A stretch of 64,000 nt of DNA, taken from positions 16,034-80,033 of the forward strand of contig JAJDTE010000143.1 of assembly GCA_022827325.1 (NCBI GenBank), written 5' to 3'. The stretch comes from Gammaproteobacteria bacterium. GTDB taxonomy: Bacteria; Pseudomonadota; Gammaproteobacteria; Arenicellales; Poriferihabitantaceae. Positions 1 to 64,000 of this stretch are shown here, piece by piece; position 1 is the stretch's first letter; each line of letters begins with the position of its first letter. Both the position numbers and the translations under genes were made by a program. The notes beneath the pieces were generated by a model that saw only the letters and a program-made list of their open reading frames with translations, was not told the origin of the DNA and made no database searches.

Positions 1-2
1 GC

Positions 3-2027
3 CACTACGTCGGGCAGGAAAAGCTGCGCCCGCAGACCGGCTGGCTGCCGCTGGCCTTCGCGCTTGACTGGGGCCGCCCGCCGCGGCAGATGAATTCCAC
101 CTCCTTCTTCTACGCCCATACCGACCAGTGGCGCTACGAGACGCTGACGATGGACGAGATCCTGTCGCCGACCGCGCCGGACGGTACGTGGGAAGGTACG
201 CCGATCGACTACAACATCCGCGCCGAGCGCATGGGCTGGCTGCCGTCCGCCCCGCAGCTCGAAACCAACCCGCTCGAGGTTGCGGCCGCGGCGGAGAAGT
301 CCGGCAGGGAGGCCAGGGACCATGTTGCCGAGGGGCTGAAGTCCGGCGAACTGAAACTTTCCTGCGAGGACCCCGACAAGGAGGAGAACTGGCCGCGCAA
401 CCTGTTCGTCTGGCGCTCGAACCTGCTCGGCTCTTCGGGCAAGGGCCACGAGTATTTCCTGAAGCACCTCCTCGGCACCAGCCATGGCGTGCTGCGCGAG
501 GATCTCGGCGAGGAGGGCCGCCAGCGCGCCAAGGAGGCCGTCTGGCACGACGCGGCGCCGGAAGGAAAGCTCGACCTGCTGGTCTGCCTCGACTTCCGCA
601 TGTCGACGACCTGCGTCTATTCCGACATCGTCCTGCCGACGGCCACATGGTACGAGAAGAACGATCTCAACACCTCCGACATGCACCCCTTCATCCACCC
701 GCTGACAAGCGCGGCGGACCCGGCCTGGGAGGCCAGGAGCGACTGGGACATCTTCAAGGGAATCGCGAAGAAGTTCTCGGAGGTCGCACCGGAAGTGCTC
801 GGCGTGGAAAAGGATGTCGTGATGGTGCCGATCCTGCACGACACCCCGGGCGAACTCGCCCAGCCGCTGGGCGTCAAGGACTGGAAGGCCGGCGAGACCG
901 ACCCGGTTCCGGGCAAGACCATGCCCACGGTCGCCGTGGTCGAGCGCGACTATCCCAACCTGTACAAGCGGTTCACCGCGCTCGGTCCGCTGATGGACAA
1001 GCTCGGCAACGGCGGCAAGGGCATTTCGTGGAATACCGCGCACGAGGTGGAACTGCTCGGCCACCTCAACGGAGTCGTCGCCGAGGAGGGTCCAACCAAG
1101 GGACGGCCGCGCATCGACAGCGACATCGACGCCACGGAAGTGATCCTCTCGCTGGCGCCGGAAACCAACGGCGAGGTCGCGGTCAAGGCGTGGGAAGCGC
1201 TGTCGAAGCACACCGGCCGGGACCATGCCCACCTGGCCCTGCCGAAGGAAGACGAGAAAATCCGCTTCCACGACATCGTCGCCCAGCCGCGCAAGATCAT
1301 CTCCTCGCCAACCTGGTCGGGGCTCGAGTCCGAGAAGGTCTGCTACAACGCGGGCTACACCAACGTCCACGAACTGATTCCCTGGCGGACGCTGACCGGC
1401 CGCCAGCAGCTGTACCAGGATCACCTGTGGATGCGGGCCTTCGGCGAGGCGTTCTGCGTCTACCGGCCGCCGATCGACACCAAGACGATCAACCCGGTCA
1501 TCGAGGCGAAGTCGAACGGGCGCCCGCAGGTGGTGCTGAACTTCATCACCCCGCACCAGAAATGGGGCATCCATTCCACCTACTCCGACAACCTGCTGAT
1601 GCTGACGCTGAACCGCGGCGGGCCGGTGGTGTGGATTTCCGAGGTCGACGCGGACCGGGCCGAACTCGTCGACAACGACTGGGTGGAGGTGTTCAACGCC
1701 AACGGCGCAATCGCCGCCCGCGTGGTCGTCTCCCAGCGCATGAAGGAAGGCACGATCTACATGTATCATGCGCAGGAGAAGATCGTGAACACGCCGGGGT
1801 CCCAGATTACCGGCCAGCGTGGCGGCATCCACAATTCCGTCACCCGGGCGATCACCAAGCCGACCCACATGATCGGCGGCTACGCCCAGCAATCCTACGG
1901 CTTCAACTATTACGGCACGGTGGGATCGAACCGCGACGAGTTCGTGGTGGTCCACAAGCTCGAGACCGTGGACTGGATGGAGGGTCCGTACCGTGAAACC
2001 ACCGTGCAGACGGAGGCAGCAAAATGA
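3..2027 (+). CDS. narG: Respiratory nitrate reductase alpha subunit (5'-truncated by window edge)
   Basis: Frame open from the window start (HYVGQEKLRPQ...). NarG motifs NLLGSSGKGHEYFLKH and TPHQKWGIHSTY, plus C-terminal YGFNYYGTVGSNRD. Stop overlaps the narH start (ATGA). Confidence 0.97.
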   Translation, partial: HYVGQEKLRPQTGWLPLAFALDWGRPPRQMNSTSFFYAHTDQWRYETLTMDEILSPTAPDGTWEGTPIDYNIRAERMGWLPSAPQLETNPLEVAAAAEKSGREARDHVAEGLKSGELKLSCEDPDKEENWPRNLFVWRSNLLGSSGKGHEYFLKHLLGTSHGVLREDLGEEGRQRAKEAVWHDAAPEGKLDLLVCLDFRMSTTCVYSDIVLPTATWYEKNDLNTSDMHPFIHPLTSAADPAWEARSDWDIFKGIAKKFSEVAPEVLGVEKDVVMVPILHDTPGELAQPLGVKDWKAGETDPVPGKTMPTVAVVERDYPNLYKRFTALGPLMDKLGNGGKGISWNTAHEVELLGHLNGVVAEEGPTKGRPRIDSDIDATEVILSLAPETNGEVAVKAWEALSKHTGRDHAHLALPKEDEKIRFHDIVAQPRKIISSPTWSGLESEKVCYNAGYTNVHELIPWRTLTGRQQLYQDHLWMRAFGEAFCVYRPPIDTKTINPVIEAKSNGRPQVVLNFITPHQKWGIHSTYSDNLLMLTLNRGGPVVWISEVDADRAELVDNDWVEVFNANGAIAARVVVSQRMKEGTIYMYHAQEKIVNTPGSQITGQRGGIHNSVTRAITKPTHMIGGYAQQSYGFNYYGTVGSNRDEFVVVHKLETVDWMEGPYRETTVQTEAAK

Positions 2028-3562
2028 AGATACGCGCACAAATAGGCATGGTGCTCAACCTGGACAAGTGCATCGGCTGTCACACCTGTTCGGTGACATG
2101 CAAGAATGTCTGGACCAACCGGGAGGGAGTGGAATACGCCTGGTTCAACAATGTCGAGACCAAGCCGGGCATCGGCTATCCCAAGGAGTGGGAGAACCAG
2201 AAGAAGTGGAACGGCGGCTGGGTGCGCAGGGCCAATGGCCGGATCGAGCCGAAGATGGGCTCGAAGTGGCGCATCCTCGCCAAGATCTTCGCGAACCCTG
2301 ACCTGCCGGAGATCGACGACTATTACGAGCCGTTCGATTTCGACTACGGCCATCTCCAGACGGCCCGCGAAAGCCAGGCCATGCCGACCGCGCGGCCGCG
2401 GTCACTGGTCAGCGGCGAGCGTATCGACAAGATCGAGTGGGGGCCGAACTGGGAGGAGATCCTCGGCGGCGAATTCTCCAAGCGCTCGGCGGACTACAAT
2501 TTCGAGGGCGTCGAGAAGGAGATCTACGGCGAATTCGAAAACACCTTCATGATGTACCTGCCGAGGCTGTGCGAGCACTGCCTCAATCCGACCTGCGTGG
2601 CGGCCTGCCCTTCCGGCGCGATCTACAAGCGCGAGGACGACGGCATCGTCCTGATCGACCAGGAAACCTGCCGCGGATGGCGCATGTGCGTGTCGGGCTG
2701 CCCCTACAAGAAGATCTACTACAACTGGTCGTCCGGCAAGTCCGAGAAATGCGTGTTCTGCTACCCCCGCATCGAGGCGGGCCATCCGACCGTCTGCTCG
2801 GAGACCTGCGTCGGGCGCATCCGCTATCTCGGCGTGATTCTCTACGACGCTGACCGCATCGCCGACGCGGCGTCCACCCCCGACGAGCAGGACCTGTACG
2901 AGGAACAGCTCAAGGTGTTCCTCGATCCGAACGACCCGGAAGTCATCTCCCGGGCCCGCGCGGACGGCGTGCCGGACGCCTGGCTGGAGGCGGCGATGAA
3001 ATCGCCGGTCTACAAGATGGCCATGGACTGGAAGGTGGCCTTCCCCCTGCATCCCGAGTACCGGACCCTGCCGATGGTGTGGTACGTGCCGCCGCTGTCC
3101 CCGCTGCAGTCCGCCGCCGAGGCGGGCAAGATCGGCTGGGAAGACGGCCTGCCGGACGTCCGTTCCATGCGCATCCCGGTCCGCTATCTGTCCAACCTCC
3201 TGACCGCGGGCAAGGACGAGCCGGTAATCGGCGCGCTCGAGCGCATGCTCGCCATGCGGGCCTACATGCGGTCCAAGACGATCGACGGCGTGCTCGACGA
3301 GGCGGTGGCCGAAAGGGTCGGACTGACCGGGGCCATGATCGAGGAGATGTACCGGACCATGGCGATCGCGAACTTCGAGGACCGATTCGTCATCCCCACC
3401 ACGCACCGCGAGATCACCGAGGATGCCTACGACGTGCGCGGCTCGTGCGGCTTCTCCTTCGGCAGCGGCTGCTCCGGCGGATCGACGGAAAAGGACCTCT
3501 TCGGCGCCAGGCGCACGCGCACCGTGCAGACGCCGACCGAACTGTTCAAGGAGCGGGTCTGA
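2024..3562 (+). CDS. narH: Respiratory nitrate reductase beta subunit
   Basis: MKIRAQIGMVLNLDKCIGCHTCSVTCK and further Fe-S Cys clusters (CEHCLNPTCVAACP, CRGWRMCVSGCP, CVFCYPR). Confidence 0.97.
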   Translation: MKIRAQIGMVLNLDKCIGCHTCSVTCKNVWTNREGVEYAWFNNVETKPGIGYPKEWENQKKWNGGWVRRANGRIEPKMGSKWRILAKIFANPDLPEIDDYYEPFDFDYGHLQTARESQAMPTARPRSLVSGERIDKIEWGPNWEEILGGEFSKRSADYNFEGVEKEIYGEFENTFMMYLPRLCEHCLNPTCVAACPSGAIYKREDDGIVLIDQETCRGWRMCVSGCPYKKIYYNWSSGKSEKCVFCYPRIEAGHPTVCSETCVGRIRYLGVILYDADRIADAASTPDEQDLYEEQLKVFLDPNDPEVISRARADGVPDAWLEAAMKSPVYKMAMDWKVAFPLHPEYRTLPMVWYVPPLSPLQSAAEAGKIGWEDGLPDVRSMRIPVRYLSNLLTAGKDEPVIGALERMLAMRAYMRSKTIDGVLDEAVAERVGLTGAMIEEMYRTMAIANFEDRFVIPTTHREITEDAYDVRGSCGFSFGSGCSGGSTEKDLFGARRTRTVQTPTELFKERV

Positions 3563-4290
3563 TGGAAACCGTGTTCAAGGTGGTCTCGCTCCTGCTTTCG
3601 TATCCGACGGAAGAACTCCTCGAGGCGATGCCCGAGATCCGGCAGGCGATCGACGACTCCCCCCTGGACAGAACCGGGAAGGCGGCTCTCGGGCGCCTCG
3701 CCGACGATATCGGCGGGCGCGACGCCTACGACGCCCAGGAGCGGTACGTGCTCCTGTTCGACCGCACCCGCTCGCTGTCCCTGCACCTGTTCGAGCATGT
3801 CCACGGGGAAAGCCGCGACCGCGGACAGGCCATGGTGGACCTGATGGCCATGTACGAGGAGGACGGCTTCGAGATCGGCTCGAAGGAGCTGCCGGACTAC
3901 CTGCCGATGTTCCTCGAATACCTGTCGATGAAGCCCCGGGCCGAGGCCGTCCGGCTGCTCGACGAGACCGCGCACATCCTCGCCGCCCTGCGCGAGCGCC
4001 TGAAGAAGCGGCAGTCCGTCTATGCCGACGCGTTCGTCGCCCTGGAATCGATGGCGCGGCAGAAGCCCGACGCCGGACTGCTGAAGGACCTGCTCCAGGC
4101 GCCGGACGATGACCCCACGGACCTCGATGCGCTTGACCGCATCTGGGAGGAGGAAGTGGTCACCTTCGGCGGCAACGCGGACGGGGACGACTGCGGGCTG
4201 GTGCGCCTGAAGAAGCAGATTCGCGCCGGCCGGCACCGGCCGGCCGACGCGGCAACGCCGCCCAACGCGGAGGGTACGAACCATGTCTGA
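3562..4290 (+). CDS. narJ: Nitrate reductase molybdenum cofactor assembly chaperone
   Basis: ATG at 3562 overlaps the narH stop (TGATG). LLLSYP, SLHLFEHVHGESRDRGQAMVDL and ELPDYLPMFLEY motifs. Confidence 0.95.
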   Translation: METVFKVVSLLLSYPTEELLEAMPEIRQAIDDSPLDRTGKAALGRLADDIGGRDAYDAQERYVLLFDRTRSLSLHLFEHVHGESRDRGQAMVDLMAMYEEDGFEIGSKELPDYLPMFLEYLSMKPRAEAVRLLDETAHILAALRERLKKRQSVYADAFVALESMARQKPDAGLLKDLLQAPDDDPTDLDALDRIWEEEVVTFGGNADGDDCGLVRLKKQIRAGRHRPADAATPPNAEGTNHV

Positions 4291-5002
4291 ATTCCTGAAC
4301 ACACTGCTATTCGGCATCTATCCCTATATCGCCCTCGTGGTGATGATCGTCGGCACCATCGTGCGATACGACCGTGATCCCTATACCTGGCGGTCCGGGT
4401 CGTCACAGCTGCTTCGCCGCAAGCAGCTGATCTGGGGATCGGTGCTGTTCCATGTCGGCGTCCTCATCGTCTTTTTCGGGCACCTGATCGGACTGCTCAC
4501 CCCCATCGCCTTTTTCGACATGCTGGGGATCAGCCACGGGGCGAAGCAGGTGCTGGCGATCGTCGTGGGCGGCATTGCCGGCGTCATGGCGATCGTGGGC
4601 GCGACGCTCCTGGTCCATCGCCGCCTGTTCGATGCGCGCGTACGCGCCGCCTCGAGCATGACCGATACCCTGATCATCATCCTGCTGTGGCTGCAGCTCC
4701 TGCTCGGCCTGCTGACGATCCCCGTTTCCATGCAGCATCTCGACGGGCAGGAGATGGTGAAGTTCATGAACTGGGCCCAGGGAATCTTCACGTTCGACAC
4801 CGCGGCTGCGGGCTACGTGGCCGGCTCAGCCGCCGTGTTCAAGCTGCACCTGTTTCTCGGGCTGACGATCATGGTCCTGTTTCCGTTCACGCGGCTGGTG
4901 CACATGCTGAGCGCGCCGGTGCAGTATCTGTGGCGGCCCGGCTACCAGGTGGTGCGCGAGCGCAACAAGCGCCCGGCCCCAACGCGGCTTCCCGCGGGCT
5001 GA
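4283..5002 (+). CDS. narI: Respiratory nitrate reductase gamma subunit (cytochrome b)
   Basis: FGIYPYIAL, RYDRDPYTWRSGSSQLL; heme-ligand histidines in FHVG...GH, KLHL and FPFTRLVH. Confidence 0.96.
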   Translation: MSEFLNTLLFGIYPYIALVVMIVGTIVRYDRDPYTWRSGSSQLLRRKQLIWGSVLFHVGVLIVFFGHLIGLLTPIAFFDMLGISHGAKQVLAIVVGGIAGVMAIVGATLLVHRRLFDARVRAASSMTDTLIIILLWLQLLLGLLTIPVSMQHLDGQEMVKFMNWAQGIFTFDTAAAGYVAGSAAVFKLHLFLGLTIMVLFPFTRLVHMLSAPVQYLWRPGYQVVRERNKRPAPTRLPAG

Positions 5003-5006
5003 GAAA

Positions 5007-5906
5007 TTGGTCTCGGTCCTGGTCAATCCCCCGTCCGGCCGGTCCCCGGGCAAACCGGCCGCGGGAAAGGATGCCGACACCGGGGCCACTGCCGGAGCCG
5101 TTGATCCGGCACTCGGTGAGGTCTCGGTCAACGGGATCGCGGTGCCCGAGCGTGAAATCATGGCGGAAGCGCAGAACCACCCCTCGGAAAATCCGGGCGG
5201 GGCCCTGCGGGCAGCCGCCGAGGCGCTGGTGATCCGCGAGCTTCTCTGGCAGGAAACCAGGCGCCTCGACATTCCGGCCGTGCCGGAGCGGGACGATGCC
5301 GGCCGGCTCGAAACCGAGCGCGACGCCGCCATCCGGGCCCTGATCGACCGGGAAGTGTCCGTGCCCTCGGCGACGCCGGAGGAATGCCGTCGTTACTATG
5401 AACGCCATCCCGGCAAGTTCCGCACCCCCACCCTCTTCGAGGCCCGTCACATCCTCATCGCCGTGCCGGCGTCGGATGAGGACGGCCGGCGCGCGGCGAA
5501 GATGCGCGCCCAGGCGCTTTGCGGGACCCTCGCCGAGCGGCCGGAGCTGTTCCCGGACCTGGCCCGCGACCATTCCGACTGCCCCTCGTGCGAGCAGGGC
5601 GGCAACCTGGGGCAGCTGTCCCCCGGAAGCACCGTCGCCGAATTCGAAGCCACCCTGGCGGACATGCGCGAGGGCGACATCACCCCGGCCCCGGTGGAAA
5701 GCCGGTTCGGCTTCCACGTGATCGCGCTGGACCGGAGGATCGAGGGACGCGACCTGCCCTTCGACATGGTGAGTGACCGGATCGCGGCATGGCTCGAGGC
5801 CTCCGCGTGGTCGAAAGCGGTTTCCCAGTACATCTCCATTCTCGCCGGGAAGGCGGAGATCCGCGGAATCTCCCTGGGCGGCGCGGAGGGACCGCTCGTC
5901 CAGTAG
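5007..5906 (+). CDS. PpiC/parvulin-type peptidyl-prolyl isomerase (NifM-like, nar-associated)
   Basis: ARHILI, SDCPS...GGNLG and ESRFGFHVI rotamase motifs; usual position after narI. Start codon uncertain (TTG). Confidence 0.88.
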   Translation: MVSVLVNPPSGRSPGKPAAGKDADTGATAGAVDPALGEVSVNGIAVPEREIMAEAQNHPSENPGGALRAAAEALVIRELLWQETRRLDIPAVPERDDAGRLETERDAAIRALIDREVSVPSATPEECRRYYERHPGKFRTPTLFEARHILIAVPASDEDGRRAAKMRAQALCGTLAERPELFPDLARDHSDCPSCEQGGNLGQLSPGSTVAEFEATLADMREGDITPAPVESRFGFHVIALDRRIEGRDLPFDMVSDRIAAWLEASAWSKAVSQYISILAGKAEIRGISLGGAEGPLVQ

Positions 5907-5937
5907 GAAGGCGTCAGGCCGCCAGACCCGAGGCGCC

Positions 5938-6357
5938 TTAAGCGGGATGCAGCAGGGAATCCGGCTCGCAGCTCTCGAACAGGGACGCGGTCTGCCCGTC
6001 CAGGGCAAGCTCGTTACAAAGTTCCTCCGCCCGGCTTCCTTCCCTGGGCTCCTCCCACGAAAAAATCCAGACCCGGAACCGCCTGAACCGGTCGGTCACC
6101 CTGAGCCCCGCCCCGTGAAGCGTTCGCAGCAGCGGGGCGATTTCCTCCTCGTCCGGGGGCCATTTCCCGAACGTGATAATCACCCCCATGGCCCTGTCCT
6201 CGTAGTGGGTATCGGGGCCGGTGAGAATCCCGCCGGCGGGAGCGGCGGCACAGGAAGCCACCGACAGCGCAAGGAGCAGGGCAGCAAGGCAGAACCGGCG
6301 GCCCGTCCCGGCCGCGGGTGTTCCCGGTTCCCCGGGAGTTGACCGGCCCCGGCTCAT
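5938..6357 (-). CDS. Hypothetical lipoprotein resembling a stand-alone subtilase propeptide domain
   Basis: Signal peptide RRFCLAALLLALSVASC with a lipobox-like VASC; ends ...CEPDSLLHPA, like S8 propeptide ends. Start uncertain (6357, 6399 or 6510). Confidence 0.55.
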   Translation of the reverse strand: MSRGRSTPGEPGTPAAGTGRRFCLAALLLALSVASCAAAPAGGILTGPDTHYEDRAMGVIITFGKWPPDEEEIAPLLRTLHGAGLRVTDRFRRFRVWIFSWEEPREGSRAEELCNELALDGQTASLFESCEPDSLLHPA

Positions 6358-6491
6358 CGGCCGGTTGCCGGGGTTTTCACGCGCTGGAACATCGTTCATC
6401 CCCTCATGCTGCCCCTGCGTTCCGCCGGATACATCCCGCCAACCGCTTGGCGGTACAATCGCCTCGGAACTGAAATCCGGATTATCCGAAC

Positions 6492-7289
6492 ATGCAGAAG
6501 AATTATCCACCCCGCAGGGACGCTGCCCGGTCGTGGTGCGCGGGCCTCGTGATGTCCGCCCTGCTGCTTCTCGCGCACGCGGGCACTGCCCGGGCCGGCG
6601 GCGAAGGTGCCGCCTTCCGGTGGGGAGAATCCTACGCGGGCGTGTTCGCGGGAAGCCGCCGGGCGGACCACCGGGTCATCGACGTGGAGGGTTTCGCGAA
6701 CTGGGGAAATCCCGGCTGGTCGGTGGAATACGACCGGTCCGGATTCGCCGGCGGCGTGCTGGCCGGCAGGAAGCTCCGGGGGGGCGGGCTGCCCCTCAGG
6801 ATCGAGGTCGACGGCATGTCCGGCGGCGGGACGGCCGCCTCGAACCAGCTCGATCCCGAGGGCCTTGATGAGACCGTGAGGTCCGAGTTCCGGTGGATCG
6901 CCACCGCGCGCATCGGCATCGAGCATCCCGCCGGGCCGGCGACGGTATTTGCCGGCGGCGGGCTCGCGCTTGCCGGGATCGACAGCTCGGTGACCGACAT
7001 CGACTTCGGACCCGACATGCCGACGCGGGCAGACCCGGATGACTCCTTCCGGGACAGCTCGGTGGAGGCCGGCTGGGTCTTCGGCATCGGCGTCGAAGCC
7101 CCGCTGGCCGGCAACTGGCTGCTGCGCCTGGAGGGTTCGTACCTGGATTTCGGCCGGAGCAGACATCAAGTGAACCACTCCGGCGACGGCCGCTGCGGAC
7201 CGGACGGGCCCCGCCGGCCATGCCCGTACGATATCGAGAACGACCTCGGCATCGTGCGCCTGGCAGTCATCCGCCGGTTCGGCTCCTGA
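6492..7289 (+). CDS. Outer membrane beta-barrel protein (Omp25/Omp31-like)
   Basis: Signal peptide (ARA|G), W-x-x-x-Y-x-G start, GWVFGIGVE...NWLLRLEGSYLDFG strand motifs, aromatic residue near the C-terminus. Confidence 0.8.
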   Translation: MQKNYPPRRDAARSWCAGLVMSALLLLAHAGTARAGGEGAAFRWGESYAGVFAGSRRADHRVIDVEGFANWGNPGWSVEYDRSGFAGGVLAGRKLRGGGLPLRIEVDGMSGGGTAASNQLDPEGLDETVRSEFRWIATARIGIEHPAGPATVFAGGGLALAGIDSSVTDIDFGPDMPTRADPDDSFRDSSVEAGWVFGIGVEAPLAGNWLLRLEGSYLDFGRSRHQVNHSGDGRCGPDGPRRPCPYDIENDLGIVRLAVIRRFGS

Positions 7290-7408
7290 CCGGCCCCTGC
7301 CCGCACCGGACCGCGTGACCGAGGCTGCCCTGCCGGCATTCCCAGTCCCGTGACCTGCCATCCAGCCCTTGTCCCGCCAATCAACCAGGCAATGGCCCTG
7401 CCGCTGAC

Positions 7409-8032
7409 ATGCTGACGATCAGCGAGGAAATCCTGCTGCTGATGCTCGACGATGAGACCGGCTGGCTGAGCGTGACGCTGCCGGGCCATCGCATCCGGGC
7501 CGCCATCAGCGGCGCCGTGCTGATGGACCTTGCCCTTGCCGACCGCATCGACACCGATCTCGAGCATCTCTTTCTCGTGAACCCGGAACCGGCCGGGGAA
7601 CCCGCGCTGGACCATGCGCTCAAGCGGATCAGGGAAGACGGGGAACGGCGCCCGGCCGACCACTGGGTGGACGTGTTCACGCGCGATCACGAGGCCGTGC
7701 GTGCGCGGATCGACGACCGCCTGGTGGAACGGGGGATCGTGTCGCGGGACCGTTTCGGCAGGCTGCTGGTGATGGGTGGCAGTCACCTTGTGGCCGCGGA
7801 CGGCACCCCGTATCGTGACGTCAGGCGACGCATCGCCGGGGAACTGATGAACGATGAAATCCCCGACCCGCGGGACATCATGATCATCAGCCTGCTGGAT
7901 ACGTGCATGCTCTGGCCCGTCCTCATCGACGAATCCCGGTTCGACCTGCTGGCCCCCAGGATCCAGCAGATTGCCCGGCTGGACCTGATCGGCCAGGCCG
8001 TAGGCCGCTTCGTCAGCATGTGGTGGGGCTGA
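7409..8032 (+). CDS. GOLPH3/VPS74 (GPP34) family protein
   Basis: MLTISEEILLLMLDDETG, GAVLMDLALADRID, LVERGIV and PDPRDIMIISL match the bacterial GPP34 pattern. Confidence 0.8.
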   Translation: MLTISEEILLLMLDDETGWLSVTLPGHRIRAAISGAVLMDLALADRIDTDLEHLFLVNPEPAGEPALDHALKRIREDGERRPADHWVDVFTRDHEAVRARIDDRLVERGIVSRDRFGRLLVMGGSHLVAADGTPYRDVRRRIAGELMNDEIPDPRDIMIISLLDTCMLWPVLIDESRFDLLAPRIQQIARLDLIGQAVGRFVSMWWG

Positions 8033-8265
8033 TCACAGGCGGTCCGGGCACTGCCAACAACGAATCCGCGGCGGCATTGGGGCCTGCCGTACGTTCACTC
8101 AATTGATGGCCGCAGGGTCGCCGGACCGCCCGGGACGGCCCTTCTGCCGGACCGCTTCAGGCCGTTTCGCTTTCTCCAGAATCCGCTCCGGCTGCTGCCG
8201 CCCGGAACGTTCGTTGCCGGACGGGCTTCACTGCCGCAGGGAAAGGATGCCGTTCCATGGCGATG

Positions 8266-8280
8266 ATCAATCTTATTGAT
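8266..8280. promoter_or_regulatory. Palindromic LysR-type box ATCAAT-N3-ATTGAT upstream of mcl
   Basis: Perfect dyad (ATC-N9-GAT, T-N11-A) in an AT-rich patch about 90 bp before the mcl start. Confidence 0.5.
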
Positions 8281-8371
8281 ACGTTGCATAAACATTCGGA
8301 ATTATCGTTTTTCCGTGTTTTCTGCGATATCCGCAGGTTTCCCACTGTTGCACACGAGGGAGAGGTCCCAG

Positions 8372-9340
8372 ATGAGTTTCTTCGAGATTCCCCCCCTGAC
8401 CGTCCGCCTGCAGCGCAGCGAACTTGCCGTTCCCGGTTCGAGTCCGGAGATGTTCGAGAAAGCCGCCAACAGCGACGCCGATTATGTTTTCCTGGACTGC
8501 GAAGATGCCGTGGCCCCGCCGGACAAGGAGAAGGCAAGAACCAACATCATCGGCGCCCTGAACGACATTGACTGGAAGGCGAAGGGCAAGACGGTTTCGG
8601 TTCGAATCAACGGTCTTGACACCCATTACATGTACCGTGATGTCGTCGATATCGTCGAGCAGGCCGGGGATCGGCTCGACACGATCCTGATTCCCAAGGT
8701 CGGGGTTCCGGAAGACATCTATGTCGTGGACTGCCTGGTATCCCAGATCGAACAGGCCCGGGGCGCATCACACCGGATCGGACTGGAATGCCTGATCGAG
8801 ACATCGCTCGGCATGGCCAACGTCGAAGCGATCGCACGGTCCGCGTGCCGGGCGGGGTCCCGGCTTGAGGCACTGCATTTCGGGGTGGCGGACTATGCGG
8901 CAAGCTGCCGTGCCAGAACCGTCGTCATCGGGGGGCTGAACCCGGATTATCCGGGAGACCAGTGGCATGCCAGCCTGCAGCGCATGCTGGTTGCGTGCAG
9001 GTCCTACGGCCTGAGGGCGATCGACGGGCCCTACGGGGATTACAACGACCCGGACGGATTCATCGCCGCGGCGAAACGCGTCGCCGCGATGGGTTACGAG
9101 GGAAAATGGGCGATCCATCCCTCGCAGATTGAGCTGGCAAACCGGGTCATGTCCCCACCCGAGGCCGAGGTCGAGCGGGCGCGGGGGATCCTGGAAGCCC
9201 TGGAAGAAGCGGAAAAGGCCGGCAAGGGCGCGGCATCCCTGGACGGAAAGCTGATTGACGCGGCATCCGCAAGGATGGCGCGGAACATCGTGGAGCAGGG
9301 CATGGCCATTGCCGCGCGCGCATCCGGGACATCCGGCTGA
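8372..9340 (+). CDS. mcl: Malyl-CoA lyase (CitE/HpcH family)
   Basis: [49 protein letters not shown] and [10 protein letters not shown]; adjacent to mtkAB. RBS GGGAGAGG precedes ATG 8372. Confidence 0.9.
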
Positions 9341-9353
9341 GGAGGGAAGGAAA

Positions 9354-10523
9354 ATGGAAATACATGAATACCAGGCCAAGCAGCTGCTGGGCGAATTCGG
9401 CGTGAACATTCCTCCGGGCGGCCTGGCCTACAGTCCGGAACAGGCGGTGTACCGCGCCAGCGAACTGGGGGGCAGCCGGTGGGTAGTCAAGGCGCAGATC
9501 TATTCCGGCGGGCGGGGCAAGGCCGGCGGGATCAAGGTGTGCGGTGACAGCCACGAGATCTGGGATGCGTCCGAATCGCTGCTCGGGCGAAGGCTGGTCA
9601 CCGCCCAGACTGGGCCGGCCGGAAAGCCCATTTACCGGCTGTACGTGGAGCCGGCATTCAACATCCTGAGCGAGAAATATTTCGGCCTCGTTCTGGACCG
9701 GAGCCGCGAGTGCATCGTCGCCGTCGGTTCCGCGGAGGGCGGCATGGACATCGAGGAACTGGCGGAGAGCCGGCCGGATGCCATCATCCGGACCGAGATC
9801 GAACCTGCGGTCGGAATGCAGATGTTCCAGGCCAAGCGCCTGGCTTACCAGATCGGGTTCGACGCACAGGATACCGGCCAGGCGGCAAACATCTTTCTGC
9901 GCGCCTACCGGGCGTTTCGCGACCTGGATGCGACCATGCTGGAAATCAATCCCCTGGCGGTAACCGCCGAAGGCGGGGTCCTGGCCCTGGATGCCAAGAT
10001 GACATTCGATGACAACGCCCTGTTCCGCCACTCGATGATTTCCGAGTTCCGGGACAAGTCGCAGGAAGATCCGAACGAGATGGAGGCGGCCGACCGGGGA
10101 CTGAGCTACGTGGGGCTCGAAGGCAACATCGGCTGTATCGTCAACGGCGCGGGGCTGGCCATGGCCACCATGGACATCATCAAGCTCCGGGGGGGAGAAC
10201 CCGCCAATTTCATGGATATCGGCGGCGGTGCTTCACCCAGCCGGGTGGCAAAGGCATTCCGGCTGGTTCTGTCCGACCCGAAGGTGAAGGCAATCCTGGT
10301 CAACATCTTTGCCGGAATCAATCGTTGCGACTGGGTCGCGGAAGGCGTGATCGAGGCGGTAAGACGATTCGAGCCCGGGATTCCGGTGGTGGTCCGCCTG
10401 TCGGGCACCAACATGGACGAAGGCCTGCGGATGATTCGTGAATCGGGCCTTCAGATCCAATCAACCGACACTCTCGACGGCGCGGTCAAGGCGGCGGTCG
10501 AATCCATTTCGGAGAAAGGCTGA
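9354..10523 (+). CDS. mtkA: Malate-CoA ligase (malate thiokinase) beta subunit, SucC-like
   Basis: [28 protein letters not shown], and [15 protein letters not shown] (the Mtk-type variant of SucC GGI-x-RCD); follows mcl. Confidence 0.88.
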
Positions 10524-11416
10524 TGGCGATACTGATCAATCGGGACACGCCCATACTGGTCCAGGGGTTCACCGGGAAGATCGCCACTTTCCACAGTACC
10601 GAAATGATTGATTACGGGTCGAACGTCGTGGGCGGCGTGACCCCCGGGAAAGGGGGCACAAGGCACCTTGAGCGGCCCGTGTTCAACTCGGTTCATGACG
10701 CGGTATCGGAAACCGGCGCCGAGGCAAGCATCATTTTCGTGCCGCCCGCGTTCGCGGCCGACAGCATCATGGAGGCGGTGGATGGCGGGATTCAACTCTG
10801 TGTTGCCATCACGGACGGGATACCGGCCCAGGACATGCTGCGGGTCAAGCGTTACATGAGGCGGGTCAAGAAGGAACGGCGCATGCTGCTGATCGGTCCG
10901 AACTGTGCGGGTGTCATCAGTCCCGGAAAGTCCATGCTGGGAATCATGCCGGGACACATCTACAAGGCGGGCAGCATCGGCATCGTCAGCCGTTCAGGCA
11001 CCCTCGGATACGAGGCGGCGTATCAACTCAAGCAGGTGGGGGCCGGGGTGTCCACCTCGGTCGGAATTGGCGGCGATCCGATCAACGGCAGTTCCTTCAG
11101 GGATCACCTCGAACGGTTCGAGCAGGACAACGAAACCCGGGTGGTGCTCATGATCGGGGAGATCGGCGGACCCCAGGAGATCGAGGCGGCGAAGTTCTGT
11201 CGGGAAAACATGTCCAAGCCCGTGATCGGCTATATCGCCGGCCTGACGGCCCCGAAAGGCAGACGCATGGGGCACGCCGGGGCGATCGTCAACACCGCCG
11301 GCGAGAGCGCCCGGGAAAAGGTCGAAATGCTGAAGGAGAACAATGTGACCATTGTTCCCTCTCCGGCCCAGTTTGCCGAAACGGTCCTGTCAGCTGCCGG
11401 CTCTCTCGTAACATAG
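10523..11416 (+). CDS. mtkB: Malate-CoA ligase alpha subunit, SucD-like
   Basis: VQGFTGK, GGVTPGKGG, SRSGTLGYEA, GIGGDP and phospho-His motif RMGHAGA; ATG overlaps the mtkA stop. Confidence 0.88.
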   Translation: MAILINRDTPILVQGFTGKIATFHSTEMIDYGSNVVGGVTPGKGGTRHLERPVFNSVHDAVSETGAEASIIFVPPAFAADSIMEAVDGGIQLCVAITDGIPAQDMLRVKRYMRRVKKERRMLLIGPNCAGVISPGKSMLGIMPGHIYKAGSIGIVSRSGTLGYEAAYQLKQVGAGVSTSVGIGGDPINGSSFRDHLERFEQDNETRVVLMIGEIGGPQEIEAAKFCRENMSKPVIGYIAGLTAPKGRRMGHAGAIVNTAGESAREKVEMLKENNVTIVPSPAQFAETVLSAAGSLVT

Positions 11417-11693
11417 GCGGGAACCCTGCCCGGGTGCGTCAACCCCGCCAGGGTAAACGGCGTGACCTCACTCCGCAGTCCGCAGCAACCCATACACCAT
11501 GGCGCCAGGCACACCACCCACTCGTGCGGCGCCATGACCTCGTGCCCTCGATGATCGGCCATGTGCCTGGTTCGAATTCGCCCAATGGGGCAACATCGAC
11601 CTCGACACCTTCTTGTGCCGCTCCCGGGAGGCGGCGGCCATTGATACCCGAAATCACTGCAGGGAAATTCCAATACAAGTAAAGTCTCTGTAA

Positions 11694-11706
11694 AATCAAT
11701 CTGTTA
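11694..11706 (+). promoter_or_regulatory. IHF-binding consensus (AATCAAtctgTTA)
   Basis: Exact match to WATCAANNNNTTR in an AT-rich stretch upstream of the SHMT-like gene. Confidence 0.45.
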
Positions 11707-11850
11707 GAATACCATTCCCTAATTCAACAGCAGACAATTACCATTGATGGAACACACTTTCATATACATTCCGGTGGTCTTGCCCGTGACCGATGTGCCC
11801 GGTCTGGGGCTTTTCATGCCACGGGTGCTGCTCGAGTTTGGGTGAGAACG

Positions 11851-13140
11851 ATGATGCGCCCTGACAACGCCCCCCCGGGTCATCTGTCGCGCTCTCTGGC
11901 CGAGGTCGATCCGCCGGTCCGTGCGGCGCTCGACAGTGAGGCGTCCCGCCAATACGCGCAGATTGAGCTCATCGCCTCGGAAAACATCATGAGCCGTGCG
12001 GTGCTCGAGGCACTCGGGCACGAGATCGGAAACAAGACGCTGGAAGGTTATCCCGCAAACCGCTTCCACGGCGGCGGCGAGAATGTTGACGTCGTCGAAC
12101 GCCTCGCCATCGAGCGCACGAAGGAACTCTTCGGTGCGACCTATGCCAATGTCCAGCCGCACTCGGGCACACAGGCCAATCAGGCCGTGTTCTTCGTGCT
12201 GCTACGCCCCGGAGACCGGATCCTGAGTCTGGATCTGGCAGCTGGCGGACACCTCAGCCATGGTGCTGGAGCAAACCTCTCGGGACGCTGGTTCGACTCC
12301 CATCACTACGGTGTGGACCGCGCGAGCGGTCTGCTGGATTACGACGCGATCGAGACCCGGGCCCGCGAGGTGCGTCCGGCGCTGTTGATCGCCGGCGGGT
12401 CGGCTTATCCGCGTGTCATCGACTTCGAACGCATGGCCCGGATCGCGGAAGCAGTCGAAGCACGGTTACTGGTGGACATGGCACACATCGCCGGGCTCGT
12501 CGCTGCCGACGCGCACCCCTCGCCCCTGCCTCATGCCGACATCGTTACCTGCACCACGACCAAAACCTTGCGCGGACCCCGGGGCGGCGTCATCCTCGCG
12601 CAATCAGACGAATTCGCAAAACGCCTTCAATCCGCAGTCTTCCCCGGTGTCCAGGGAAGCCTTCACCCCAACGTTCTCGCCGCCAAGGCAGTGTGCCTGG
12701 GCGAAGCCCTTCGCCCGGAGTTCAGAGTCTATGGGCAGCGCGTCGTGCAAAACGCGCGCGTGCTCGCCGCCACGCTCGCGGACCGCGGCATCGGGATAGT
12801 TGGCGGCGGCACCGACACCCACATGGTGCTGCTCGATCTCGCATCGGTGGGCCTTCTCGGCCAACAGGCTGAAACTGTGCTGGCCAAGGCCGGCATCACA
12901 TCCAACAAGAACCCGGTCCCGTTCGACGCGCGAAGCCCTTCGAAATGGACCGGGTTGCGACTGGGCGTCTCGGCCGTGACGACACGCGGCCTTGCGCCCC
13001 CTGATATGGAAGTACTTGGGGCGTGCATCGCCGATCTGCTGCATGGCGAGTCCCGTTCGGACCCCGGCCCGGCGCTTGCCCAGGCAGAACCCATCATCGC
13101 CCGGCTCGCTCAGAGCGTAGACTGGTACGGCACGACATGA
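11851..13140 (+). CDS. glyA: Serine hydroxymethyltransferase family paralog of the 2-methylserine (D-alanine 2-) hydroxymethyltransferase type
   Basis: SHMT fold (LIASEN, NVQPHSG, GGHLSHG, DMAHIAGL, KTLRGPRGG), but with NKTLEGYPANRFHGGG, CTTTKTL and QGSLHPN in place of canonical NKYAEGYPGKRYYGGC, TTTHKTL and QGGP. Alternative GTG start at 11842. Confidence 0.9.
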   Translation: MMRPDNAPPGHLSRSLAEVDPPVRAALDSEASRQYAQIELIASENIMSRAVLEALGHEIGNKTLEGYPANRFHGGGENVDVVERLAIERTKELFGATYANVQPHSGTQANQAVFFVLLRPGDRILSLDLAAGGHLSHGAGANLSGRWFDSHHYGVDRASGLLDYDAIETRAREVRPALLIAGGSAYPRVIDFERMARIAEAVEARLLVDMAHIAGLVAADAHPSPLPHADIVTCTTTKTLRGPRGGVILAQSDEFAKRLQSAVFPGVQGSLHPNVLAAKAVCLGEALRPEFRVYGQRVVQNARVLAATLADRGIGIVGGGTDTHMVLLDLASVGLLGQQAETVLAKAGITSNKNPVPFDARSPSKWTGLRLGVSAVTTRGLAPPDMEVLGACIADLLHGESRSDPGPALAQAEPIIARLAQSVDWYGTT

Positions 13141-13551
13141 CCGACTTTGAATAATCCTCTTCCAGGTGGCCACACATCATGATACGCCATGGTCCACCGC
13201 TCCTTGCCCGCACCCAGCGCACTGCTACCGACGACAGCATCAGGGGGATTCCGGGGCATGTTGTCCGCAGTGAACGGATTCACTGGCAGGAGAATGTAAC
13301 AGTCTACTCGATCGTGTCCTCCAAGGTAGTAGGGCGTCACGGTCGCATCGTCTGTATAGTCCCTCAGGCCTCTGAACCAGATGAGCATGGACTCACCGGT
13401 TTGATCCGGGCAGCACAATCTCGAAAGACCATGGAGGAAGAAGGCCGGCAATTCTGACCGGCCGTCCCGAATGGGCGATCTCCGACAAAGGGGTTTAACT
13501 TCCCGAATTTGTGCCGATTTATTGGGTGAACGATCCCTGCAGAACGGAACC

Positions 13552-14910
13552 ATGCTGTCCAGAGTCCCGTGCGCCCTTCTCGGTGCCGGCCTTCTTTTCC
13601 TCCTCGGGCTGTCCGGCCCCGCCCATGCCCTGTTGCCCGCCCGGGTGGATGGCGAGCCCCTGCCCAGCCTGGCGCCGATGCTGGAAAATGTCCTCCCGGC
13701 GGTGGTGAACATCTCCACCACTACCCGGATCCGGACCACGGATCACCCTTTGATGCAGGATCCGTTCTTCCGCCGGTTCCTCGGCCCGCGCGAGCGGGAG
13801 GGCAGCAGCCTCGGTTCCGGGGTCATCGTCGATGCCGTGAACGGCTACATTCTCACGAACCACCATGTCATCGACCGGGCCGACGAGATCACCGTCACCA
13901 CCAACGACGGCCGGTCCATGGAAGCAACCCTGGTGGGCTCCGATGAGGACAGCGACGTCGCAGTCATCCAGGTGCGGGGAGACAACCTGCAGGCCATTGC
14001 CATCGGCAGGTCCGCGGAACTTCGCGTGGGCGATTTCGTGGTGGCCATCGGCAGCCCGTTCGGGCTCAGCCAGACCGTGACCTCCGGCATCGTCAGCGCC
14101 CTCGGCCGCAGCGGCCTCGGGATCGAGGGCTATGAGGATTTCATCCAGACCGACGCCTCCATCAACCCAGGCAACTCCGGGGGCGCGCTGGTGAATCTCC
14201 GCGGGGAACTGGTCGGCATCAACACCGCGATCCTGTCCCGCGGCGGCGGGAGCATCGGCATCGGCCTTTCCATACCCGTCGACATGGCCGGCGCGCTGAT
14301 GTCCCAGATTATTGAGCACGGCGACGTGCAGCGCGGCATCCTCGGTGTGGCCATGCAGGATCTCACGCCCCGGCTGGCGGAAGCCTTCGGCATCCCGGGC
14401 AGGCGCGGCGCCGTGGTCTCCCAGGTGGTTCCCGGCTCCGCGGCGGAGGAAATCGGCATGCAGTCGGGTGATGTCATCGTCGGCTTCGACAACGCCGAGA
14501 TCCACGACAGCGCCGACCTCCGAAACGCCGTGGGACTGCTGCGCACGGGTGACAAGGGCACCGTGGCCTTCTACCGGGGCGGCCGGCTGATCGAGCGGGA
14601 AGTCACCATCCACGATCCGCGGAAGGTCGCGAATGTCCAGGGCAAGGCCCCGGCAGACAGCCGTTTTGCCGGCGCAGCCTTCGAGGGGGTGACTTCCGAG
14701 GACGGCGAGAAGGCCATCCGGGTCACCGGCATCGAACCCGGCAGTCCCGCGGCCCGCACGGGCATCGTCCCGGGCGACGTGATCTATTCGGTCAACCGGC
14801 ATCGGATCGAGTCGGTGGACGACCTGTCGAATGTCGTCGAGCGGTCGGACGGCGTGCTCCTGATGCGCCTGCTGCGCGACGGACGGGCCCTGTTCCTGGT
14901 GGTGAAGTAG
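13552..14910 (+). CDS. degQ: DegQ/DegP family periplasmic serine endoprotease with two PDZ domains
   Basis: Signal peptide (AHA), PSLAPMLE, TNHHV, D, and GNSGGAL catalytic triad motifs; two PDZ domains. Confidence 0.92.
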   Translation: MLSRVPCALLGAGLLFLLGLSGPAHALLPARVDGEPLPSLAPMLENVLPAVVNISTTTRIRTTDHPLMQDPFFRRFLGPREREGSSLGSGVIVDAVNGYILTNHHVIDRADEITVTTNDGRSMEATLVGSDEDSDVAVIQVRGDNLQAIAIGRSAELRVGDFVVAIGSPFGLSQTVTSGIVSALGRSGLGIEGYEDFIQTDASINPGNSGGALVNLRGELVGINTAILSRGGGSIGIGLSIPVDMAGALMSQIIEHGDVQRGILGVAMQDLTPRLAEAFGIPGRRGAVVSQVVPGSAAEEIGMQSGDVIVGFDNAEIHDSADLRNAVGLLRTGDKGTVAFYRGGRLIEREVTIHDPRKVANVQGKAPADSRFAGAAFEGVTSEDGEKAIRVTGIEPGSPAARTGIVPGDVIYSVNRHRIESVDDLSNVVERSDGVLLMRLLRDGRALFLVVK

Positions 14911-15033
14911 ACTTTCCGCCGTTCCGCTGCCGCTTGCGGGCGCATCCTCTCCCTTGCGCCGGACAAATGATGTATTTTCTCCACTGTCTGCCGGGCCATG
15001 GGCCTTGCATGGCCGGCATGCTGCAACTTCATC

Positions 15034-15729
15034 ATGACAGAATTCCTCCTGGCGATTACCCTCTTTGTCGTGGCCCATGCCGTGCCGCCGGCTCCCCCGG
15101 TGCGCCGGCGCCTGGTCTCCGTCCTCGGCCGGCGCCTGTACCTGACCGTCTACTCCCTCGCCTCCCTTGTCCTCCTTGCCTGGGTCATTTCCGCCGCTGT
15201 CAGGGCCCCGCTCATTCTGCTCTGGGCGCCGACGGGCTGGCAGTGGGTGGTGCCCGTCGCCGCGATGCCGCTGGCGTTCTGGTTCCTCGTCGCCGGCCTC
15301 GCCGAAGCCAACCCGCTTTCCATTTCTTTCCGTCGCCGTGACCCGGCCGTCCCTCTTCCCCCGATTGTCCGGATCACCCGCCACCCCGTGATCTGGGGCT
15401 TCCTGATCTGGGCAGGGGCACATGTTCCGCCCAACGGCGATGTCGTCTCGCTCATCCTGTTCGGTGGGATGACCGCCCTTGCCGCGGCGGGCATTCCCAT
15501 GCTCGAGCGGCGTGCCCGGCAGCGGCTCGGCGACCTGCAGTGGCGGGAAATGTCACGAACCACTTCCGTCTTCCCTTTTGCCGCCGTCCTCTCGGGAAGG
15601 TCCGGACTCCGCGTGAACGGCCCGTTCCTCCAGCATGCCATCGCGGGGATCGCCGCCTACCTGTGGTTCCTCCTTAAGGGCCACGAATGGCTGATCGGGG
15701 TCGACCCGCTGGCATGGCTCTCCTGGTGA
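15034..15729 (+). CDS. nnrU: NnrU family membrane protein
   Basis: FVVAHAVP...R..L...LG, YSLASL, RITRHP..WG..IWA.AH.PPNGD and RTTSVFPF motifs. Confidence 0.85.
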   Translation: MTEFLLAITLFVVAHAVPPAPPVRRRLVSVLGRRLYLTVYSLASLVLLAWVISAAVRAPLILLWAPTGWQWVVPVAAMPLAFWFLVAGLAEANPLSISFRRRDPAVPLPPIVRITRHPVIWGFLIWAGAHVPPNGDVVSLILFGGMTALAAAGIPMLERRARQRLGDLQWREMSRTTSVFPFAAVLSGRSGLRVNGPFLQHAIAGIAAYLWFLLKGHEWLIGVDPLAWLSW

Positions 15730-15748
15730 CCTGAAGCAGTCTCCCCGC

Positions 15749-16906
15749 ATGCGACACGTCCTTTTCAGCCACGGTTTCCGTCCGTTCTTTCTTGGCGGCG
15801 CCCTCTGGGCCGCGGCCACCATGCTGTTCTGGGCCGCCCTGCTGACCGGGCACATCACGTTCGAGACCCCCTACGGCGTCGTCGTATGGCATTCCCATGC
15901 ACTCCTTTTCGGGTACGGATCGGCGATCGTGGCCGGCTTCCTGCTGACCGCCATACCGAACTGGACCGGGCGCCCGCCGGTCGGCGGCCCGGTGTTATTT
16001 GTCCTGTTCGCTGTCTGGCTGTCGGGCCGGGTGGCGGTCCTGCTCGCGGGCACGGTCGGGCTTGTTGCCGCGGCCATCGTCGACAGCCTCTTCCTGCTCG
16101 GAATGTCCGCCGTCGTCTTCCGGGAGATTGTCGCCGGGCGGAATCGCCGCAATCTCACCGTGGCAGTGATCGTGCTCCTTTATTGCCTGACCAATATCGC
16201 CTTTCATCTCGAGCTTATCCAGAGCGGCTATCCGTTCCATGCCACCAAGGCGGCGGTTTCGGTTCTCGTCATCCTGATCATGCTGATCGGCGGCCGGATC
16301 ATTCCCGGCTTCACCCGGAACTGGCTTACGGCCCAGGGCGCCCGGGCGCTTCCGGCGCCATTCAGTGCATTCGACCGGCTCGCGCTCGGTGTCGCCGTGT
16401 CCGCCCTGGCGATCTGGACCGTCTTCCCGTGGTGGCGGCTTACGGGCTGGACGCTCCTCCTGGCCGCGCTCATCCAGGCCGTCCGTCTTGCACGCTGGTC
16501 GGGCCACCGCACCTTCCGCGAACCCCTCGTTCTGATCCTGCATGTCGGCTATGCCTTCGTGCCGCTGGGCTTCGCCGCCGTCGGGGGCGCCATCCTGTGG
16601 CCCTACGCCGTTCCCGTCTCCGGATCGCTGCATGCCTGGACCACCGGGGCGATCGGCGTGATGACCCTCGCCGTCATGACCCGTGCAAGCAGGGGGCATT
16701 CCGGACGCCCCCTGACCGCCCCCGCCTCCACGCAGTTCATCTACCTGCTCGTGCTCCTTTCGGCCATCGCCCGGCTCGCCGCGGCCCTGCTGCCGGAATC
16801 GGCATTCCCGCTTCTCGTGTTCTCCTCCCTTGCGTGGGCGGCCGCCTTCTCCGCCTTCGTGATCTTCTACGGCCCGATGCTCCTGGAGTCCCGCGGGGAG
16901 GACTGA
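15749..16906 (+). CDS. nnrS: NnrS family heme/copper membrane protein
   Basis: GFRPFFL, WHSHALLFGY, GFLLTAIPNWTG, GGRIIPGFTRNW, LHVGY, HAWTTG and MTRASRGHSGR. Confidence 0.92.
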   Translation: MRHVLFSHGFRPFFLGGALWAAATMLFWAALLTGHITFETPYGVVVWHSHALLFGYGSAIVAGFLLTAIPNWTGRPPVGGPVLFVLFAVWLSGRVAVLLAGTVGLVAAAIVDSLFLLGMSAVVFREIVAGRNRRNLTVAVIVLLYCLTNIAFHLELIQSGYPFHATKAAVSVLVILIMLIGGRIIPGFTRNWLTAQGARALPAPFSAFDRLALGVAVSALAIWTVFPWWRLTGWTLLLAALIQAVRLARWSGHRTFREPLVLILHVGYAFVPLGFAAVGGAILWPYAVPVSGSLHAWTTGAIGVMTLAVMTRASRGHSGRPLTAPASTQFIYLLVLLSAIARLAAALLPESAFPLLVFSSLAWAAAFSAFVIFYGPMLLESRGED

Positions 16907-17038
16907 AGACCCGGGCCGAGGCGGGACCGGGAGGAGTGCTTTGGGGAGCCATAAGGGATTCCTTTCGCAAATGCGTGGACTTGGCCGGTGCCCGTCGCCA
17001 TAATCCCCCCGTCGACGGACCCGATGCGTGCACGTGCA

Positions 17039-17725
17039 ATGCCCGACCAGCTGATCGCCCCCTCCATACTCTCCGCGGATTTCGCCCGGCTGGGCGAGGA
17101 GGTGGACAATGTCCTCGCTGCGGGCGCGGACATGGTGCATTTCGACGTCATGGACAACCACTACGTCCCGAATCTCACCGTCGGCCCGCTGATCTGCGAG
17201 GCCCTGCGCGGACACGGCGTCACCGCCCCCATCGACGTGCATCTCATGGTCAAGCCGGTGGACCGGATCATTCCGGATTTCGCCGCCGCCGGCGCAACCT
17301 ACATCACCTTCCACCCGGAGGCGTCCGAACATGTCGACCGGTCCCTCCAGCTGATCCGTTCCGAGAACTGCCGGCCGGGCCTGGTGTTCAATCCCGCCAC
17401 GCCGCTGGATGCGCTGGAATACGTGATGGACAAGATCGACATGATCCTGCTCATGTCGGTCAACCCCGGGTTCGGCGGCCAGTCGTTCATCCCCGCCACG
17501 CTGGACAAGCTGAAGAAGGCCCGGCGCCTGATCGAAGCGAGCGGCCGTGACATCCGCCTGGAAGTCGACGGCGGGGTGAAGGTGGACAACATCGCCGAGA
17601 TCGCCCGGGCCGGTGCCGACACCTTTGTCGCGGGCAGCGCCATCTTCGGCGCAGGAAGGTCCGAAGACCCCAACCGGTACGATACCGTGGTCACCTCCAT
17701 GCGGGACCAGCTGGCAACGATCTGA
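17039..17725 (+). CDS. rpe: Ribulose-phosphate 3-epimerase
   Basis: [34 protein letters not shown] and VDGG. Confidence 0.97.
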
Positions 17726-17738
17726 TTCCCCCTTCAAT

Positions 17739-18452
17739 ATGCAACCACTGACGGCCCGCACGCTGCTGTTCGACCTCGACGGCACCCTGATGGACACGGT
17801 GCCGGATATCGCCGGCGCCGCCAATCGCACCATGCGTGCCCTCGGCCTTGCGGAAAGGCCGGAGGAGGACCTGCGCATGTGGACCGGCAACGGTTCGGAC
17901 AGGCTGATCAAGCGCACCATCACCGGGGAATGGGACGGGGAGCCGGACCCCGCGTTGCTGGAACGGGCGCTGCCGCTCTTCTTCGATCTCTACGCCAAAC
18001 ACATCCACGAGCGGAGCCGGTTCTACCCCGGCGTGGAGGAGACCATGGCGCGCCTTCGCGCGGAGGGCTTCACTCTCGCCTGCGTGACCAACAAGCCCGA
18101 CCGTCACACCGGCCTGCTCCTGGAGGTTTCGGGCCTGTCCCGCCACCTGTCGACCTGGGTGGGCGGCAACACCATCGGGGTGCGCAAGCCGGACCCGGGC
18201 CAGCTGCTGCATGCCGCCGAGACCCTCGGCAGCGCCCCATCGGAATGCGTCATGATCGGAGACTCCATGAACGATATCCAGGCCGCGCGGGCTGCGGGCA
18301 TGCGGGTGATCTGCCTGACCTACGGCTACAACCAGGGGGTGGACCTGCGAACGGGCAGTCCGGACCGCCTGCTCGATGATTTCCGGGAACTCGTCGAGCA
18401 TCTTGCGCCGGCATCCGGAATCAGCGACCGTAAGCTATCCTCCGTGGTCTGA
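17739..18452 (+). CDS. gph: Phosphoglycolate phosphatase (HAD)
   Basis: FDLDGTLMD, VTNKP, KPDP and IGDSMNDIQAARAAG; conserved rpe-gph-trpE context. Confidence 0.9.
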   Translation: MQPLTARTLLFDLDGTLMDTVPDIAGAANRTMRALGLAERPEEDLRMWTGNGSDRLIKRTITGEWDGEPDPALLERALPLFFDLYAKHIHERSRFYPGVEETMARLRAEGFTLACVTNKPDRHTGLLLEVSGLSRHLSTWVGGNTIGVRKPDPGQLLHAAETLGSAPSECVMIGDSMNDIQAARAAGMRVICLTYGYNQGVDLRTGSPDRLLDDFRELVEHLAPASGISDRKLSSVV

Positions 18453-18590
18453 ATACCGGACCCAGAACCGCATCGGACGCCGGCAGACTCCCCCTTTCCC
18501 GGCGACGCCGTCCCGTCCTTTCCGCTGGACTTTGTGCCGCATCCGGGTACAATCCGCCAGCGAACCCGATTCATTCACGCGGTTTACCGC

Positions 18591-18653
18591 ATGCCAACAG
18601 TCATCACATCCGGAACCCAATGGACCTGGCCCTGGCGAGGCTGGCGCAGCTGA
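18591..18653 (+). CDS. trpL: Trp attenuator leader peptide MPTVITSGTQWTWPWRGWRS
   Basis: 20-aa ORF with four TGG codons, read directly from the sequence. Lies after a -10 box TACAAT (18548-18553) and ends 53 bp before trpE. Confidence 0.8.
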   Translation: MPTVITSGTQWTWPWRGWRS

Positions 18654-18706
18654 CGCTTTGCCCTGCCCGGCCATGCGGCCGCCATTCCTGACCGTGATGA
18701 TTGAAC

Positions 18707-20209
18707 ATGCTGACAAAACCTGAATTCGACGCCTACGCCGCCCGCGGCTTCAACCGCGTCCCCCTTGCCCGCGATCTGCTGGCCGACCTGGAAACCCCGC
18801 TTTCCACCTACCTGAAACTGGGCGCAGGCCCCTACAGCTACCTGCTGGAGTCCGTCCAGGGCGGCGAAAAGTGGGGCCGCTACTCCATGATCGGCCTGCC
18901 CTGCCGCAACCGCATCGAAGTCTCCGGGCACCGGGTCCGCGTCCACCATGACCAGCGGGTGGTCGAGGACCGCGAGGCGGACGACCCGCTGGAAGCGATC
19001 CGCGCCTTCCAGCAGCGGTTCAGGGTCCCGGACGTGGACGGCCTGCCCCGCTTCACCGGCGGCCTGGTGGGCTATTTCGGCTACGGCACGGTGCACTACA
19101 TCGAGCCCCACCTGGGAAAGGAGGGGGCCCCGGACCCGGTCGGGGCGCCGGACATCCTGCTCATGGTGTCCGAGGAGGTGGTGGTGTTCGACAACCTGTC
19201 CGGTCGGCTGCAGATTATCGTCCTGGCGGATCCGGGCGAACAGGATGCCTACGACCGCGCAGTAGACCGGCTCGATGACCTGGCCGCGGCGCTGCACCGG
19301 CCGCTTTCCTCCCAACCGAAGGACGCCTTTGCCGACGGTCCCGGGGAGGCGAACGCCGAGTCCTCCCTGCCGCGCGCGGATTTCGAGCAGGCGGTGGAGA
19401 AGTGCCGCCGCTACATCCGCGACGGTGACATCTTCCAGGTGGTGCTGTCCCAGCGCATGTCCATGCCCTACCAGGCAAGGCCCCTGGAACTCTACCGCGC
19501 GATGAGGACGCTCAACCCGTCGCCCTACATGTTCTTCGTCGACCTGGGCGACTTCCAGATCGCCAGTTCGTCGCCGGAAATCCTGGTGCGCCTGGAACAG
19601 GGGGAGATCACGGTACGGCCCATCGCGGGGACCCGCGGGCGCGGGGCCACACAAGAGGAGGACGAGGCCCTTGCCGAGGAGCTCCTGGCGGATCCCAAGG
19701 AGCTGGCGGAGCACCTGATGCTGATCGACCTCGGCCGGAACGATGTCGGGCGGGTCTCCGAGATCGGCTCGGTGACGCTCACCGACAGGATGATCATCGA
19801 GCGCTATTCCCACGTCATGCACATCGTCTCCAACGTGACCGGACGGATCACCCCTGAGCTCGATGCCATCGACGTGCTGAAGGCCACCTTCCCCGCGGGC
19901 ACGCTGTCCGGCGCGCCCAAGGTGCGCGCGCTGGAGATCATCGAGGAGCTGGAGCCGGACAGACGCGGCATCTATTCGGGCGCCATCGGCTACATCGGCT
20001 GGAACGGCAACATGGATACGGCCATCGCCATCCGCACCGCGCTGATCAAGGACGGCCGGGTCTACGTCCAGGCGGGTGCGGGCATCGTCGCCGACTCGGT
20101 GCCGGAGAAGGAATGGGAGGAATCCATGAACAAGGCCCGGGTGGTGTTCCGGGCGGTGGACATGGTGAACGGGGGCCTGCACGGCCCGTTCGGTGCGGGG
20201 GGCCGTTGA
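18707..20209 (+). CDS. trpE: Anthranilate synthase component I
   Basis: [53 protein letters not shown] and GTLSGAPK. Confidence 0.96.
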
Positions 20210-20210
20210 C

Positions 20211-20783
20211 ATGCTGCTGATGATCGACAACTACGATTCCTTCACGTACAACCTGGTGCAGTATTTCGGCGAACTCGGGCAGGATGTCCGGGTGTTCCGG
20301 AACGACCGGGTGACGCTGGACGAGGTGGCGGAGATGCAGCCGGACTATCTCGTGATCTCCCCCGGCCCCTGCACACCCAACGAGGCCGGAATCTCCGTGG
20401 CGGCCATCGAACGGTTCGCGGGGAAAATCCCGGTCCTCGGTGTCTGTCTCGGCCACCAGAGCATCGGCCAGGCGTTCGGCGGGCGGATCGTGCACGCGCG
20501 GACGCTGATGCACGGCAAGACTTCCATGATCCACCACGACGGCCGGGGCGTTTTCCGTGATCTCCCCGATCCGTTCCAGGCTACGCGTTACCATTCCCTG
20601 GTCATCGCGCCGGACTCGGTGCCGGACTGCCTGGAGGTCACCGCCCGCACCGGCGACGGCGAGATCATGGGCGTGCGGCACCGGGAATTGCCGGTGACCG
20701 GCGTGCAGTTTCACCCGGAGTCCATCGAGACGCCTTGCGGACACCAGCTGCTCGAGAACTTTCTTGAGGGGAGCCCGGCATGA
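20211..20783 (+). CDS. trpG: Anthranilate synthase component II (glutamine amidotransferase)
   Basis: [35 protein letters not shown] and QFHPES. Confidence 0.95.
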
Positions 20784-21094
20784 ACACCAGCAAAGCCAGA
20801 CCCCGCGCCGTGCCAAGTGTCCAGATCGACAATGACCGGGTGATCGTCACGCAGTGGCGTTTTGCCCCGGGGGCCGAAACCGGCTGGCACCGGCACGGCT
20901 TCGACTACATCGTGGTGCCGATGACGACGGGCAGGCTGCTGGCGGAGACCGGCGACGGCGACGTGACCACCGACCTGACCGCGGGAGTTTCCTATGCGCG
21001 GCCGATGGGCGTAGAGCACAACGTCGTCAACATCAACGACTTCGAATTCATTTTCGTGGAAATCGAAGTGAGGTCGCCGGGGGGCCAGTCGTGA
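20780..21094 (+). CDS. Small cupin, BauB-like (beta-alanine degradation protein family)
   Basis: [35 protein letters not shown] and GVEHNVVN cupin motifs; 4-nt overlaps with trpG and trpC. Confidence 0.85.
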
Positions 21095-21894
21095 GCGACA
21101 TCCTGGAGCGGATCCTGGCCCACAAGGCCGGGGAAGTGGCCGGGCGCGCCGGGACAACGCCCCTGTCCGACCTCAGGCGGCGGTGCGACGCCGGCCTGCC
21201 TCCGACCCGGGGCTTCGCCGACGCCCTGGGGGACCGGCTCGACCGGGGCCGGCCGGGCGTCATCGCGGAGGTCAAGAAGGCCTCCCCCAGCAAGGGGGTG
21301 ATCCGGCCCGATTTCGATCCCGCCGAGATCGCGCGCAGCTACGCCCGCGGCGGCGCCACCTGTCTGTCGGTGCTCACCGACGAGCACTTCTTCCAGGGCC
21401 ACGACGACTACCTCCTTGCGGCCCGCGAGGCCAGCGGCCTGCCGGTGCTGCGCAAGGACTTCACCATCGACCCCTACCAGGTATACGAGGCACGGCTGAT
21501 CGGTGCCGACGCCATCCTGCTGATCGTGGCGGCACTGGACGATGCTGCCCTGTCGGACTTGGCGGCGCTGGCCCTTGAGTTGTCGCTGGACGTGCTGGTG
21601 GAGGTGCACAACCATGCGGAACTCGTGCGGGCATTGCGGTTGCCGTGCCGGCTGGTGGGCATCAACAACCGGAACCTGCGCACCTTCGAAACTTCCCTCG
21701 ACACCACGCTCGGATTGCTGGATGACATGCCGCAGGACCGCATCGTGATCACGGAAAGCGGGATTCACCGCCCCGAGGACGTGTCGATGATGCGCGCCAA
21801 CGGCGTGCACGCGTTCCTGGTGGGCGAGGCCTTCATGCGGGCCGATGACCCCGGGGACAGGCTGGCCGAACTCTTCCGGGACCGGACGGCCTGA
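21091..21894 (+). CDS. trpC: Indole-3-glycerol phosphate synthase
   Basis: GTG start ([11 protein letters not shown]), [34 protein letters not shown] and LVGEAFM. Confidence 0.96.
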
Positions 21895-21912
21895 ATACCC
21901 GTCCCGCCGCGC

Positions 21913-22995
21913 TCACTCCAGCGGCAGGACCACCACGGCGTCAGCGTTGACGCACAGGTCTGTCCGGGCCCCCGGAGCAAGCCGGGCGAGCTGGGGAAAG
22001 TGCGCCGTCAGCGGCCGGTCCGGCGCCGCATCCGGGACCAGCACCACACGCAGGTGGGGGCCGAAAAACGCCACGTCCCGCGCACTGGCGCCGCCGAGGT
22101 CCACCACGGGATCCTTCGCCGACACCCGGAAGTGTTCCGGGCGGAAACAAAGGGCCACGCGCTGGTCCCGGGACAGCGGCCGGTTCATGGCCGCCGCGGA
22201 CGGCAGCGTCAGTTCACGATCCCAGGCCTCGAGGCGGAGCTCCGCGCTGCCGGCCTCCAGGACCCGGCCCTCGACCCGGTTCAGTTCGCCCATGAAGCCG
22301 GCGCTGAACAGGGTTGCCGGGCGAAGGTAGACCCGGTCCGGCGGGCCGTGGTCCTCGATGCGGCCGTGGTTCATCACCACGATCCTGTCCGCGATGGCCA
22401 TGGCCTCTTCCTGGTCGTGGGTGACATGGATGAACGTGGTGCCCGTCTCGCGCTGGATCTGCTTCAGCTCGTGCTGCATCTGCTTGCGCAGGTTGAGATC
22501 GAGGGCGCCCAGGGGTTCATCCAGCAGCAGCACGTCCGGTTCCACCGCCAGGGCGCGGGCCAGGGCGACCCGCTGGCGCTGGCCGCCGGACAGCTCATGG
22601 GGCTTCTTTCCCGCGGCCCCGGGCAGATTGACCATCTCGAGGAGCTTAAGGGCGCGCCGTTCCGACTCCCCGCGGGCAACACCCCGCATTTTCGGTCCGA
22701 ACATGATGTTGGACCTCACCGTCATGTGCGGAAAAAGGGCGTAGTCCTGGAACATGGTGGTGGTGGGCCGCCTGGCCGGCGGCACGCCGTTGTACGGCCT
22801 GTCGCCGATCAGCACCTCGCCCCGGACGGGGGGGATGAATCCCGCCAGAATCATGAGAAGCGTGGTCTTGCCGCAGCCGGACGGACCGAGCAGCACGGCG
22901 TATTCGCCGGCATCCACCGGGAGGTCGATGTCCGCCAGGGCCTCGAATTCGCCGAACCGGTGGCCGATGCCGCGAAGCTCAACCCGGGCGGTCAT
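21913..22995 (-). CDS. Polyamine/opine-family ABC transporter ATP-binding protein (PotA-like)
   Basis: GPSGCGKTT, FQDYALFPH, LSGGQRQR and VTHDQEEA; C-terminal TOBE-like region. Confidence 0.9.
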   Translation of the reverse strand: MTARVELRGIGHRFGEFEALADIDLPVDAGEYAVLLGPSGCGKTTLLMILAGFIPPVRGEVLIGDRPYNGVPPARRPTTTMFQDYALFPHMTVRSNIMFGPKMRGVARGESERRALKLLEMVNLPGAAGKKPHELSGGQRQRVALARALAVEPDVLLLDEPLGALDLNLRKQMQHELKQIQRETGTTFIHVTHDQEEAMAIADRIVVMNHGRIEDHGPPDRVYLRPATLFSAGFMGELNRVEGRVLEAGSAELRLEAWDRELTLPSAAAMNRPLSRDQRVALCFRPEHFRVSAKDPVVDLGGASARDVAFFGPHLRVVLVPDAAPDRPLTAHFPQLARLAPGARTDLCVNADAVVVLPLE

Positions 22996-23779
22996 TCCAT
23001 CCTCTCCGGCGGAACACGGTGAATTCGAGCAGCAGCACGATCACCACCGAGACCAGAAACACGACGCTTCCCACGGCATTGGTTTTGGGATTGAGGCCCG
23101 ATCGCAGAAGGCTCCAGATCTCCACCGGCAGGGTAACGTCGAACCGGCTCAGCAGGAACGCAATGATGAACTCGTCCCAGGAAAAGGTCACCGACAGAAA
23201 GTAGGCGGCGACGATGGACGGCATCAGCATGGGCGCGGTGACCCAGAGCATCACCCTGAGATCGCTCGCGCCCAGGTCCTGGGCGGCGCGTTCGATGTTG
23301 CGCTGGTGCTCGCCCAGGGATGCGTAGATGATGGCGAAGCACAGCGGCGTGTTGATCACCACGTGCCCGATGCCGACCGTCCAAAGGCTGCGGGACACGC
23401 CGACCAGGTTGAGCGTCACAAGGAGGCCGAAGCCGATGATCAGGTAGCTCACCGTCAGCGGGGCCGTGATCATCACCTTCAGGGGGCCGGCCCCGGGCAG
23501 CCGGAAGCGGGCGAAGCCGTAGGCCGCCAGGAACCCGAGAACGCAGGCCAGGGCGGAGGAAAGAAGCGCCACCAGCAGCGAGTGCGTCAGCGCCGAGGTC
23601 AGCTTGCCGTCGGCGGCTACGGCCTCGTACCAGCGCAGCGAGGGCCCGTTGAAGGGCGGAATCGGGAACCGTCCCTCCTGGAACGAAAACAGCACCAGGG
23701 TCATCACCGGCAGGTAGATGAAGCCATAGAGCAGCAGCAGGTAGCTGCCGGTGCCCGCATTGTCGAGCCAGCGGCGCAT
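22979..23779 (-). CDS. ABC transporter permease (PotC-like)
   Basis: ATG at 23779 overlaps the upstream stop; FIYLP...FSF, ERAAQDLGAS, SWDEF and TLPV.IW. Confidence 0.88.
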   Translation of the reverse strand: MRRWLDNAGTGSYLLLLYGFIYLPVMTLVLFSFQEGRFPIPPFNGPSLRWYEAVAADGKLTSALTHSLLVALLSSALACVLGFLAAYGFARFRLPGAGPLKVMITAPLTVSYLIIGFGLLVTLNLVGVSRSLWTVGIGHVVINTPLCFAIIYASLGEHQRNIERAAQDLGASDLRVMLWVTAPMLMPSIVAAYFLSVTFSWDEFIIAFLLSRFDVTLPVEIWSLLRSGLNPKTNAVGSVVFLVSVVIVLLLEFTVFRRRGWNDRPG

Positions 23780-24642
23780 CAGACCCGCTCCATCTTCAGC
23801 CAGCGCGACGCGGCCAGATAGACCAGGGTGATCACCACCATGAGAATGATGGACAGCGCCGCCGCCGTGGGGAAGTCGGCCCGCCGCGTGATCTGCAGCA
23901 TGATGATCTGCGGCAGCACCAGCTCGTTGTTGCCGCCGAGAATCTGCGGCGTGATGTAGTCCCCGATGCACAGCACGAAGGTGAGAAACGCACCCACCAC
24001 CACCCCGGGCAGTGTCAGGGGCAGGATCACGTACCAGAAGGTCTGCAGCGGACTCGCGCCGAGATCCATCGCCGCCCGGCGGTAGTTGGGCGAGAGCTGC
24101 ACCAGGTTCGCGTAGATCGTCAGCGTCAGCAGCATGACGAAGAAATGCACGAAACCCGTCACCGTGGCGGCCCGGGTGGCGGTGATCTCAAGGGGGCTGT
24201 CGATGATCCCCGCGCCCACCAGGAACTGGTTGAGATAGCCGCCGCGGGAAAGCACCAGGAGCCAGGCATAGGAGCGCACCACGTAGGATGTCCAGAACGG
24301 CAGGATGGCGAGGAGCAGGGCGAGCCGCTGCCACCGGCGGGGCACCCGCTCGGCGATGATCCAGGCCAGGGGATAGGCCAGGATGATGGAGACCACCGTC
24401 ACCAGGACGGTGATCTCCAGGGAATTCTGGAGCCCGGCCACGAAGTGGGGCTTGTCGAGGAACCCGGTGTAGTTGTCCAGGTTCCAGCTCCGCACCAGCC
24501 CCGTGCCCGCCCGCTGCCACAGGCTGTAGCAGATCATCATCACGAACGGGACGATGAAGAATGCCAGGGTCCAGAGGGCGGCCGGGCCGACGAAGGCCCA
24601 GCCGCGGGAGACCCCGGCGTTCCGGGTGACGGGCACCGTCAC
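23779..24642 (-). CDS. ABC transporter permease (PotB-like)
   Basis: LAYPLAW, LPFWTSYVVRSYAW, AAMDLGA and GDYITPQILGG. Confidence 0.88.
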   Translation of the reverse strand: MTVPVTRNAGVSRGWAFVGPAALWTLAFFIVPFVMMICYSLWQRAGTGLVRSWNLDNYTGFLDKPHFVAGLQNSLEITVLVTVVSIILAYPLAWIIAERVPRRWQRLALLLAILPFWTSYVVRSYAWLLVLSRGGYLNQFLVGAGIIDSPLEITATRAATVTGFVHFFVMLLTLTIYANLVQLSPNYRRAAMDLGASPLQTFWYVILPLTLPGVVVGAFLTFVLCIGDYITPQILGGNNELVLPQIIMLQITRRADFPTAAALSIILMVVITLVYLAASRWLKMERV

Positions 24643-24657
24643 CGGAAAGATCGCGAA

Positions 24658-25713
24658 TCAGCGCTGCAGGAACTCCGTCCAGATGTCCTGCATCCTGGCG
24701 TCCAGTTCCGCGTCGGGGGCCGGGTAGAGCTGGGCATTGGCAAGATACTTCTCCTGGTCATCCCAGCGCAGGGCGGCGCGCTGCTGGTCGGACAGGTGCT
24801 CGGCTGCCCTGCTGTTGGCGGGCATCGCCCAGTAGCAGGACGACGTCGCGAGGCGCGCCTGTCCTTCCGGGCTCAGGATGTACTGCACGAGCTTGAGGGC
24901 CAGGTCCGGTTTCCCGGAATCCGCAAAGACGCCCACGGACTGGGACCAACGGACCGCGCCCTGTTCGGGAATCACCCAGTCGAGATGCGGCAACTCGCCG
25001 GTCAGCCCGGCGGTCACCCATTCGCCGCCCCCCACCAGGATATCCACCTCGCCGGTGGCGATGGCCGTCTGGCTGGAAACCACCTCGCCCACCTGCTTGG
25101 CGACATCCTTCATGGCAAACAGCTTCTCCCGGATGGCGGGCAGGTCGGATTCCTGGATGTTGGCGGTCTCGATGCCGAGGCTGATGGCCACCAGGCCGAT
25201 CATCGGCAGATAGTAGTCATAGAGCGCGATCCGGCCCTTGTATTTCTCGCTCCACATCACCGCGATGTCCTGGAAATCGGCGACGTCGACGTTGTTCTTG
25301 TTGTAGGAAATGGTGTTGTAGCCGAATTTCTCGGTGACGGCGTAGGTCTTGCCGTCGATGACGTGGTTCTCCGGCATGACGATTGCGGGGAACAGGTCCG
25401 CCGTGGGCAGCGCCTCTTCCGGCAGCGGTGCCAGGATGCCGGCCTCCACCACCCGTGGCACGTCGATGCCGTCCACCACGAAGACGTCCCAGTCGCCGGG
25501 CTGGGACTGTTCGATGATGGACAGTGCGGTCCCGGTGCCTTCGTAGTCCTTCAGGTTGACCTTGACGTTGTTGGCCTTCTCGAACGGCTCGATGAATGCA
25601 GGATCGGTGTGATCGCACCAGACCAGGGCGTTGAGTTCCTCCTGGGCCGTCGCGGCGTGGGCGCCGAGCAGCAGGGATGCCGACAGCAGGGAAGCGATGG
25701 TGGTCTTGTTCAT
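24658..25713 (-). CDS. ABC transporter substrate-binding protein (PotD/PotF family)
   Basis: Signal peptide (ATA|Q), W...D..FIEPFEK, and YILSPEGQ; RBS GGAG upstream. Confidence 0.85.
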   Translation of the reverse strand: MNKTTIASLLSASLLLGAHAATAQEELNALVWCDHTDPAFIEPFEKANNVKVNLKDYEGTGTALSIIEQSQPGDWDVFVVDGIDVPRVVEAGILAPLPEEALPTADLFPAIVMPENHVIDGKTYAVTEKFGYNTISYNKNNVDVADFQDIAVMWSEKYKGRIALYDYYLPMIGLVAISLGIETANIQESDLPAIREKLFAMKDVAKQVGEVVSSQTAIATGEVDILVGGGEWVTAGLTGELPHLDWVIPEQGAVRWSQSVGVFADSGKPDLALKLVQYILSPEGQARLATSSCYWAMPANSRAAEHLSDQQRAALRWDDQEKYLANAQLYPAPDAELDARMQDIWTEFLQR

Positions 25714-25831
25714 GGTCTCCTCATTTTGGTGATGGTTATGAATGTTCGGGGGAAGGAATCATCACCCACGGGGCGAAGGCGCGTCAACAACACCGGGTGC
25801 GGCCGGCCCTCCCCGGCGCTATACTGCCGCC

Positions 25832-26566
25832 ATGAAAACAAGGGTGACCCCGCAGGAATGGTACCGGACCGAGCGCCTGGCGGACGACGTCACGCTGATT
25901 TCGGAGCCCTGGATCAAGGCGTTCTACCGCTGCAATATCTGGCATGTGCGCGGCCGGGACCGCGACATGCTGGTGGACAGCGGCATGGGCGTGGTGAGCC
26001 TGCGCGAACAGGTTCCGCTGGTGACGGAGAAACCCTGCCTGGCGGTCACCAGCCATACCCATTTTGACCATATCGGCGCCCACCACGAGTTCGGGGACCG
26101 CCTGGTCCATCGCGCCGAGGCCGACCTGCTGGCGGCCCCCACCCGGGCGGCAACCCTGGCCGACCCCTACGTCACGGACGACATCTTCACTGCCCTGCCG
26201 CCGGCGCCCTACACCTCCACGGAATATGCCGTGAGGGCGGCCCCGGCCACCCGCCTGCTGGAGGACGGGGACACCGTGGACCTCGGCGACCGGCGGTTCC
26301 TGGTCGTCCACACGCCGGGCCACTCGCCGGGCGGCATCGCGCTGTTCGAGCAGCAGACCGGCATCCTGTTCTCCGGCGACATCGTCTACGACGGCCCGCT
26401 GATCGAAGACACCTACCATTCCGATGCCGCGGATTACTACCGCAGCATGGTGAGGCTTCTGGACCTGCCCGTCCACGTGGTCCATGGCGGCCACTTCCCG
26501 AGCTACGGCCGGGACCGGCACCGGGCCATCATCCGGGCATGGCTGGACGCCAGGGAGGCCGGCTGA
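25832..26566 (+). CDS. MBL-fold metallo-hydrolase
   Basis: SHTHFDHIG, HTPGHSPG, SGD and GGH motifs. Confidence 0.9.
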   Translation: MKTRVTPQEWYRTERLADDVTLISEPWIKAFYRCNIWHVRGRDRDMLVDSGMGVVSLREQVPLVTEKPCLAVTSHTHFDHIGAHHEFGDRLVHRAEADLLAAPTRAATLADPYVTDDIFTALPPAPYTSTEYAVRAAPATRLLEDGDTVDLGDRRFLVVHTPGHSPGGIALFEQQTGILFSGDIVYDGPLIEDTYHSDAADYYRSMVRLLDLPVHVVHGGHFPSYGRDRHRAIIRAWLDAREAG

Positions 26567-26738
26567 AGGATTCCCGCGCCGCCCCGCGGGGCCCCTCGCC
26601 GGCTTGCCGCGGTGTGCCGTTGCCGCGGCCCGACGCTCCGTCCCGTTAAATTTGCCGGATTGCGGCATCGGCCGCCGGCGCGCGGGTCAGCGGCGGGCTT
26701 TGCCCCTATACTCCCCCTTCGCTCCCGTACCCACCACC

Positions 26739-27695
26739 ATGCAGGCCCCCACCCGCTACAGTCACAACGTCCAGGGAATCCTCTGCCTGACTGCGGCCCT
26801 GGTGTTCCTGACGATCAGCGATGCCATCATCAAGTGGCTGAGCCCTGTCTACGCACTGCATGAGATCACGCTTCTCAGGGCGGTGATCGCCCTGGCGCTG
26901 GTGCTTGTCTTCGTGCAGTTCACGGGCGGGCCGTCGACGCTGCGGACCCGGCGGCCGCTGCTGCACCTGTTCCGGGGGCTCCTGCTGGTGCTGGCCAACA
27001 TGTTTTTCTTTCTTGGCCTGTCGGTGATGCCGTTGGCGGAGGTGGTGGCGCTGTTCTTCACCGCGCCCCTGTTCATCTGCCTGCTGGCCCGTCCGATTTT
27101 GGGGGAGGTGGTCGGGCTGCCGCGGTGGATGGCCATCGCGGTGGGGATGTTCGGGGTCGTGGTCATGGTGGAGCCGGGGGGCGCCGGGTTCACCTGGGCC
27201 GCCGTGCTGCCGGTTCTGGCGGCCCTGACCTATTCCCTGATGGTGATGGTGACGCGGCGGCTTGGGATGGTCGACTCCGCAAGCACCCTGGCATTCTATA
27301 TCCATGTCGCCTTCATACTCGTCAGCATCCTGAGCGGCCTTCTGATCGGCGACGGCCGGTTCAACGTGTTCGGCCAGGTGACCCTCGACTTCCTCCTCCG
27401 GGCGTGGGTCTGGCCGAGCTTCACCGATTTCCAGCTGCTGCTGGCCTGCGGCGCGGCGGTGGCCGCCGGCAGCTACCTGCTGTCGCAGTCCTACCGGATT
27501 GCCCAGGCCTCGGTGGTGGCGCCCTTCGAGTACACCGGCCTGCCCTTCGCCGTGGTCGTGGGTTACCTGGTCTGGGGCGACCTGCCCGGCACGCGGGACA
27601 TCATCGGGGGCCTGCTGATCATCGGCAGCGGGCTGCTGGTGGTGTATTTCGAGTCGCGCATTGCCCGCCCGTCGATGGGTCGCCGGGAGCCCTGA
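26739..27695 (+). CDS. DMT/EamA family transporter
   Basis: Ten-TM pattern; DAIIKWLS, F..APLF...LA..ILGE and ASVVAPFEY. Confidence 0.88.
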   Translation: MQAPTRYSHNVQGILCLTAALVFLTISDAIIKWLSPVYALHEITLLRAVIALALVLVFVQFTGGPSTLRTRRPLLHLFRGLLLVLANMFFFLGLSVMPLAEVVALFFTAPLFICLLARPILGEVVGLPRWMAIAVGMFGVVVMVEPGGAGFTWAAVLPVLAALTYSLMVMVTRRLGMVDSASTLAFYIHVAFILVSILSGLLIGDGRFNVFGQVTLDFLLRAWVWPSFTDFQLLLACGAAVAAGSYLLSQSYRIAQASVVAPFEYTGLPFAVVVGYLVWGDLPGTRDIIGGLLIIGSGLLVVYFESRIARPSMGRREP

Positions 27696-27739
27696 CCAGG
27701 TTCACCGCACCCGGGCTTTTGTGACAGAATCCCCCTGCC

Positions 27740-28558
27740 ATGTCAGCACCCCCGGACACCGCCGCCTTTCTCCTGGACCACCGTCTTTCCCTCGAGCCGG
27801 TGGACAATATCCCGGATGCGCTCTATCCCGGCTCCCAGGCCGCTGCCTACGCCGCCCAGGACGAGGTGGTTCGGGGCCTGGCCGAGCGCTTCGGGGGCGT
27901 GCCTTGCGGCTACAAGATGGCCTGCACCAACGAACGGGTGATCCGCCTGCTCAACGTCAGCGGGCCGTTCCCCGGCCGGCTGATGACCCATTCCACCCAT
28001 GACAGCGACGTGGAACTCGACCCCGGTGCATTCCGCCTGCGGATCATGGAGGCGGAATTCGGCTTCATCCTGGGCGAGGACGTGCCCCCGGCAGGGGCGC
28101 CCTACACCGCGGAAACGATCCGGCCCTATATCGAGGCATTCGTGCCTTCCCTTGAAATCGTCGACCACCGGTTCAACGACTTCTCCGCTGTCGGGGAGTA
28201 CGCCCTCATCGCGGACAACGCCGTCCACGGCGCCTGCGTCTTCGGCAAACCGGTCACCGAATGGCAGGGGATCGATTTCATCAGCCGGCAGGTGCGCCTT
28301 CAGGTGAACGGCGAAACGTTCGCCGTCGGTGTCGGCGAAAATGTGCTCGGCGACCCGCTGTACGCCATGGCCTGGCTTGCCAACCACCTGGCGCTCCGGG
28401 ACCGGACGCTGCGCGCCGGGGAGCGGGTGTCCACCGGCACCGCGGGGGAGATCTATTTCGCGGAACCAGGGGATGCCGTGCTCGCGGACTACGGCGACCT
28501 CGGCCGGGTGGGCGTCAGGTTCCGCCCTTCCCAATCAACGACAACACCACAAGCTTGA
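27740..28558 (+). CDS. 2-keto-4-pentenoate hydratase / FAH family protein
   Basis: AYAAQ, GYK..CT, EAEFGF, SLEIVD.R, IADNA, WLAN and STGT motifs. Confidence 0.8.
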   Translation: MSAPPDTAAFLLDHRLSLEPVDNIPDALYPGSQAAAYAAQDEVVRGLAERFGGVPCGYKMACTNERVIRLLNVSGPFPGRLMTHSTHDSDVELDPGAFRLRIMEAEFGFILGEDVPPAGAPYTAETIRPYIEAFVPSLEIVDHRFNDFSAVGEYALIADNAVHGACVFGKPVTEWQGIDFISRQVRLQVNGETFAVGVGENVLGDPLYAMAWLANHLALRDRTLRAGERVSTGTAGEIYFAEPGDAVLADYGDLGRVGVRFRPSQSTTTPQA

Positions 28559-28568
28559 ATTCATCATC

Positions 28569-29486
28569 ATGACCAACTGGGCGTTTTTCGAGGGCGGGAT
28601 CGTCCCGATCGATCAGGCGAAGATCAGCATCACCAACCACACCCTGCATTACGGCACCGGCTGTTTCGGCGGCATCCGCGGTTACTGGAATGCCGGGCAG
28701 GAGCAGCTGTACATCTTCCGGCTCGCGGACCACTACGCCCGTTTCCTGCACAGCGCCCATCTGCTGTTCAGTGAGATCGGGATGGACAACCCCGCGCTGG
28801 TATCCACCACGCTCGAGCTGCTGCGCAAGGAGTCCTGGCGGGAAAACGTCTATATCCGCCCCATCGCCTACAAGGACGAGGGGGTGTTCCGGGTCTGGCT
28901 GCATGACGCCCGGGACAAGGTCGCCATTTTCAGCCAGCCCACCGGCAGCTACCTGCCGGATGACAAGAGCCTCTCGGTCTGCGTCAGCAGCTGGCGCCGC
29001 GTGGACGACACCGCCATGCCGGCCCGGGGCAAGGTCAACGGCACCTACGTCAACAGCGCCCTCGCCAAGAGCGAGGCCATGCTGTCCGGCTTCGACGAGG
29101 CCATCCTGCTGAACCAGGACGGCCATGTCTCCGAGGCGACGGCGGCGAACTTCATGATGGTCCGGGACGGCTCACTGGTCACGCCGCCGATCACGGCGAA
29201 CCTGCTGGAAGGCATCGTGCGCAAGTCGCTGGTGGAGCTGGCCAGGGACCGGCTCGACCTCCGGATCGAGGAGCGCAACATCGACCGGTCCGAACTCTAC
29301 ATGGCCGACGAGGTCTTCTTCTGCGGCACCGGCGTGCAGATGGCGGCGGTGGGAACCATCGATCACCGCACCATCGGCGACGGCGGCCGGGGTCCCGTGA
29401 CCCGGGATCTGGGTGAAATCTTCCACCGGGTGCTCATCGGCGAGGAGCCCGACTACAGGCACTGGGTTACGCCGGTCTACGGCTGA
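28569..29486 (+). CDS. ilvE: Branched-chain amino acid aminotransferase (class IV)
   Basis: LHYGTGCFGGIR, YIRP, K..GTYVNS.LAK, EA..AN, LEGIVR and DEVFFCGT. Confidence 0.85.
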   Translation: MTNWAFFEGGIVPIDQAKISITNHTLHYGTGCFGGIRGYWNAGQEQLYIFRLADHYARFLHSAHLLFSEIGMDNPALVSTTLELLRKESWRENVYIRPIAYKDEGVFRVWLHDARDKVAIFSQPTGSYLPDDKSLSVCVSSWRRVDDTAMPARGKVNGTYVNSALAKSEAMLSGFDEAILLNQDGHVSEATAANFMMVRDGSLVTPPITANLLEGIVRKSLVELARDRLDLRIEERNIDRSELYMADEVFFCGTGVQMAAVGTIDHRTIGDGGRGPVTRDLGEIFHRVLIGEEPDYRHWVTPVYG

Positions 29487-29558
29487 TCCCGGCCCCGGGC
29501 CGGGGATCGGCGAAAGGGCAGGCGGGTCATTTATACTTGCCGCAACCGACCATTCCCC

Positions 29559-29981
29559 GTGCCGATGAAAATCACGCTCAGCAAGACCGGCAGGATCGCC
29601 TTTGAAGTCGCCACCGAAAGCGGCCACCGCCTGTCCACCGACGGCTCCCCGGACAACGGCGGCAACAACGCCGGCGCAAGGCCGATGGAGCTGCTGCTGG
29701 CGGCGCTCGGCAGCTGCAGCGGCATCGACGTCGCCCTGATCCTCGAAAAGAGCCGCCAGACCGTCACCGGCTGCCGGATCACCGTGGAGGGGCAGCGGGC
29801 CGACGCCGTGCCCGCCGTGTTCACCGATATCCATGTTCACTACACCGTCGCCGGCCCGGATCTCGACCCGAGGAAGGTGGAGCGCGCGGTGGCCCTGTCC
29901 ATGGAGAAGTACTGCTCGGTCACCAGGATGCTGCAGTCCTCCGTGGCCGTCACCCACAGTTTCGAGATCGAAGCCGCCTGA
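29559..29981 (+). CDS. OsmC/YhfA family protein
   Basis: GARPMELLLAALGSCSGIDV and LSMEKYCSV. Alternative ATG at 29565. Confidence 0.88.
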   Translation: MPMKITLSKTGRIAFEVATESGHRLSTDGSPDNGGNNAGARPMELLLAALGSCSGIDVALILEKSRQTVTGCRITVEGQRADAVPAVFTDIHVHYTVAGPDLDPRKVERAVALSMEKYCSVTRMLQSSVAVTHSFEIEAA

Positions 29982-30035
29982 CGGGTATTTGCGGGCAACT
30001 TGGCCGGCGCCGGGAAAACCTGCTATAACAGCCCG

Positions 30036-31097
30036 ATGGAACAGATTTCCAGCTGGATCAGGCGGCAGCTCTCCAATCCGCAGGTGGTGTTTCTCACCGC
30101 CGCGCTGGTGGTCCTGTTCGTCATCGTGGTCTATGCCGGCAACATGCTGGCCCCGGTGCTGGCGGGCATTGTCATCGCCTACCTGCTGGAGGGCATCATC
30201 CGGCGCATGCAGTCCCTGCGCCTGCCGCGCTGGATCTGCATCTGGACCGTGTTCACCGCCTTCATGCTCTTCCTGGTTGCGATCTTCTTCTGGCTTCTGC
30301 CGACGCTCTACACCCAGCTCGCCCAGGTGGTGGCCCAGATTCCGTCCATGCTGAGCGAGGGTCAGGCCGCGCTCATGACGCTGCCGGAGTCATACCCGGA
30401 ACTGTTCTCCCAGGCACAGGTTCTGGAACTGATCAGCAGTCTGCGGGCCGAACTCACCGGGCTCGGGCAGCAGGCCCTGGCCAATTCCCTCTACGGCGTC
30501 ACCAGCATCATCACGATCCTGATCTACGTCATCCTGCTGCCGATCCTGATCTTCTTCTTCATCCGGGACAAGCGCCGCATCCTGGACTGGACCCACGACC
30601 TGCTGCCCAGCGACAACCAGCTCGCGATTCAGGTCTGGCACGATGTCGACGTACAGATCGGCAACTACATCCGCGGCAAGTTCTGGGAGATCCTCATTGT
30701 CTGGTGGACCTGCTTCATCACCTTCTCGCTGCTCGACCTGCAGTACGCCATGCTGCTTGCGGTACTGGTGGGGCTGTCGGTGCTGATTCCCTACATCGGC
30801 GCCGCGGTAGTCACCGTGCCGGTGGTGGTGATTGCCTATTTCCAGTGGGGTCTGACCAACGAGTTCTACTATCTCGTGGTGGCCTACCTGATCATCCAGG
30901 CCCTGGACGGCAACCTGCTGGTGCCGCTCCTTTTCTCCGAGGTGGTGAACCTGCACCCGGTGGCCATCATCGTGGCGGTGCTGTTCTTCGGCGGTCTGTT
31001 CGGGATCTGGGGCGTTTTCTTCGCCATCCCCCTGGCCACGCTGGTCCAGGCCATCATGGTGGCCTGGCCGCGCAGCGCGGAACCCGAGGAACCCTGA
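30036..31097 (+). CDS. AI-2E family transporter (PerM-like)
   Basis: LAPVLAGIVIAYLL, YIRGK, IPYIGA and QALDGNLLVPLLFSE.VNLHP. Confidence 0.9.
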   Translation: MEQISSWIRRQLSNPQVVFLTAALVVLFVIVVYAGNMLAPVLAGIVIAYLLEGIIRRMQSLRLPRWICIWTVFTAFMLFLVAIFFWLLPTLYTQLAQVVAQIPSMLSEGQAALMTLPESYPELFSQAQVLELISSLRAELTGLGQQALANSLYGVTSIITILIYVILLPILIFFFIRDKRRILDWTHDLLPSDNQLAIQVWHDVDVQIGNYIRGKFWEILIVWWTCFITFSLLDLQYAMLLAVLVGLSVLIPYIGAAVVTVPVVVIAYFQWGLTNEFYYLVVAYLIIQALDGNLLVPLLFSEVVNLHPVAIIVAVLFFGGLFGIWGVFFAIPLATLVQAIMVAWPRSAEPEEP

Positions 31098-31128
31098 GGC
31101 GGACGCCGGTCGCAGCAGGCGGACGTTC

Positions 31129-31437
31129 ATGAAATGCGTGTACCGCGCGGAGTCCCTGGTGGATGCCCGCATCTATGCGGACTGCCTCCGGGGCAATGGC
31201 GTGCCCTGTGAAATCTTTCAGGAGAACGCGGTCGGCGCCCTTGGCGAGCTGCCGGTGATCGGCCCGGAGGTCTGGGTGCGGCGCGACGCCGACGCCGACC
31301 GGGCCAGGCGGCTGGTGGAGATGCTGGAGCAGTCCCTGGCGGAGAACCGGTCCGGACCCCCTTCCCTGTGCGGCCAGTGCGGCGAAACCAGCCCTGCAGG
31401 CTTCGAAATCTGCTGGCACTGCGGCCGTAGTTTCTGA
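31129..31437 (+). CDS. DUF2007-like signal-transducing domain with C-terminal zinc ribbon
   Basis: GALGELP...PEVWV followed by CGQCGE...FEICWHCG. Confidence 0.8.
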   Translation: MKCVYRAESLVDARIYADCLRGNGVPCEIFQENAVGALGELPVIGPEVWVRRDADADRARRLVEMLEQSLAENRSGPPSLCGQCGETSPAGFEICWHCGRSF

Positions 31438-31442
31438 GGGCA

Positions 31443-33749
31443 TTGGCGACCCGACGCAAGAGGCGCGCCGGCCGCTCCCACGCCGGGGCGGGAGGGAGGC
31501 GTCGGGTTCCGTTTTTCCGGCCCCTTGCCCTGCGTATCGCGCTCGCGCTTGCGGCCTGCTTCGCCGGCCTCATACTGCACTTCGACTACCAGATGCAGCT
31601 GTATTTCCGTGACAGCGCGCATCCCCGGCCGGCGCTCCTCTACGCGCGGGCGCCCAAGCTGTCCCCGCTCTCCGGGCAGTCGCCCGAGGCAGTGGCGTCC
31701 CTGCTCGAATACCGCGGATACCGCCGGTCGGACCGCCTTGAGGGTCCCGGCAGCTACGTGCTGACGGGCAACCGGATGGATCTCTATCCCAACCGGGCAC
31801 CCGGCGGCGCCGAAGCATCCGGACCGGTGCGCCTGGAATTTCAGGACGGCCGTCTGCGCGCCATGCACAGGCACGCCGACGGCGCCCGCCTCGGCGGCAT
31901 CGCCCTGGAGCCGGAGGCCATCGGCACGCTCCAGCTCGGGCCCTATGAGGACCGTATCGCGCTCCGGCTGCACCAGATGCCGGAACTCCTGGTCCGGGCA
32001 TTGCTGGCCATGGAAGACCGGAACTTCGAGAGGCATATCGGCGTGGATGTCTTCGCCATCGCCCGGGCCCTCGTCAACAACCTGCTCCACGGCCAGACGA
32101 CCCAGGGCGGCAGCACCATCACCCAGCAACTGGTGAAGAACCTGTTCCTGAGCCCCGAACGGACCCTGTCCCGGAAGGTCACGGAGGCCCTCATGGCCGT
32201 CACCCTGGAGCTCCGCCTTTCCAAGGCCGAGATCCTCGAGCATTATCTCAACGAGATCTTTCTCGGCCAGTCGGGCAACCGCGCGGTACATGGCTTTGCA
32301 CTGGCCAGCGAGTACTACTTCGCCCGGCCGCTGGACCGCCTGGGCCCGCAAGAGATCGCCACCCTGGTGGGGATGATCCCCGCACCCTCCCTTTACAATC
32401 CCAGGCGCAACCCGGAGCGCGCCCTGGTCCGGAGGAATCTGGTGCTGTCCAAGCTGGCGGAGGTGGGGGCTATCAGCGACAGCGCCGCGACGGCCCTTGC
32501 CAGGTCACCCATGGCGATCGGGCCGCACCGCAGCGCCGGCGGAAGCGTCTTCCCCGCGTATGTCGACTACCTGCACCGGCAGGTGCGCCAGTACTTCCCC
32601 GAGGACGTGTTGCGCGCCGGCGGAATCCGGCTGTACACGACCCTGGATGCGGATATCCAGCAGGCCGCGCAGCAGGCCCTTTCCCGGGTCCTGGGGCGGC
32701 TCGAGTCGGACCGCGGCATGTCGCCGGGCGTGCTCCAGGGCTCGGCCGTCGTGGTGTCCGTGGACAGCGGCGAGATCCTGGCCCTGGTGGGCGGCCGCCG
32801 GGGGGGCTTCGCGGGGTTCAACCGCGCCGTGGATGCCCAAAGGCCCATCGGCTCCCTGGTCAAGCCGCTGGTCTACCTCACGGCCCTGGAACGGCCCGGC
32901 CGGTTTACCCTTGGCAGCATGCTCCAGGACTCGCCGCTCACCCTGGAAACCGAAACCGGGCGCTCCTGGTCGCCACAGAACTACGACCGTGATTTCCGGG
33001 GGCCGGTCATGTTGCTGGAGGCGCTGGCGCGCTCCTACAACGTGCCCGCGGTGCGGCTGGGTCTCGAGGTGGGTCTGGATGCGGTTGCGGAAACCATCAA
33101 CCGGCTCGGGGTCCGCAAGGAAATCCCGCGATATCCTTCCACGCTGCTGGGCTCCAGCGCACACAGCCCCCTTGAAATCGCCCAGCTCTACCAGTCCATC
33201 GCAAGCCACGGCAACCGCATGCCCCTGCGCAGCATCAGCCACATCACCGACCCGGTGGGGGGCTTGATCGCCCGGTTTCCCGGCAGGGCCGACAGGGTGA
33301 TCGAGCCGGGGCCCGCCTACCTGATCGACTTTGCGCTCCGGCAGGTGGTCCGCAGCGGAACCGCGTCCCGCGCATCACGGCACTTTCCGTCGTCACTCGG
33401 ACTGGCGGGCAAGACGGGCACCACCGACGACTACCGGGACAGCTGGTTCGCGGGATACAGCGGTAACCTGGTGACCGTGGTGTGGGTGGGCCGGGACGAT
33501 AACCGCCCGGTGGGCCTGACCGGCGCCGGCGGCGCCATGCGCGTGTGGATGGAAATCATGCAGGCACTTCCCCTTGCGCCGTCCGCACACCGGCGACCCT
33601 CCGGGGTGCGCTTCCTGGAACTGGACCCGGCCACCGGGCTGCTTGCCCGGGACAGCTGCCCGGAGCGCATCCGGATACCCGTGATGGCGCGAAGCCGTAC
33701 CCCCAGGCCCGCGCCCTGTTCCGGCGCGGGCGGGACCGGCCGGAACTGA
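31443..33749 (+). CDS. mrcB: Penicillin-binding protein 1B (bifunctional GT/TP with UB2H domain)
   Basis: EDRNF..H.GVD, QGGSTITQQLVKN and RKVTE; transpeptidase motifs SLVK, SYN and KTGT. Confidence 0.92.
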   Translation: MATRRKRRAGRSHAGAGGRRRVPFFRPLALRIALALAACFAGLILHFDYQMQLYFRDSAHPRPALLYARAPKLSPLSGQSPEAVASLLEYRGYRRSDRLEGPGSYVLTGNRMDLYPNRAPGGAEASGPVRLEFQDGRLRAMHRHADGARLGGIALEPEAIGTLQLGPYEDRIALRLHQMPELLVRALLAMEDRNFERHIGVDVFAIARALVNNLLHGQTTQGGSTITQQLVKNLFLSPERTLSRKVTEALMAVTLELRLSKAEILEHYLNEIFLGQSGNRAVHGFALASEYYFARPLDRLGPQEIATLVGMIPAPSLYNPRRNPERALVRRNLVLSKLAEVGAISDSAATALARSPMAIGPHRSAGGSVFPAYVDYLHRQVRQYFPEDVLRAGGIRLYTTLDADIQQAAQQALSRVLGRLESDRGMSPGVLQGSAVVVSVDSGEILALVGGRRGGFAGFNRAVDAQRPIGSLVKPLVYLTALERPGRFTLGSMLQDSPLTLETETGRSWSPQNYDRDFRGPVMLLEALARSYNVPAVRLGLEVGLDAVAETINRLGVRKEIPRYPSTLLGSSAHSPLEIAQLYQSIASHGNRMPLRSISHITDPVGGLIARFPGRADRVIEPGPAYLIDFALRQVVRSGTASRASRHFPSSLGLAGKTGTTDDYRDSWFAGYSGNLVTVVWVGRDDNRPVGLTGAGGAMRVWMEIMQALPLAPSAHRRPSGVRFLELDPATGLLARDSCPERIRIPVMARSRTPRPAPCSGAGGTGRN

Positions 33750-34019
33750 TCCAGACCGGTTCCCTCGTATCGTTGCCGGATTCCGTTTCCCCTTCCGGTT
33801 CTTCATCAAGACCGGCACATCATATGATGCCGGTATCTACGATCATGCCCGGACAGTCTTCATTCCGTCCTTGGCCGGCTCATTCCACGGAATAGCGCCT
33901 TCCATGTCACCCGGATGCCGTTCCTTAGGAGGACACGGGCAGTGGTGGTAGCGATCCATTGACGTTTCCTATTCTCAGCAACCGGATATGGGCTGGGCTG
34001 GGGTTCGGAAGGCTCCAGA

Positions 34020-36047
34020 TTAAAATCCTGCCAATAGCGGCAAACCGACCGGATCGTCCGGGAGTGTTGGTGCCATGGGTAAGGAGACCTGCCACTGGGG
34101 CTTGTCCGGGAACAAGCCTGAGAATGTGGCGGCAGCAAGGCAGTCGACTCCCGGCTCACCGAGCAGCAATGCCAGTTTCTTGCCATTCGCCTGAACGATC
34201 AGCGCCCGACATCCGGGCAGCTGGTGACTGCCGGACGAGCTGAATTCGGGATACTTGCATAATTGCCCCGACAGTGCTCGCAGCAGATGAAATGCAGGCC
34301 TGGGATTACACAGGCGATCCAGTACTCCATGGCGAACAAAGTAACCGCGGTCGATATCCATGAACGTATCCGCGAAGGCCCAGGTATTTTCAAATGCGTT
34401 GGCCGCGAACATCGCCTCGGCAACGCGATTGGCGGTCCAGTGATCATTGCGAATGGGCGCGGCAGGATTCGATCCGCAAAGGCGTATATGCACTGACGCC
34501 TTGGCACCCAGTTCAGCGGCGGTTCGTGACGCTGCCTCGATGCCATCCCAGGGCCAGACTTCCGCTGTGACCCGGAACACGAATCCTGCGACGCCATCAC
34601 CAATATCTTCCTTCAGCCAACGCAGCTGTTCGGTATCGTCCGGCAGAAACCCCTGGTTTATCACATGGTAATAATGACCGGCTTCAGCCCGCAGTTCGGA
34701 TATCGAACGTAACCTCGAAAGGTAAATATCCAGCGGTATTTCTCTGGCCGCCTGCCGAATATCGGTGACATTCAGGTCACGCTCCCCCCAGTCGATGCAG
34801 ATTTCCCAGGCGCTGAACAGGTCGTGGTGCCGTCCGATCATGGCCCGGTCCCGATCGGTCGGGGCACCGAATGTGAACAAGACGAACTCCTGTCCGAAGG
34901 CGCGTAACTCGCGCATGCGGTCGCGCGTCGGCTGGTGCAGCAGGTCCCGCAACGGGACGCGCAATCGGCGCACACCGAGTTCCCACAACGCCATCAGCGG
35001 ATAGTCGTTGCGAACCTCCTTGCGGTCGAATTCATCAAGGCCCCCGGTCGGGGGAATTTCCACGATCTCCGCCCAGTTGTGACGCATGTCGAAACCGAAT
35101 CGGAAATGCGGATTGGTAAGCGGATGAGCAGCCGGGAGCAGTGGGGAGACAGCCTCGTCGAGAGATGCGGACTCGAGTACGCGCCCGAAAGTGCGCCTGA
35201 TTTCGACGAGATGCCCTTGCTCGTGTACGTGGACCAGGAAATAGGCGAGTTTCGGCCGGTCGTTCCGGCCGGCCTCGTCTTCGTCACCCGGCGGGCTACG
35301 GTACATCTCGCTGTAATCCTGGCGGACGAAGGAGGTCGAAGGTACCAGGTAGCAGTCGGTTTGGGCGTAACGGTTGTACCAGAAATTGTGCACATGGCCG
35401 GCCAGCATGACTTCCACCCCGTAGCGTTCCAGCAACCCGAGCAGCCAGCCGCGACCGGGTTCGGCCAGGTTGTCGTAGTTCACCTCCTCGTCGGGCCGGG
35501 TGAAATACGGCGGATAGTGGATATGCAGGAAAATGCGCCGGCCACGATGTCGTTCAAGGTCCGCTTCCAGCCAAGCCTGCTGGTTCGCCTCGGCAGCCAG
35601 TCCGGAGTTGATGATCTGGGCATTGACAATGACGAAGTGAACCGAGTCGTGATCGAAACTCTGGTAGTGTGGGCCGAAATGCTCCTCCCACAAGGCCACG
35701 TATTCATCGCAAACCGAGGCTGCCGGAGCCCAAGGATTCGGCTTGTCGCCGATGTCGTGGTTTCCTGGTGTCAGGTAAATCGGATGCCGCAACTGCCCTA
35801 TCTGCTGAAGAAAACAGTGAGCCGCCCTGCGATACAGATCCGGTATCGCCGGAACCGGGTGGATCAGATCGCCGATATTGACAACAAACTCCAGGTCCAT
35901 CGAGTTGAGTTCGCGCACCACGTGGCGCATGCGGGCGTTGGCGAGGCGATTGACGGCATACGGCGAATTGCACTCGTCCTCGCCCTGGTTCAGATGGGTG
36001 TCTGTTATGGCCGCATAGGTGAAACGGCGTGCTCCAAGTCGTTTCAA
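34020..36047 (-). CDS. Calcineurin-like metallophosphoesterase fused to an unidentified C-terminal domain
   Basis: DTH, GD, GNHD, H-x-H-YP and GHVH motifs in the N-terminal ~280 aa; the remaining ~390 aa are not recognisable. TTG start. Confidence 0.8.
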   Translation of the reverse strand: MKRLGARRFTYAAITDTHLNQGEDECNSPYAVNRLANARMRHVVRELNSMDLEFVVNIGDLIHPVPAIPDLYRRAAHCFLQQIGQLRHPIYLTPGNHDIGDKPNPWAPAASVCDEYVALWEEHFGPHYQSFDHDSVHFVIVNAQIINSGLAAEANQQAWLEADLERHRGRRIFLHIHYPPYFTRPDEEVNYDNLAEPGRGWLLGLLERYGVEVMLAGHVHNFWYNRYAQTDCYLVPSTSFVRQDYSEMYRSPPGDEDEAGRNDRPKLAYFLVHVHEQGHLVEIRRTFGRVLESASLDEAVSPLLPAAHPLTNPHFRFGFDMRHNWAEIVEIPPTGGLDEFDRKEVRNDYPLMALWELGVRRLRVPLRDLLHQPTRDRMRELRAFGQEFVLFTFGAPTDRDRAMIGRHHDLFSAWEICIDWGERDLNVTDIRQAAREIPLDIYLSRLRSISELRAEAGHYYHVINQGFLPDDTEQLRWLKEDIGDGVAGFVFRVTAEVWPWDGIEAASRTAAELGAKASVHIRLCGSNPAAPIRNDHWTANRVAEAMFAANAFENTWAFADTFMDIDRGYFVRHGVLDRLCNPRPAFHLLRALSGQLCKYPEFSSSGSHQLPGCRALIVQANGKKLALLLGEPGVDCLAAATFSGLFPDKPQWQVSLPMAPTLPDDPVGLPLLAGF

Positions 36048-36077
36048 GTTCCTGCTTCCAAGATCAGCAAGTCGCCA

Positions 36078-37229
36078 TCATACGGCACCGTCGCCTGAAT
36101 ACTGTCGCTTGATGCCGAGAATTTGCTTCCATTCCCGCGATGCTCTCAATCCAGTGATGTGCTCCTCGAACGGATCGGTATGCAGCCCGTTCACGGGGCG
36201 ATCGGCTTCTGACCAGACGCCACGCCGCCGGCGCGCTTCGCGCTGGTCGATGAGCCAGTCGTGGTAGCTTTCCAGCACCAGTCGACCGCCCGGACCAACC
36301 AATGCCGCCGCGCGGAAACAGGCATCCAGATCGCGGTACCGCTGGGCCTCATCTTCATCGATCGCGATTGGCTCGATGTTGAGGGTGTAGCCTTCTGCCT
36401 GGTGGACCTGCCCGGCGACGCCGGCGTAAACCCCCTGGTCGCGCAGGCTCATCTGCTCTTGGTAAATGCCGATGTATTGGTCGGTTATTGGTGAAGACAG
36501 CGCTTTGTGATCCCGCAGCCGGCCGCGTTCGCGTGCGACCGCACCCTGGTGAAAGTCGAGCAGACGGTTTTCGTACTCTTCACCAAGAAATTCACAGACT
36601 CCGCGTAACACGTTCACGGGATCTCGAACCAGATTCTCATAGTGAACGTCATGCCAGTTTTCAGCGCCGAGTTCGTCACGCAGGATTTGGGCGTGGCGTT
36701 GACTGTGCGACCAGTTTTCAGCCGCAACGAAAACGTTGTTGGGCCCGAAATCGGACCCGATCGCGTCAACGCTCATGTCGCGTCCGTCCCGCGTAATGCA
36801 GACGATCTTGGCACCAGGGAAGTCGGTGAGAATTTCGCGGACGAAATACAGGTTGTTCGGTGTTTTCTCACCCCACCGCGGCTTGCCAACCCATTTGGCA
36901 TAGGATTCGAGCATTGCGCAGAAAATTCCCGCGAAACTGGATTCTCTGGCGCATTCGAGGATTTCCGATACGGCGGTTCGGGGATTGAACGGCATGCCCC
37001 ACAGAGGATTGCGAAGCCCGAATATCATTTCATCGGCCAGCGTGTGCAGGTTTTCTGGTTCGTCGAGCGAACCGTAACTGTAAAGATATCCGCGAAATCT
37101 CGGGTACCACCATGACACCTCCGGTACCGCCAGCCGGGAATGCATGCCGAGAATCGCCATCAGCAACGTCGACCCCGAGCGTTCCTGGCCCACGATAAAA
37201 AACGGCTTTTCGTCGAGATCGATCGGCAT
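36078..37229 (-). CDS. PAPS-dependent sulfotransferase family protein
   Basis: 5'-PSB motif IVGQERSGSTLL, WGEKTP, 3'-PB motif RDGRD...D and YENLV.DP. Confidence 0.87.
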   Translation of the reverse strand: MPIDLDEKPFFIVGQERSGSTLLMAILGMHSRLAVPEVSWWYPRFRGYLYSYGSLDEPENLHTLADEMIFGLRNPLWGMPFNPRTAVSEILECARESSFAGIFCAMLESYAKWVGKPRWGEKTPNNLYFVREILTDFPGAKIVCITRDGRDMSVDAIGSDFGPNNVFVAAENWSHSQRHAQILRDELGAENWHDVHYENLVRDPVNVLRGVCEFLGEEYENRLLDFHQGAVARERGRLRDHKALSSPITDQYIGIYQEQMSLRDQGVYAGVAGQVHQAEGYTLNIEPIAIDEDEAQRYRDLDACFRAAALVGPGGRLVLESYHDWLIDQREARRRRGVWSEADRPVNGLHTDPFEEHITGLRASREWKQILGIKRQYSGDGAV

Positions 37230-37248
37230 CGAACTTGCGCTCTCATTA

Positions 37249-37289
37249 TTGACATGAAAGATTCTATGTTTAGAATGTTAGTATGTCAA
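37249..37289. promoter_or_regulatory. Overlapping bidirectional sigma70 promoters forming a dyad
   Basis: Plus strand: TTGACA(37249-54)-N16-TAGAAT(37271-76). Minus strand: TTGACA(37289-84)-N17-TAGAAT(37266-61). Confidence 0.75.
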
Positions 37290-37329
37290 AATCTATTTCG
37301 ATTTCAGATCAGCACGAAAGGAAGATCCC

Positions 37330-38064
37330 ATGCCTCTAGCCCCCATGCTACGAACCACGCCTGGCAAACTGTACGTGCACATCGCCAGCGTCATCCGTCG
37401 CCGGATCGAGAACGGCGATTGGAAACCCGGGGACCAGATTCCAACGATATCGAGCTTGGCCAAACAGCTCGATGTGGCCATCGTTTCGGTGCGCCAGGCG
37501 CTGGATTTGCTCGAGCAGGACGGTCTGCTGCGCCGCCAGCAGGGCAAAGGAACCTTCGTTGAAGAGAGTGCCGCGATAAAGCAGATCTGGCTGGAGATGG
37601 ACTCGACCTGGGGCGCGCTGGTCAAGAAATGGGAAGGTATCAGCCCAACGATCCTGGCGGCGCATGACCATGTAGTCGATGTGCCGCTGCGGCCGGGAGA
37701 GGGGTTTCCGGTCGGCCCGTATCACTTTATGCGGCGGCTGCACGCCTTCGAAGGTGCGCCGTATGCGATCGTCAACATATACCTCGACATGGCAATCTAC
37801 GAATGGGCGCCGGATCGTTTCGACGCCGAGCGCGTGGTGCCCATCATCCAGGCGATGGATGATGTCGAGATTGGTGCGGCCACCGAGGTGCTGAGTGTTG
37901 CCGAAGCAGAGGCCAATACCGCTGATCTGCTCGGTATCCGGCTGCATTCCCCGATTGCCGAAGTCCGGCGTGTCGTGAAAAACCGCGAGGGTTTCGTGAT
38001 CTTCCTGGCCGAATGCGTTTACCGAGGCGACATGGTGAAACTCGAACGCCGCTTCGTCATATGA
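37330..38064 (+). CDS. GntR family regulator, HutC/UTRA subfamily
   Basis: wHTH LY..IA...PT...LA...V...VRQAL..L...G...QGKGTFV followed by a UTRA-type domain (...YRGD). Confidence 0.9.
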   Translation: MPLAPMLRTTPGKLYVHIASVIRRRIENGDWKPGDQIPTISSLAKQLDVAIVSVRQALDLLEQDGLLRRQQGKGTFVEESAAIKQIWLEMDSTWGALVKKWEGISPTILAAHDHVVDVPLRPGEGFPVGPYHFMRRLHAFEGAPYAIVNIYLDMAIYEWAPDRFDAERVVPIIQAMDDVEIGAATEVLSVAEAEANTADLLGIRLHSPIAEVRRVVKNREGFVIFLAECVYRGDMVKLERRFVI

Positions 38065-38117
38065 GCCGGCCTGCACCGGCAGGCAGGCAACCACCAACCG
38101 CGCATAGGAGGTTAGAA

Positions 38118-39080
38118 ATGAAGTTTTTATTCAAAACAGCCAGTCTGCTGGCCGCGCTGCTCCTGTTCCCCGCGACAGCCCAGGCCGAATTTCCGAACAA
38201 GCCGATCACGGTGCTGAACGGTGCCGGTGTTGGCGGCGGTGTCGATACCTACGGGCGCATCGTCGCAAGCGTCGCACCGGATGTCCTCGACGGTCAGCCA
38301 ATGATCGTCGTAAACCGGCCTGGCGGAGCCCATACGGTAGCGTTGAAGCACCTGAAACGTGCCAAACCGGACGGCTACACCCTCGCGATGGTGTCTTTCG
38401 GCAGCAGCGTCATTGCTTCTACGTTGCGCGATATCGGACTCGACCCCATCAATGAGTTCGAGTTTGTCGCCCAAGTTGGCGCCATCGTGCCCGCGCTGTT
38501 TGTCAAGCAGGGCAGTGCCTATGCGGACCCGACATCGGTCATCGAAGCCGCCAGGCAAAATCCCGGAAACATGAGCTATGGCCACTCCGGCCGGGGCTCG
38601 GCGACAAATATCGCCATGGTCGCCTGGCTTGCCGCAAACGATATCTCGATGAAGGACGTGCCGTTCAAGGGCGGCGGTCAGTCGCGAGCCGCGCTGATTG
38701 CCGGCGACGTCGATTTCCTCAGTACCGGCATCCAGCAGTACAGCGGTTTCAAGGACAAGATCAACGCGCTCGGTGTATTTCCGGGCGTACGGGACAATGC
38801 CTTTTCCGAGGTGCTGACGATGAAGGAACAGGGTGTCGCATTTGTCGATGTCTATTCGCCGGTGATGATCCTGGCGCCGAAAGAGACACCACCCGATGTG
38901 ATCGCCCGATTGGAAAAGGCGATCGCCGATACGGTCGAGAATCGGGCCTTTACCAAGCTTGCCAAGTCCGCCAACCTAAACGTCGTGTTTGCCAGCAGCG
39001 AGGACTCCAGGACGTTGATGGAACGTCTATCACGCGAGTGGGCGTCGACGCTCGATCAGGTGAAGGCATCTGTAAACTAG
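38118..39080 (+). CDS. tctC: Tripartite tricarboxylate transporter substrate-binding protein (TctC/Bug)
   Basis: RBS AGGAGG, signal peptide AQA|EFPNKPI, GGGVD..GR, NRPGG, PDGYTL and VPFKGG. Confidence 0.9.
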   Translation: MKFLFKTASLLAALLLFPATAQAEFPNKPITVLNGAGVGGGVDTYGRIVASVAPDVLDGQPMIVVNRPGGAHTVALKHLKRAKPDGYTLAMVSFGSSVIASTLRDIGLDPINEFEFVAQVGAIVPALFVKQGSAYADPTSVIEAARQNPGNMSYGHSGRGSATNIAMVAWLAANDISMKDVPFKGGGQSRAALIAGDVDFLSTGIQQYSGFKDKINALGVFPGVRDNAFSEVLTMKEQGVAFVDVYSPVMILAPKETPPDVIARLEKAIADTVENRAFTKLAKSANLNVVFASSEDSRTLMERLSREWASTLDQVKASVN

Positions 39081-39094
39081 GTCGTCCCGGTCCG

Positions 39095-39574
39095 GTGCCA
39101 CATGCGGATCGCATCACCGGTGGGCTCGTTATCGCTCTTGGCAGCTTTCTGTTCGTATTCAGCCGTTCGATCGAAGGATTTGGTGATGATCCGGTCGGTC
39201 CCCGGTTCTTGCCGCAGACAGCAACCCTGGGACTGGTTCTGCTGGGCGCCCTGCTGGTTGCTAATCCCGGAGTCAGGCATGCCAGGACCGACCTGACCGA
39301 CATCGCGACCGAGGCGAAATCACAAGGATTGCCGCCGGTTATTCTGGCAATGGTCGGAATCGTCTATGTGGGCCTGTTTCACGTGGTCGGTTATCTGCTG
39401 GCCACGGCACTGGTTCTGCCGTCCGTGCTGGTTGTCTTCGGCCATCGCCGGCCGGTGAGAATCCTGGTCCTGAGCCTCCTGGTCACAGCAGCGTTCTACG
39501 GAGTCTTTTTTGTCCTGCTAGGTGCCCACGACCCACCCGGCGTCTGGCTCGATCTCAGGGGGCTGCTCGACTAG
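39095..39574 (+). CDS. tctB: Tripartite tricarboxylate transporter small membrane subunit TctB
   Basis: Four to five TM helices, VGPRFLP, GYLLAT; lies between tctC and tctA. GTG start inferred. Confidence 0.8.
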   Translation: MPHADRITGGLVIALGSFLFVFSRSIEGFGDDPVGPRFLPQTATLGLVLLGALLVANPGVRHARTDLTDIATEAKSQGLPPVILAMVGIVYVGLFHVVGYLLATALVLPSVLVVFGHRRPVRILVLSLLVTAAFYGVFFVLLGAHDPPGVWLDLRGLLD

Positions 39575-39586
39575 CCGACTATTCCC

Positions 39587-41104
39587 GTGGATATCCTGGC
39601 CGGCTTTGAAACGATTACGGGCGATCCGGTGGCGATGGCTGCCCTGTTGCTGGCCGCGGTGGCCGGGGTCATCGTCGGCGCCATACCCGGTCTCACGACG
39701 GCAGCCGCCATTGCCATGCTGGTACCGTTGACATATTACGTTCCGCCGCTGCCGGCGCTCGTATTTCTCTATGTGATGGGCAAATCCGGCCGGTTCGGTG
39801 GATCGATATCCGCCATTCTGTTCAATACACCGGGCACCGCGGCATCTGCGGCCACAATGCTCGACGGCCATCCACTGGTCAGGAAAGGAAAGGCCGGCAA
39901 GGCTCTGAAAATGGCTTCAGTCGCCTCGGTTTGCGGCGACTTTTGCGGTGACCTGATCCTGATCTTCGGCGTCGTGTTCATCGCCCAGTACACTGAAAGA
40001 CTGGGACCGCCCGAATACTTTGCCGCCCACCTGATGGCGTTCGTCCTGATTGGCAGCATGATTGGCAAATCCATCCTCAAGGGATTCATCAGCGGCCTGT
40101 TGGGTGTTGTCCTCAGCACAGTCGGTCTCGACACCATCAGCGGAATGCCTCGGCTTACTTTCGGTATCGCCGAGCTCGAGGGAGGCCTGTCCCTGGTACC
40201 GCTGCTGATCGGCGTCTTCGTGCTTTCCGAGGTGTTCGTCCGGAGCGAACAGTCGGCCGCCGCCAGCGTCGAGACCTCGCCCCGTCAATCGCAAAATCCG
40301 GGTGATCAGACGCTGCATTGGTCAGAAATCAGGCCCTGTGTTCCGGTCATACTGCGCTCCACCGGCATCGGCTCGATGATCGGAATGCTGCCGGGAATCG
40401 GCTCGGCGGTAGCTTGCTTCATTGCCTACGGGGAAGAAAAACGCCGGGCACCGGATCCGGAGAAATGGGGAACCGGCGAATTAAGGGGTATTGCCGCACC
40501 GGAATCGGCGAACAACGCCGTATCCGGACCAAGCATGATTCCCTTGCTTGCCCTCGGCATTCCAGGCAGCACGATCGCCGCCATCCTGGTATCGGTCTTC
40601 CTGATACACGGCATAACCGTCGGCCCGTCCATCTTCGTCCAGGACCGCGATCTTGTCTTTGGTCTGTTTGCCAGCGGCCTGATTGGCATACTGGTTTACG
40701 GTGCCATCGGTTATTATGCCGGCCCAGTGGTCGGACGGCTGGTGGCCATGCTGTCACCGAACATGATCTACCCGTTCGTTTTCCTGACAGCGTTCGTCGC
40801 CGCCTACTCGGCACGAAACAGCCTGCTGGACGTGTTGGTTATGACCCTCTTCGGTATCGTTGGCTACGGCATGAAAAAGTTCGATTTCAGTCCGGCCGCG
40901 CTGATCATTTCGTTCGTGCTCACACGCGGTGCAGAAGAAAGCCTGCGCCAGTCGCTGATTATCAGCGACAACGGCCCGTTGATATTCTTCGAGCGTCCAT
41001 TTGCCATCGGATGCTTTGTCATCATGGCGGTGCTGCTGGGAATCCGCGTACGTACTCGGCGCAACCCGGTTAGCACAAGGCAAGATAAAATGACCTCCGG
41101 GTAA
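39587..41104 (+). CDS. tctA: Tripartite tricarboxylate transporter large permease TctA
   Basis: GAIPGL, GGSISAIL.NTPGT, DGHP, APESANNA and PLLALGIPGS. Confidence 0.93.
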   Translation: MDILAGFETITGDPVAMAALLLAAVAGVIVGAIPGLTTAAAIAMLVPLTYYVPPLPALVFLYVMGKSGRFGGSISAILFNTPGTAASAATMLDGHPLVRKGKAGKALKMASVASVCGDFCGDLILIFGVVFIAQYTERLGPPEYFAAHLMAFVLIGSMIGKSILKGFISGLLGVVLSTVGLDTISGMPRLTFGIAELEGGLSLVPLLIGVFVLSEVFVRSEQSAAASVETSPRQSQNPGDQTLHWSEIRPCVPVILRSTGIGSMIGMLPGIGSAVACFIAYGEEKRRAPDPEKWGTGELRGIAAPESANNAVSGPSMIPLLALGIPGSTIAAILVSVFLIHGITVGPSIFVQDRDLVFGLFASGLIGILVYGAIGYYAGPVVGRLVAMLSPNMIYPFVFLTAFVAAYSARNSLLDVLVMTLFGIVGYGMKKFDFSPAALIISFVLTRGAEESLRQSLIISDNGPLIFFERPFAIGCFVIMAVLLGIRVRTRRNPVSTRQDKMTSG

Positions 41105-41524
41105 ATTGGCAGGCACGCGGGTGATCCGCGGCGGAACAAGGCATTGACAGACCACCGGATCCGGCTGCAATTCAGGGCGTCCGGCGATTACGCCGGCGGG
41201 GGCAGCCCCCATGTCGGGGCAGCGTGATTGCCCATTGATGGCAGAAAGTATGACTATCGCCCTACCTCGTTGAAATCCATGGGGAAATTCCGGGAACAGC
41301 GACAGCATGGAAAAGGCCTTGGTCGCCAGCGGCACCGGGGATAGCAGCGTGGCGAACGACAGAGCCGGGGCAATCCGGAAACACCGTTCCTCCCGAAATA
41401 ACGCCGGTACCGCGTGTGACAGGCGCAGCAGATCCTTCCCCTTTTGCGTCAGTGATGGCGTGTATCTTGCCTCGACCATGGCAGCGACATATATTCCCGG
41501 CAGTACAGCAGCGCCCCCTGGTCC

Positions 41525-41875
41525 ATGACCCGCATCTATCACAACCCGTGTTGTTCGAAATCCCGCGCCGTCCTTTCCCTGCTCGAGGCCAGGGGCATCG
41601 AACCGGAAGTGGTCCGCTACCTGGAGACGCCACCCGACGCGGACACGCTGCGCGGCATCGCCGACGCCCTTGGCTGTTCCGTGGGTGATTTCATGCGCAA
41701 GGGGGATGCCCTTTACCGGGAACTCGGCATCGCCGACGGAAATCACGACGAGGATGCGCTGATCCGGCTGGTCGTGGACAATCCCGTTTTGCTGGAACGT
41801 CCCATCGTTGTGCATGATGGCCGTGCCGTGATCGGCAGGCCGCCGGAAGCCGCGCTCACCCTGTTCGACCGCTGA
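41525..41875 (+). CDS. arsC: ArsC family (glutaredoxin-type) arsenate reductase-like protein
   Basis: IYHNPCCSKSR, LERPIV and IGRPPE. Confidence 0.85.
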   Translation: MTRIYHNPCCSKSRAVLSLLEARGIEPEVVRYLETPPDADTLRGIADALGCSVGDFMRKGDALYRELGIADGNHDEDALIRLVVDNPVLLERPIVVHDGRAVIGRPPEAALTLFDR

Positions 41876-41897
41876 CCCGATCACCGGAGACATCAAC

Positions 41898-42467
41898 ATG
41901 AACAAGCCTGCAGAAACCGTTTCGTTCACCCGCATGGAAGACGGCACGCGGGAAGAATACGCATTGCTGGCCGTCCACGAGGAGTCCGCCATCGGCGCCC
42001 TGCCGGAACGGCTCATGAAGGCCATGGAGCAGCTGGACGGCAGTCTGGAGGGCTACCGGGTCTCCCGTCTCGAGCATTCCCTCCAGTCCGCCACGCGGGC
42101 GTACCATGCGGGCGAGGACGAGGAGATGGTGGTGGCCGCCCTATTGCACGATATCGGCGACATCCTGGCCCCGGCCTCCCACAGCGAGATGTCCGCGGCC
42201 GTCCTCAGACTCTATGTCTCCGAGCGGGTGCACTGGATCATCAAGCATCATGGCCTGTTCCAGTCGTACTACTATGCCCATCACTATGACAAGGACCGGC
42301 ATGCCCGCGACCGTTTCAGGGACCACCCCTGGTACCAGGACTGCGTGGACTTCTGCCGGAACTACGACCAGAACTGCTTCGACCCGGAATACCCGTCCCT
42401 GCCGCTGGAGTTTTTCCGGCCCATGGTGGAACGGGTGATGTCGAAGCCCCGGGAGTATTCCTTCTGA
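41898..42467 (+). CDS. HD-domain protein (PhnZ/TmpB-like phosphohydrolase/oxygenase family)
   Basis: LEHSLQSATRA, AALLHDIGD, H, HH and YDQ..FDP.Y motifs. Confidence 0.8.
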   Translation: MNKPAETVSFTRMEDGTREEYALLAVHEESAIGALPERLMKAMEQLDGSLEGYRVSRLEHSLQSATRAYHAGEDEEMVVAALLHDIGDILAPASHSEMSAAVLRLYVSERVHWIIKHHGLFQSYYYAHHYDKDRHARDRFRDHPWYQDCVDFCRNYDQNCFDPEYPSLPLEFFRPMVERVMSKPREYSF

Positions 42468-42503
42468 ACCGCCGGCGGCGGGTGCCGCCTGTGCCGGGCC
42501 GGA

Positions 42504-44930
<2,427 letters not shown>

Positions 44931-44997
44931 TTATATCATGAAACCACCCGCATTCGGGCCGGAACCCGATCAGGACATGATTTATTTTATATCTATT

Positions 44998-45010
44998 AAT
45001 CAATTTGTTA
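44998..45010 (+). promoter_or_regulatory. IHF consensus in AT-rich region upstream of gyrB
   Basis: AATCAAtttgTTA, an exact WATCAANNNNTTR match; a TATAAT -10 box lies on the minus strand near 44929-44934. Confidence 0.45.
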
Positions 45011-45551
45011 TATCATTGATTATACTCATGGATCGGACGTCATGCCGATCCTGGACAGCTGCCCGTCCGGCCATGGGCGAAGGCCCGCCACGAAGGCCCG
45101 CGGAACGGTGCGGAAATTCCCCTGCAGGCGCCGGATCGCCGGCCTTCAGCCCGCTGGTTCCGGTTCTCGGACGGCCGGCCGGTACGGTTTCCGTTGCAAT
45201 GGCAAAAGGGCGAGCGATCCGGACACACGGCAATCTCACACCCCCCGGAGGGCAACCGATTCGGGCATGGAGAAGCCCGCCCAGGGCCAGTCCGTGCGTT
45301 TTCCCGCTTCTTTCCCGCAAACCGACCTAGGGCCGTGGTCCCGGCGCTGCGGCAGTATCATCATCCACGGACAATCGGTGAACGGAGATTCCACCCTGCC
45401 CCGTCACCGTGAATGACGGCCAGACGCGGCCTGTCGGGGAAACTGCGTGCCGGGTCATCCGCCGGCAGACGGTCAGGACGATCCCATGTCCCGAGTTTGG
45501 TGCAGTCGCAGTGCTTCGGAGAGACCCGGCCGCGTCGGTTCAGGTGTGCAA

Positions 45552-45567
45552 TGTTTCACGTGAAACA
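45552..45567. promoter_or_regulatory. parS centromere site
   Basis: Perfect consensus TGTTTCACGTGAAACA. Confidence 0.92.
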
Positions 45568-45731
45568 TTTTCCGAGACAGATCCGTCCGAATTTTTATTC
45601 CTTCCGGCCTTTCCGCCGGGATGACATGGCCGGGCCAAATACGACCCGCTCCTTTCCCGGGGCCGGCGACAGCGCATTTCCGGTCGTTCGGTCAGCGGAT
45701 GCCGGTTCGGAACGCGGTTCCCGGCCGAAGA

Positions 45732-45747
45732 TGTTTCACGTGAAACA
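45732..45747. promoter_or_regulatory. parS centromere site
   Basis: Perfect consensus TGTTTCACGTGAAACA, 180 bp from the first copy. Confidence 0.92.
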
Positions 45748-45819
45748 TTGCGCATCAAATGCGCACGGATTCAGCAGAGGAGGGAATGGTCCGGCCAGGA
45801 GCCGGACGGAGGCCGTGGA

Positions 45820-46926
45820 TCAGATCCGCATGGGCATCACCAGCCAGACGGATACCTCGTCGTCCGGCTGGTTCAGGATACAGATCCCGTCATTTCCCTG
45901 GAAATTCAGCAATACGGTATCGCCCGCGATTGCCTTTGCAGCTTCAATGAGATAGGAGACATTGTACCCGGTCTCGATGGGCTCGCCGTCGTACTCGACG
46001 GAGATCTCCTCCAGCGCTTCCTCCTGTTCCGGGTTGTTCGCGGTCACCGCGATGTTGCCTTCGGCCAGGCGCAGCTTCACACCCTTGAACCGATCCGTGG
46101 TCAGGATTCCCGCACGGTTCAGGATGTCAATCAGTTCACCGCGGTTGACATGGATACCGGTCGCGCTCATCGTGGTCTCCAGCACACCCTTGAATTCGGG
46201 AAACTTTCCATCGATCAGCTTGCTGATCATCGTGGTGTTTCCACGGGTCATTCGCAGGTGGTTCCTGCTCATCTGCACGGTAATCTCGGTTTCTTCCACG
46301 TTTCCGAGAAACCGGGTGATCTCGGCCACCGCCTTGCGCGGCACAATGATCTGGCGCAGTTTCTCTACCGAGAGCTGAATGGTTTCCTCGCTTTGCGCGA
46401 GCCGGTGCCCGTCGGTGGCGATGGCCCGCAGGGTGTTGAGGCCGAGTTCGAACAGGATGCCGTTGAGGTAGTAGCGCACATCCTGGACAGCCATGGCGAA
46501 AGCGGTCTTTTCAAGGATCCTTTTGAGATTTAGATCATTGATTTTAAATCTTTCCTCAAAGCTGGTTACCTCGATCCTCGGGAAATCCTCAGCCGGCAGG
46601 GTCTTCAGCGTGTACCTGCTTCGCCCGGAACTGACCAACACCTTATCACCACTGCTCGCGAAGTTGATCACTGCCTCTTCCGGCAGCATCCGGCAGATAT
46701 CCAGCACTTTCCTCGCGGACACGGTGAAGGCGCCGTTGTCCCCTTCCACATCCTCCAGGGTCTCGGAAATTTCCAGCTCGAGATCCGTTCCGACAATGGT
46801 GAGCTGTCCGTCTTCAAGACCGAAGTAGAGGTTGGCGAGAACCGGCAGGGTCTGTTGCTTCTCAACAACACTCCCGACCAGGCTCAACGTGGGAAGAAGG
46901 GCGGCTCTTTCAATCTTGATATTCAT
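45820..46926 (-). CDS. dnaN: DNA polymerase III beta clamp
   Basis: GTDLE, QDVRYYLNG, ATDGHRL, KLIDGKFP and C-terminal VMPMRI. Confidence 0.97.
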   Translation of the reverse strand: MNIKIERAALLPTLSLVGSVVEKQQTLPVLANLYFGLEDGQLTIVGTDLELEISETLEDVEGDNGAFTVSARKVLDICRMLPEEAVINFASSGDKVLVSSGRSRYTLKTLPAEDFPRIEVTSFEERFKINDLNLKRILEKTAFAMAVQDVRYYLNGILFELGLNTLRAIATDGHRLAQSEETIQLSVEKLRQIIVPRKAVAEITRFLGNVEETEITVQMSRNHLRMTRGNTTMISKLIDGKFPEFKGVLETTMSATGIHVNRGELIDILNRAGILTTDRFKGVKLRLAEGNIAVTANNPEQEEALEEISVEYDGEPIETGYNVSYLIEAAKAIAGDTVLLNFQGNDGICILNQPDDEVSVWLVMPMRI

Positions 46927-47230
46927 GTAATGTATATGATAGTTGTTTTTCTAGGCCCTGTGGATATGTGGATGAAATTAATTAATCCTTTTCGGTCAAT
47001 ATTTTACCGGCATACTTGCTGTGGGGAAACCGTCGATGGGGGCGGTATGGGGCAGAATTTCCATGGGGATAAATATTATCCACAAACCGTCAACGGAAAA
47101 AGCCCTGATTTGCATCGATAACCCACAGGTTTTCCAGTGACAGTTCACAGCATCGGCCGTCAGGCGCCAGGGCAGGGTACCGGCCGGCGGGACGGGCAAC
47201 CCCGGGGCCGGCGGAAGCAGGAATCGGGGA
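46927..47230. other. Probable chromosomal replication origin (oriC) between dnaA and dnaN
   Basis: DnaA boxes TTATCCACA (47076-84), TGGGGATAA (47064-72), tandem TGTGGATAT/TGTGGATGA (46959-75) and weaker TAACCCACA (47119-27). A GGCC spacer and an AT-rich trio-like tract abut the dnaN start. Confidence 0.8.
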
Positions 47231-48601
47231 TCAGGCGCCGAACAGGCGTTGCAGGTTGCGGTAGTCCTCCCGCACCTTGTTGTCGGACCGCAGCAGCTCC
47301 TCCACCTTGCGGCAGGCATGCAGCACCGTGGTGTGGTCGCGCCCGCCGAAATGATCCCCGATCTGGGGCAGGCTGTAGTTGGTCAGTTCCTTGACGAAGG
47401 ACATCGCGATCTGCCGGGGGCGGGTGATGTCCCTGGACCGTTTCTTGGAGATCAGGTCCGAAACCCGTACCTTGAAGTATTCCGCCACGGTTTGCTGGAT
47501 ATTCTCGATGCTGAGCCGGGATTCCCGGTACATCACGATATCGCGCAGCGCCTCCCGGGCCAGGTCGAGGTCGATGGCACGGCCCGTGAAACCGGAACTC
47601 GCGATGATCCTGTGCAGGGCGCCTTCGAGCTCCCGCACATTGGAACGGATGGTGTTGGCGACGAAGAACGACACGTCCGAGGGCAGGGATTCCCCGAGTT
47701 TCTTGGCCTTGTACTCGAGGATTGCCACCCGGGTTTCCAGTTCCGGCGGTTCGATGGCCACGGTGAGACCGCTGCTGAACCGGGACACCAGTCGTTCCTC
47801 CACGTCGGTGATGGCCTTGGGAAGACGGTCGCTGGTGATGATGATCTGGTGCTGGCCCTCCAGCAGGGCGTTGAACGTATGGAAGAACTCCTCCTGGGTC
47901 TGTGTCTTGCGGGCGAAGAACTGGATGTCGTCGATCAGCAATGCGTCCAGGGAGCGGTAGTAGTGCTTGAACGCATTCATGGAATTGGTGCGGAGCGCCT
48001 TGACCATGTCGTTGACGAACAGTTCCGAGCGGATATAGACAACCTTGGCGCCGGGATTGCCTTCGAGGATCAGGTTCCCGGCGGCCTGCATCAGGTGTGT
48101 CTTGCCGAGCCCGACTCCGCCGTAGATGAACAGCGGGTTGTAGGAACTGCCCGGGTGCTTGCCAACCTGCTGCGCGGCGGCCCTGGCCAGCTGGTTGGAC
48201 GTGCCCTCGATGTGGTTGGCGAACGTGAAATCACGGTTGATGCCGTTGCTGGACTGGGGTACGGGACGGGTGTTCCGGCCATCGCCGTATTCAGTGGCAA
48301 ACGAAATGCCGTTGCCCGAACTGTTGCCGGGGCGCGCCGCCTGGGGGCGGTCGCTGGCAAGGCTGCCGATCTCGCACTGGACCTGGCTGATGCCTGCATC
48401 CATGGAAACCACGGCCGATTCGATCGTGTCGAGCAGGTTCTGCCTGACATGGTTGAGAACGTACCGGTTCGGTGCCAGCAATTTCAGGGTCTGGCCCCGG
48501 ATGCTGGAGTGGAGCGGCAGAAGCCAGGTATTGACCACATCATCCGCCATTTCACCTCTCAGCTTCTCCAGGCAGATGTGCCAGATATTGTTATTGCTCA
48601 T
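47231..48601 (-). CDS. dnaA: Chromosomal replication initiator DnaA
   Basis: YNPLFIYGGVGLGKTHL, LLIDDIQF, SNVRELEGAL and GGRDHTTVLHA. Confidence 0.98.
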   Translation of the reverse strand: MSNNNIWHICLEKLRGEMADDVVNTWLLPLHSSIRGQTLKLLAPNRYVLNHVRQNLLDTIESAVVSMDAGISQVQCEIGSLASDRPQAARPGNSSGNGISFATEYGDGRNTRPVPQSSNGINRDFTFANHIEGTSNQLARAAAQQVGKHPGSSYNPLFIYGGVGLGKTHLMQAAGNLILEGNPGAKVVYIRSELFVNDMVKALRTNSMNAFKHYYRSLDALLIDDIQFFARKTQTQEEFFHTFNALLEGQHQIIITSDRLPKAITDVEERLVSRFSSGLTVAIEPPELETRVAILEYKAKKLGESLPSDVSFFVANTIRSNVRELEGALHRIIASSGFTGRAIDLDLAREALRDIVMYRESRLSIENIQQTVAEYFKVRVSDLISKKRSRDITRPRQIAMSFVKELTNYSLPQIGDHFGGRDHTTVLHACRKVEELLRSDNKVREDYRNLQRLFGA

Positions 48602-48672
48602 TATTTAGTCAACCGATTTATCGGCCCGATTATCATCCCTCGGGTAGGGCACATCCAGAAAAAACCTGACCA

Positions 48673-48822
48673 TTTGTCCAAACTAAAAGGACAAAAATCC
48701 CCCAACTGATTGATAAAATTGTAAAAAAAACAAGAATACCAGAAGCGGCGCCGGACTTGTGTGCATCGCGGCTGACGCTTGGGGATATAAGAGTCTAAAC
48801 CCAGCACGAATATTTATCCACA
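48673..48822. promoter_or_regulatory. dnaA upstream regulatory region: dyad, IHF site and DnaA boxes
   Basis: TTTGTCC-N9-GGACAAA (48673-95), IHF consensus on the minus strand TATCAAtcagTTG (48703-15), TGGGGATAT (48780-88) and perfect TTATCCACA (48814-22). Confidence 0.6.
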
Positions 48823-49037
48823 GGAGAACCCCGTGCAGAAGGGAAATAATTTTCTTTTTTCGGGCAGGTCGGCAGGATGCAGAAACATCCCGGAAATTCA
48901 CGCCATCGGGAAATAATCGCGGCGATAATCACTTAGACAGGCAAGCCAACCTGTCACTTCAAGGGAATCCTGTATCTGTTCGTGAACCGCCGGTTGGCAC
49001 AGGCCGGTTCCCCGTTGCATGCGCCGTTCGGACCGCG

Positions 49038-50369
49038 CTAGCCGGCGGGCAGGGAGATGGTGACGGTAAGACCGCCCCCGTCATCGTTGAACGCATGGAT
49101 GGAGCCCCGGTGAAGTTCGATGATCGCCTTCGCCAGGGCAAGGCCGATCCCGTGATGGCCGTTGCCGGTGCTCCGGGCCTCGTCGGCACGGTAGAACGGG
49201 TCGAAAATCCGGTGCAGCTTGTCCGGGTCCACGCCGGTACCATGATCCCGGACATCGATCGAGTAATTGCTGTACACATGCTTCAGGGTGATTTCCACGT
49301 TGCCGCCGGGCGGGGAATGCTTGAGCGCGTTTCGCACCACATTCTCCAGCGCGCTCATCAGCAGCGGGGCGTCGCCCGAACACCTCGCGGTACCGGGGCC
49401 CTGGACCGAAACGGTCTTGCCTTCGGGGGAGAACTCGAAGCCGGCGTCATCCGATACGGCCCTCAGGGTTGCCATCAGTTCCATCGCCACGGGTTCCAGG
49501 GCCACGCCGGATTTCAGCCGTGACAGCGACAGCAGATCCTCGATCATCCGGTCCAGCCGGCCGACCTCGTTCTCGATGCGCAGGCTGGCCTCCGTGTCGC
49601 CGGATTTCCGCGCCCACAGGGAAGCCGCCACCTGGATGCGGTTGAGCGGGGAACGCAGTTCGTGGGATACGTCCCGCAGCAGCTGGTTGTGGCTTTGCAC
49701 CGACTGTTCCAGGCGTTCGGTCATGCCGTTGAATTCCCGGGCGAGGTCGCCGAAGGTGTCCCGGCGGCTGGTGATGTGATCGGGCAGCCGGGCGCCGAGA
49801 TTGTCGGCGCTGATGGAACCCGCGGTGTCTCGGAACGCGCGCAGCGGCTGCAGGATCCAGTAGCCGATCGCGGCGCTGCCGACCGCAAGGCCGAGTACCA
49901 GCATGGTCAGCAGGGGGATCCAGAGATACTCGAACTGGCCTTGCCGATGGATGCCCAGCGGGGTGGTGGTCATGATGACGTGGTACCGCTGCCCGTCAAG
50001 CTCCACCGGTTCGGTGTACACGATGAAGTGGCCGGTCTGGTTCTGGTGGGGATAGATGATCTGGGGAAACTCCCGGATCTGGTTCCGGATCCCGGACGGC
50101 ACGCCGGGATGGGTCAGCGTCCGGCCGCGGTCATCTTCAATCCAGGCGCGCACGTTGAACCGGTCCAGCCGGCTGATGGCCCTTTCGATGTCGCCATCGT
50201 GATAGTCGTGTACCAGTTCCTGGGCGGCCTCCCTGATCATCGAACGCACCCGTTCCCCGCCTGGCTCCAGTTCTCGGTCGATCCAGTGGAACAGAAGGAA
50301 GGAAATCAGCACCACCACCAGGGAACATCCCAGTAACAGTGTCAGAATCCTGAAAAACAGCGACTTCAC
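49038..50369 (-). CDS. cpxA: CpxA-like HAMP sensor histidine kinase
   Basis: Two TM helices, HAMP, DVSHELRSPL, ENVVRNA, D.G.GV, FYR and GIGLA. Confidence 0.8.
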   Translation of the reverse strand: MKSLFFRILTLLLGCSLVVVLISFLLFHWIDRELEPGGERVRSMIREAAQELVHDYHDGDIERAISRLDRFNVRAWIEDDRGRTLTHPGVPSGIRNQIREFPQIIYPHQNQTGHFIVYTEPVELDGQRYHVIMTTTPLGIHRQGQFEYLWIPLLTMLVLGLAVGSAAIGYWILQPLRAFRDTAGSISADNLGARLPDHITSRRDTFGDLAREFNGMTERLEQSVQSHNQLLRDVSHELRSPLNRIQVAASLWARKSGDTEASLRIENEVGRLDRMIEDLLSLSRLKSGVALEPVAMELMATLRAVSDDAGFEFSPEGKTVSVQGPGTARCSGDAPLLMSALENVVRNALKHSPPGGNVEITLKHVYSNYSIDVRDHGTGVDPDKLHRIFDPFYRADEARSTGNGHHGIGLALAKAIIELHRGSIHAFNDDGGGLTVTISLPAG

Positions 50370-51070
50370 GGTGCCCGGGCCTGCGAGACATAGAGATAGC
50401 CGCTGCCGCGCAGGGTCCGGATCCGCTCGCTGCCGTCATCGTGCAGGCCGATTTTCCTGCGCAGGTTGCTGATATGGACATCGATGCTGCGGTCCCACTG
50501 CGAAATCGGCTTGTCCAGGACATTGAGCGACATGTCCGCCTTGGTGACCACCTGGTCCGGTGTGGAAAGCAGCAGGTACAGCAGATCGAACTCGGTCTGG
50601 GTCAGGCAGACATCGTTCCCCATCACGGTGGTGCGCCGGGTTCCGGGATACAGCCCGAGGTCGCCCAGTACCAGGTCCCGGTCCGGCGGTGAAATGTTGC
50701 CCCCGCTGCGTCGCAGCACGGCGCGGATCCGGGCCAGCAGCTCCCGCGGATTGCAGGGTTTTCCGAGGTAGTCGTCCGCCCCGAGTTCAAGCCCCAGGAT
50801 CCGGTCGAGATCATCGCCCCGGGCAGTCAGCATGATCACGGGAATGTCGGTATGCCGCCGGATTTCCTTCAGCGCCTCGATGCCGCTCAATTCGGGCATC
50901 ATGATGTCCAGCACCACCAGATCCGGGGTCTCGTGTGCAACGGCCTGCACCGTTTCGAGCCCCGTGGCGGTGCATTCCACCGCGAATCCCTCCTCTTCCA
51001 GGTATTCCGACAGCATGTCCGTCAGTATGCTGTCGTCGTCGGCGATCAGTATTCGTGGGTTCTGGGTCAT
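50366..51070 (-). CDS. cpxR: CpxR-like OmpR-family response regulator
   Basis: DDD, LDIMMP, LTARGDD.DRILGLE.GADDY..KP, DRSIDVHISNLRRK and TLRGSGY. Confidence 0.85.
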   Translation of the reverse strand: MTQNPRILIADDDSILTDMLSEYLEEEGFAVECTATGLETVQAVAHETPDLVVLDIMMPELSGIEALKEIRRHTDIPVIMLTARGDDLDRILGLELGADDYLGKPCNPRELLARIRAVLRRSGGNISPPDRDLVLGDLGLYPGTRRTTVMGNDVCLTQTEFDLLYLLLSTPDQVVTKADMSLNVLDKPISQWDRSIDVHISNLRRKIGLHDDGSERIRTLRGSGYLYVSQARAP

Positions 51071-51135
51071 GGCGTGAAGGTGCGGACTTGGCCAGGGGTG
51101 TCCGCGAATATTATACCGACCGGGACGTGCAGACG

Positions 51136-51160
51136 AAAAAAGGCCCGCCGAAGCGGGCCT
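51136..51160 (-). terminator. Rho-independent terminator after the cpxP-like gene
   Basis: Minus strand AGGCCCGC-TTCG-GCGGGCCT followed by a T-run. Confidence 0.85.
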
Positions 51161-51176
51161 GTCGTGAAGAAGTAAA

Positions 51177-51689
51177 TCAAACACCATCCTTCGGTCCATT
51201 ATGGTTATGTAGGGCCATCCCTGCCTCCATGATCTGTTGCATCTCCCGGATCTGCTCGGGAGTGAGCACGGTTGCCACCTGTTTCAGGACTCCGGTCAAC
51301 TCAAGGGCCCGGTCCCGTGCCACCGCGGCAACGCGATCCGCCAGTATCGCTGCCCGTTCGTCAAAATCCTCTGCCGTGGGATCCAGCGCCAGGACCTCCA
51401 GCATCAGCCCGCGGCGGGCCTGCTGGTGGTTGCCCTGTTGTTGCCGTCGGTTCTCGAGGATCTTCTTCAGGGTGTCGAGCTGGGCTTCGGTCACCTCGAG
51501 ATCCTCGCTGGCATGCACTGCCGGATGCTTCGTGCCGCGGTCTCCAAGCATGCCGTCAAGGTGGTCGTGACGGTGATGGTAGCCCCGGTCAATCCCACCG
51601 TGCTTGTTGTGGCTGCCGGCGAAGACCGTGCCCATGCCCAGGAAGACAGCTATGAGAATGGATGCTTTGGCAATGTTCCGTTGGTTCAT
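51177..51689 (-). CDS. Spy/CpxP family periplasmic protein with His-rich N-terminus
   Basis: Signal peptide, L.VTEAQ and VLTPEQ (LTxxQ motifs); upstream of cpxRA-like genes. Confidence 0.8.
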   Translation of the reverse strand: MNQRNIAKASILIAVFLGMGTVFAGSHNKHGGIDRGYHHRHDHLDGMLGDRGTKHPAVHASEDLEVTEAQLDTLKKILENRRQQQGNHQQARRGLMLEVLALDPTAEDFDERAAILADRVAAVARDRALELTGVLKQVATVLTPEQIREMQQIMEAGMALHNHNGPKDGV

Positions 51690-51763
51690 GGTCCAAGTCC
51701 TCCGTTTCGTTTCATTTGGCATATCTCATGCTTTTCCGATGGGGTCATTGTGGTCCTGTCGGT

Positions 51764-51801
51764 GCAAACACGGGGTTAATGGTGCGTAAAATTTCCGTAA
51801 A
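51764..51801. promoter_or_regulatory. CpxR-like direct-repeat array
   Basis: GCAAA/GTTAA/GTAAA/GTAAA starting at 51764, 51775, 51786 and 51797 (11-bp period), upstream of the cpxP-like gene. Confidence 0.6.
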
Positions 51802-51906
51802 GAACACGTCCCGTGCCCGGCGACGGGCCGGCGGGAACGGCAGCCGCATCCGGGGGCGGATGGACCGGCTGCCCGTCGGGACCGCCGCATGGACGGTACG
51901 GCCGGT

Positions 51907-53142
51907 CTATTCCTCTTCGGCCATGGCGGCCTCTGCGGCCATCTCCACCGCCACCGGTGTCGTGGCCGCGGTGACCGGGATATAGGAATGGGTGTCGGCC
52001 ACCGCCACCGGCTCGCTGCGCGACATCCGGTACAGGCTGTACAGGCATACGAGAGCCGTGAGCGCGGCGAGAAACAGGAAGAATCCGTTCGGCCCCATCC
52101 GGTTGATCAGGATGCCGACGACCACGGGGCCGCCCATGGCGCCCACGCCGTTGATGAACATCAGCCCGCCAGAGGCGGAAGCCATCTGATCCGTCGACAG
52201 GCGGTCGTTGGTGTACGCCAGCAGCAGGGGGTACAGGGGATTGACGGCGGCGCCGAGGCAGAAGGCCATGGCCAGCAGCCACCAGACGGATTGCCCGAAC
52301 ATGCCGGCGACCGAGAACAGCGTGGCCAGGGCGGTCATGATCACGACCAGGAGACGGCGGTCCATCCGATCCGAAACCCAACCCACCGGGTACTGCATCA
52401 TCACGCCGCCGATGTAGATGGCCGTCACGAACCAGGAGATTTCCCTGACGGTCAGGCCGCGCTGGACGCCGTAGATCGAGGACATACCGAGCAGGGCCGA
52501 GAAAACACCGCCCAGGAGGAACACCCCGACGCAGCCCAGGGGAGATGCGCCCATCAGTTCACGCAGGGACATCGGCCGCGCGGTGGAATACACCGGCGTC
52601 GGCGACACGGACAGCAGGATCGGCGCGAAGGAAACGGATACCAGCACCGAAATCAGCACGAACAGCGTGTAACCGGAGGGGTCCGCCACGTTCAGCAGGA
52701 GCTGGCCGGTCACCAGGCCCGTCATCTGGATCAGGATGTACAGCGACAGGACCTGGCCGCGGGTTTCGTTGCTGGCCATGTCGTTGATCCAGCTTTCGGC
52801 AACCACATACAGTCCCGAGAAACAGAAGCCCACCATCAGCCGCATGGCGAGCCAGAACAACGGGTCCACGATGGCGGCGTAGAGGATGAAGGCGGCCGAC
52901 ACCAGGGAGCCGAGCGCGGCGAATACCCGCACGTGGCCCACCCGCCTGAGCAGTACCGGCGTGACCCGGGAGCCGCCGAGGAAGCCGATGAAATAGGCGG
53001 CCATGATGATGCCCATCCAGGAGGCGTCGATCTGCTCCAGGGTCCCGCGAATGCCGAGCAGCGTTCCCTGCAGACCGTTGCCGACCATGAGCAGCAGGAT
53101 CCCCAGCATCAGGGCCCAGGCGCGAAGAATGACAGTTGGCAT
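51907..53142 (-). CDS. MFS transporter (YcaD-like)
   Basis: GNGLQGTLL, RVGHVRVFA, ESW.N....RG and QYPVGW.SDR.DRR. Confidence 0.88.
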   Translation of the reverse strand: MPTVILRAWALMLGILLLMVGNGLQGTLLGIRGTLEQIDASWMGIIMAAYFIGFLGGSRVTPVLLRRVGHVRVFAALGSLVSAAFILYAAIVDPLFWLAMRLMVGFCFSGLYVVAESWINDMASNETRGQVLSLYILIQMTGLVTGQLLLNVADPSGYTLFVLISVLVSVSFAPILLSVSPTPVYSTARPMSLRELMGASPLGCVGVFLLGGVFSALLGMSSIYGVQRGLTVREISWFVTAIYIGGVMMQYPVGWVSDRMDRRLLVVIMTALATLFSVAGMFGQSVWWLLAMAFCLGAAVNPLYPLLLAYTNDRLSTDQMASASGGLMFINGVGAMGGPVVVGILINRMGPNGFFLFLAALTALVCLYSLYRMSRSEPVAVADTHSYIPVTAATTPVAVEMAAEAAMAEEE

Positions 53143-53275
53143 GGTGCGGGAAACCGGCCGGCATGAGCGGGGCGGCGAGTGTAGGGCAAACCCCCGGGCG
53201 CTCCAAGCGGCGGGGCATCACGATAACGATACAATATGACTTTCCAACGACAATGAATCTTCAGGCACAGGGACC

Positions 53276-55315
53276 ATGACGGACACCTTCCCGGCGATTT
53301 TCAGCCCCCTGGCGGTGGGCGGACTCGTGCTGCCCAACCGGATTGTCATGGGTTCCATGCACACCGGTCTCGAGGACCGGTTCTGGAATTACGGCAGGCT
53401 GGCCGCCTACTTTGCCGAGCGCGCGAGTGGCGGCGGGCCGGGCCTCATGGTCACCGGCGGGATCAGTCCCAACCGGGAGGGCTGGCTGGGGCCGCTGGCC
53501 GGTACGCTCAACAGCGTGCTCGACCTGCCCAATCACCGCCGGATCACCCGGGCGGTGCACCGGGAAGGCGGCAGGATCTGCCTGCAGATCCTGCACGCGG
53601 GGCGTTACGGATATCACCGCAACATCGTGTCGGCGTCCGCACTGAAGGCGCCCATCAACCGCTTCGAGCCGAGGGCGCTCGACGAAGCCGGTATCGAGCG
53701 CCAGATTCGCGGCTATGTCCGCTGTGCCCGGCTGGCCAGGGCCGCGGGCTACGACGGCGTGGAAATCATGGGTTCCGAGGGCTACCTGATCAACCAGTTT
53801 CTCTGCCGCCGCACCAATCACCGGTCGGACCGCTGGGGCGGCAGCTTCGACAACCGGGCCCGGCTGGCGCTCGAAATCCTGCGCCGGGTACGCGCCCGGA
53901 CAGGTCCCGGCTTCCTCGTCATCTATCGCCTGTCGATGATGGACCTGGTGGAGGACGGCTCAGACTGGGACGAGGTCGTGGCGCTGGGGGAGGGCGTGAA
54001 GGATGCCGGGGCCGATCTCATCAACACCGGCATCGGCTGGCACGAGGCGCGCATTCCCACCATCGTCAGTTCGGTGCCCCACGCCGCCTTCGCCGGCATC
54101 ACGGCGAAGTTCCGTGAACGCGTGGATATTCCGGTGATCGCCACCAACCGGATCAACATGCCGGAACAGGCCGAACGGCTGCTGGCGGAAGGCTGGTGCG
54201 ACATGGTGTCGATGGCGCGGCCGCTGCTTGCCGACCCGCGCTGGGTGCAGAAGGCGGCCGGGGGCCGGCGCGATGAGATCAATACCTGCATCGGCTGCAA
54301 CCAGGCCTGCCTGGACCGGATCTTCAACAACAAGACCGCCACCTGCCTGGTCAATCCGCGGGCCTGCAACGAGACCAGGATGCATTACCGGCCTGCGTCT
54401 GCGGCGAAGCGCGTCGCCGTGGTCGGGGCGGGCCCGGCCGGCCTGTCCGCCGCCCTGGTGGCAGCCGCGCGCGGACACCGGATAACCCTTTACGAGCGTG
54501 ACGGCGAGATCGGCGGGCAGTTCAATGTCGCGATGCGCATCCCGGGAAAGGAGGATTTCCGCGAAACCCTGCGCTACTGCCGCGTGATGCTGGCGAAACA
54601 CGGTGTGGACATCCGGCTCGGCGTGGCGGCGGATGCCGGTACGCTGCGCCGGGAGAACTACGACGACATCGTCATTGCCACCGGCGTACGCCCCCGCCCG
54701 GTGGATTTTCCCGGGCACGACCACCCCATGGTGCTGCGTTACGACGAGCTGATCCGGGAGGGCAGGGAAGTGGGTCGGCGGGTGGCTATCGTCGGCGCCG
54801 GCGGCATCGGTTTCGATGTCGCCGAATATCTTCTTCACGACGAGGCGCCGCCGGAATCGCCGGCGGAGGTTGCCGGCTGGTACCGGCAATGGGGAATCGA
54901 CCCGGCCTACGAGGCCCGCGGATCGCTCGTGCCCCCGGCCGCGCCGCCGCCGCGCCGCAAACTGTACATGCTGCAGCGCCGTCCGGCGCCGTTCGGCCGG
55001 ACTCTCGGCAAGACCACGGGCTGGGTGCTGCGGCTGAAGATGAAGCAGGCCGGGGTGGAGCAGATCGGCGGCGTGCGGTATGCGCTGGTGGATGATCGCG
55101 GCATCCATGTCGAGGTCGACGGCCGGGCCAGGCTGCTCGAGGTGGACAACGTGGTGATCTGCGCGGGCCAGCTGTCCGTGAACGGCCTGTACCAGGAACT
55201 GAATCCCTGGGGCCGGGAACGCCGCGTGCACCTCGTGGGCGGCGCCTACCTGTCGGCCGAGGTGGACGCGGAGCGCGCGATCCGCGAGGGCGCCGAAGTC
55301 GGCGCCAGGATCTGA
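53276..55315 (+). CDS. fadH: NADPH-dependent 2,4-dienoyl-CoA reductase
   Basis: MGSMHTGLE, QILHAGRY, GSEGYLINQF, GIGWHEARIPTI, NTCIGCNQACLD and two Rossmann GAG motifs. Confidence 0.93.
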   Translation: MTDTFPAIFSPLAVGGLVLPNRIVMGSMHTGLEDRFWNYGRLAAYFAERASGGGPGLMVTGGISPNREGWLGPLAGTLNSVLDLPNHRRITRAVHREGGRICLQILHAGRYGYHRNIVSASALKAPINRFEPRALDEAGIERQIRGYVRCARLARAAGYDGVEIMGSEGYLINQFLCRRTNHRSDRWGGSFDNRARLALEILRRVRARTGPGFLVIYRLSMMDLVEDGSDWDEVVALGEGVKDAGADLINTGIGWHEARIPTIVSSVPHAAFAGITAKFRERVDIPVIATNRINMPEQAERLLAEGWCDMVSMARPLLADPRWVQKAAGGRRDEINTCIGCNQACLDRIFNNKTATCLVNPRACNETRMHYRPASAAKRVAVVGAGPAGLSAALVAAARGHRITLYERDGEIGGQFNVAMRIPGKEDFRETLRYCRVMLAKHGVDIRLGVAADAGTLRRENYDDIVIATGVRPRPVDFPGHDHPMVLRYDELIREGREVGRRVAIVGAGGIGFDVAEYLLHDEAPPESPAEVAGWYRQWGIDPAYEARGSLVPPAAPPPRRKLYMLQRRPAPFGRTLGKTTGWVLRLKMKQAGVEQIGGVRYALVDDRGIHVEVDGRARLLEVDNVVICAGQLSVNGLYQELNPWGRERRVHLVGGAYLSAEVDAERAIREGAEVGARI

Positions 55316-55334
55316 TCCGGCACGGGCCCGGGCC

Positions 55335-55970
55335 TCAGTCTCCCGGGCGGCCTTCGAGGCGGATGATGCGGGCATGCAGTGCCGCCGCATCGTCCGGCTG
55401 GTGGGTGGAGACCACCAGTCGCAGCCGAAGCTCCTGCTGCAACTCGAGAATCAGGGCCGCGATGTCGTCCCTCAGTTCCCGGTCGAGAGCGCTGAACGGT
55501 TCGTCCAGCAACAGCACCGGCCGGCGCCGCACCAGGCAGCGCGCGAGCCCGACCCGCTGCTGCTGGCCCCCGGAAAGGCTCGTCGGCAGGCGCCTTTCCA
55601 TGCCGTCGAGCCCGACCCGCCCGAGCGCCCTCCGAATGCTCCCGCGACCGGCGCTGTCGATGCGCAGGCCGGGATCCATGCCGAGAGCGATGTTCTCCCA
55701 CACGTTCAGGTGCGGAAACAGGTTGTGGGACTGGAACAGGTAGGTCAGCGGCCTGCTGGCCGGGGCCAGGGGCAGCAGGGAAACGCCGTCCAGCGCGATC
55801 TCGCCGGACTGCGGTGTCAGGAAACCGGCGATGAGGTTCAGGATGGTGGTCTTGCCGACACCGCTTGGACCCATCAGCGCGGCGCCCTGCCCGGCTTCCA
55901 GGGAGAAGTCCGCGCCGATGGTGTGGTCGCCGCCCGAGTGGCGATACCGGAGATCGCGGCATTCAAGCAT
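55335..55970 (-). CDS. thiQ: Thiamine ABC transporter ATP-binding protein
   Basis: GPSGVGKTT, FQSHNLFPHL, LSGGQQQR and LLDEPFSALD; follows thiP. Confidence 0.88.
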   Translation of the reverse strand: MLECRDLRYRHSGGDHTIGADFSLEAGQGAALMGPSGVGKTTILNLIAGFLTPQSGEIALDGVSLLPLAPASRPLTYLFQSHNLFPHLNVWENIALGMDPGLRIDSAGRGSIRRALGRVGLDGMERRLPTSLSGGQQQRVGLARCLVRRRPVLLLDEPFSALDRELRDDIAALILELQQELRLRLVVSTHQPDDAAALHARIIRLEGRPGD

Positions 55971-57636
55971 CCCGCGCCTCCCCCCGACCGAGCCGCGCAA
56001 GCTGTTCGAGCAGCCAGAACAGCAGCAGGCACAGTGCGCACAGGCATAGCGCCGCCACTGCAGCCTGTTCCAGCCGCCAGCCGCCCAGCAGCCGGTAGAC
56101 AAGCAGGGGCAGTGTGCTCAGCCGCTCGGTGCCGAACAGCGCGATCACGCCCATGTCCCCGGCCGCGAGGGTGGTGGCGAGCGCCAGGGCATAGCAGATA
56201 GGCCGCTTGAGCACCGGCCAGTACACCAGCCGCCACAGCGCGAGGCCGGACATCCCGAGGCTTCGTCCCAGGTTCTCGAAACGCCGCCGTTGCCTGGTCA
56301 CGGGGCCAACGAGCACCCTCAGGGTGAATGCCAGGGTGAACAGGGCGTTCACCGCGATCACCATGAAATGGCCGAGCGAAAGGGCGTCGGTGTACTGGCG
56401 CAGGAGCAGGAAAAGGCCGGCTCCCAGGGTGAGCGGCGGAATGATCAGGGTCAGTGCGCCGACCAGTTCGGGCAGTGCCCGCAGCGGCCGCCATCCCGGG
56501 GAGCGGTCGAGGCCGGCGCACAGCCACGCCATGCAGAACCCCGAGGCCGTGGCGATGAAGCCGGCCGCCAGCGAGATGAGGACCGACCAGCCCAGCGCAT
56601 GCCAGAATCGTCCGTCGGTCACGATGCTCCACCCCCGGCCGTCCAGTGTGCCCAGGGCGACGGCGATGAACGGGGTCAGCAGGTAGACCGCGGCCAGCGT
56701 GATGACCGCCGCGTCGGCCAGGCGCCCCCCGGGGCCGCCGGTGTCCGGCCGGTGCCGGTCCGCTTCCATGACTGCGGCGTCGGCGGCCCCCCAGGCGGGG
56801 GCCCCCCGGAACGAGAAGAACAGCACCGTGAGGATGCCGCACAACAGGACCTGGATCAACGAAAGCGCCGCGGCCTTGGGGAGGTCGAACTCGAATCGCA
56901 GCGCCTGGTAGATCGCCACTTCCAGGGTGCTCGCAGCCGGTCCGCCGCCCAGGGACAGGACAATGGCGAAGCTGGTGAAGCAGAGCAGGAAGACCACGCC
57001 CGCCGCCCCCGGGATCACCCCCCGGAGGACGGGCCATTCCACCAGCCGGAACACGTCGCGGTCCCGGAAGCCGTAAAGCGCGGCCAGTTTCCACTGGGCC
57101 GACGGGATTTCCGCAAGTCCGTTCAGCATCAGCCGCGTCGCCAGGGGCAGGTTGAAGAAGACGTGGGTCATCAGGATTCCGGCAAGCCCGTAGAGATAGT
57201 CCTGCCGGGCATGGCCGGCGAACGCCAGGAGATCGTTCACCCAGCCGTTGCGGCCATGGACCGCCACCATGCCGAGGATCGCCACCATGGTGGGCACCAC
57301 GAGGGACACGCTGGTCAGCCGGATGAGCAGGCGCCGGCCGTAGAATCCCCGGCGCCGATGGAGCGCCCGGGCCAGCGGGATGGCGAGTCCGACGCTGAGG
57401 AGGGTGGACAGGCCGGCCTGCCAGAGGGTGAAGCGGATGATGGACCAGGTATAGGGCCTTTCCAGCACCGCGCCCACGGGCAGTTCGCCGGCATGGAACA
57501 GCAGCCCCCCGAAGGATCCGCCCACCAGGGCCAGGACGAGCAGAAGCAGCAGTATCCCGGCAGCCGTGAATCCGGCCGTCCCGGACCGGCGGCCGGCCGG
57601 GCGTACTGCAAGGGCCCCTGCGGGCATCCGCGGCAA
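55963..57636 (-). CDS. thiP: Thiamine ABC transporter permease
   Basis: FTLWQA.LST, HVFFNLPLA, CFTSFAIVL.LGGGP..TLEVAIYQ and GD.GVIALFG. Start uncertain (TTG 57636 or ATG 57627). Confidence 0.9.
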   Translation of the reverse strand: MPRMPAGALAVRPAGRRSGTAGFTAAGILLLLLVLALVGGSFGGLLFHAGELPVGAVLERPYTWSIIRFTLWQAGLSTLLSVGLAIPLARALHRRRGFYGRRLLIRLTSVSLVVPTMVAILGMVAVHGRNGWVNDLLAFAGHARQDYLYGLAGILMTHVFFNLPLATRLMLNGLAEIPSAQWKLAALYGFRDRDVFRLVEWPVLRGVIPGAAGVVFLLCFTSFAIVLSLGGGPAASTLEVAIYQALRFEFDLPKAAALSLIQVLLCGILTVLFFSFRGAPAWGAADAAVMEADRHRPDTGGPGGRLADAAVITLAAVYLLTPFIAVALGTLDGRGWSIVTDGRFWHALGWSVLISLAAGFIATASGFCMAWLCAGLDRSPGWRPLRALPELVGALTLIIPPLTLGAGLFLLLRQYTDALSLGHFMVIAVNALFTLAFTLRVLVGPVTRQRRRFENLGRSLGMSGLALWRLVYWPVLKRPICYALALATTLAAGDMGVIALFGTERLSTLPLLVYRLLGGWRLEQAAVAALCLCALCLLLFWLLEQLARLGRGEARDA

Positions 57637-57656
57637 CGGGACGCGTCCCGAAGAGG

Positions 57657-58697
57657 TTACTGACTCAGCGCCTGGTTGAATTCATCGATCCAGTCCAGCC
57701 GGTTGTCGGTGACGCCCTGGGCATTGATGGACAGGGCGCGGCTGGGCCGGACCAGGGTGTTGAAGGCGTCGGGCAGCCCCTCCTCGGGGAAGGCCACGGG
57801 ATACATCCAGTTCCCCGTGGGAATCAGTGACTGGAAGGCCGGGGTCAGGATGAAGCCGAGAAACCGCCGCGCCAGGTCCGGGTTGGGGGCGTTCTTCAGC
57901 ATGCCCGCCACCTCGACCTGCATGCCATGGCCTTCCTCGAAGGCCGCGGCCCGGTACTTGGTCTCGTTTTCCGCGACCTGGTGATAGGCGGGCGACGTGG
58001 TGTAGCTGAGCACCATGTCCGCCTCCCCCTCGAGAAACATACCGTAGGCCTCGGACCAGCCCTTGGTGACGGTCAGGATTTTCGGCGCCAGGCGCTTCCA
58101 GGCCGCCCCGGCCTGGTCGTTGTAGAGGGCCTTCACCCAGAGCAGGAGACCGAGTCCGGGAGTGCTGGACCGGGGATCCTGGATCACGATTTTCGTGTTG
58201 TCGTCCGCCTGCAGCAATGCCTCGAAACTGTCCGGCGGATCCTGCATGCGGGTTTCGTCGTAGATGAAGGCGAAGAAACCGAAATCGAAGGGCAGAAAGT
58301 GTGCATCGTCCCAGTCGCCCGGAAGATCCAGGGCGGGCACATCGACTTCGTGCGGGGCGATCAGGCCGGTATTCAGCGCCTCCACCACCTGGCTGTTATC
58401 GAGGCCCAGCACCACGTCGGCGGGAGAGGTGTCCCCCTCGAGCTGGACCCGGCTCAGGATCCCGGTGGAGCTGTCCACGCTGACGAAATTGAGGTCGCAT
58501 TCGCACACGGCCTCGAAGGCCTCTTCGACCTTCGGGCCGGGCCCCCAGTCGGAAGCGAAGGAGTCGTAGGTATATACCGTCAGGACCGGGGGGCCGGCGT
58601 CGGTTTCCGGCGCATCGGTGGATTCCTGGGCAAGGGCGGGCAGGCCCGCACCGCATACGAACAAGAGGAGAAGTTGGATTTGATGGAATTTGCGCAC
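57657..58697 (-). CDS. thiB: Thiamine ABC transporter substrate-binding protein
   Basis: LTVYTYDSF.SDWGPGP, QDPRSSTPGLG, GWSEAYG.F, SYTTSPAYH and NWMYPV. Confidence 0.93.
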   Translation of the reverse strand: MRKFHQIQLLLLFVCGAGLPALAQESTDAPETDAGPPVLTVYTYDSFASDWGPGPKVEEAFEAVCECDLNFVSVDSSTGILSRVQLEGDTSPADVVLGLDNSQVVEALNTGLIAPHEVDVPALDLPGDWDDAHFLPFDFGFFAFIYDETRMQDPPDSFEALLQADDNTKIVIQDPRSSTPGLGLLLWVKALYNDQAGAAWKRLAPKILTVTKGWSEAYGMFLEGEADMVLSYTTSPAYHQVAENETKYRAAAFEEGHGMQVEVAGMLKNAPNPDLARRFLGFILTPAFQSLIPTGNWMYPVAFPEEGLPDAFNTLVRPSRALSINAQGVTDNRLDWIDEFNQALSQ

Positions 58698-58772
58698 TGT
58701 TCAGGTCCTCGATGTGGTCTGGTCAAAGCAGTGCGGAGAGGCGAGCGGGTCGGAATTCCTGACCGTCAGTAT

Positions 58773-58870
58773 CTCAATCCCTCCGCCAGCATGATCTGGA
58801 TCAGGTTCGACGGGTTGGCCTGGAGACCCTCTCAGCCAGCCGGACAGCGTCCGGTGGGCACCCCGTTGAG
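58773..58870 (-). ncRNA. TPP riboswitch
   Basis: Minus strand CTCAAcGGGGTGC...GCTGAGA...ACCCGTCGAACCTGATCCAGATCATGCTGGCGGAGGGATTGAG, upstream of thiB. Confidence 0.93.
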
Positions 58871-59016
58871 ACAGGTTGATAATATTCGTTCAGGCCGTGC
58901 AATACAAATCCCTTCAAGGAGGACCCCGATACAGGGATTTGCGGCGAGGCCGCGATGCCGGCCGGGCATCGCGGCCCTTCATCGAACGCACCCGCCGCGG
59001 CAGCGCGCTTCGGCGC

Positions 59017-60495
59017 TCAACCCACGGACGCGGTCGACAGGAGCCACAGGCCGAACACCGTGTAGCCCACCATCAGCATTGCGAGAAACCACTGGCTCCG
59101 TACCGCGGCCCGCATGTCGTCCGGCGAACGGCCGTAGAGTTCCAGCGCGATGAGATGGGCGAGCAGGATCCCGATGATGTGTCCGAGGACAATCACGCCG
59201 GTCTGGAAGCCCCAGATCACGGAAACGCTGTGGAGGTTGTTCAGGAACGAGGTGGTCACATGGAAGTCCGGGCCGAGGCCGAACAGGTTCCATCCGCGCG
59301 CGAACGGGTCGGCAAACGCCCGCAGCGCGTACTGGCCGTTTACCATGAGCTGGGTCAGGTAGTGGGCGATGTGGAACGCCACCGCGATGGGTACGATGGA
59401 GTAGACCAGCCTTCCCGCCATCGCCCCAGGGGCGGGCCGCCCGGGGCCCCCGGGACCGGCGGACCGGCCCAGCATCACCGCGGCCAGGAACAGCAGGGCA
59501 AGCGCCACGAACGCGCCCGCCAGCCCCGCGGTGTTGAATCCGGTGACCGCGCTGCGCCCAGGGAATTCCAGCGGGTTGATGCCGCCCAGCGCCAGCCAGG
59601 CGAAGGTTTTCGACAGCCCGTCGAAGGAATTGCTGCTGAGCGCAAGCAGCACGAACAGCATGCCGGTCCAGGGCAGGGGCGCCTGGCGCAGGAAGCCCTG
59701 GCCCGGCCAGCCCAGGGAAACCCGGACGCGGCCCGGCCCTGCGGCCGGGTCCCCGCTTTCTCCCTCCACGGGTTCCCGCAGCAGCGGCGAGCAGTTCCCC
59801 ACCAGGCGGAAGAAGATGGAAAAGGGCTCCGCCCGGTGCATCCAGTCACGGTACCCGAATGCCAGGATGCCGGCGAAGGTGACCGCCCAGTACACCAGGA
59901 CCGCGGCGGCCAGCCCCGCCGGGTCCTCCGGCGCCGCATGGACCAGTTCGAACCAGGCGAAACCGAAAAACAGCAACAGGGCGGGGAGATAGCCGAGACC
60001 TGCCGGCAGGGTCAGGGGCGCCTTCGCCGGCCAGCCCAGCGCCGCCGCAAGCCGGCCGGGGGCATACCAGGGGTTGCACCATTTCCAGAGATCGCCCACC
60101 AGGAACTGCAGCAGGGTGAATCCCACCCACCACAGGGTCCAGATGCCGAGCGGAAGCGGGTTGGCCAGCGGATCCTCGCTGGCGGTGAAGCCGGCGAGGA
60201 CCAGCGTCGACAGCACGACGAACGACACCAGGCTCGGGACCAGCGGCGAGATCGTCCGCTGGGTCCAAAGGGGCAGCCGGGCCGCGATGATCCGCCCGAG
60301 CAGGCGCCTCGGCGCCAGGGCCAGCAGCAGGAAGGAGGCCAGCACGGCGATCCCGCCCCCGGTGATGGCGAACCCGGTGGGCAGCAGCATCACCAGTCCG
60401 CGCTCGGCGCTGTGGGCCATGGCGGTGACGGGCGCCGCCAGGGCGGCCGCCGCCAGGGGGATCCGCTGCAGGATGCGCCGGGTGCCTGCGTTCAT
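59017..60495 (-). CDS. Conserved hypothetical polytopic membrane protein
   Basis: Signal peptide ending AMA|H, many TM helices, motifs DPLANPLP, W..NPW, FAWFEL, SFDG, PIAVAFHIAHY and DPFARG.NLFG; host-like codon usage. Confidence 0.75.
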   Translation of the reverse strand: MNAGTRRILQRIPLAAAALAAPVTAMAHSAERGLVMLLPTGFAITGGGIAVLASFLLLALAPRRLLGRIIAARLPLWTQRTISPLVPSLVSFVVLSTLVLAGFTASEDPLANPLPLGIWTLWWVGFTLLQFLVGDLWKWCNPWYAPGRLAAALGWPAKAPLTLPAGLGYLPALLLFFGFAWFELVHAAPEDPAGLAAAVLVYWAVTFAGILAFGYRDWMHRAEPFSIFFRLVGNCSPLLREPVEGESGDPAAGPGRVRVSLGWPGQGFLRQAPLPWTGMLFVLLALSSNSFDGLSKTFAWLALGGINPLEFPGRSAVTGFNTAGLAGAFVALALLFLAAVMLGRSAGPGGPGRPAPGAMAGRLVYSIVPIAVAFHIAHYLTQLMVNGQYALRAFADPFARGWNLFGLGPDFHVTTSFLNNLHSVSVIWGFQTGVIVLGHIIGILLAHLIALELYGRSPDDMRAAVRSQWFLAMLMVGYTVFGLWLLSTASVG

Positions 60496-60591
60496 GTGGA
60501 TCCCGAAAGGGGGCGGGGGAAACGCGGCGCGGCGGGCTCGCAGGAACGCGGGTTGGGTATAATGCCGGCTGGCCCGGCACGACTACCGATC

Positions 60592-61224
60592 ATGATCCGC
60601 CCCGACGATACCGCGCTCATTGTAGTGGATGTACAGAATGATTTTTGCACCGGCGGCGCTCTTGCCGTGGCCGGCGGCGAGCAGGTGGTGCCCGTCATCA
60701 ACGGCATTATGCCCGAATTCGGCACGGTGGTGTTCACCCAGGACTGGCACCCCGCCGAACATGTCAGCTTCGCCGCCAACCATGCCGGCGCGGAGCCGTT
60801 CACGAGCATCCGGCTGGATTACGGCGAGCAGACGCTGTGGCCGGTGCACTGCGTCCAGGGCAGCCGGGGGGCCGCGTTCCATCCCGACCTGGACGACAGC
60901 TGCGCCCAGATGGTGGTCCGCAAGGGGTTCCGTCCCGGGATCGACAGCTACTCGGCGTTTTTCGAGAACGACCGTGAGACCGTGACCGGACTGCGGGGTT
61001 ACCTGGACAGCCGGGGAATCCGCAGGCTGGTGCTCGGGGGCCTTGCGACGGATTTCTGCGTGGCCTGGTCCGCCGTCGACGCCGCCTCGCTCGGGTTCGA
61101 TGTCACGGTGGTGCTGGAAGCCTGCCGCGCCATCGACCTGGACGGATCCCTGGCCGCCCAGGTGGACGTGATGCGGTCGGCGGGCGTCAGCGTTGTCGAG
61201 GCCCTTCCGGCCGGACCGGCATGA
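60592..61224 (+). CDS. pncA: Nicotinamidase/pyrazinamidase
   Basis: VDVQNDF, QDWHP..H, WPVHCVQ, RKG, DSYSAF and ATDFCV; TATAAT upstream. Confidence 0.93.
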   Translation: MIRPDDTALIVVDVQNDFCTGGALAVAGGEQVVPVINGIMPEFGTVVFTQDWHPAEHVSFAANHAGAEPFTSIRLDYGEQTLWPVHCVQGSRGAAFHPDLDDSCAQMVVRKGFRPGIDSYSAFFENDRETVTGLRGYLDSRGIRRLVLGGLATDFCVAWSAVDAASLGFDVTVVLEACRAIDLDGSLAAQVDVMRSAGVSVVEALPAGPA

Positions 61225-61931
61225 AATTCCTCGTCTTCCAGCACATCGCCTGCGAGCATCCGGGAATCTTCCGCGACCTCATGCGGGAGGCGGGGGTCGC
61301 CTGGGACACCGTGGAACTGGATGCCGGCGGGGACATTCCCGGTCTCGACGGCTATGACGCCCTGCTGGTGATGGGCGGGCCCATGGATGTCTGGCAGGTA
61401 TCGGAGCACCCCTGGCTCGAGCCGGAAATGGCGGCGATCCGGGAATGGGTGGGCGCCGACCGGCCCTACCTGGGCTTCTGCCTGGGCCACCAGCTGCTGG
61501 CCGCCGCCATGGGCGGCGAGGTGGGCCCCGCGGCGACGCCGGAGATCGGCGTGATGCCCGTGGAGCTGACCGGGCCGGGCCGGGAGCACTGGTTCTTCCG
61601 GAATTGCCGGCGCCGGATCATGTCCCTGCAGTGGCATTCCGCGGAAGTGGCCGCCCCGCCCCCCGGTGCCGTCATCCTGGCGCGCTCGGACGCCTGCCCG
61701 GTCAATGCCATGGCCCTGGGGGAGCGCGCGGCGTCGGTGCAGTTCCACATCGAGATCACGGATACCACCGTGGCGGAATGGGGCGAGGTGCCGGAATACG
61801 CTACCGCCCTGGAAAAGGCCTGTGGCCGGGGGGCGCTCCAGCACATGCAGTCCGAGGCGGACCGGCACCGGGAGGACTTCCAGTCGAACTCCCGGGCATT
61901 GTTCGAAAACTTCCTCGGGCGGATCCACTGA
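61221..61931 (+). CDS. Type 1 glutamine amidotransferase
   Basis: QH...E.PG, MGGPM, GFCLGHQ, QWH and QFHIE; ATGA overlap with pncA. Confidence 0.87.
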   Translation: MKFLVFQHIACEHPGIFRDLMREAGVAWDTVELDAGGDIPGLDGYDALLVMGGPMDVWQVSEHPWLEPEMAAIREWVGADRPYLGFCLGHQLLAAAMGGEVGPAATPEIGVMPVELTGPGREHWFFRNCRRRIMSLQWHSAEVAAPPPGAVILARSDACPVNAMALGERAASVQFHIEITDTTVAEWGEVPEYATALEKACGRGALQHMQSEADRHREDFQSNSRALFENFLGRIH

Positions 61932-61947
61932 ATCCGCCCGCATCGCA

Positions 61948-62642
61948 CTACACGCCGAGGTAGCGCCGGAGCAGTCCGGGGTCCGCCTCCACCTCGGCGC
62001 GCCTGGCGTCCAGCCGGAGCACGCCGGTTTCGAGAAACGCCACCCGGTCCGCCACGGGCATGACCGTGTCCACCCGCTGTTCCACCAGCAGCACGGCCAC
62101 GCCGCCGTCCCGGAGCCTGACGATCACGTCGCGGATGCCGGCGACCATCGACGGCATCAGGCCCTCGGTCGGCTCATCGAGCAGCAGGACCGTGGGCTTG
62201 AGGCACAAGGCCCTGGCCATGGCCAGCATCTGCTGCTCGCCGCCGCTCAGGGTGCCGGCCACCTGGTGCAGCCTGTCCGCCAGCGGCGGGAAGAATTCCA
62301 GGGCCTCGTGCATGGCCGCCCGGTCCCGGCGGGTGGCCATGATGCCGATTTCCAGGTTTTCCGTCACGGTGAGTTCCGCGAAGAGACGCCGGCCCTGGGG
62401 CACGTAGCCGATCCCCCGCCGGGGGATCTCGTGGGGCTTGAGGCCGCCGATGGGCCGGCCTTCCAGGAGGAAATCGCCCTCGCGGCGCACCTGACCCATG
62501 ATGGCCCGCAGCAGCGTGGTCTTGCCGGCGCCGTTGCGGCCGAGCAGGCACAGGATCTCGCCGCCGGCCACCGCGAGGTCCACGTCCCGGAGCACCCGGA
62601 TGCTGCCGTAGTAGCCGTTGACTCTCTTGAGCGTCAGGCGCA

Positions 62643-62643
<1 letters not shown>
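61948..62643 (-). CDS. Branched-chain amino acid/urea-type ABC ATPase (LivF-like)
   Basis: GRNGAGKTT, VPQGRRLF, LSGGEQQML, DEPTEGL and VEQ. Confidence 0.9.
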
Positions 62644-63355
<712 letters not shown>

Positions 63356-63359
<4 letters not shown>

Positions 63360-64000
63360 GGCAGCCACCCGAGCCAGCGCTCCCGGACGTACCCGAGCGC
63401 TCCCCGGGGAAAGAACAGCACCAGGAACAGCAGCACCACGCCGGTGACCAGCAGATAGGCGGTGGTGTGTTCGCTGGCGAGATCCACCAGGTAGAACATG
63501 AAGAAGGTTCCCACGATGGGCCCCGCCACCGTGCCGGCGCCGCCGAGGAGGGTGTAGAGCAGCGGGTCGATGGAGTACTGGATGGCGGCGAAGGAGGACC
63601 CGATGTAGGCGAACATCAGGGCATAGGCCGCCCCGGCCATGGCGGACAGCGTGCCCGACAGCGTCAGCGCCTGGAGCTTGAAGATGAAGGTGTTGTAGCC
63701 CAGCATCCTGGACCGGTCCTCGTTCTCCCGGATGGCGATGAGCGCACGGCCGAAGCGCCCCCGCACCACCAGGAGCACGCAGGCCATGGTCAGCGCCAGC
63801 AGCGCGAGCGCCAGGTTGTAGCGGGTCGACGGGTCCGTCAGCAGCCATTGCCTGCCGAGGAGTTCGAAGCTGCGCGCCGCGGCGGGCATCACCAGGCCCT
63901 CGTCACCCCGGGTCCAGGTGGTGAAGTACACCGTCGCGAGGTAGACCACCTGGGAGATCATCAGGGTCACGATCATGAACGCGACGCCGGTGGTCCGAAG
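63356..64000 (-). CDS. Branched-chain amino acid-type ABC permease (LivM-like), 5'-truncated by window edge
   Basis: FMIVTL, TRGDEG, FGRAL.AIRENE.R...LGY, LLGGAGT..GP and FFPRG. Confidence 0.88.

Follow-up and report, generated by a model that had tools for sequence, protein, structure and literature searches.

The SHMT-family gene that follows mcl, mtkA and mtkB in the window (the whole stretch of DNA that we analyzed, 64,000 nucleotides) is, judged by its sequence, not a canonical GlyA; it belongs to the known 2-methylserine-type branch of the family. The locus is likely to contain two functionally separate units lying side by side, an mcl-mtkAB operon and a methylserine-type gene; their adjacency looks incidental, that is, without functional meaning.

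Layout of the locus

The four genes are all located on the + strand (window 8372-13140), in a chromosomal region near dnaA of a gammaproteobacterium-like genome. The first, mcl (8372..9340, 322 aa), encodes an L-malyl-CoA/beta-methylmalyl-CoA lyase of the HpcH/CitE family (PF03328, 133.5 bits); the top PDB match of its product is 5ugr, a malyl-CoA lyase/beta-methylmalyl-CoA lyase (408.6 bits, residues 1-314), it is 61% identical to the mcl product of a Rhizobiaceae serine-cycle locus (L051), and it scores under every NCBIfam equivalog cut-off. After 13 nt, mtkA (9354..10523, + strand, 389 aa) encodes the beta subunit of malate--CoA ligase (malate thiokinase; NF010647, 623.8 bits, cut-off 604), ~63-65% identical to the annotated beta subunits encoded by Paracoccus, Aminobacter and Ruegeria plasmids; its stop codon is overlapped by the ATG of mtkB (10523..11416, + strand, 297 aa), which encodes the SucD-type alpha subunit (NCBIfam NF004230, 427 bits; 66% identical to mtkB of L051 and of a second such locus, L041). 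These matches bear out the mcl-mtkAB identities given in a sequence-only reading of this DNA, the quoted motifs and coordinates of which are exact in the translation and the ORFs. The three genes would form a tight operon, with products predicted to interconvert malate and glyoxylate + acetyl-CoA via malyl-CoA.

The SHMT-family gene (11851..13140, + strand; PF00464, 462 bits) is assigned to the Thr/His (2-methylserine) type by its signature residues and clade. The ORF opens at GTG 11842 (432 aa), but ATG 11851 or 11854 is the likelier start; the 429-aa protein from ATG 11851 fits a 98% relative (P0001) that also has 429 aa. The gene is separated from mtkB by 434 nt (11417..11850; 425 nt when counted to the GTG start), as compared with the 13 nt and the overlap inside mcl-mtkAB, and is probably transcribed apart from the mcl-mtkAB operon.

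The G+C content of this gap is 56.7%, with an A+T-rich core near 11650-11770. An Rfam search of the gap returned no family at E<=1, and a consensus scan found no promoter-like or terminator-like site in it, including none terminator-like after mtkB; read-through from mtkB is conceivable. Upstream of mcl is a sigma-70-like promoter match (8276..8305, + strand; TTGATA-18-AATTAT, 9/12) that is a weak consensus match only; because the 5.7-kb region has 2 promoter-like sites and 1.3 are expected from shuffles, this match is not significant alone. The G+C content is lower in mcl-mtkAB (62.4%) than in the SHMT-family gene (65.2%); at third positions all four genes (0.75-0.79) are below most flanking genes (0.82-0.90), and these lowered values could reflect a common history.

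Signature residues and clade membership

The translation of the SHMT-family gene contains NKTLEGYPANRFHGGG, VTCTTTK and FPGVQGSLHPN. Residues were numbered by alignment with the GlyA of E. coli K-12 (from NC_000913.3; EC 2.1.2.1; PDB 1dfo), a protein of the same fold and length that is 46% identical (192/414 aligned positions); from the aligned positions, the earlier numbering of Y55, Y65 and the TTTHK histidine is correct. The window protein has Thr in place of Tyr55 (residue 66, codon 12037-12039), Phe in place of Tyr64 (residue 75), His in place of Tyr65 (residue 76, codon 12067-12069), Thr in place of His228 directly before the PLP lysine (residues 240/241), Ser in place of Gly263 (S273) and His in place of Leu265 (H275). 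In an alignment of 40 variant and 42 canonical rows, these and four more columns fully separate the groups (Q47L, Y55T, Y64F, Y65H, G118S, T128S, H228T, G263S, L265H, T359W), that is, 0/40 variant rows have the canonical residue and 0/42 canonical rows have the variant one; position 55 is Thr in 39/40 variant rows and Ser in the remaining one. The substitutions are non-random and define a clade.

In a tree of 81 rows (40 variant, 41 canonical), the variant and canonical sequences are split with an SH-aLRT of 100, so the phylogeny called for in the sequence-only reading places the gene within the variant clade and canonical GlyA on the opposite side of a fully supported split. The window protein groups with L004, L001, L034 and L002 (support 100); the closest relatives are 98-86% identical. 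The clade includes glyA2 of plasmid p1_Teo1 (Pseudomonas hunanensis Teo1; 58.4% identity to the window protein) and plasmid genes of Ensifer adhaerens and Paracoccus aminophilus (~64%). Across this range (58-64% identity) the PLP and folate residues are kept, and the signature T55/F64/H65/T228/S263 is common to the window protein, the Teo1 mSHMT and the EC 2.1.2.7 enzymes.

The Thr/His pair has already been published as a donor-specificity signature, and Y55T in SHMT widens the donor to D-Ser. A review (PMC6411801) contrasts Tyr55/Tyr65 of SHMT with Thr60/His70 of alpha-methylserine hydroxymethyltransferases; in a paper on PbzB (PMC10098953), a larger pocket for a C-alpha-substituted substrate is the rationale for Thr and His at these positions. 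PbzB, which has T68 and H78, produces 2-hydroxymethylserine, and the double mutant T68Y/H78Y shows no activity. The earlier claim that these residues mark alpha-methylserine-type enzymes is documented. Because the clade holds the Teo1 mSHMT and dsdA-linked genes and the Thr/His signature is published, the enzyme belongs to a known kind. The caution about automatic labels was also sound: the variant scores 512 bits with the general NCBIfam SHMT model, above its cut-off of 335, and relatives of the variant are called 'serine hydroxymethyltransferase' at NCBI; in UniRef, several sequences close to the Ensifer gene carry the name '2-methylserine hydroxymethyltransferase'.

The conserved PLP, folate and catalytic residues are S35, E57, H126, D200, H203, T226, K229, R235, N347, R363 and R372; the catalytic residues of canonical GlyA (Lys, Asp, His, Arg) are kept. 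Folate-independent alpha-methylserine aldolases exist, and AibC, although its annotation is SHMT, decarboxylates 2-amino-2-methylmalonate and has no hydroxymethyltransferase activity. By these precedents the window protein might catalyze a different PLP reaction, aminomalonate-type decarboxylation or folate-independent aldol cleavage; we regard this as very unlikely, given that it retains E57 and N347, which we take to be folate-side residues, and that other genes of the clade are linked to those for folate-cofactor recycling (folD, purU).

The retention of all PLP and folate residues, E57 included, also favors a glycine/L-serine SHMT, that is, the variant could be the working GlyA of the cell and, for example, convert glycine from Mcl- or glycolate-derived glyoxylate to serine, the cluster then being an ordinary unit for C2 salvage or for part of the serine cycle, with a divergent GlyA. 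The gph and rpe genes 4-5 kb downstream would fit such a unit; however, the rpe-gph-trpE order is common in gamma- and betaproteobacteria irrespective of metabolism. Six variant loci have MttB-family and DMGDH-like genes nearby, which are sources of C1 units and glycine; canonical glyA is found beside mtkAB in L041 and L051; and PbzB, itself of the Thr/His type, takes glycine and L-serine too, according to PMC10098953. However, 42/42 canonical sequences have Tyr55, Tyr65 and His228, whereas every variant row has other residues there, and the same paper calls Tyr55/Tyr65 crucial if glycine and serine are to be interconverted efficiently. Annotations of named cultured strains give the variant as an additional copy (glyA2, 'serine hydroxymethyltransferase 2'), and the only GlyA in the serine-cycle clusters examined (L041, L051) is canonical. 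This assignment is therefore unlikely.

Genome neighborhoods of the relatives

The methylserine-type assignment was compared with the neighborhoods of the variant gene at 39 genome loci with fetched flanks (28 show at least 3.5 kb upstream). A DsdA-like gene with FolD and PurU is near the variant in 6/39 loci, and amino-acid ABC transport genes occur with dsdA/folD/purU among the neighbors. A DadA-like FAD oxidase is encoded immediately 3' of the variant in two loci (L014 and L019), and TRAP transporter genes are immediately 5' in two others (L001 and L008); the subclade of the window protein (L001, L002, L004, L034) has no conserved neighborhood. The Ensifer adhaerens and Paracoccus aminophilus genes are located with D-serine ammonia-lyase (dsdA), LysR and amino-acid ABC transporter genes, and the Ensifer locus additionally has folD and purU. 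In a paper on TRIS degradation (PMC10848231), the Teo1 gene is called mSHMT and lies in cluster II; the glyA2-dsdA-folD-purU-dsdX cluster is assigned to the breakdown of 2-hydroxymethylserine, a step 'plausibly' catalyzed there. The neighbors of the relatives point toward D-amino-acid handling.

Unlike these plasmid genes, the window gene is chromosomal and adjoins mcl-mtkAB, and none of their partners (dsdA, folD, purU, LysR, ABC transporter, dsdX) lies beside it. The scanned ORFs of the 64-kb window include no sga, hpr, gck, ppc, folD, purU, dsdA or dadA, which covers the serine-cycle and D-serine dehydratase genes that the sequence-only reading had proposed to look for, and no LysR or amino-acid transporter gene adjoins the SHMT-family gene; because the family partner genes are absent from these ORFs, the local context gives no positive support for a catabolic role. 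The enzyme might instead act in the synthetic direction and make 2-methylserine or 2-hydroxymethylserine as a natural-product building block, as its Thr/His-type homologues FmoH and PbzB do for JBIR-34/35 and benzobactins. The PbzB/FmoH-type enzymes (PDB 7QWZ, according to PMC10098953) share the Thr and His at the Tyr55/Tyr65 positions; however, they keep Tyr64 (TAEG--RYH) and sit in NRPS clusters, whereas the window protein has TLEG--RFH, as in the catabolic group, its best PDB matches by sequence are canonical bacterial SHMTs, and the annotated ORFs of the window include no NRPS or other biosynthetic genes. A synthetic role is most improbable.

The sequence-only reading had joined the four genes into an undescribed module, in which a serine-cycle-like Mtk/Mcl route would assimilate the C1 units that alpha,alpha-disubstituted amino acids supply, or those of a C1 transfer based on D-amino acids. 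Such a module would account for the adjacency of four genes in the same orientation, for the lack of a terminator-like site behind mtkB and for third-position G+C below that of most flanking genes, and the canonical glyA in the comparable place in L041 and L051 is a functional precedent for an SHMT next to mtkAB. Both gene sets also occur in one genome: the Ca. Spongiihabitans chromosome of L021 encodes the variant and an Mcl 82% identical to that of the window, and two Ruegeria plasmids carry both the variant and mcl/mtk-type genes. However, on these shared replicons they are far apart (>400 kb on the Ruegeria plasmids; not within 8 kb of the variant in L021), mcl or mtk is found within the fetched flanks of the variant in 0/39 genome loci, and neither is annotated in the three plasmid loci with the variant (Teo1, Ensifer, Paracoccus); the proposed co-occurrence is not a conserved linkage. 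For Mcl and the SHMT-family protein, the 98% relatives are recorded on contigs that differ in length (7,999 and 35,896 nt), a weak hint only.

The comparison with serine-cycle clusters also argues against the module. Among such clusters of alphaproteobacterial methylotrophs and their relatives, the one on Aminobacter aminovorans pAA01 has the same mcl-mtkA-mtkB order, and Mcl, MtkA and MtkB are 61-66% identical to those of L041/L051; however, these three clusters also contain sga, hpr, gck and/or ppc, and L041/L051 a canonical glyA as well, none of which was found among the scanned ORFs of the window. The 434-nt gap adds to this, and methylene-THF enters the serine cycle only via the glycine-to-serine step, from which this active site appears to be shifted away. 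We consider the module quite improbable.

Predicted function

With mcl-mtkAB as a separate operon, the SHMT-family gene stands as a single Thr/His-type gene of the alpha-methylserine hydroxymethyltransferase branch (EC 2.1.2.7), of which enzymes from Paracoccus, Aminobacter and Ensifer were reportedly described by Nozaki et al. in 2008/2009. The enzyme keeps the whole PLP + tetrahydrofolate machinery, with the three bulky residues around C-alpha (Tyr55, Tyr65, His228) exchanged for the smaller Thr, His and Thr; the enlarged pocket could then take a second C-alpha substituent. The hydroxymethyl group of the putative substrate, 2-methylserine or 2-hydroxymethylserine, would be moved reversibly onto tetrahydrofolate, and the products, 5,10-methylene-THF and D-alanine or D-serine, would be used by enzymes encoded elsewhere in the genome.

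Signature of the SHMT-family protein

The SHMT-family gene located 3' of mcl-mtkA-mtkB opens at GTG 11842 and extends to 13140 (+ strand); ATG 11851 is the likelier start, because P0001, a relative that is 98% identical, is 429 aa long. The encoded protein has the SHMT fold (PF00464, 462 bits), and its PLP lysine is intact. We aligned E. coli K-12 GlyA (NC_000913.3) with 40 Thr/His-type ('variant') and 41 other canonical sequences; ten columns divide the variant from the canonical rows without overlap (40 vs 42 rows), that is, Q47L, Y55T, Y64F, Y65H, G118S, T128S, H228T, G263S, L265H, and T359W in E. coli numbering (Y55T in 39 of the 40 variant rows, with Ser in the remaining row). The signature residues of the window protein include T66, F75, H76, T240 (which adjoins the PLP lysine, K241), S273, and H275; T66 and H76 are ten residues apart, matching the spacing in the literature, and provide the Thr at Tyr55 and the His at Tyr65 that correspond to Thr60/His70 of the published EC 2.1.2.7 enzymes. 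Tyr55, Tyr64, Tyr65, His228, and the QGGP turn are kept in 42/42 canonical rows, and the window protein has T/F/H/T/QGSL in their place; the motifs cited in the sequence-only reading are, then, present in the window translation. Every row keeps the PLP/folate residues (S35, E57, H126, D200, H203, T226, K229, R235, N347, R363, and R372). Searches of the PDB with the full-length protein and with the 71-residue motif region identified only canonical SHMTs among the best 60 of 87 matches.

In E. coli, GlyA mutants altered at H228 no longer discriminate at Cα, and this behavior fits the H228T replacement of the variant. In a review (PMC6411801), SHMT Tyr55/Tyr65 are stated to be Thr60/His70 in α-methylserine hydroxymethyltransferases, where they govern donor specificity, and an SHMT with Y55T can use D-Ala and D-Ser; PMC4761611 states the same Y55T effect. 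PbzB is a biosynthetic homologue in which, according to PMC10098953, T68/H78 superimpose on GlyA Y55/Y65 (enlargement of the pocket is proposed) and the T68Y/H78Y mutant is inactive; its product is 2-hydroxymethylserine, formed from L-Ser, D-Ser or, slowly, glycine. For the window enzyme we infer that an α,α-disubstituted serine analogue would be bound as the PLP aldimine, that its hydroxymethyl group would be passed to tetrahydrofolate, and that D-Ala or D-Ser would be released. Because AibC, annotated as an SHMT, is described as a decarboxylase without hydroxymethyltransferase activity, this predicted reaction calls for caution.

Phylogeny and distribution of the clade

The window protein was compared with its counterparts in 80 related genome loci. 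The variant motifs are present in all of L001–L038 (59–84% identity), the L040 protein is a hybrid, and L039 and L041–L080 are canonical (51–58% identity). We then calculated a maximum likelihood tree (IQ-TREE, quick search, LG+G4) from which the incomplete L024, L032, and L040 proteins were left out; its 81 rows comprise the window protein, 77 locus proteins, and the products of three plasmid genes. The locus proteins span stop-to-stop reading frames, and sparsely filled columns were removed from the alignment. In the tree, variant (40) and canonical (41) sequences are split with SH-aLRT 100; the window protein groups with L004, L001, L034, and L002 (support 100), nested in the clade that contains the Teo1 glyA2 gene (L081) as well as the dsdA-linked genes of Ensifer and Paracoccus (L082 and L083). 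This split and the ten separating columns bear out the proposal that the gene is not a canonical glyA but a member of the methylserine-type family, that is, it lies apart from canonical GlyA and together with genes implicated in 2-methylserine/2-hydroxymethylserine metabolism.

The plasmids were searched by tblastn for SHMT-family relatives, and all three plasmid genes have the variant motifs. The glyA2 gene of Pseudomonas hunanensis Teo1 (plasmid p1_Teo1; 58.4% identity) is found in the order glyA2-dsdA-folD-purU-dsdX; the Ensifer adhaerens and Paracoccus aminophilus genes (~64% identity to the window protein) adjoin genes for D-serine ammonia-lyase, a LysR regulator, and an amino-acid ABC transporter, with folD and purU also present in Ensifer. 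α-Methylserine hydroxymethyltransferases have reportedly been purified and assayed from strains AJ110402, AJ110403, and AJ110404. In the TRIS paper (PMC10848231), the Teo1 gene is called a methylserine hydroxymethyltransferase, its protein is described as most closely resembling the enzymes that Nozaki et al. confirmed, and the reaction proposed is conversion of 2-hydroxymethylserine to D-serine and methylene-THF. The substrates published for the clade are just 2-methylserine and 2-hydroxymethylserine, plus the synthetic buffer TRIS upstream of these.

The clade includes >120 clusters at 72–98% identity to the window protein, and these are distributed among Gamma- and Alphaproteobacteria that are marine or associated with sponges; the neighboring genes are diverse. 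UniRef gives the name '2-methylserine hydroxymethyltransferase' to several near relatives of the Ensifer gene; the NCBI name is 'serine hydroxymethyltransferase'. Judged by signature and clade, the window gene is a predicted additional example of a known enzyme class (EC 2.1.2.7).

Genome neighborhoods of the variant relatives

Because ORF picking erred in high-G+C loci (L001, L029, L033, and L036), the neighbor counts are based on BLAST clusters and Pfam matches and are not a complete gene list. With this strategy, a DsdA-like gene accompanied by FolD, PurU, and a family-3 binding protein was located in 6/39 variant or hybrid loci (L031, L033, and L035–L038). A DadA-like FAD oxidase is encoded immediately 3' of the variant gene in L014 and L019, and TRAP transporter genes are immediately 5' of it in L001 and L008; these neighbors, as read from sequence, would fit a catabolic role. 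Six loci (L011, L016, L020, L026, L027, and L032) contain MttB-family genes, six (L008, L011, L016, L020, L021, and L026) contain DMGDH-like (DAO+GCV_T) genes, and Rieske oxygenases are encoded in L004 and L028. Given this diversity, the clade has no single context. The dsdA/dadA and folD/purU context is usual rather than defining: it is found in the six genome loci and the plasmid loci L081–L083 and not in the window, where genes for D-amino-acid catabolism (dsdA, dadA) and folate recycling (folD, purU) are absent among the ORFs scanned over 64 kb.

Several of these neighborhoods have features of their own. The non-pyrrolysine MttB-family and DAO+GCV_T genes are 1–5 kb from the Thr/His-type gene; their loci belong to a subclade that consists of MAGs of marine Gammaproteobacteria and a single MAG labeled Haliangium, also contain genes for an HNH protein, PhzF, M19 dipeptidase, and hydantoinase A/B, and hint at a connection to the breakdown of methylated amines. 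L040 encodes a third SHMT type (5557–6495, + strand; partial at the contig end), directly 3' of a degP-like gene; the protein shares 68% identity with that of the window and has Thr/His at Tyr55/Tyr65 (NKTLEGYPGHRFHGGG), but the PLP lysine is preceded by VTFTTYK, and QGTPS replaces QGGP or QGSLH. In Rhizobium sp. AC27/96 (L031), a second SHMT-family gene (1878–3197, + strand; 31% identity, Pfam SHMT 141.9 bits) adjoins an IS66 transposase and is separated by a LysR gene from the Thr/His-type gene and its dsdA-like/folD/purU set; it might encode an α-methylserine-aldolase-like enzyme.

The four-gene locus

On the + strand of the window, the SHMT-family gene is preceded by a HpcH/CitE-family gene, mcl (8372–9340), by mtkA (9354–10523), and by mtkB (10523–11416). 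Mcl is a full-length match to the solved malyl-CoA/β-methylmalyl-CoA lyase PDB 5ugr (408.6 bits, residues 1–314), and MtkA scores 623.8 bits with NCBIfam NF010647 (malate--CoA ligase beta; equivalog cut-off 604); MtkB matches SucD-type models only. Thus, given an MtkA score that exceeds the equivalog cut-off and an Mcl that resembles a solved lyase from end to end, the first three genes have the features of malate thiokinase and malyl-CoA lyase. They are tightly spaced (a 13-nt spacer, then an ATG/stop overlap). The gap between mtkB and the SHMT-family gene is 425–434 nt and has lower G+C (56.7%) than mcl-mtkAB (62.4%), the SHMT-family gene (65.2%), and the flanks (66.3–66.6%); in third-position G+C, all four genes are below most flanking genes.

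The left flank contains narGHJI (90–5002) and genes for a PpiC-type isomerase, an outer-membrane barrel, and a GPP34-family protein; the right flank contains degP/Q, nnrU and nnrS (14998–16906, + strand), rpe, gph, and trpEG(D)C. The segment is therefore positioned between nitrate-respiration and NO-response gene sets.

An Rfam scan of 7800–13600 (E ≤ 1) identified no riboswitch or leader in the mtkB–SHMT gap. The scan returned a sub-threshold match to the group II intron D1-D4 model in the intergenic DNA directly 5' of mcl (8099–8239, − strand; 25 bits, gathering score 49, E = 0.014), which is probably a chance match; the other match was to an lncRNA and was dismissed as meaningless. A repeat search of 8040–13200 found that the two upstream regions have in common only chance-level short matches; an 8-mer spotted by eye in both regions was absent from its results and was discarded.

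Association of the SHMT-family gene with mcl-mtkAB

The sequence-only reading had proposed an undescribed module in which α,α-disubstituted amino acids supply C1 units assimilated through Mtk/Mcl, or a D-amino-acid-based variant of C1 transfer. In the boldest form of such a reading, which has little probability, the methylserine-type enzyme would have been recruited beside mcl-mtkAB in this gammaproteobacterial lineage and would work with Mcl/Mtk: in one version, α,α-disubstituted amino acids would supply C1 units to a serine-cycle-like route; in another, the enzyme would hydroxymethylate glycine, or D-amino acids, that originate from the glyoxylate produced by Mcl. Coupling of this kind is not known for the enzyme class. 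In its favor are four adjacent genes on the same strand with no promoter-like site in the mtkB–SHMT gap and no terminator-like site 3' of mtkB in the scan for such sites; also, canonical glyA beside mtkAB elsewhere provides a precedent, and PbzB accepts glycine. However, when the window Mcl, MtkA, and MtkB were used as tblastn queries against all 80 loci, matches were found in just two, L041 (mtkA and mtkB) and L051 (mcl, mtkA, and mtkB), both with canonical GlyA. In none of the 39 loci with a variant or hybrid gene was mcl or mtk detected in the flanks (upstream DNA of at least 3.5 kb in 28 and at least 1 kb in 36, with almost none in L014, L024, and L034), and none is annotated in the three plasmid loci, so the co-occurrence anticipated for a module is not seen; the adjacency is unique among the loci examined.

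The rest of the serine cycle is also absent locally. L041 and L051 contain full serine-cycle clusters with a class-V aminotransferase, mtkAB, hydroxypyruvate/glyoxylate reductase, and canonical glyA (L041 also has ppc, and L051 has mcl), and the order on Aminobacter aminovorans pAA01 is sga-mcl-mtkA-mtkB-hpr-gck; in contrast, the ORFs scanned in the window included no sga, hpr, gck, or ppc, and its mcl and mtkAB adjoin a non-canonical SHMT-family gene.

Elsewhere the genes are separated. Two Ruegeria plasmids carry the variant gene and mtkA >400 kb apart, and the Ca. Spongiihabitans chromosome (L021; 4,414,935 nt) encodes an Mcl that is 82% identical to that of the window >8 kb from its variant gene. 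The contigs listed for the 98% relatives of the SHMT-family protein and of Mcl measure 35,896 and 7,999 nt, respectively, and the best 120 relatives of each have no contig size in common; these lengths speak neither for nor against a link. The Mcl relatives (74–98% identity) are chiefly from Gammaproteobacteria MAGs, Granulosicoccus, Chromatiales, and Methylohalomonas, whereas the named SHMT-variant relatives (81–83%) are from MAGs labeled Deltaproteobacteria, Rhodospirillales, and Boseongicola, with a Gemmatimonadetes MAG at 81% (L034); these unlike taxa suggest that the two genes may have had separate histories. The open full-text literature, which does not extend to subscription journals, contained in the portions retrieved no link between methylserine hydroxymethyltransferase and Mcl/Mtk; malyl-CoA and methylserine occur together in one general review of C1 biocatalysis, with no such module. 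Because the adjacency is unique in the material examined and the remainder of the serine cycle is missing locally, the proposed module is unsupported, and we consider functional coupling with Mcl/Mtk very improbable.

Other features of the window

A TPP riboswitch (58761–58875, − strand; 68.2 bits, gathering score 54.3) is located upstream of the thiamine ABC transporter operon thiB-thiP-thiQ (55335–58697, − strand). Because dnaA, dnaN, and gyrB (42504–48601, − strand) coincide with a minimum in cumulative GC skew (~44–46 kb), the window probably includes the chromosomal replication origin. The region 34020–41104 has lower G+C (57–60%) and may be an acquired island; it encodes a metallophosphoesterase, a sulfotransferase-family protein, a GntR/UTRA regulator, and a TctCBA tripartite tricarboxylate transporter.

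Implications for annotation and function

NCBI-style pipelines label the whole clade 'serine hydroxymethyltransferase', so the expectation that automatic annotation would misname the gene was correct, and metabolic reconstruction would wrongly assign a GlyA step beside mcl-mtkAB; the mislabeled gene might then lead to inference of a serine cycle. For separating variant from canonical SHMTs, a simple rule can be drawn from the ten columns that distinguish them. A new pathway would be important if true, and the evidence presented here speaks against it; the natural substrates of the marine and sponge-associated members of the clade are a testable question.

Follow-up and report, generated by a model that had tools for sequence, protein, structure and literature searches.

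What would a sulfotransferase and a two-domain phosphoesterase do beside a TTT importer and its regulator, and do these genes belong together at all? The question is raised by a 7.8-kb block within the 64,000-nucleotide stretch of gammaproteobacterial DNA analysed here (the window), in which the initial annotation had seen a candidate conserved system made up of a sulfotransferase, a metallophosphoesterase fusion and a co-regulated TTT transporter.

Layout and composition of the block

The block lies between the genes for a PBP1A (ending at 33749) and an ArsC-family protein (starting at 41525), and consists of two divergent arms, with the sulfotransferase gene (ST) followed by the metallophosphoesterase fusion gene (MPE) on the minus strand and GntR/UTRA-TctC-TctB-TctA on the plus strand. 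The features are as follows.

33750..34019, no strand: non-coding buffer from the PBP1A stop to the end of the MPE gene, 270 bp, GC 0.567
34020-36047, minus: MPE fusion gene, 675 aa, TTG start; PF00149 at 42.4 bits (cut-off 21.5), covering residues 11-221 only
34023..35180, minus: C-terminal part of MPE, residues 290-675, a (beta/alpha)-barrel plus beta-sandwich in the model; PslG/GH39-like modelled fold, no Pfam family
35181..36047, minus: N-terminal metallophosphoesterase domain of MPE, by PF00149, metal-ligand motifs and fold matches
36048..36077, minus: ST-MPE spacer of 30 nt, from the ST stop TGA (36080-36078) to the MPE TTG start
36078-37229, minus: ST, a TPST/CurM-like putative PAPS-type sulfotransferase, 383 aa; PF13469 at 115 bits (cut-off 27)
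37230..37329, no strand: divergent control region with two overlapping back-to-back promoters and nested palindromes (candidate GntR operator), GC 0.36
37330..38064, plus: GntR-family regulator of HutC type (wHTH + UTRA); PF00392 at 66.7 bits, PF07702 at 42 bits
38118..39080, plus: TctC periplasmic binding protein; PF03401 at 149.8 bits
39038..39574, plus: TctB small membrane subunit; PF07331 at 67.2 bits
39587..41104, plus: TctA large membrane subunit; PF01970 at 435.6 bits
41105..41524, no strand: non-coding buffer ahead of the ArsC-family gene, 420 bp, GC 0.614, with ORFs that are only short or overlapping

ST and MPE are thus two separate ORFs, not a joined one, and the term fusion applies to the MPE protein alone. 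Their co-transcription is likely, and a purine-rich GGAAGCAGGAAC can be read just upstream of the MPE start. The Pfam matches bear out the suggestion that a ligand-responsive regulator and a TTT uptake module are divergently joined to two enzymes. The TTT system is complete, in three consecutive genes; the longest ORF for TctC opens at 38013, and the likely start at 38118 corresponds to M36, just ahead of the signal peptide in the translation. None of the NCBIfam equivalogs was reached by the GntR regulator (HutC, 74.9 against 220; PhnF, 67 against 156.8).

The low GC and shifted third codon positions originally attributed to the block were confirmed: its GC of 0.588 compares with 0.658 upstream and 0.648 downstream, and its six genes average a GC3 of 0.692, where the 33 genes with Pfam support in the rest of the window average 0.832 (Mann-Whitney p = 2.5e-6); composition is uniform over both arms. 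The non-coding buffers described on both sides likewise proved to hold no convincing ORF, Rfam match or tRNA. Direct repeats and mobility genes were looked for at the flanks and none were found, so it is composition that carries the case for acquisition. On that footing the block is probably a compositionally foreign, acquired operon pair.

The symmetric promoter from which both arms had been said to diverge resolves into two overlapping sigma-70-like promoters, TTGACA-16-TAGAAT on the plus strand (37249-37276) and TTGACA-17-TAGAAT on the minus strand (37289-37261), each matching at 11/12 positions; promoter-like sites number four in the whole 8.5-kb scan, against a mean of 3.1 in shuffles. 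Both lie within nested inverted repeats, TTGACAT/ATGTCAA and AAGATTCTA/TAGAATGTT. A wHTH+UTRA regulator beside tctCBA with a palindromic operator-like promoter is the arrangement found in GntR/HutC-regulated TTT uptake loci; the ordinary loci of this kind carry dehydrogenases or other catabolic enzymes, in place of which a two-domain hydrolase and a sulfotransferase stand here.

The two enzymes

The N-terminal domain of MPE has all five metal-ligand motifs of calcineurin-like metallophosphoesterases, and 98 sequences share these without variation (D16xH18, G59D60, G95N96H97D98, H177 and G217H218xH220), including the residues D16, H18, D60, N96, H97, H177, H218 and H220. In Foldseek searches with the AF2 model (pLDDT 91.5), the best folds for this domain were Rv0805, a class III cyclic-nucleotide phosphodiesterase, and GpdQ, the glycerophosphodiesterase of Enterobacter aerogenes (E = 1e-14 to 1e-13, TMt 0.65-0.75). 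These enzymes share with MPE the two-metal calcineurin-like fold and the motif set DxH, GD, GNHD, H and GHxH, and are matched also at the level of sequence, but they are only 16-20% identical to it over the aligned part and lack its additional 385-residue barrel and sandwich. Motifs and model together show a complete predicted two-metal site and a likeness to the diesterases GpdQ and Rv0805. Assignment of MPE as a CpdA/SpdA cyclic-nucleotide phosphodiesterase was not supported, the scores being far from the NCBIfam cut-offs (32.9 against 225 and 23.9 against 400).

The modelled C-terminal half appears to resemble PslG, the GH39 endoglycosidase of Pseudomonas aeruginosa, and other clan GH-A barrels. 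PslG structures 5bx9, 4zn2 and 9g17 were matched at TMt 0.52-0.53 over some 460-470 columns, with the whole protein rather than the domain alone as query; ESM-Atlas features, taken as leads only, gave GH5/GH39/GH42 and apionate-lactonase-type barrels (0.86-0.90). In this domain none of 58 family members matched any Pfam model, those for glycoside hydrolases included, at E <= 1, nor did any of 28 match a GH family HMM at E <= 5. A phmmer search gave 617 representative clusters, mostly MPE fusions of 600-720 residues, and the family alignment reveals an invariant set of Arg, Asp and His residues. The model indicates a PslG-like barrel outside any described family. In clan GH-A, catalysis relies on a pair of glutamates, one where strand 4 ends and one where strand 7 ends. 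The consensus stretches 'AWEIGxN' and 'ASVHLRMxG', at candidate barrel strands whose numbering is our assignment, have no conserved Glu at those ends; reading of DSSP strands against the family consensus and the general GH-A motif, rather than a structural alignment, places non-conserved residues or His/Arg at the expected positions. The barrel therefore seems to lack both catalytic glutamates, and is probably not a glycosidase.

ST belongs to the Sulfotransfer_3 family and is a member of a conserved family of about 384 residues, whose sequences are 52-99% identical. Its invariant motifs are GxERSGxT, E37, EKTP, RDxRD and S159; G14xE16R17S18G19xT21, R147D148xR150D151 and S159 are unchanged in 37 family members and align to the loops of TPST1 and CurM/OLS, which we take to be the 5'-phosphosulfate-binding loop and the 3'-phosphate-binding RDxRD/Ser, respectively. 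The AF2 model (pLDDT 92.6) finds its best folds in PAP-bound TPST1/2 (E = 1e-9, TMt 0.60-0.71) and in the OLS/CurM sulfotransferase domains. Family HMM, motifs and fold agree in predicting a PAPS-dependent sulfotransferase, as had first been supposed; the kinase considered as the other possibility is unlikely, given the retained PAPS-binding motifs and the match to PAP-bound structures. With TPST1/2 and the activating domains of CurM and OLS the protein has in common the PAPS-binding loops and a candidate catalytic Glu, but its C-terminus is longer by about 100 residues, whose conservation is confined to its own family, and its locus contains neither a peptide substrate gene nor a PKS context.

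Relatives of the fusion gene and their neighbourhoods

The MPE-fusion family accounts for 1381 matches among 8000 scored candidates, and its members are encoded at 579 of 601 pattern matches in genome contigs. The family is thus large, conserved, widespread and uncharacterised, and occurs in at least 579 representative genomes. Neighbourhoods were taken from the best 80 of the 579 loci, a set that is not random and in which many members are mutually related; profile counts cover 78 of these, out to 6 kb from the MPE gene. A TTT gene was found in 38 and a TTT or TRAP/TAXI gene in 49, while the remaining 29, some of which are short contigs, had neither; in 37 a transporter gene directly adjoins MPE on the same strand. 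Distance was controlled for with the 43 loci that extend 9.4 kb or more to each side of MPE; in these, TTT genes fell off with distance, from 18 loci at 0-1 kb and 15 at 1-3.5 kb to 2 at 3.5-6.5 kb and 3 at 6.5-9.5 kb.

Sulfatases occur in 23 of the 78 loci, ROK regulators in 18 and IclR regulators in 13, and one gene order, sulfatase-TctC | ROK-TctB-TctA-MPE, is shared by loci from Roseobacteraceae, Rhodospirillales, Gammaproteobacteria and a Syntrophobacter MAG. The TIGR03417 choline-sulfatase cut-off, which confers a family name and is no proof of substrate, was passed by 20 of 31 sulfatases tested, in 17 loci, and the best PDB match of an MPE-linked sulfatase was BetC (6fny, E = 5e-116). 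A BetA-like GMC oxidoreductase was present in six loci, scoring 559-583, just under the choline-dehydrogenase cut-off of 605. Importer genes of the TTT or TRAP/TAXI type thus adjoin MPE genes, and choline-sulfatase-type sulfatases often do so as well. These neighbours recall the BetC and BetA of bet-type choline-O-sulfate utilisation, but the regulator is ROK, IclR or GntR instead of BetI. For Ruegeria pomeroyi, the existence of choline-O-sulfate transporters that are still unknown has been stated (PMC12442346).

The window MPE groups with three sulfatase-linked relatives (L001, L006 and L035) in a 14-member clade that has full support. Because scans of the block and of 53 window ORFs detected no sulfatase domain, the window is a derived variant of the sulfatase-TTT/TRAP-MPE-fusion module and not a member of it; BetA, BetB and BetI are likewise missing from the window. 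Its TTT proteins are not orthologous to the MPE-linked ones (TctA 37-39% identical, TctC at most 31%), so that the link between MPE and transporter holds only at the level of transporter class. A locus of a Desulfovibrio MAG (L020) has GntR/UTRA-MPE-TctC-TctB-TctA on one strand and is without ST.

The sulfotransferase is the element that does not travel. By tblastn, no homologue was found in any of the 80 loci, and by profile a single one of the 78 held a distant ST of 286 residues, unlinked and 4.6 kb away. The proposal of a conserved ST, fusion and TTT system falls with these counts: of the co-occurrence on which it depended, the part joining MPE to a transporter stands and the part joining ST to MPE does not. 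Elsewhere the ST-MPE pair has probably been retained by a close relative alone: P0004 and P0124 lie together on one 15,817-bp contig of the same source. ST is best read, on this comparative sequence evidence, as a lineage-specific accessory, a local addition outside any conserved system, and the case for its role in the block comes from adjacency in one lineage only.

Possible roles of the block

In the model first put forward, ST sulfates an imported organic acid, or desulfates it by reverse transfer to PAP, while the part of MPE is to recycle PAP/PAPS or to strip a phosphate off the substrate. The 30-nt gap on one strand, the divergent promoter in common with the TTT arm, the intact PAPS-type motifs and TPST-like fold of ST, and the fact that metallophosphoesterases include nucleotide phosphodiesterases, among them the top fold match Rv0805, all accord with it. 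Yet a close ST is absent in 80/80 MPE loci and a profile-level one in 77/78, and the family's existence almost everywhere without ST argues against recycling of PAP or PAPS, a role that would also leave unexplained the conserved, invariant-rich barrel, which has no part in PAP hydrolysis. PAP phosphatases are, besides, known from other folds (CysQ/IMPase and NrnA/DHH). Reverse transfer to PAP is to our knowledge thermodynamically plausible for aryl sulfates only, and the usual partner of MPE is a choline-sulfatase-type sulfatase, which points to desulfation by hydrolysis. PAP recycling by MPE is accordingly unlikely, and we consider the model as a whole improbable. It might instead be supposed that the arms are two separate units brought by the same acquisition event, with a GntR-TTT system for uptake of an ordinary carboxylate and an unrelated ST-MPE pair sharing only an intergenic region. 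Alpha- and Betaproteobacteria possess TTT genes in very large numbers, and both the tblastn result for ST and the lack of orthology between the transporters fit such a separation; against it, TTT/TRAP genes are far commoner close to MPE fusions than at a distance, the GntR/UTRA, MPE and TctCBA set recurs in L020, the two promoters overlap inside one palindromic operator-like region, and composition is uniform over both arms. We regard this as unlikely, though deserving some weight.

The neighbours of MPE relatives also invite the view that MPE is a sulfoesterase or sulfate-eliminating enzyme of organosulfur metabolism, acting with ST in a CurM-type activation, in which sulfate is the leaving group, or in a cycle of sulfation and desulfation. 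Enzymes of sulfur esters and sulfonates abound among them, as do anion exporters: besides the choline-type sulfatases there are TauD-family dioxygenases at or beside the sulfatase position (L011, L058 and L077), Xsc (L076), DASS symporters (L021 and L077), a YeiH-type protein (L025) and SulP on a Cupriavidus plasmid (L082). SoxB, a two-metal enzyme of the MPE superfamily, releases sulfate, and the sequence relatives of ST include the activating sulfotransferases of CurM and OLS. The closest folds of MPE are nevertheless all phosphoesterases, no sulfatase activity is documented in its branch, and Burkholderiales loci of the form IclR | MPE-TctC are without sulfur enzymes; to this view we would give only a slim chance.

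The reading we tentatively prefer, while holding it at somewhat less than an even chance, is of an acquired, ligand-induced operon pair, probably GntR/HutC-repressed, for import and processing of an anionic ester. Captured by TctC in the periplasm, the substrate would enter the cell through TctAB, and there the cytoplasmic MPE fusion would cut a phosphoester bond, most likely of a diester, its Arg/His-rich barrel gripping a sugar-, polyol- or amino-alcohol-like anionic part. ST, in this lineage only, would occupy the place of the sulfatase of relatives and use PAPS to O-sulfate the alcohol set free, or an acceptor related to it, and the effector of the UTRA domain would be the substrate or a product. 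By analogy with the relatives' neighbours, the substrate may be a choline-type ester, or a sulfated or phosphorylated sugar acid.

A more far-reaching proposal, which we count a long shot, is that the MPE-PslG-like fusion is a widespread but so far unrecognised esterase of the cytoplasm, serving the marine catabolism of choline esters or organosulfates, fed by TTT or TRAP importers and working beside BetC-like sulfatases, and that the addition of a TPST-like ST here creates an import-hydrolyse-sulfate route to a sulfated solute, for example choline-O-sulfate. Were such a route real, ST would stand as the first of its kind among bacterial sulfotransferases.

Gene content, control region and setting of the block

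The block at 33750-41524 had been described in the initial annotation as two divergent arms, and Pfam analysis bore this out, with six genes in all. These are listed here together with three replication genes that lie downstream:

34020-36047, minus strand: metallophosphoesterase (MPE) fusion, 675 aa, residues 1-221 being a calcineurin-like metallophosphoesterase (Pfam)
36078-37229, minus strand: sulfotransferase (ST), Sulfotransfer_3, 383 aa (Pfam)
37330-38064, plus strand: GntR and UTRA regulator (Pfam)
38013 onwards, plus strand: TctC, with the likely start at 38118, ahead of a signal peptide (Pfam, translation)
39038-39574, plus strand: TctB (Pfam)
39587-41104, plus strand: TctA (Pfam)
42504-44897, minus strand: gyrB
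45820-46926, minus strand: dnaN
47231-48601, minus strand: dnaA

ST and MPE are two genes, probably on a single transcript, with 30 nt, including a purine-rich stretch, between the stop codon of ST and the TTG start of MPE. The 100-bp region between the arms (GC 0.36) had been proposed to hold a symmetric promoter, and it does contain two overlapping promoter-like sites, one on each strand, both agreeing with the consensus at 11 of 12 positions and set within nested inverted repeats. The atypical composition noted earlier was likewise found: the block has a GC content of 0.588, lower than that of either flank (0.658 and 0.648), and the mean GC3 of its six genes, 0.692, falls short of the 0.832 of 33 Pfam-supported genes in the rest of the window (p = 2.5e-6). 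The flanks themselves are core genes, namely PBP1A upstream and, downstream, an ArsC-family gene, an HD-domain gene and gyrB-dnaN-dnaA, the last three of which place the block a few kb from a probable chromosomal origin region. Flanking direct repeats, a tRNA, an RNA family and mobility genes were looked for at the block borders and none was found. The block thus shows none of these hallmarks of a mobile island, and acquisition is deduced from composition only.

The ArsC-family gene (116 aa) and the HD-domain gene just beyond the block (41525-42467) both have host-like GC3, and the HD-domain protein gives weak partial matches to PhnZ-type phosphonate-degradation HD oxygenases (45.6 bits, the cut-off being 214.6). 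Further away, the regions 90-5002 and 8276-13140 house a respiratory nitrate reductase cluster (NarH, NarI and the C-terminal part of NarG) and a second gene set, reminiscent of serine-cycle genes, that comprises a malyl-CoA-lyase-like protein, two CoA-ligase subunits and serine hydroxymethyltransferase. Three further ORFs, each about 640 aa long (13519-15423, 15995-17923 and 24145-26067), have no Pfam match, a GC3 of 0.61-0.68 and translations rich in Gly, Asp, His and Arg; no mutual similarity was seen in the two pairs compared, and from their odd composition they are probably wrong-strand ORFs lying over unidentified genes. A 782-aa ORF at 58876-61224, also of low GC3 (0.72), bears as its only domain a C-terminal isochorismatase (residues 579-774), and its N-terminal 570 residues gave no family match.

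The fusion protein and the sulfotransferase

The MPE fusion occurs in 579 or more representative species of bacteria, and the family (1381 matches among 8000 scored candidates) is very uniform in length. Across 98 sequences the metal-ligand motifs are all invariant, as are many Arg, Asp and His residues of the C-terminal half. Invariant positions of the C-terminal domain include D320, R322, D338, E339, R342, K343, R346, D348, R363, R377, H461, R522, D564, D566 and R567. This half matched no Pfam family in 58 members, or in 28 members in another check, and has no sequence relative in the PDB; it was found in 617 clusters among 1.84 billion representatives scanned, the best 150 of which are mainly fusions of 600-720 aa or shorter pieces. 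The AF2 model of MPE is confident (pLDDT 91.5, pTM 0.92). Foldseek comparison showed the N-terminal domain to resemble Rv0805, GpdQ, SMPDL3A/B and purple acid phosphatases, and the C-terminal barrel plus sandwich to resemble PslG (TMt 0.52-0.53). Clan GH-A barrels carry two glutamates, a motif that was used to read the MPE barrel: when DSSP strands were compared with the family consensus, the equivalent positions appeared to bear no conserved acids. The barrel is therefore taken to hold a ligand or to have some role other than that of a glycosidase. No paper tying MPE to sulfatases, TTT systems (tripartite tricarboxylate transporters, TctA/B/C) or sulfotransferases was found in the literature searched, and a plasmid search for close relatives gave only two at full length, from Variovorax and Cupriavidus.

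The ST family, of about 384 aa, is also tightly conserved: the 120 matches listed of 487 are 52-99% identical along their whole length. Among its invariant residues are those of the PAPS loops and a Glu that is a candidate for catalysis, as judged by alignment to TPST1 and CurM/OLS, and the nearest structures to its AF2 model (pLDDT 92.6) are PAP-bound tyrosylprotein sulfotransferases and also OLS/CurM domains. By alignment and model, then, ST looks like a working PAPS enzyme. No fused form of ST was found among proteins of 672-2000 aa, which is weak evidence, and a plasmid search revealed no close relative (best matches at or below 25% identity).

Genomic association of MPE with importers and sulfatases

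A scan of genome_contigs with the MPE-family alignment gave 579 relatives among 601 pattern matches, and the best 80 of these 579 loci were analysed; the window's own species is absent from them, and the top identity is 63%. ORFs were called and clustered, the clusters were named by Pfam and NCBIfam, profiles were built from them, and the loci were recounted. Neighbourhood counts refer to 78 of the 80 loci, because the MPE ORF of the other two was cut off by the contig end.

These loci give little sign of the conserved ST-MPE pair that had been proposed. No ST was detected in any of the 80 by tblastn with the window's proteins, and at the profile level a sulfotransferase lies within 6 kb of MPE in only one of the 78, where it is a protein of 286 aa (31.8 bits) found 4.6 kb away amid unrelated genes (L036). 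The pair seems confined to a close relative, since a 15,817-bp contig from the same source carries database relatives of both MPE (P0004, 77% identity) and ST (P0124, 82%). The closest relatives of MPE are 95% and 77% identical to it. The same counts tell against the suggestion that MPE recycles PAP or PAPS, as the MPE loci do without ST.

The proposed association of MPE with importers, on the other hand, was upheld. A TTT gene lies within 6 kb of MPE in 38 of the 78 loci, and a gene for either TTT or TRAP/TAXI, other importer classes, in 49; in 37 loci a transporter gene directly adjoins MPE on the same strand. Sulfatases (23 loci) and regulators of the ROK (18) and IclR (13) families are found within the same 6 kb. 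As a distance control, neighbours were counted in bins of 0-1, 1-3.5, 3.5-6.5 and 6.5-9.5 kb from MPE in the 43 loci that extend 9.4 kb or more to each side: TTT was found in 18, 15, 2 and 3 loci respectively, and sulfatases in 2, 5, 12 and 4, the sulfatase peak at 3.5-6.5 kb being accounted for by a fixed place in the module. Several layouts recur. Sulfatase-TctC | ROK-TctB-TctA-MPE is seen in Ruegeria, Leisingera, Rhodospirillales, Arenicellales, Cocleimonas and a Syntrophobacter MAG; IclR | MPE-TctC occurs in Burkholderiales, including a replicon of Variovorax and a plasmid of Cupriavidus, on the latter of which a SulP gene follows; and both sulfatase-sulfatase-DctP-DctQ-DctM-MPE and MPE with DUF3604 and a 461-aa sulfatase are found repeatedly. 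Nearest to the window in gene content, though it lacks ST, is the compact same-strand GntR/UTRA-MPE-TctC-TctB-TctA of a Desulfovibrio sp. MAG (L020, 8284-14680). In a FastTree phylogeny the window's MPE falls, with full support, in a clade of 14 that also holds those of L001, L006 and L035, each of which is linked to a sulfatase. The TTT of the window was rejected as an orthologue of the MPE-linked systems, at 37-39% identity for TctA and no more than 31% for TctC, so that the link of MPE is to a transporter class and not to one orthologous system.

Two loci deserve separate mention. In a Rhodospirillales MAG (L006, OZ271842.1, 1-21087), a sulfatase-rich island comprises two TTT, one TAXI-TRAP, two ROK regulators, five sulfatase-family genes, a GMC oxidoreductase and the MPE fusion, and a further MPE paralogue of that genome is found at L036. 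On the conjugative Cupriavidus oxalaticus plasmid NZ_CP032520.1 (L082, 211575-216494), MPE fusion-TctC-SulP anion transporter lies directly downstream of IS21 and IS91 transposases, which suggests that the module moves between genomes.

Substrate hints and proposed role of the block

ROK, HutC-type and IclR regulators are typical sensors of sugars or acids. The profiles gave 33 sulfatases, of which 31 were scored, a fragment and a match of 35 bits being set aside; 20 of the 31, from 17 loci, exceed the cut-off of the NCBIfam choline-sulfatase equivalog. BetC is the best solved relative. A BetA-like GMC oxidoreductase is present in six loci, and the three tested score just under the choline-dehydrogenase cut-off. 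A TauD/TfdA-family dioxygenase is found at or beside the sulfatase position in L011 (4356-5426), L058 (1678-2787) and L077 (7325-8398, assigned by clustering only), and Xsc is a neighbour in L076. Other neighbours include the anion carriers DASS, YeiH and SulP, an enolase paralogue with a CoA-transferase, PhnD-type ABC systems and FAD+GcvT demethylase-like proteins. Taken together, the neighbours point to metabolism of an organosulfate, an organosulfonate or a choline-type ester, or of a sulfated or phosphorylated sugar acid, and leave the substrate unfixed. Ruegeria pomeroyi is described in one study as having choline-O-sulfate transporters of unknown identity (PMC12442346), and another reports that BetC has weak activity on phosphocholine too (PMC10132767).

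The conserved unit is an importer with the MPE fusion, often accompanied by a sulfatase. In the window the importer, the regulator and the MPE fusion are retained, and a PAPS-type sulfotransferase occupies the place that a sulfatase has in relatives, so that the block is read as an acquired, ligand-induced module. In the proposed sequence of events, TctCBA would bring in an anionic ester; the cytoplasmic two-metal MPE would split it, most likely at a phosphodiester; and the lineage-added ST would then sulfate the freed alcohol or a related acceptor. The initial interpretation accordingly survives in its association of MPE with importers, and falls as regards a conserved ST-MPE pair and PAP recycling. 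That the MPE-importer unit is real, that ST is not a conserved part of it and that PAP is not recycled we consider, jointly, to be quite probable; the specific chemistry of the block commands far less confidence, and the reading as a whole is offered tentatively, at somewhat under even chances.

What is new here is the uncharacterised MPE-barrel family with its ties to transporters and sulfatases, and not a conserved sulfotransferase system. Clusters of regulator, importer and hydrolase are ordinary; the two-domain hydrolase of this one is unusual. In marine Alpha- and Gammaproteobacteria, MPE is consistently associated with TTT or TRAP importers and with enzymes of the choline-sulfatase type, which suggests that a step is missing from the known turnover of dissolved organic esters of sulfur or phosphorus. 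The window, as a natural variant with ST in the place of the sulfatase, provides a handle on the alcohol that they share.
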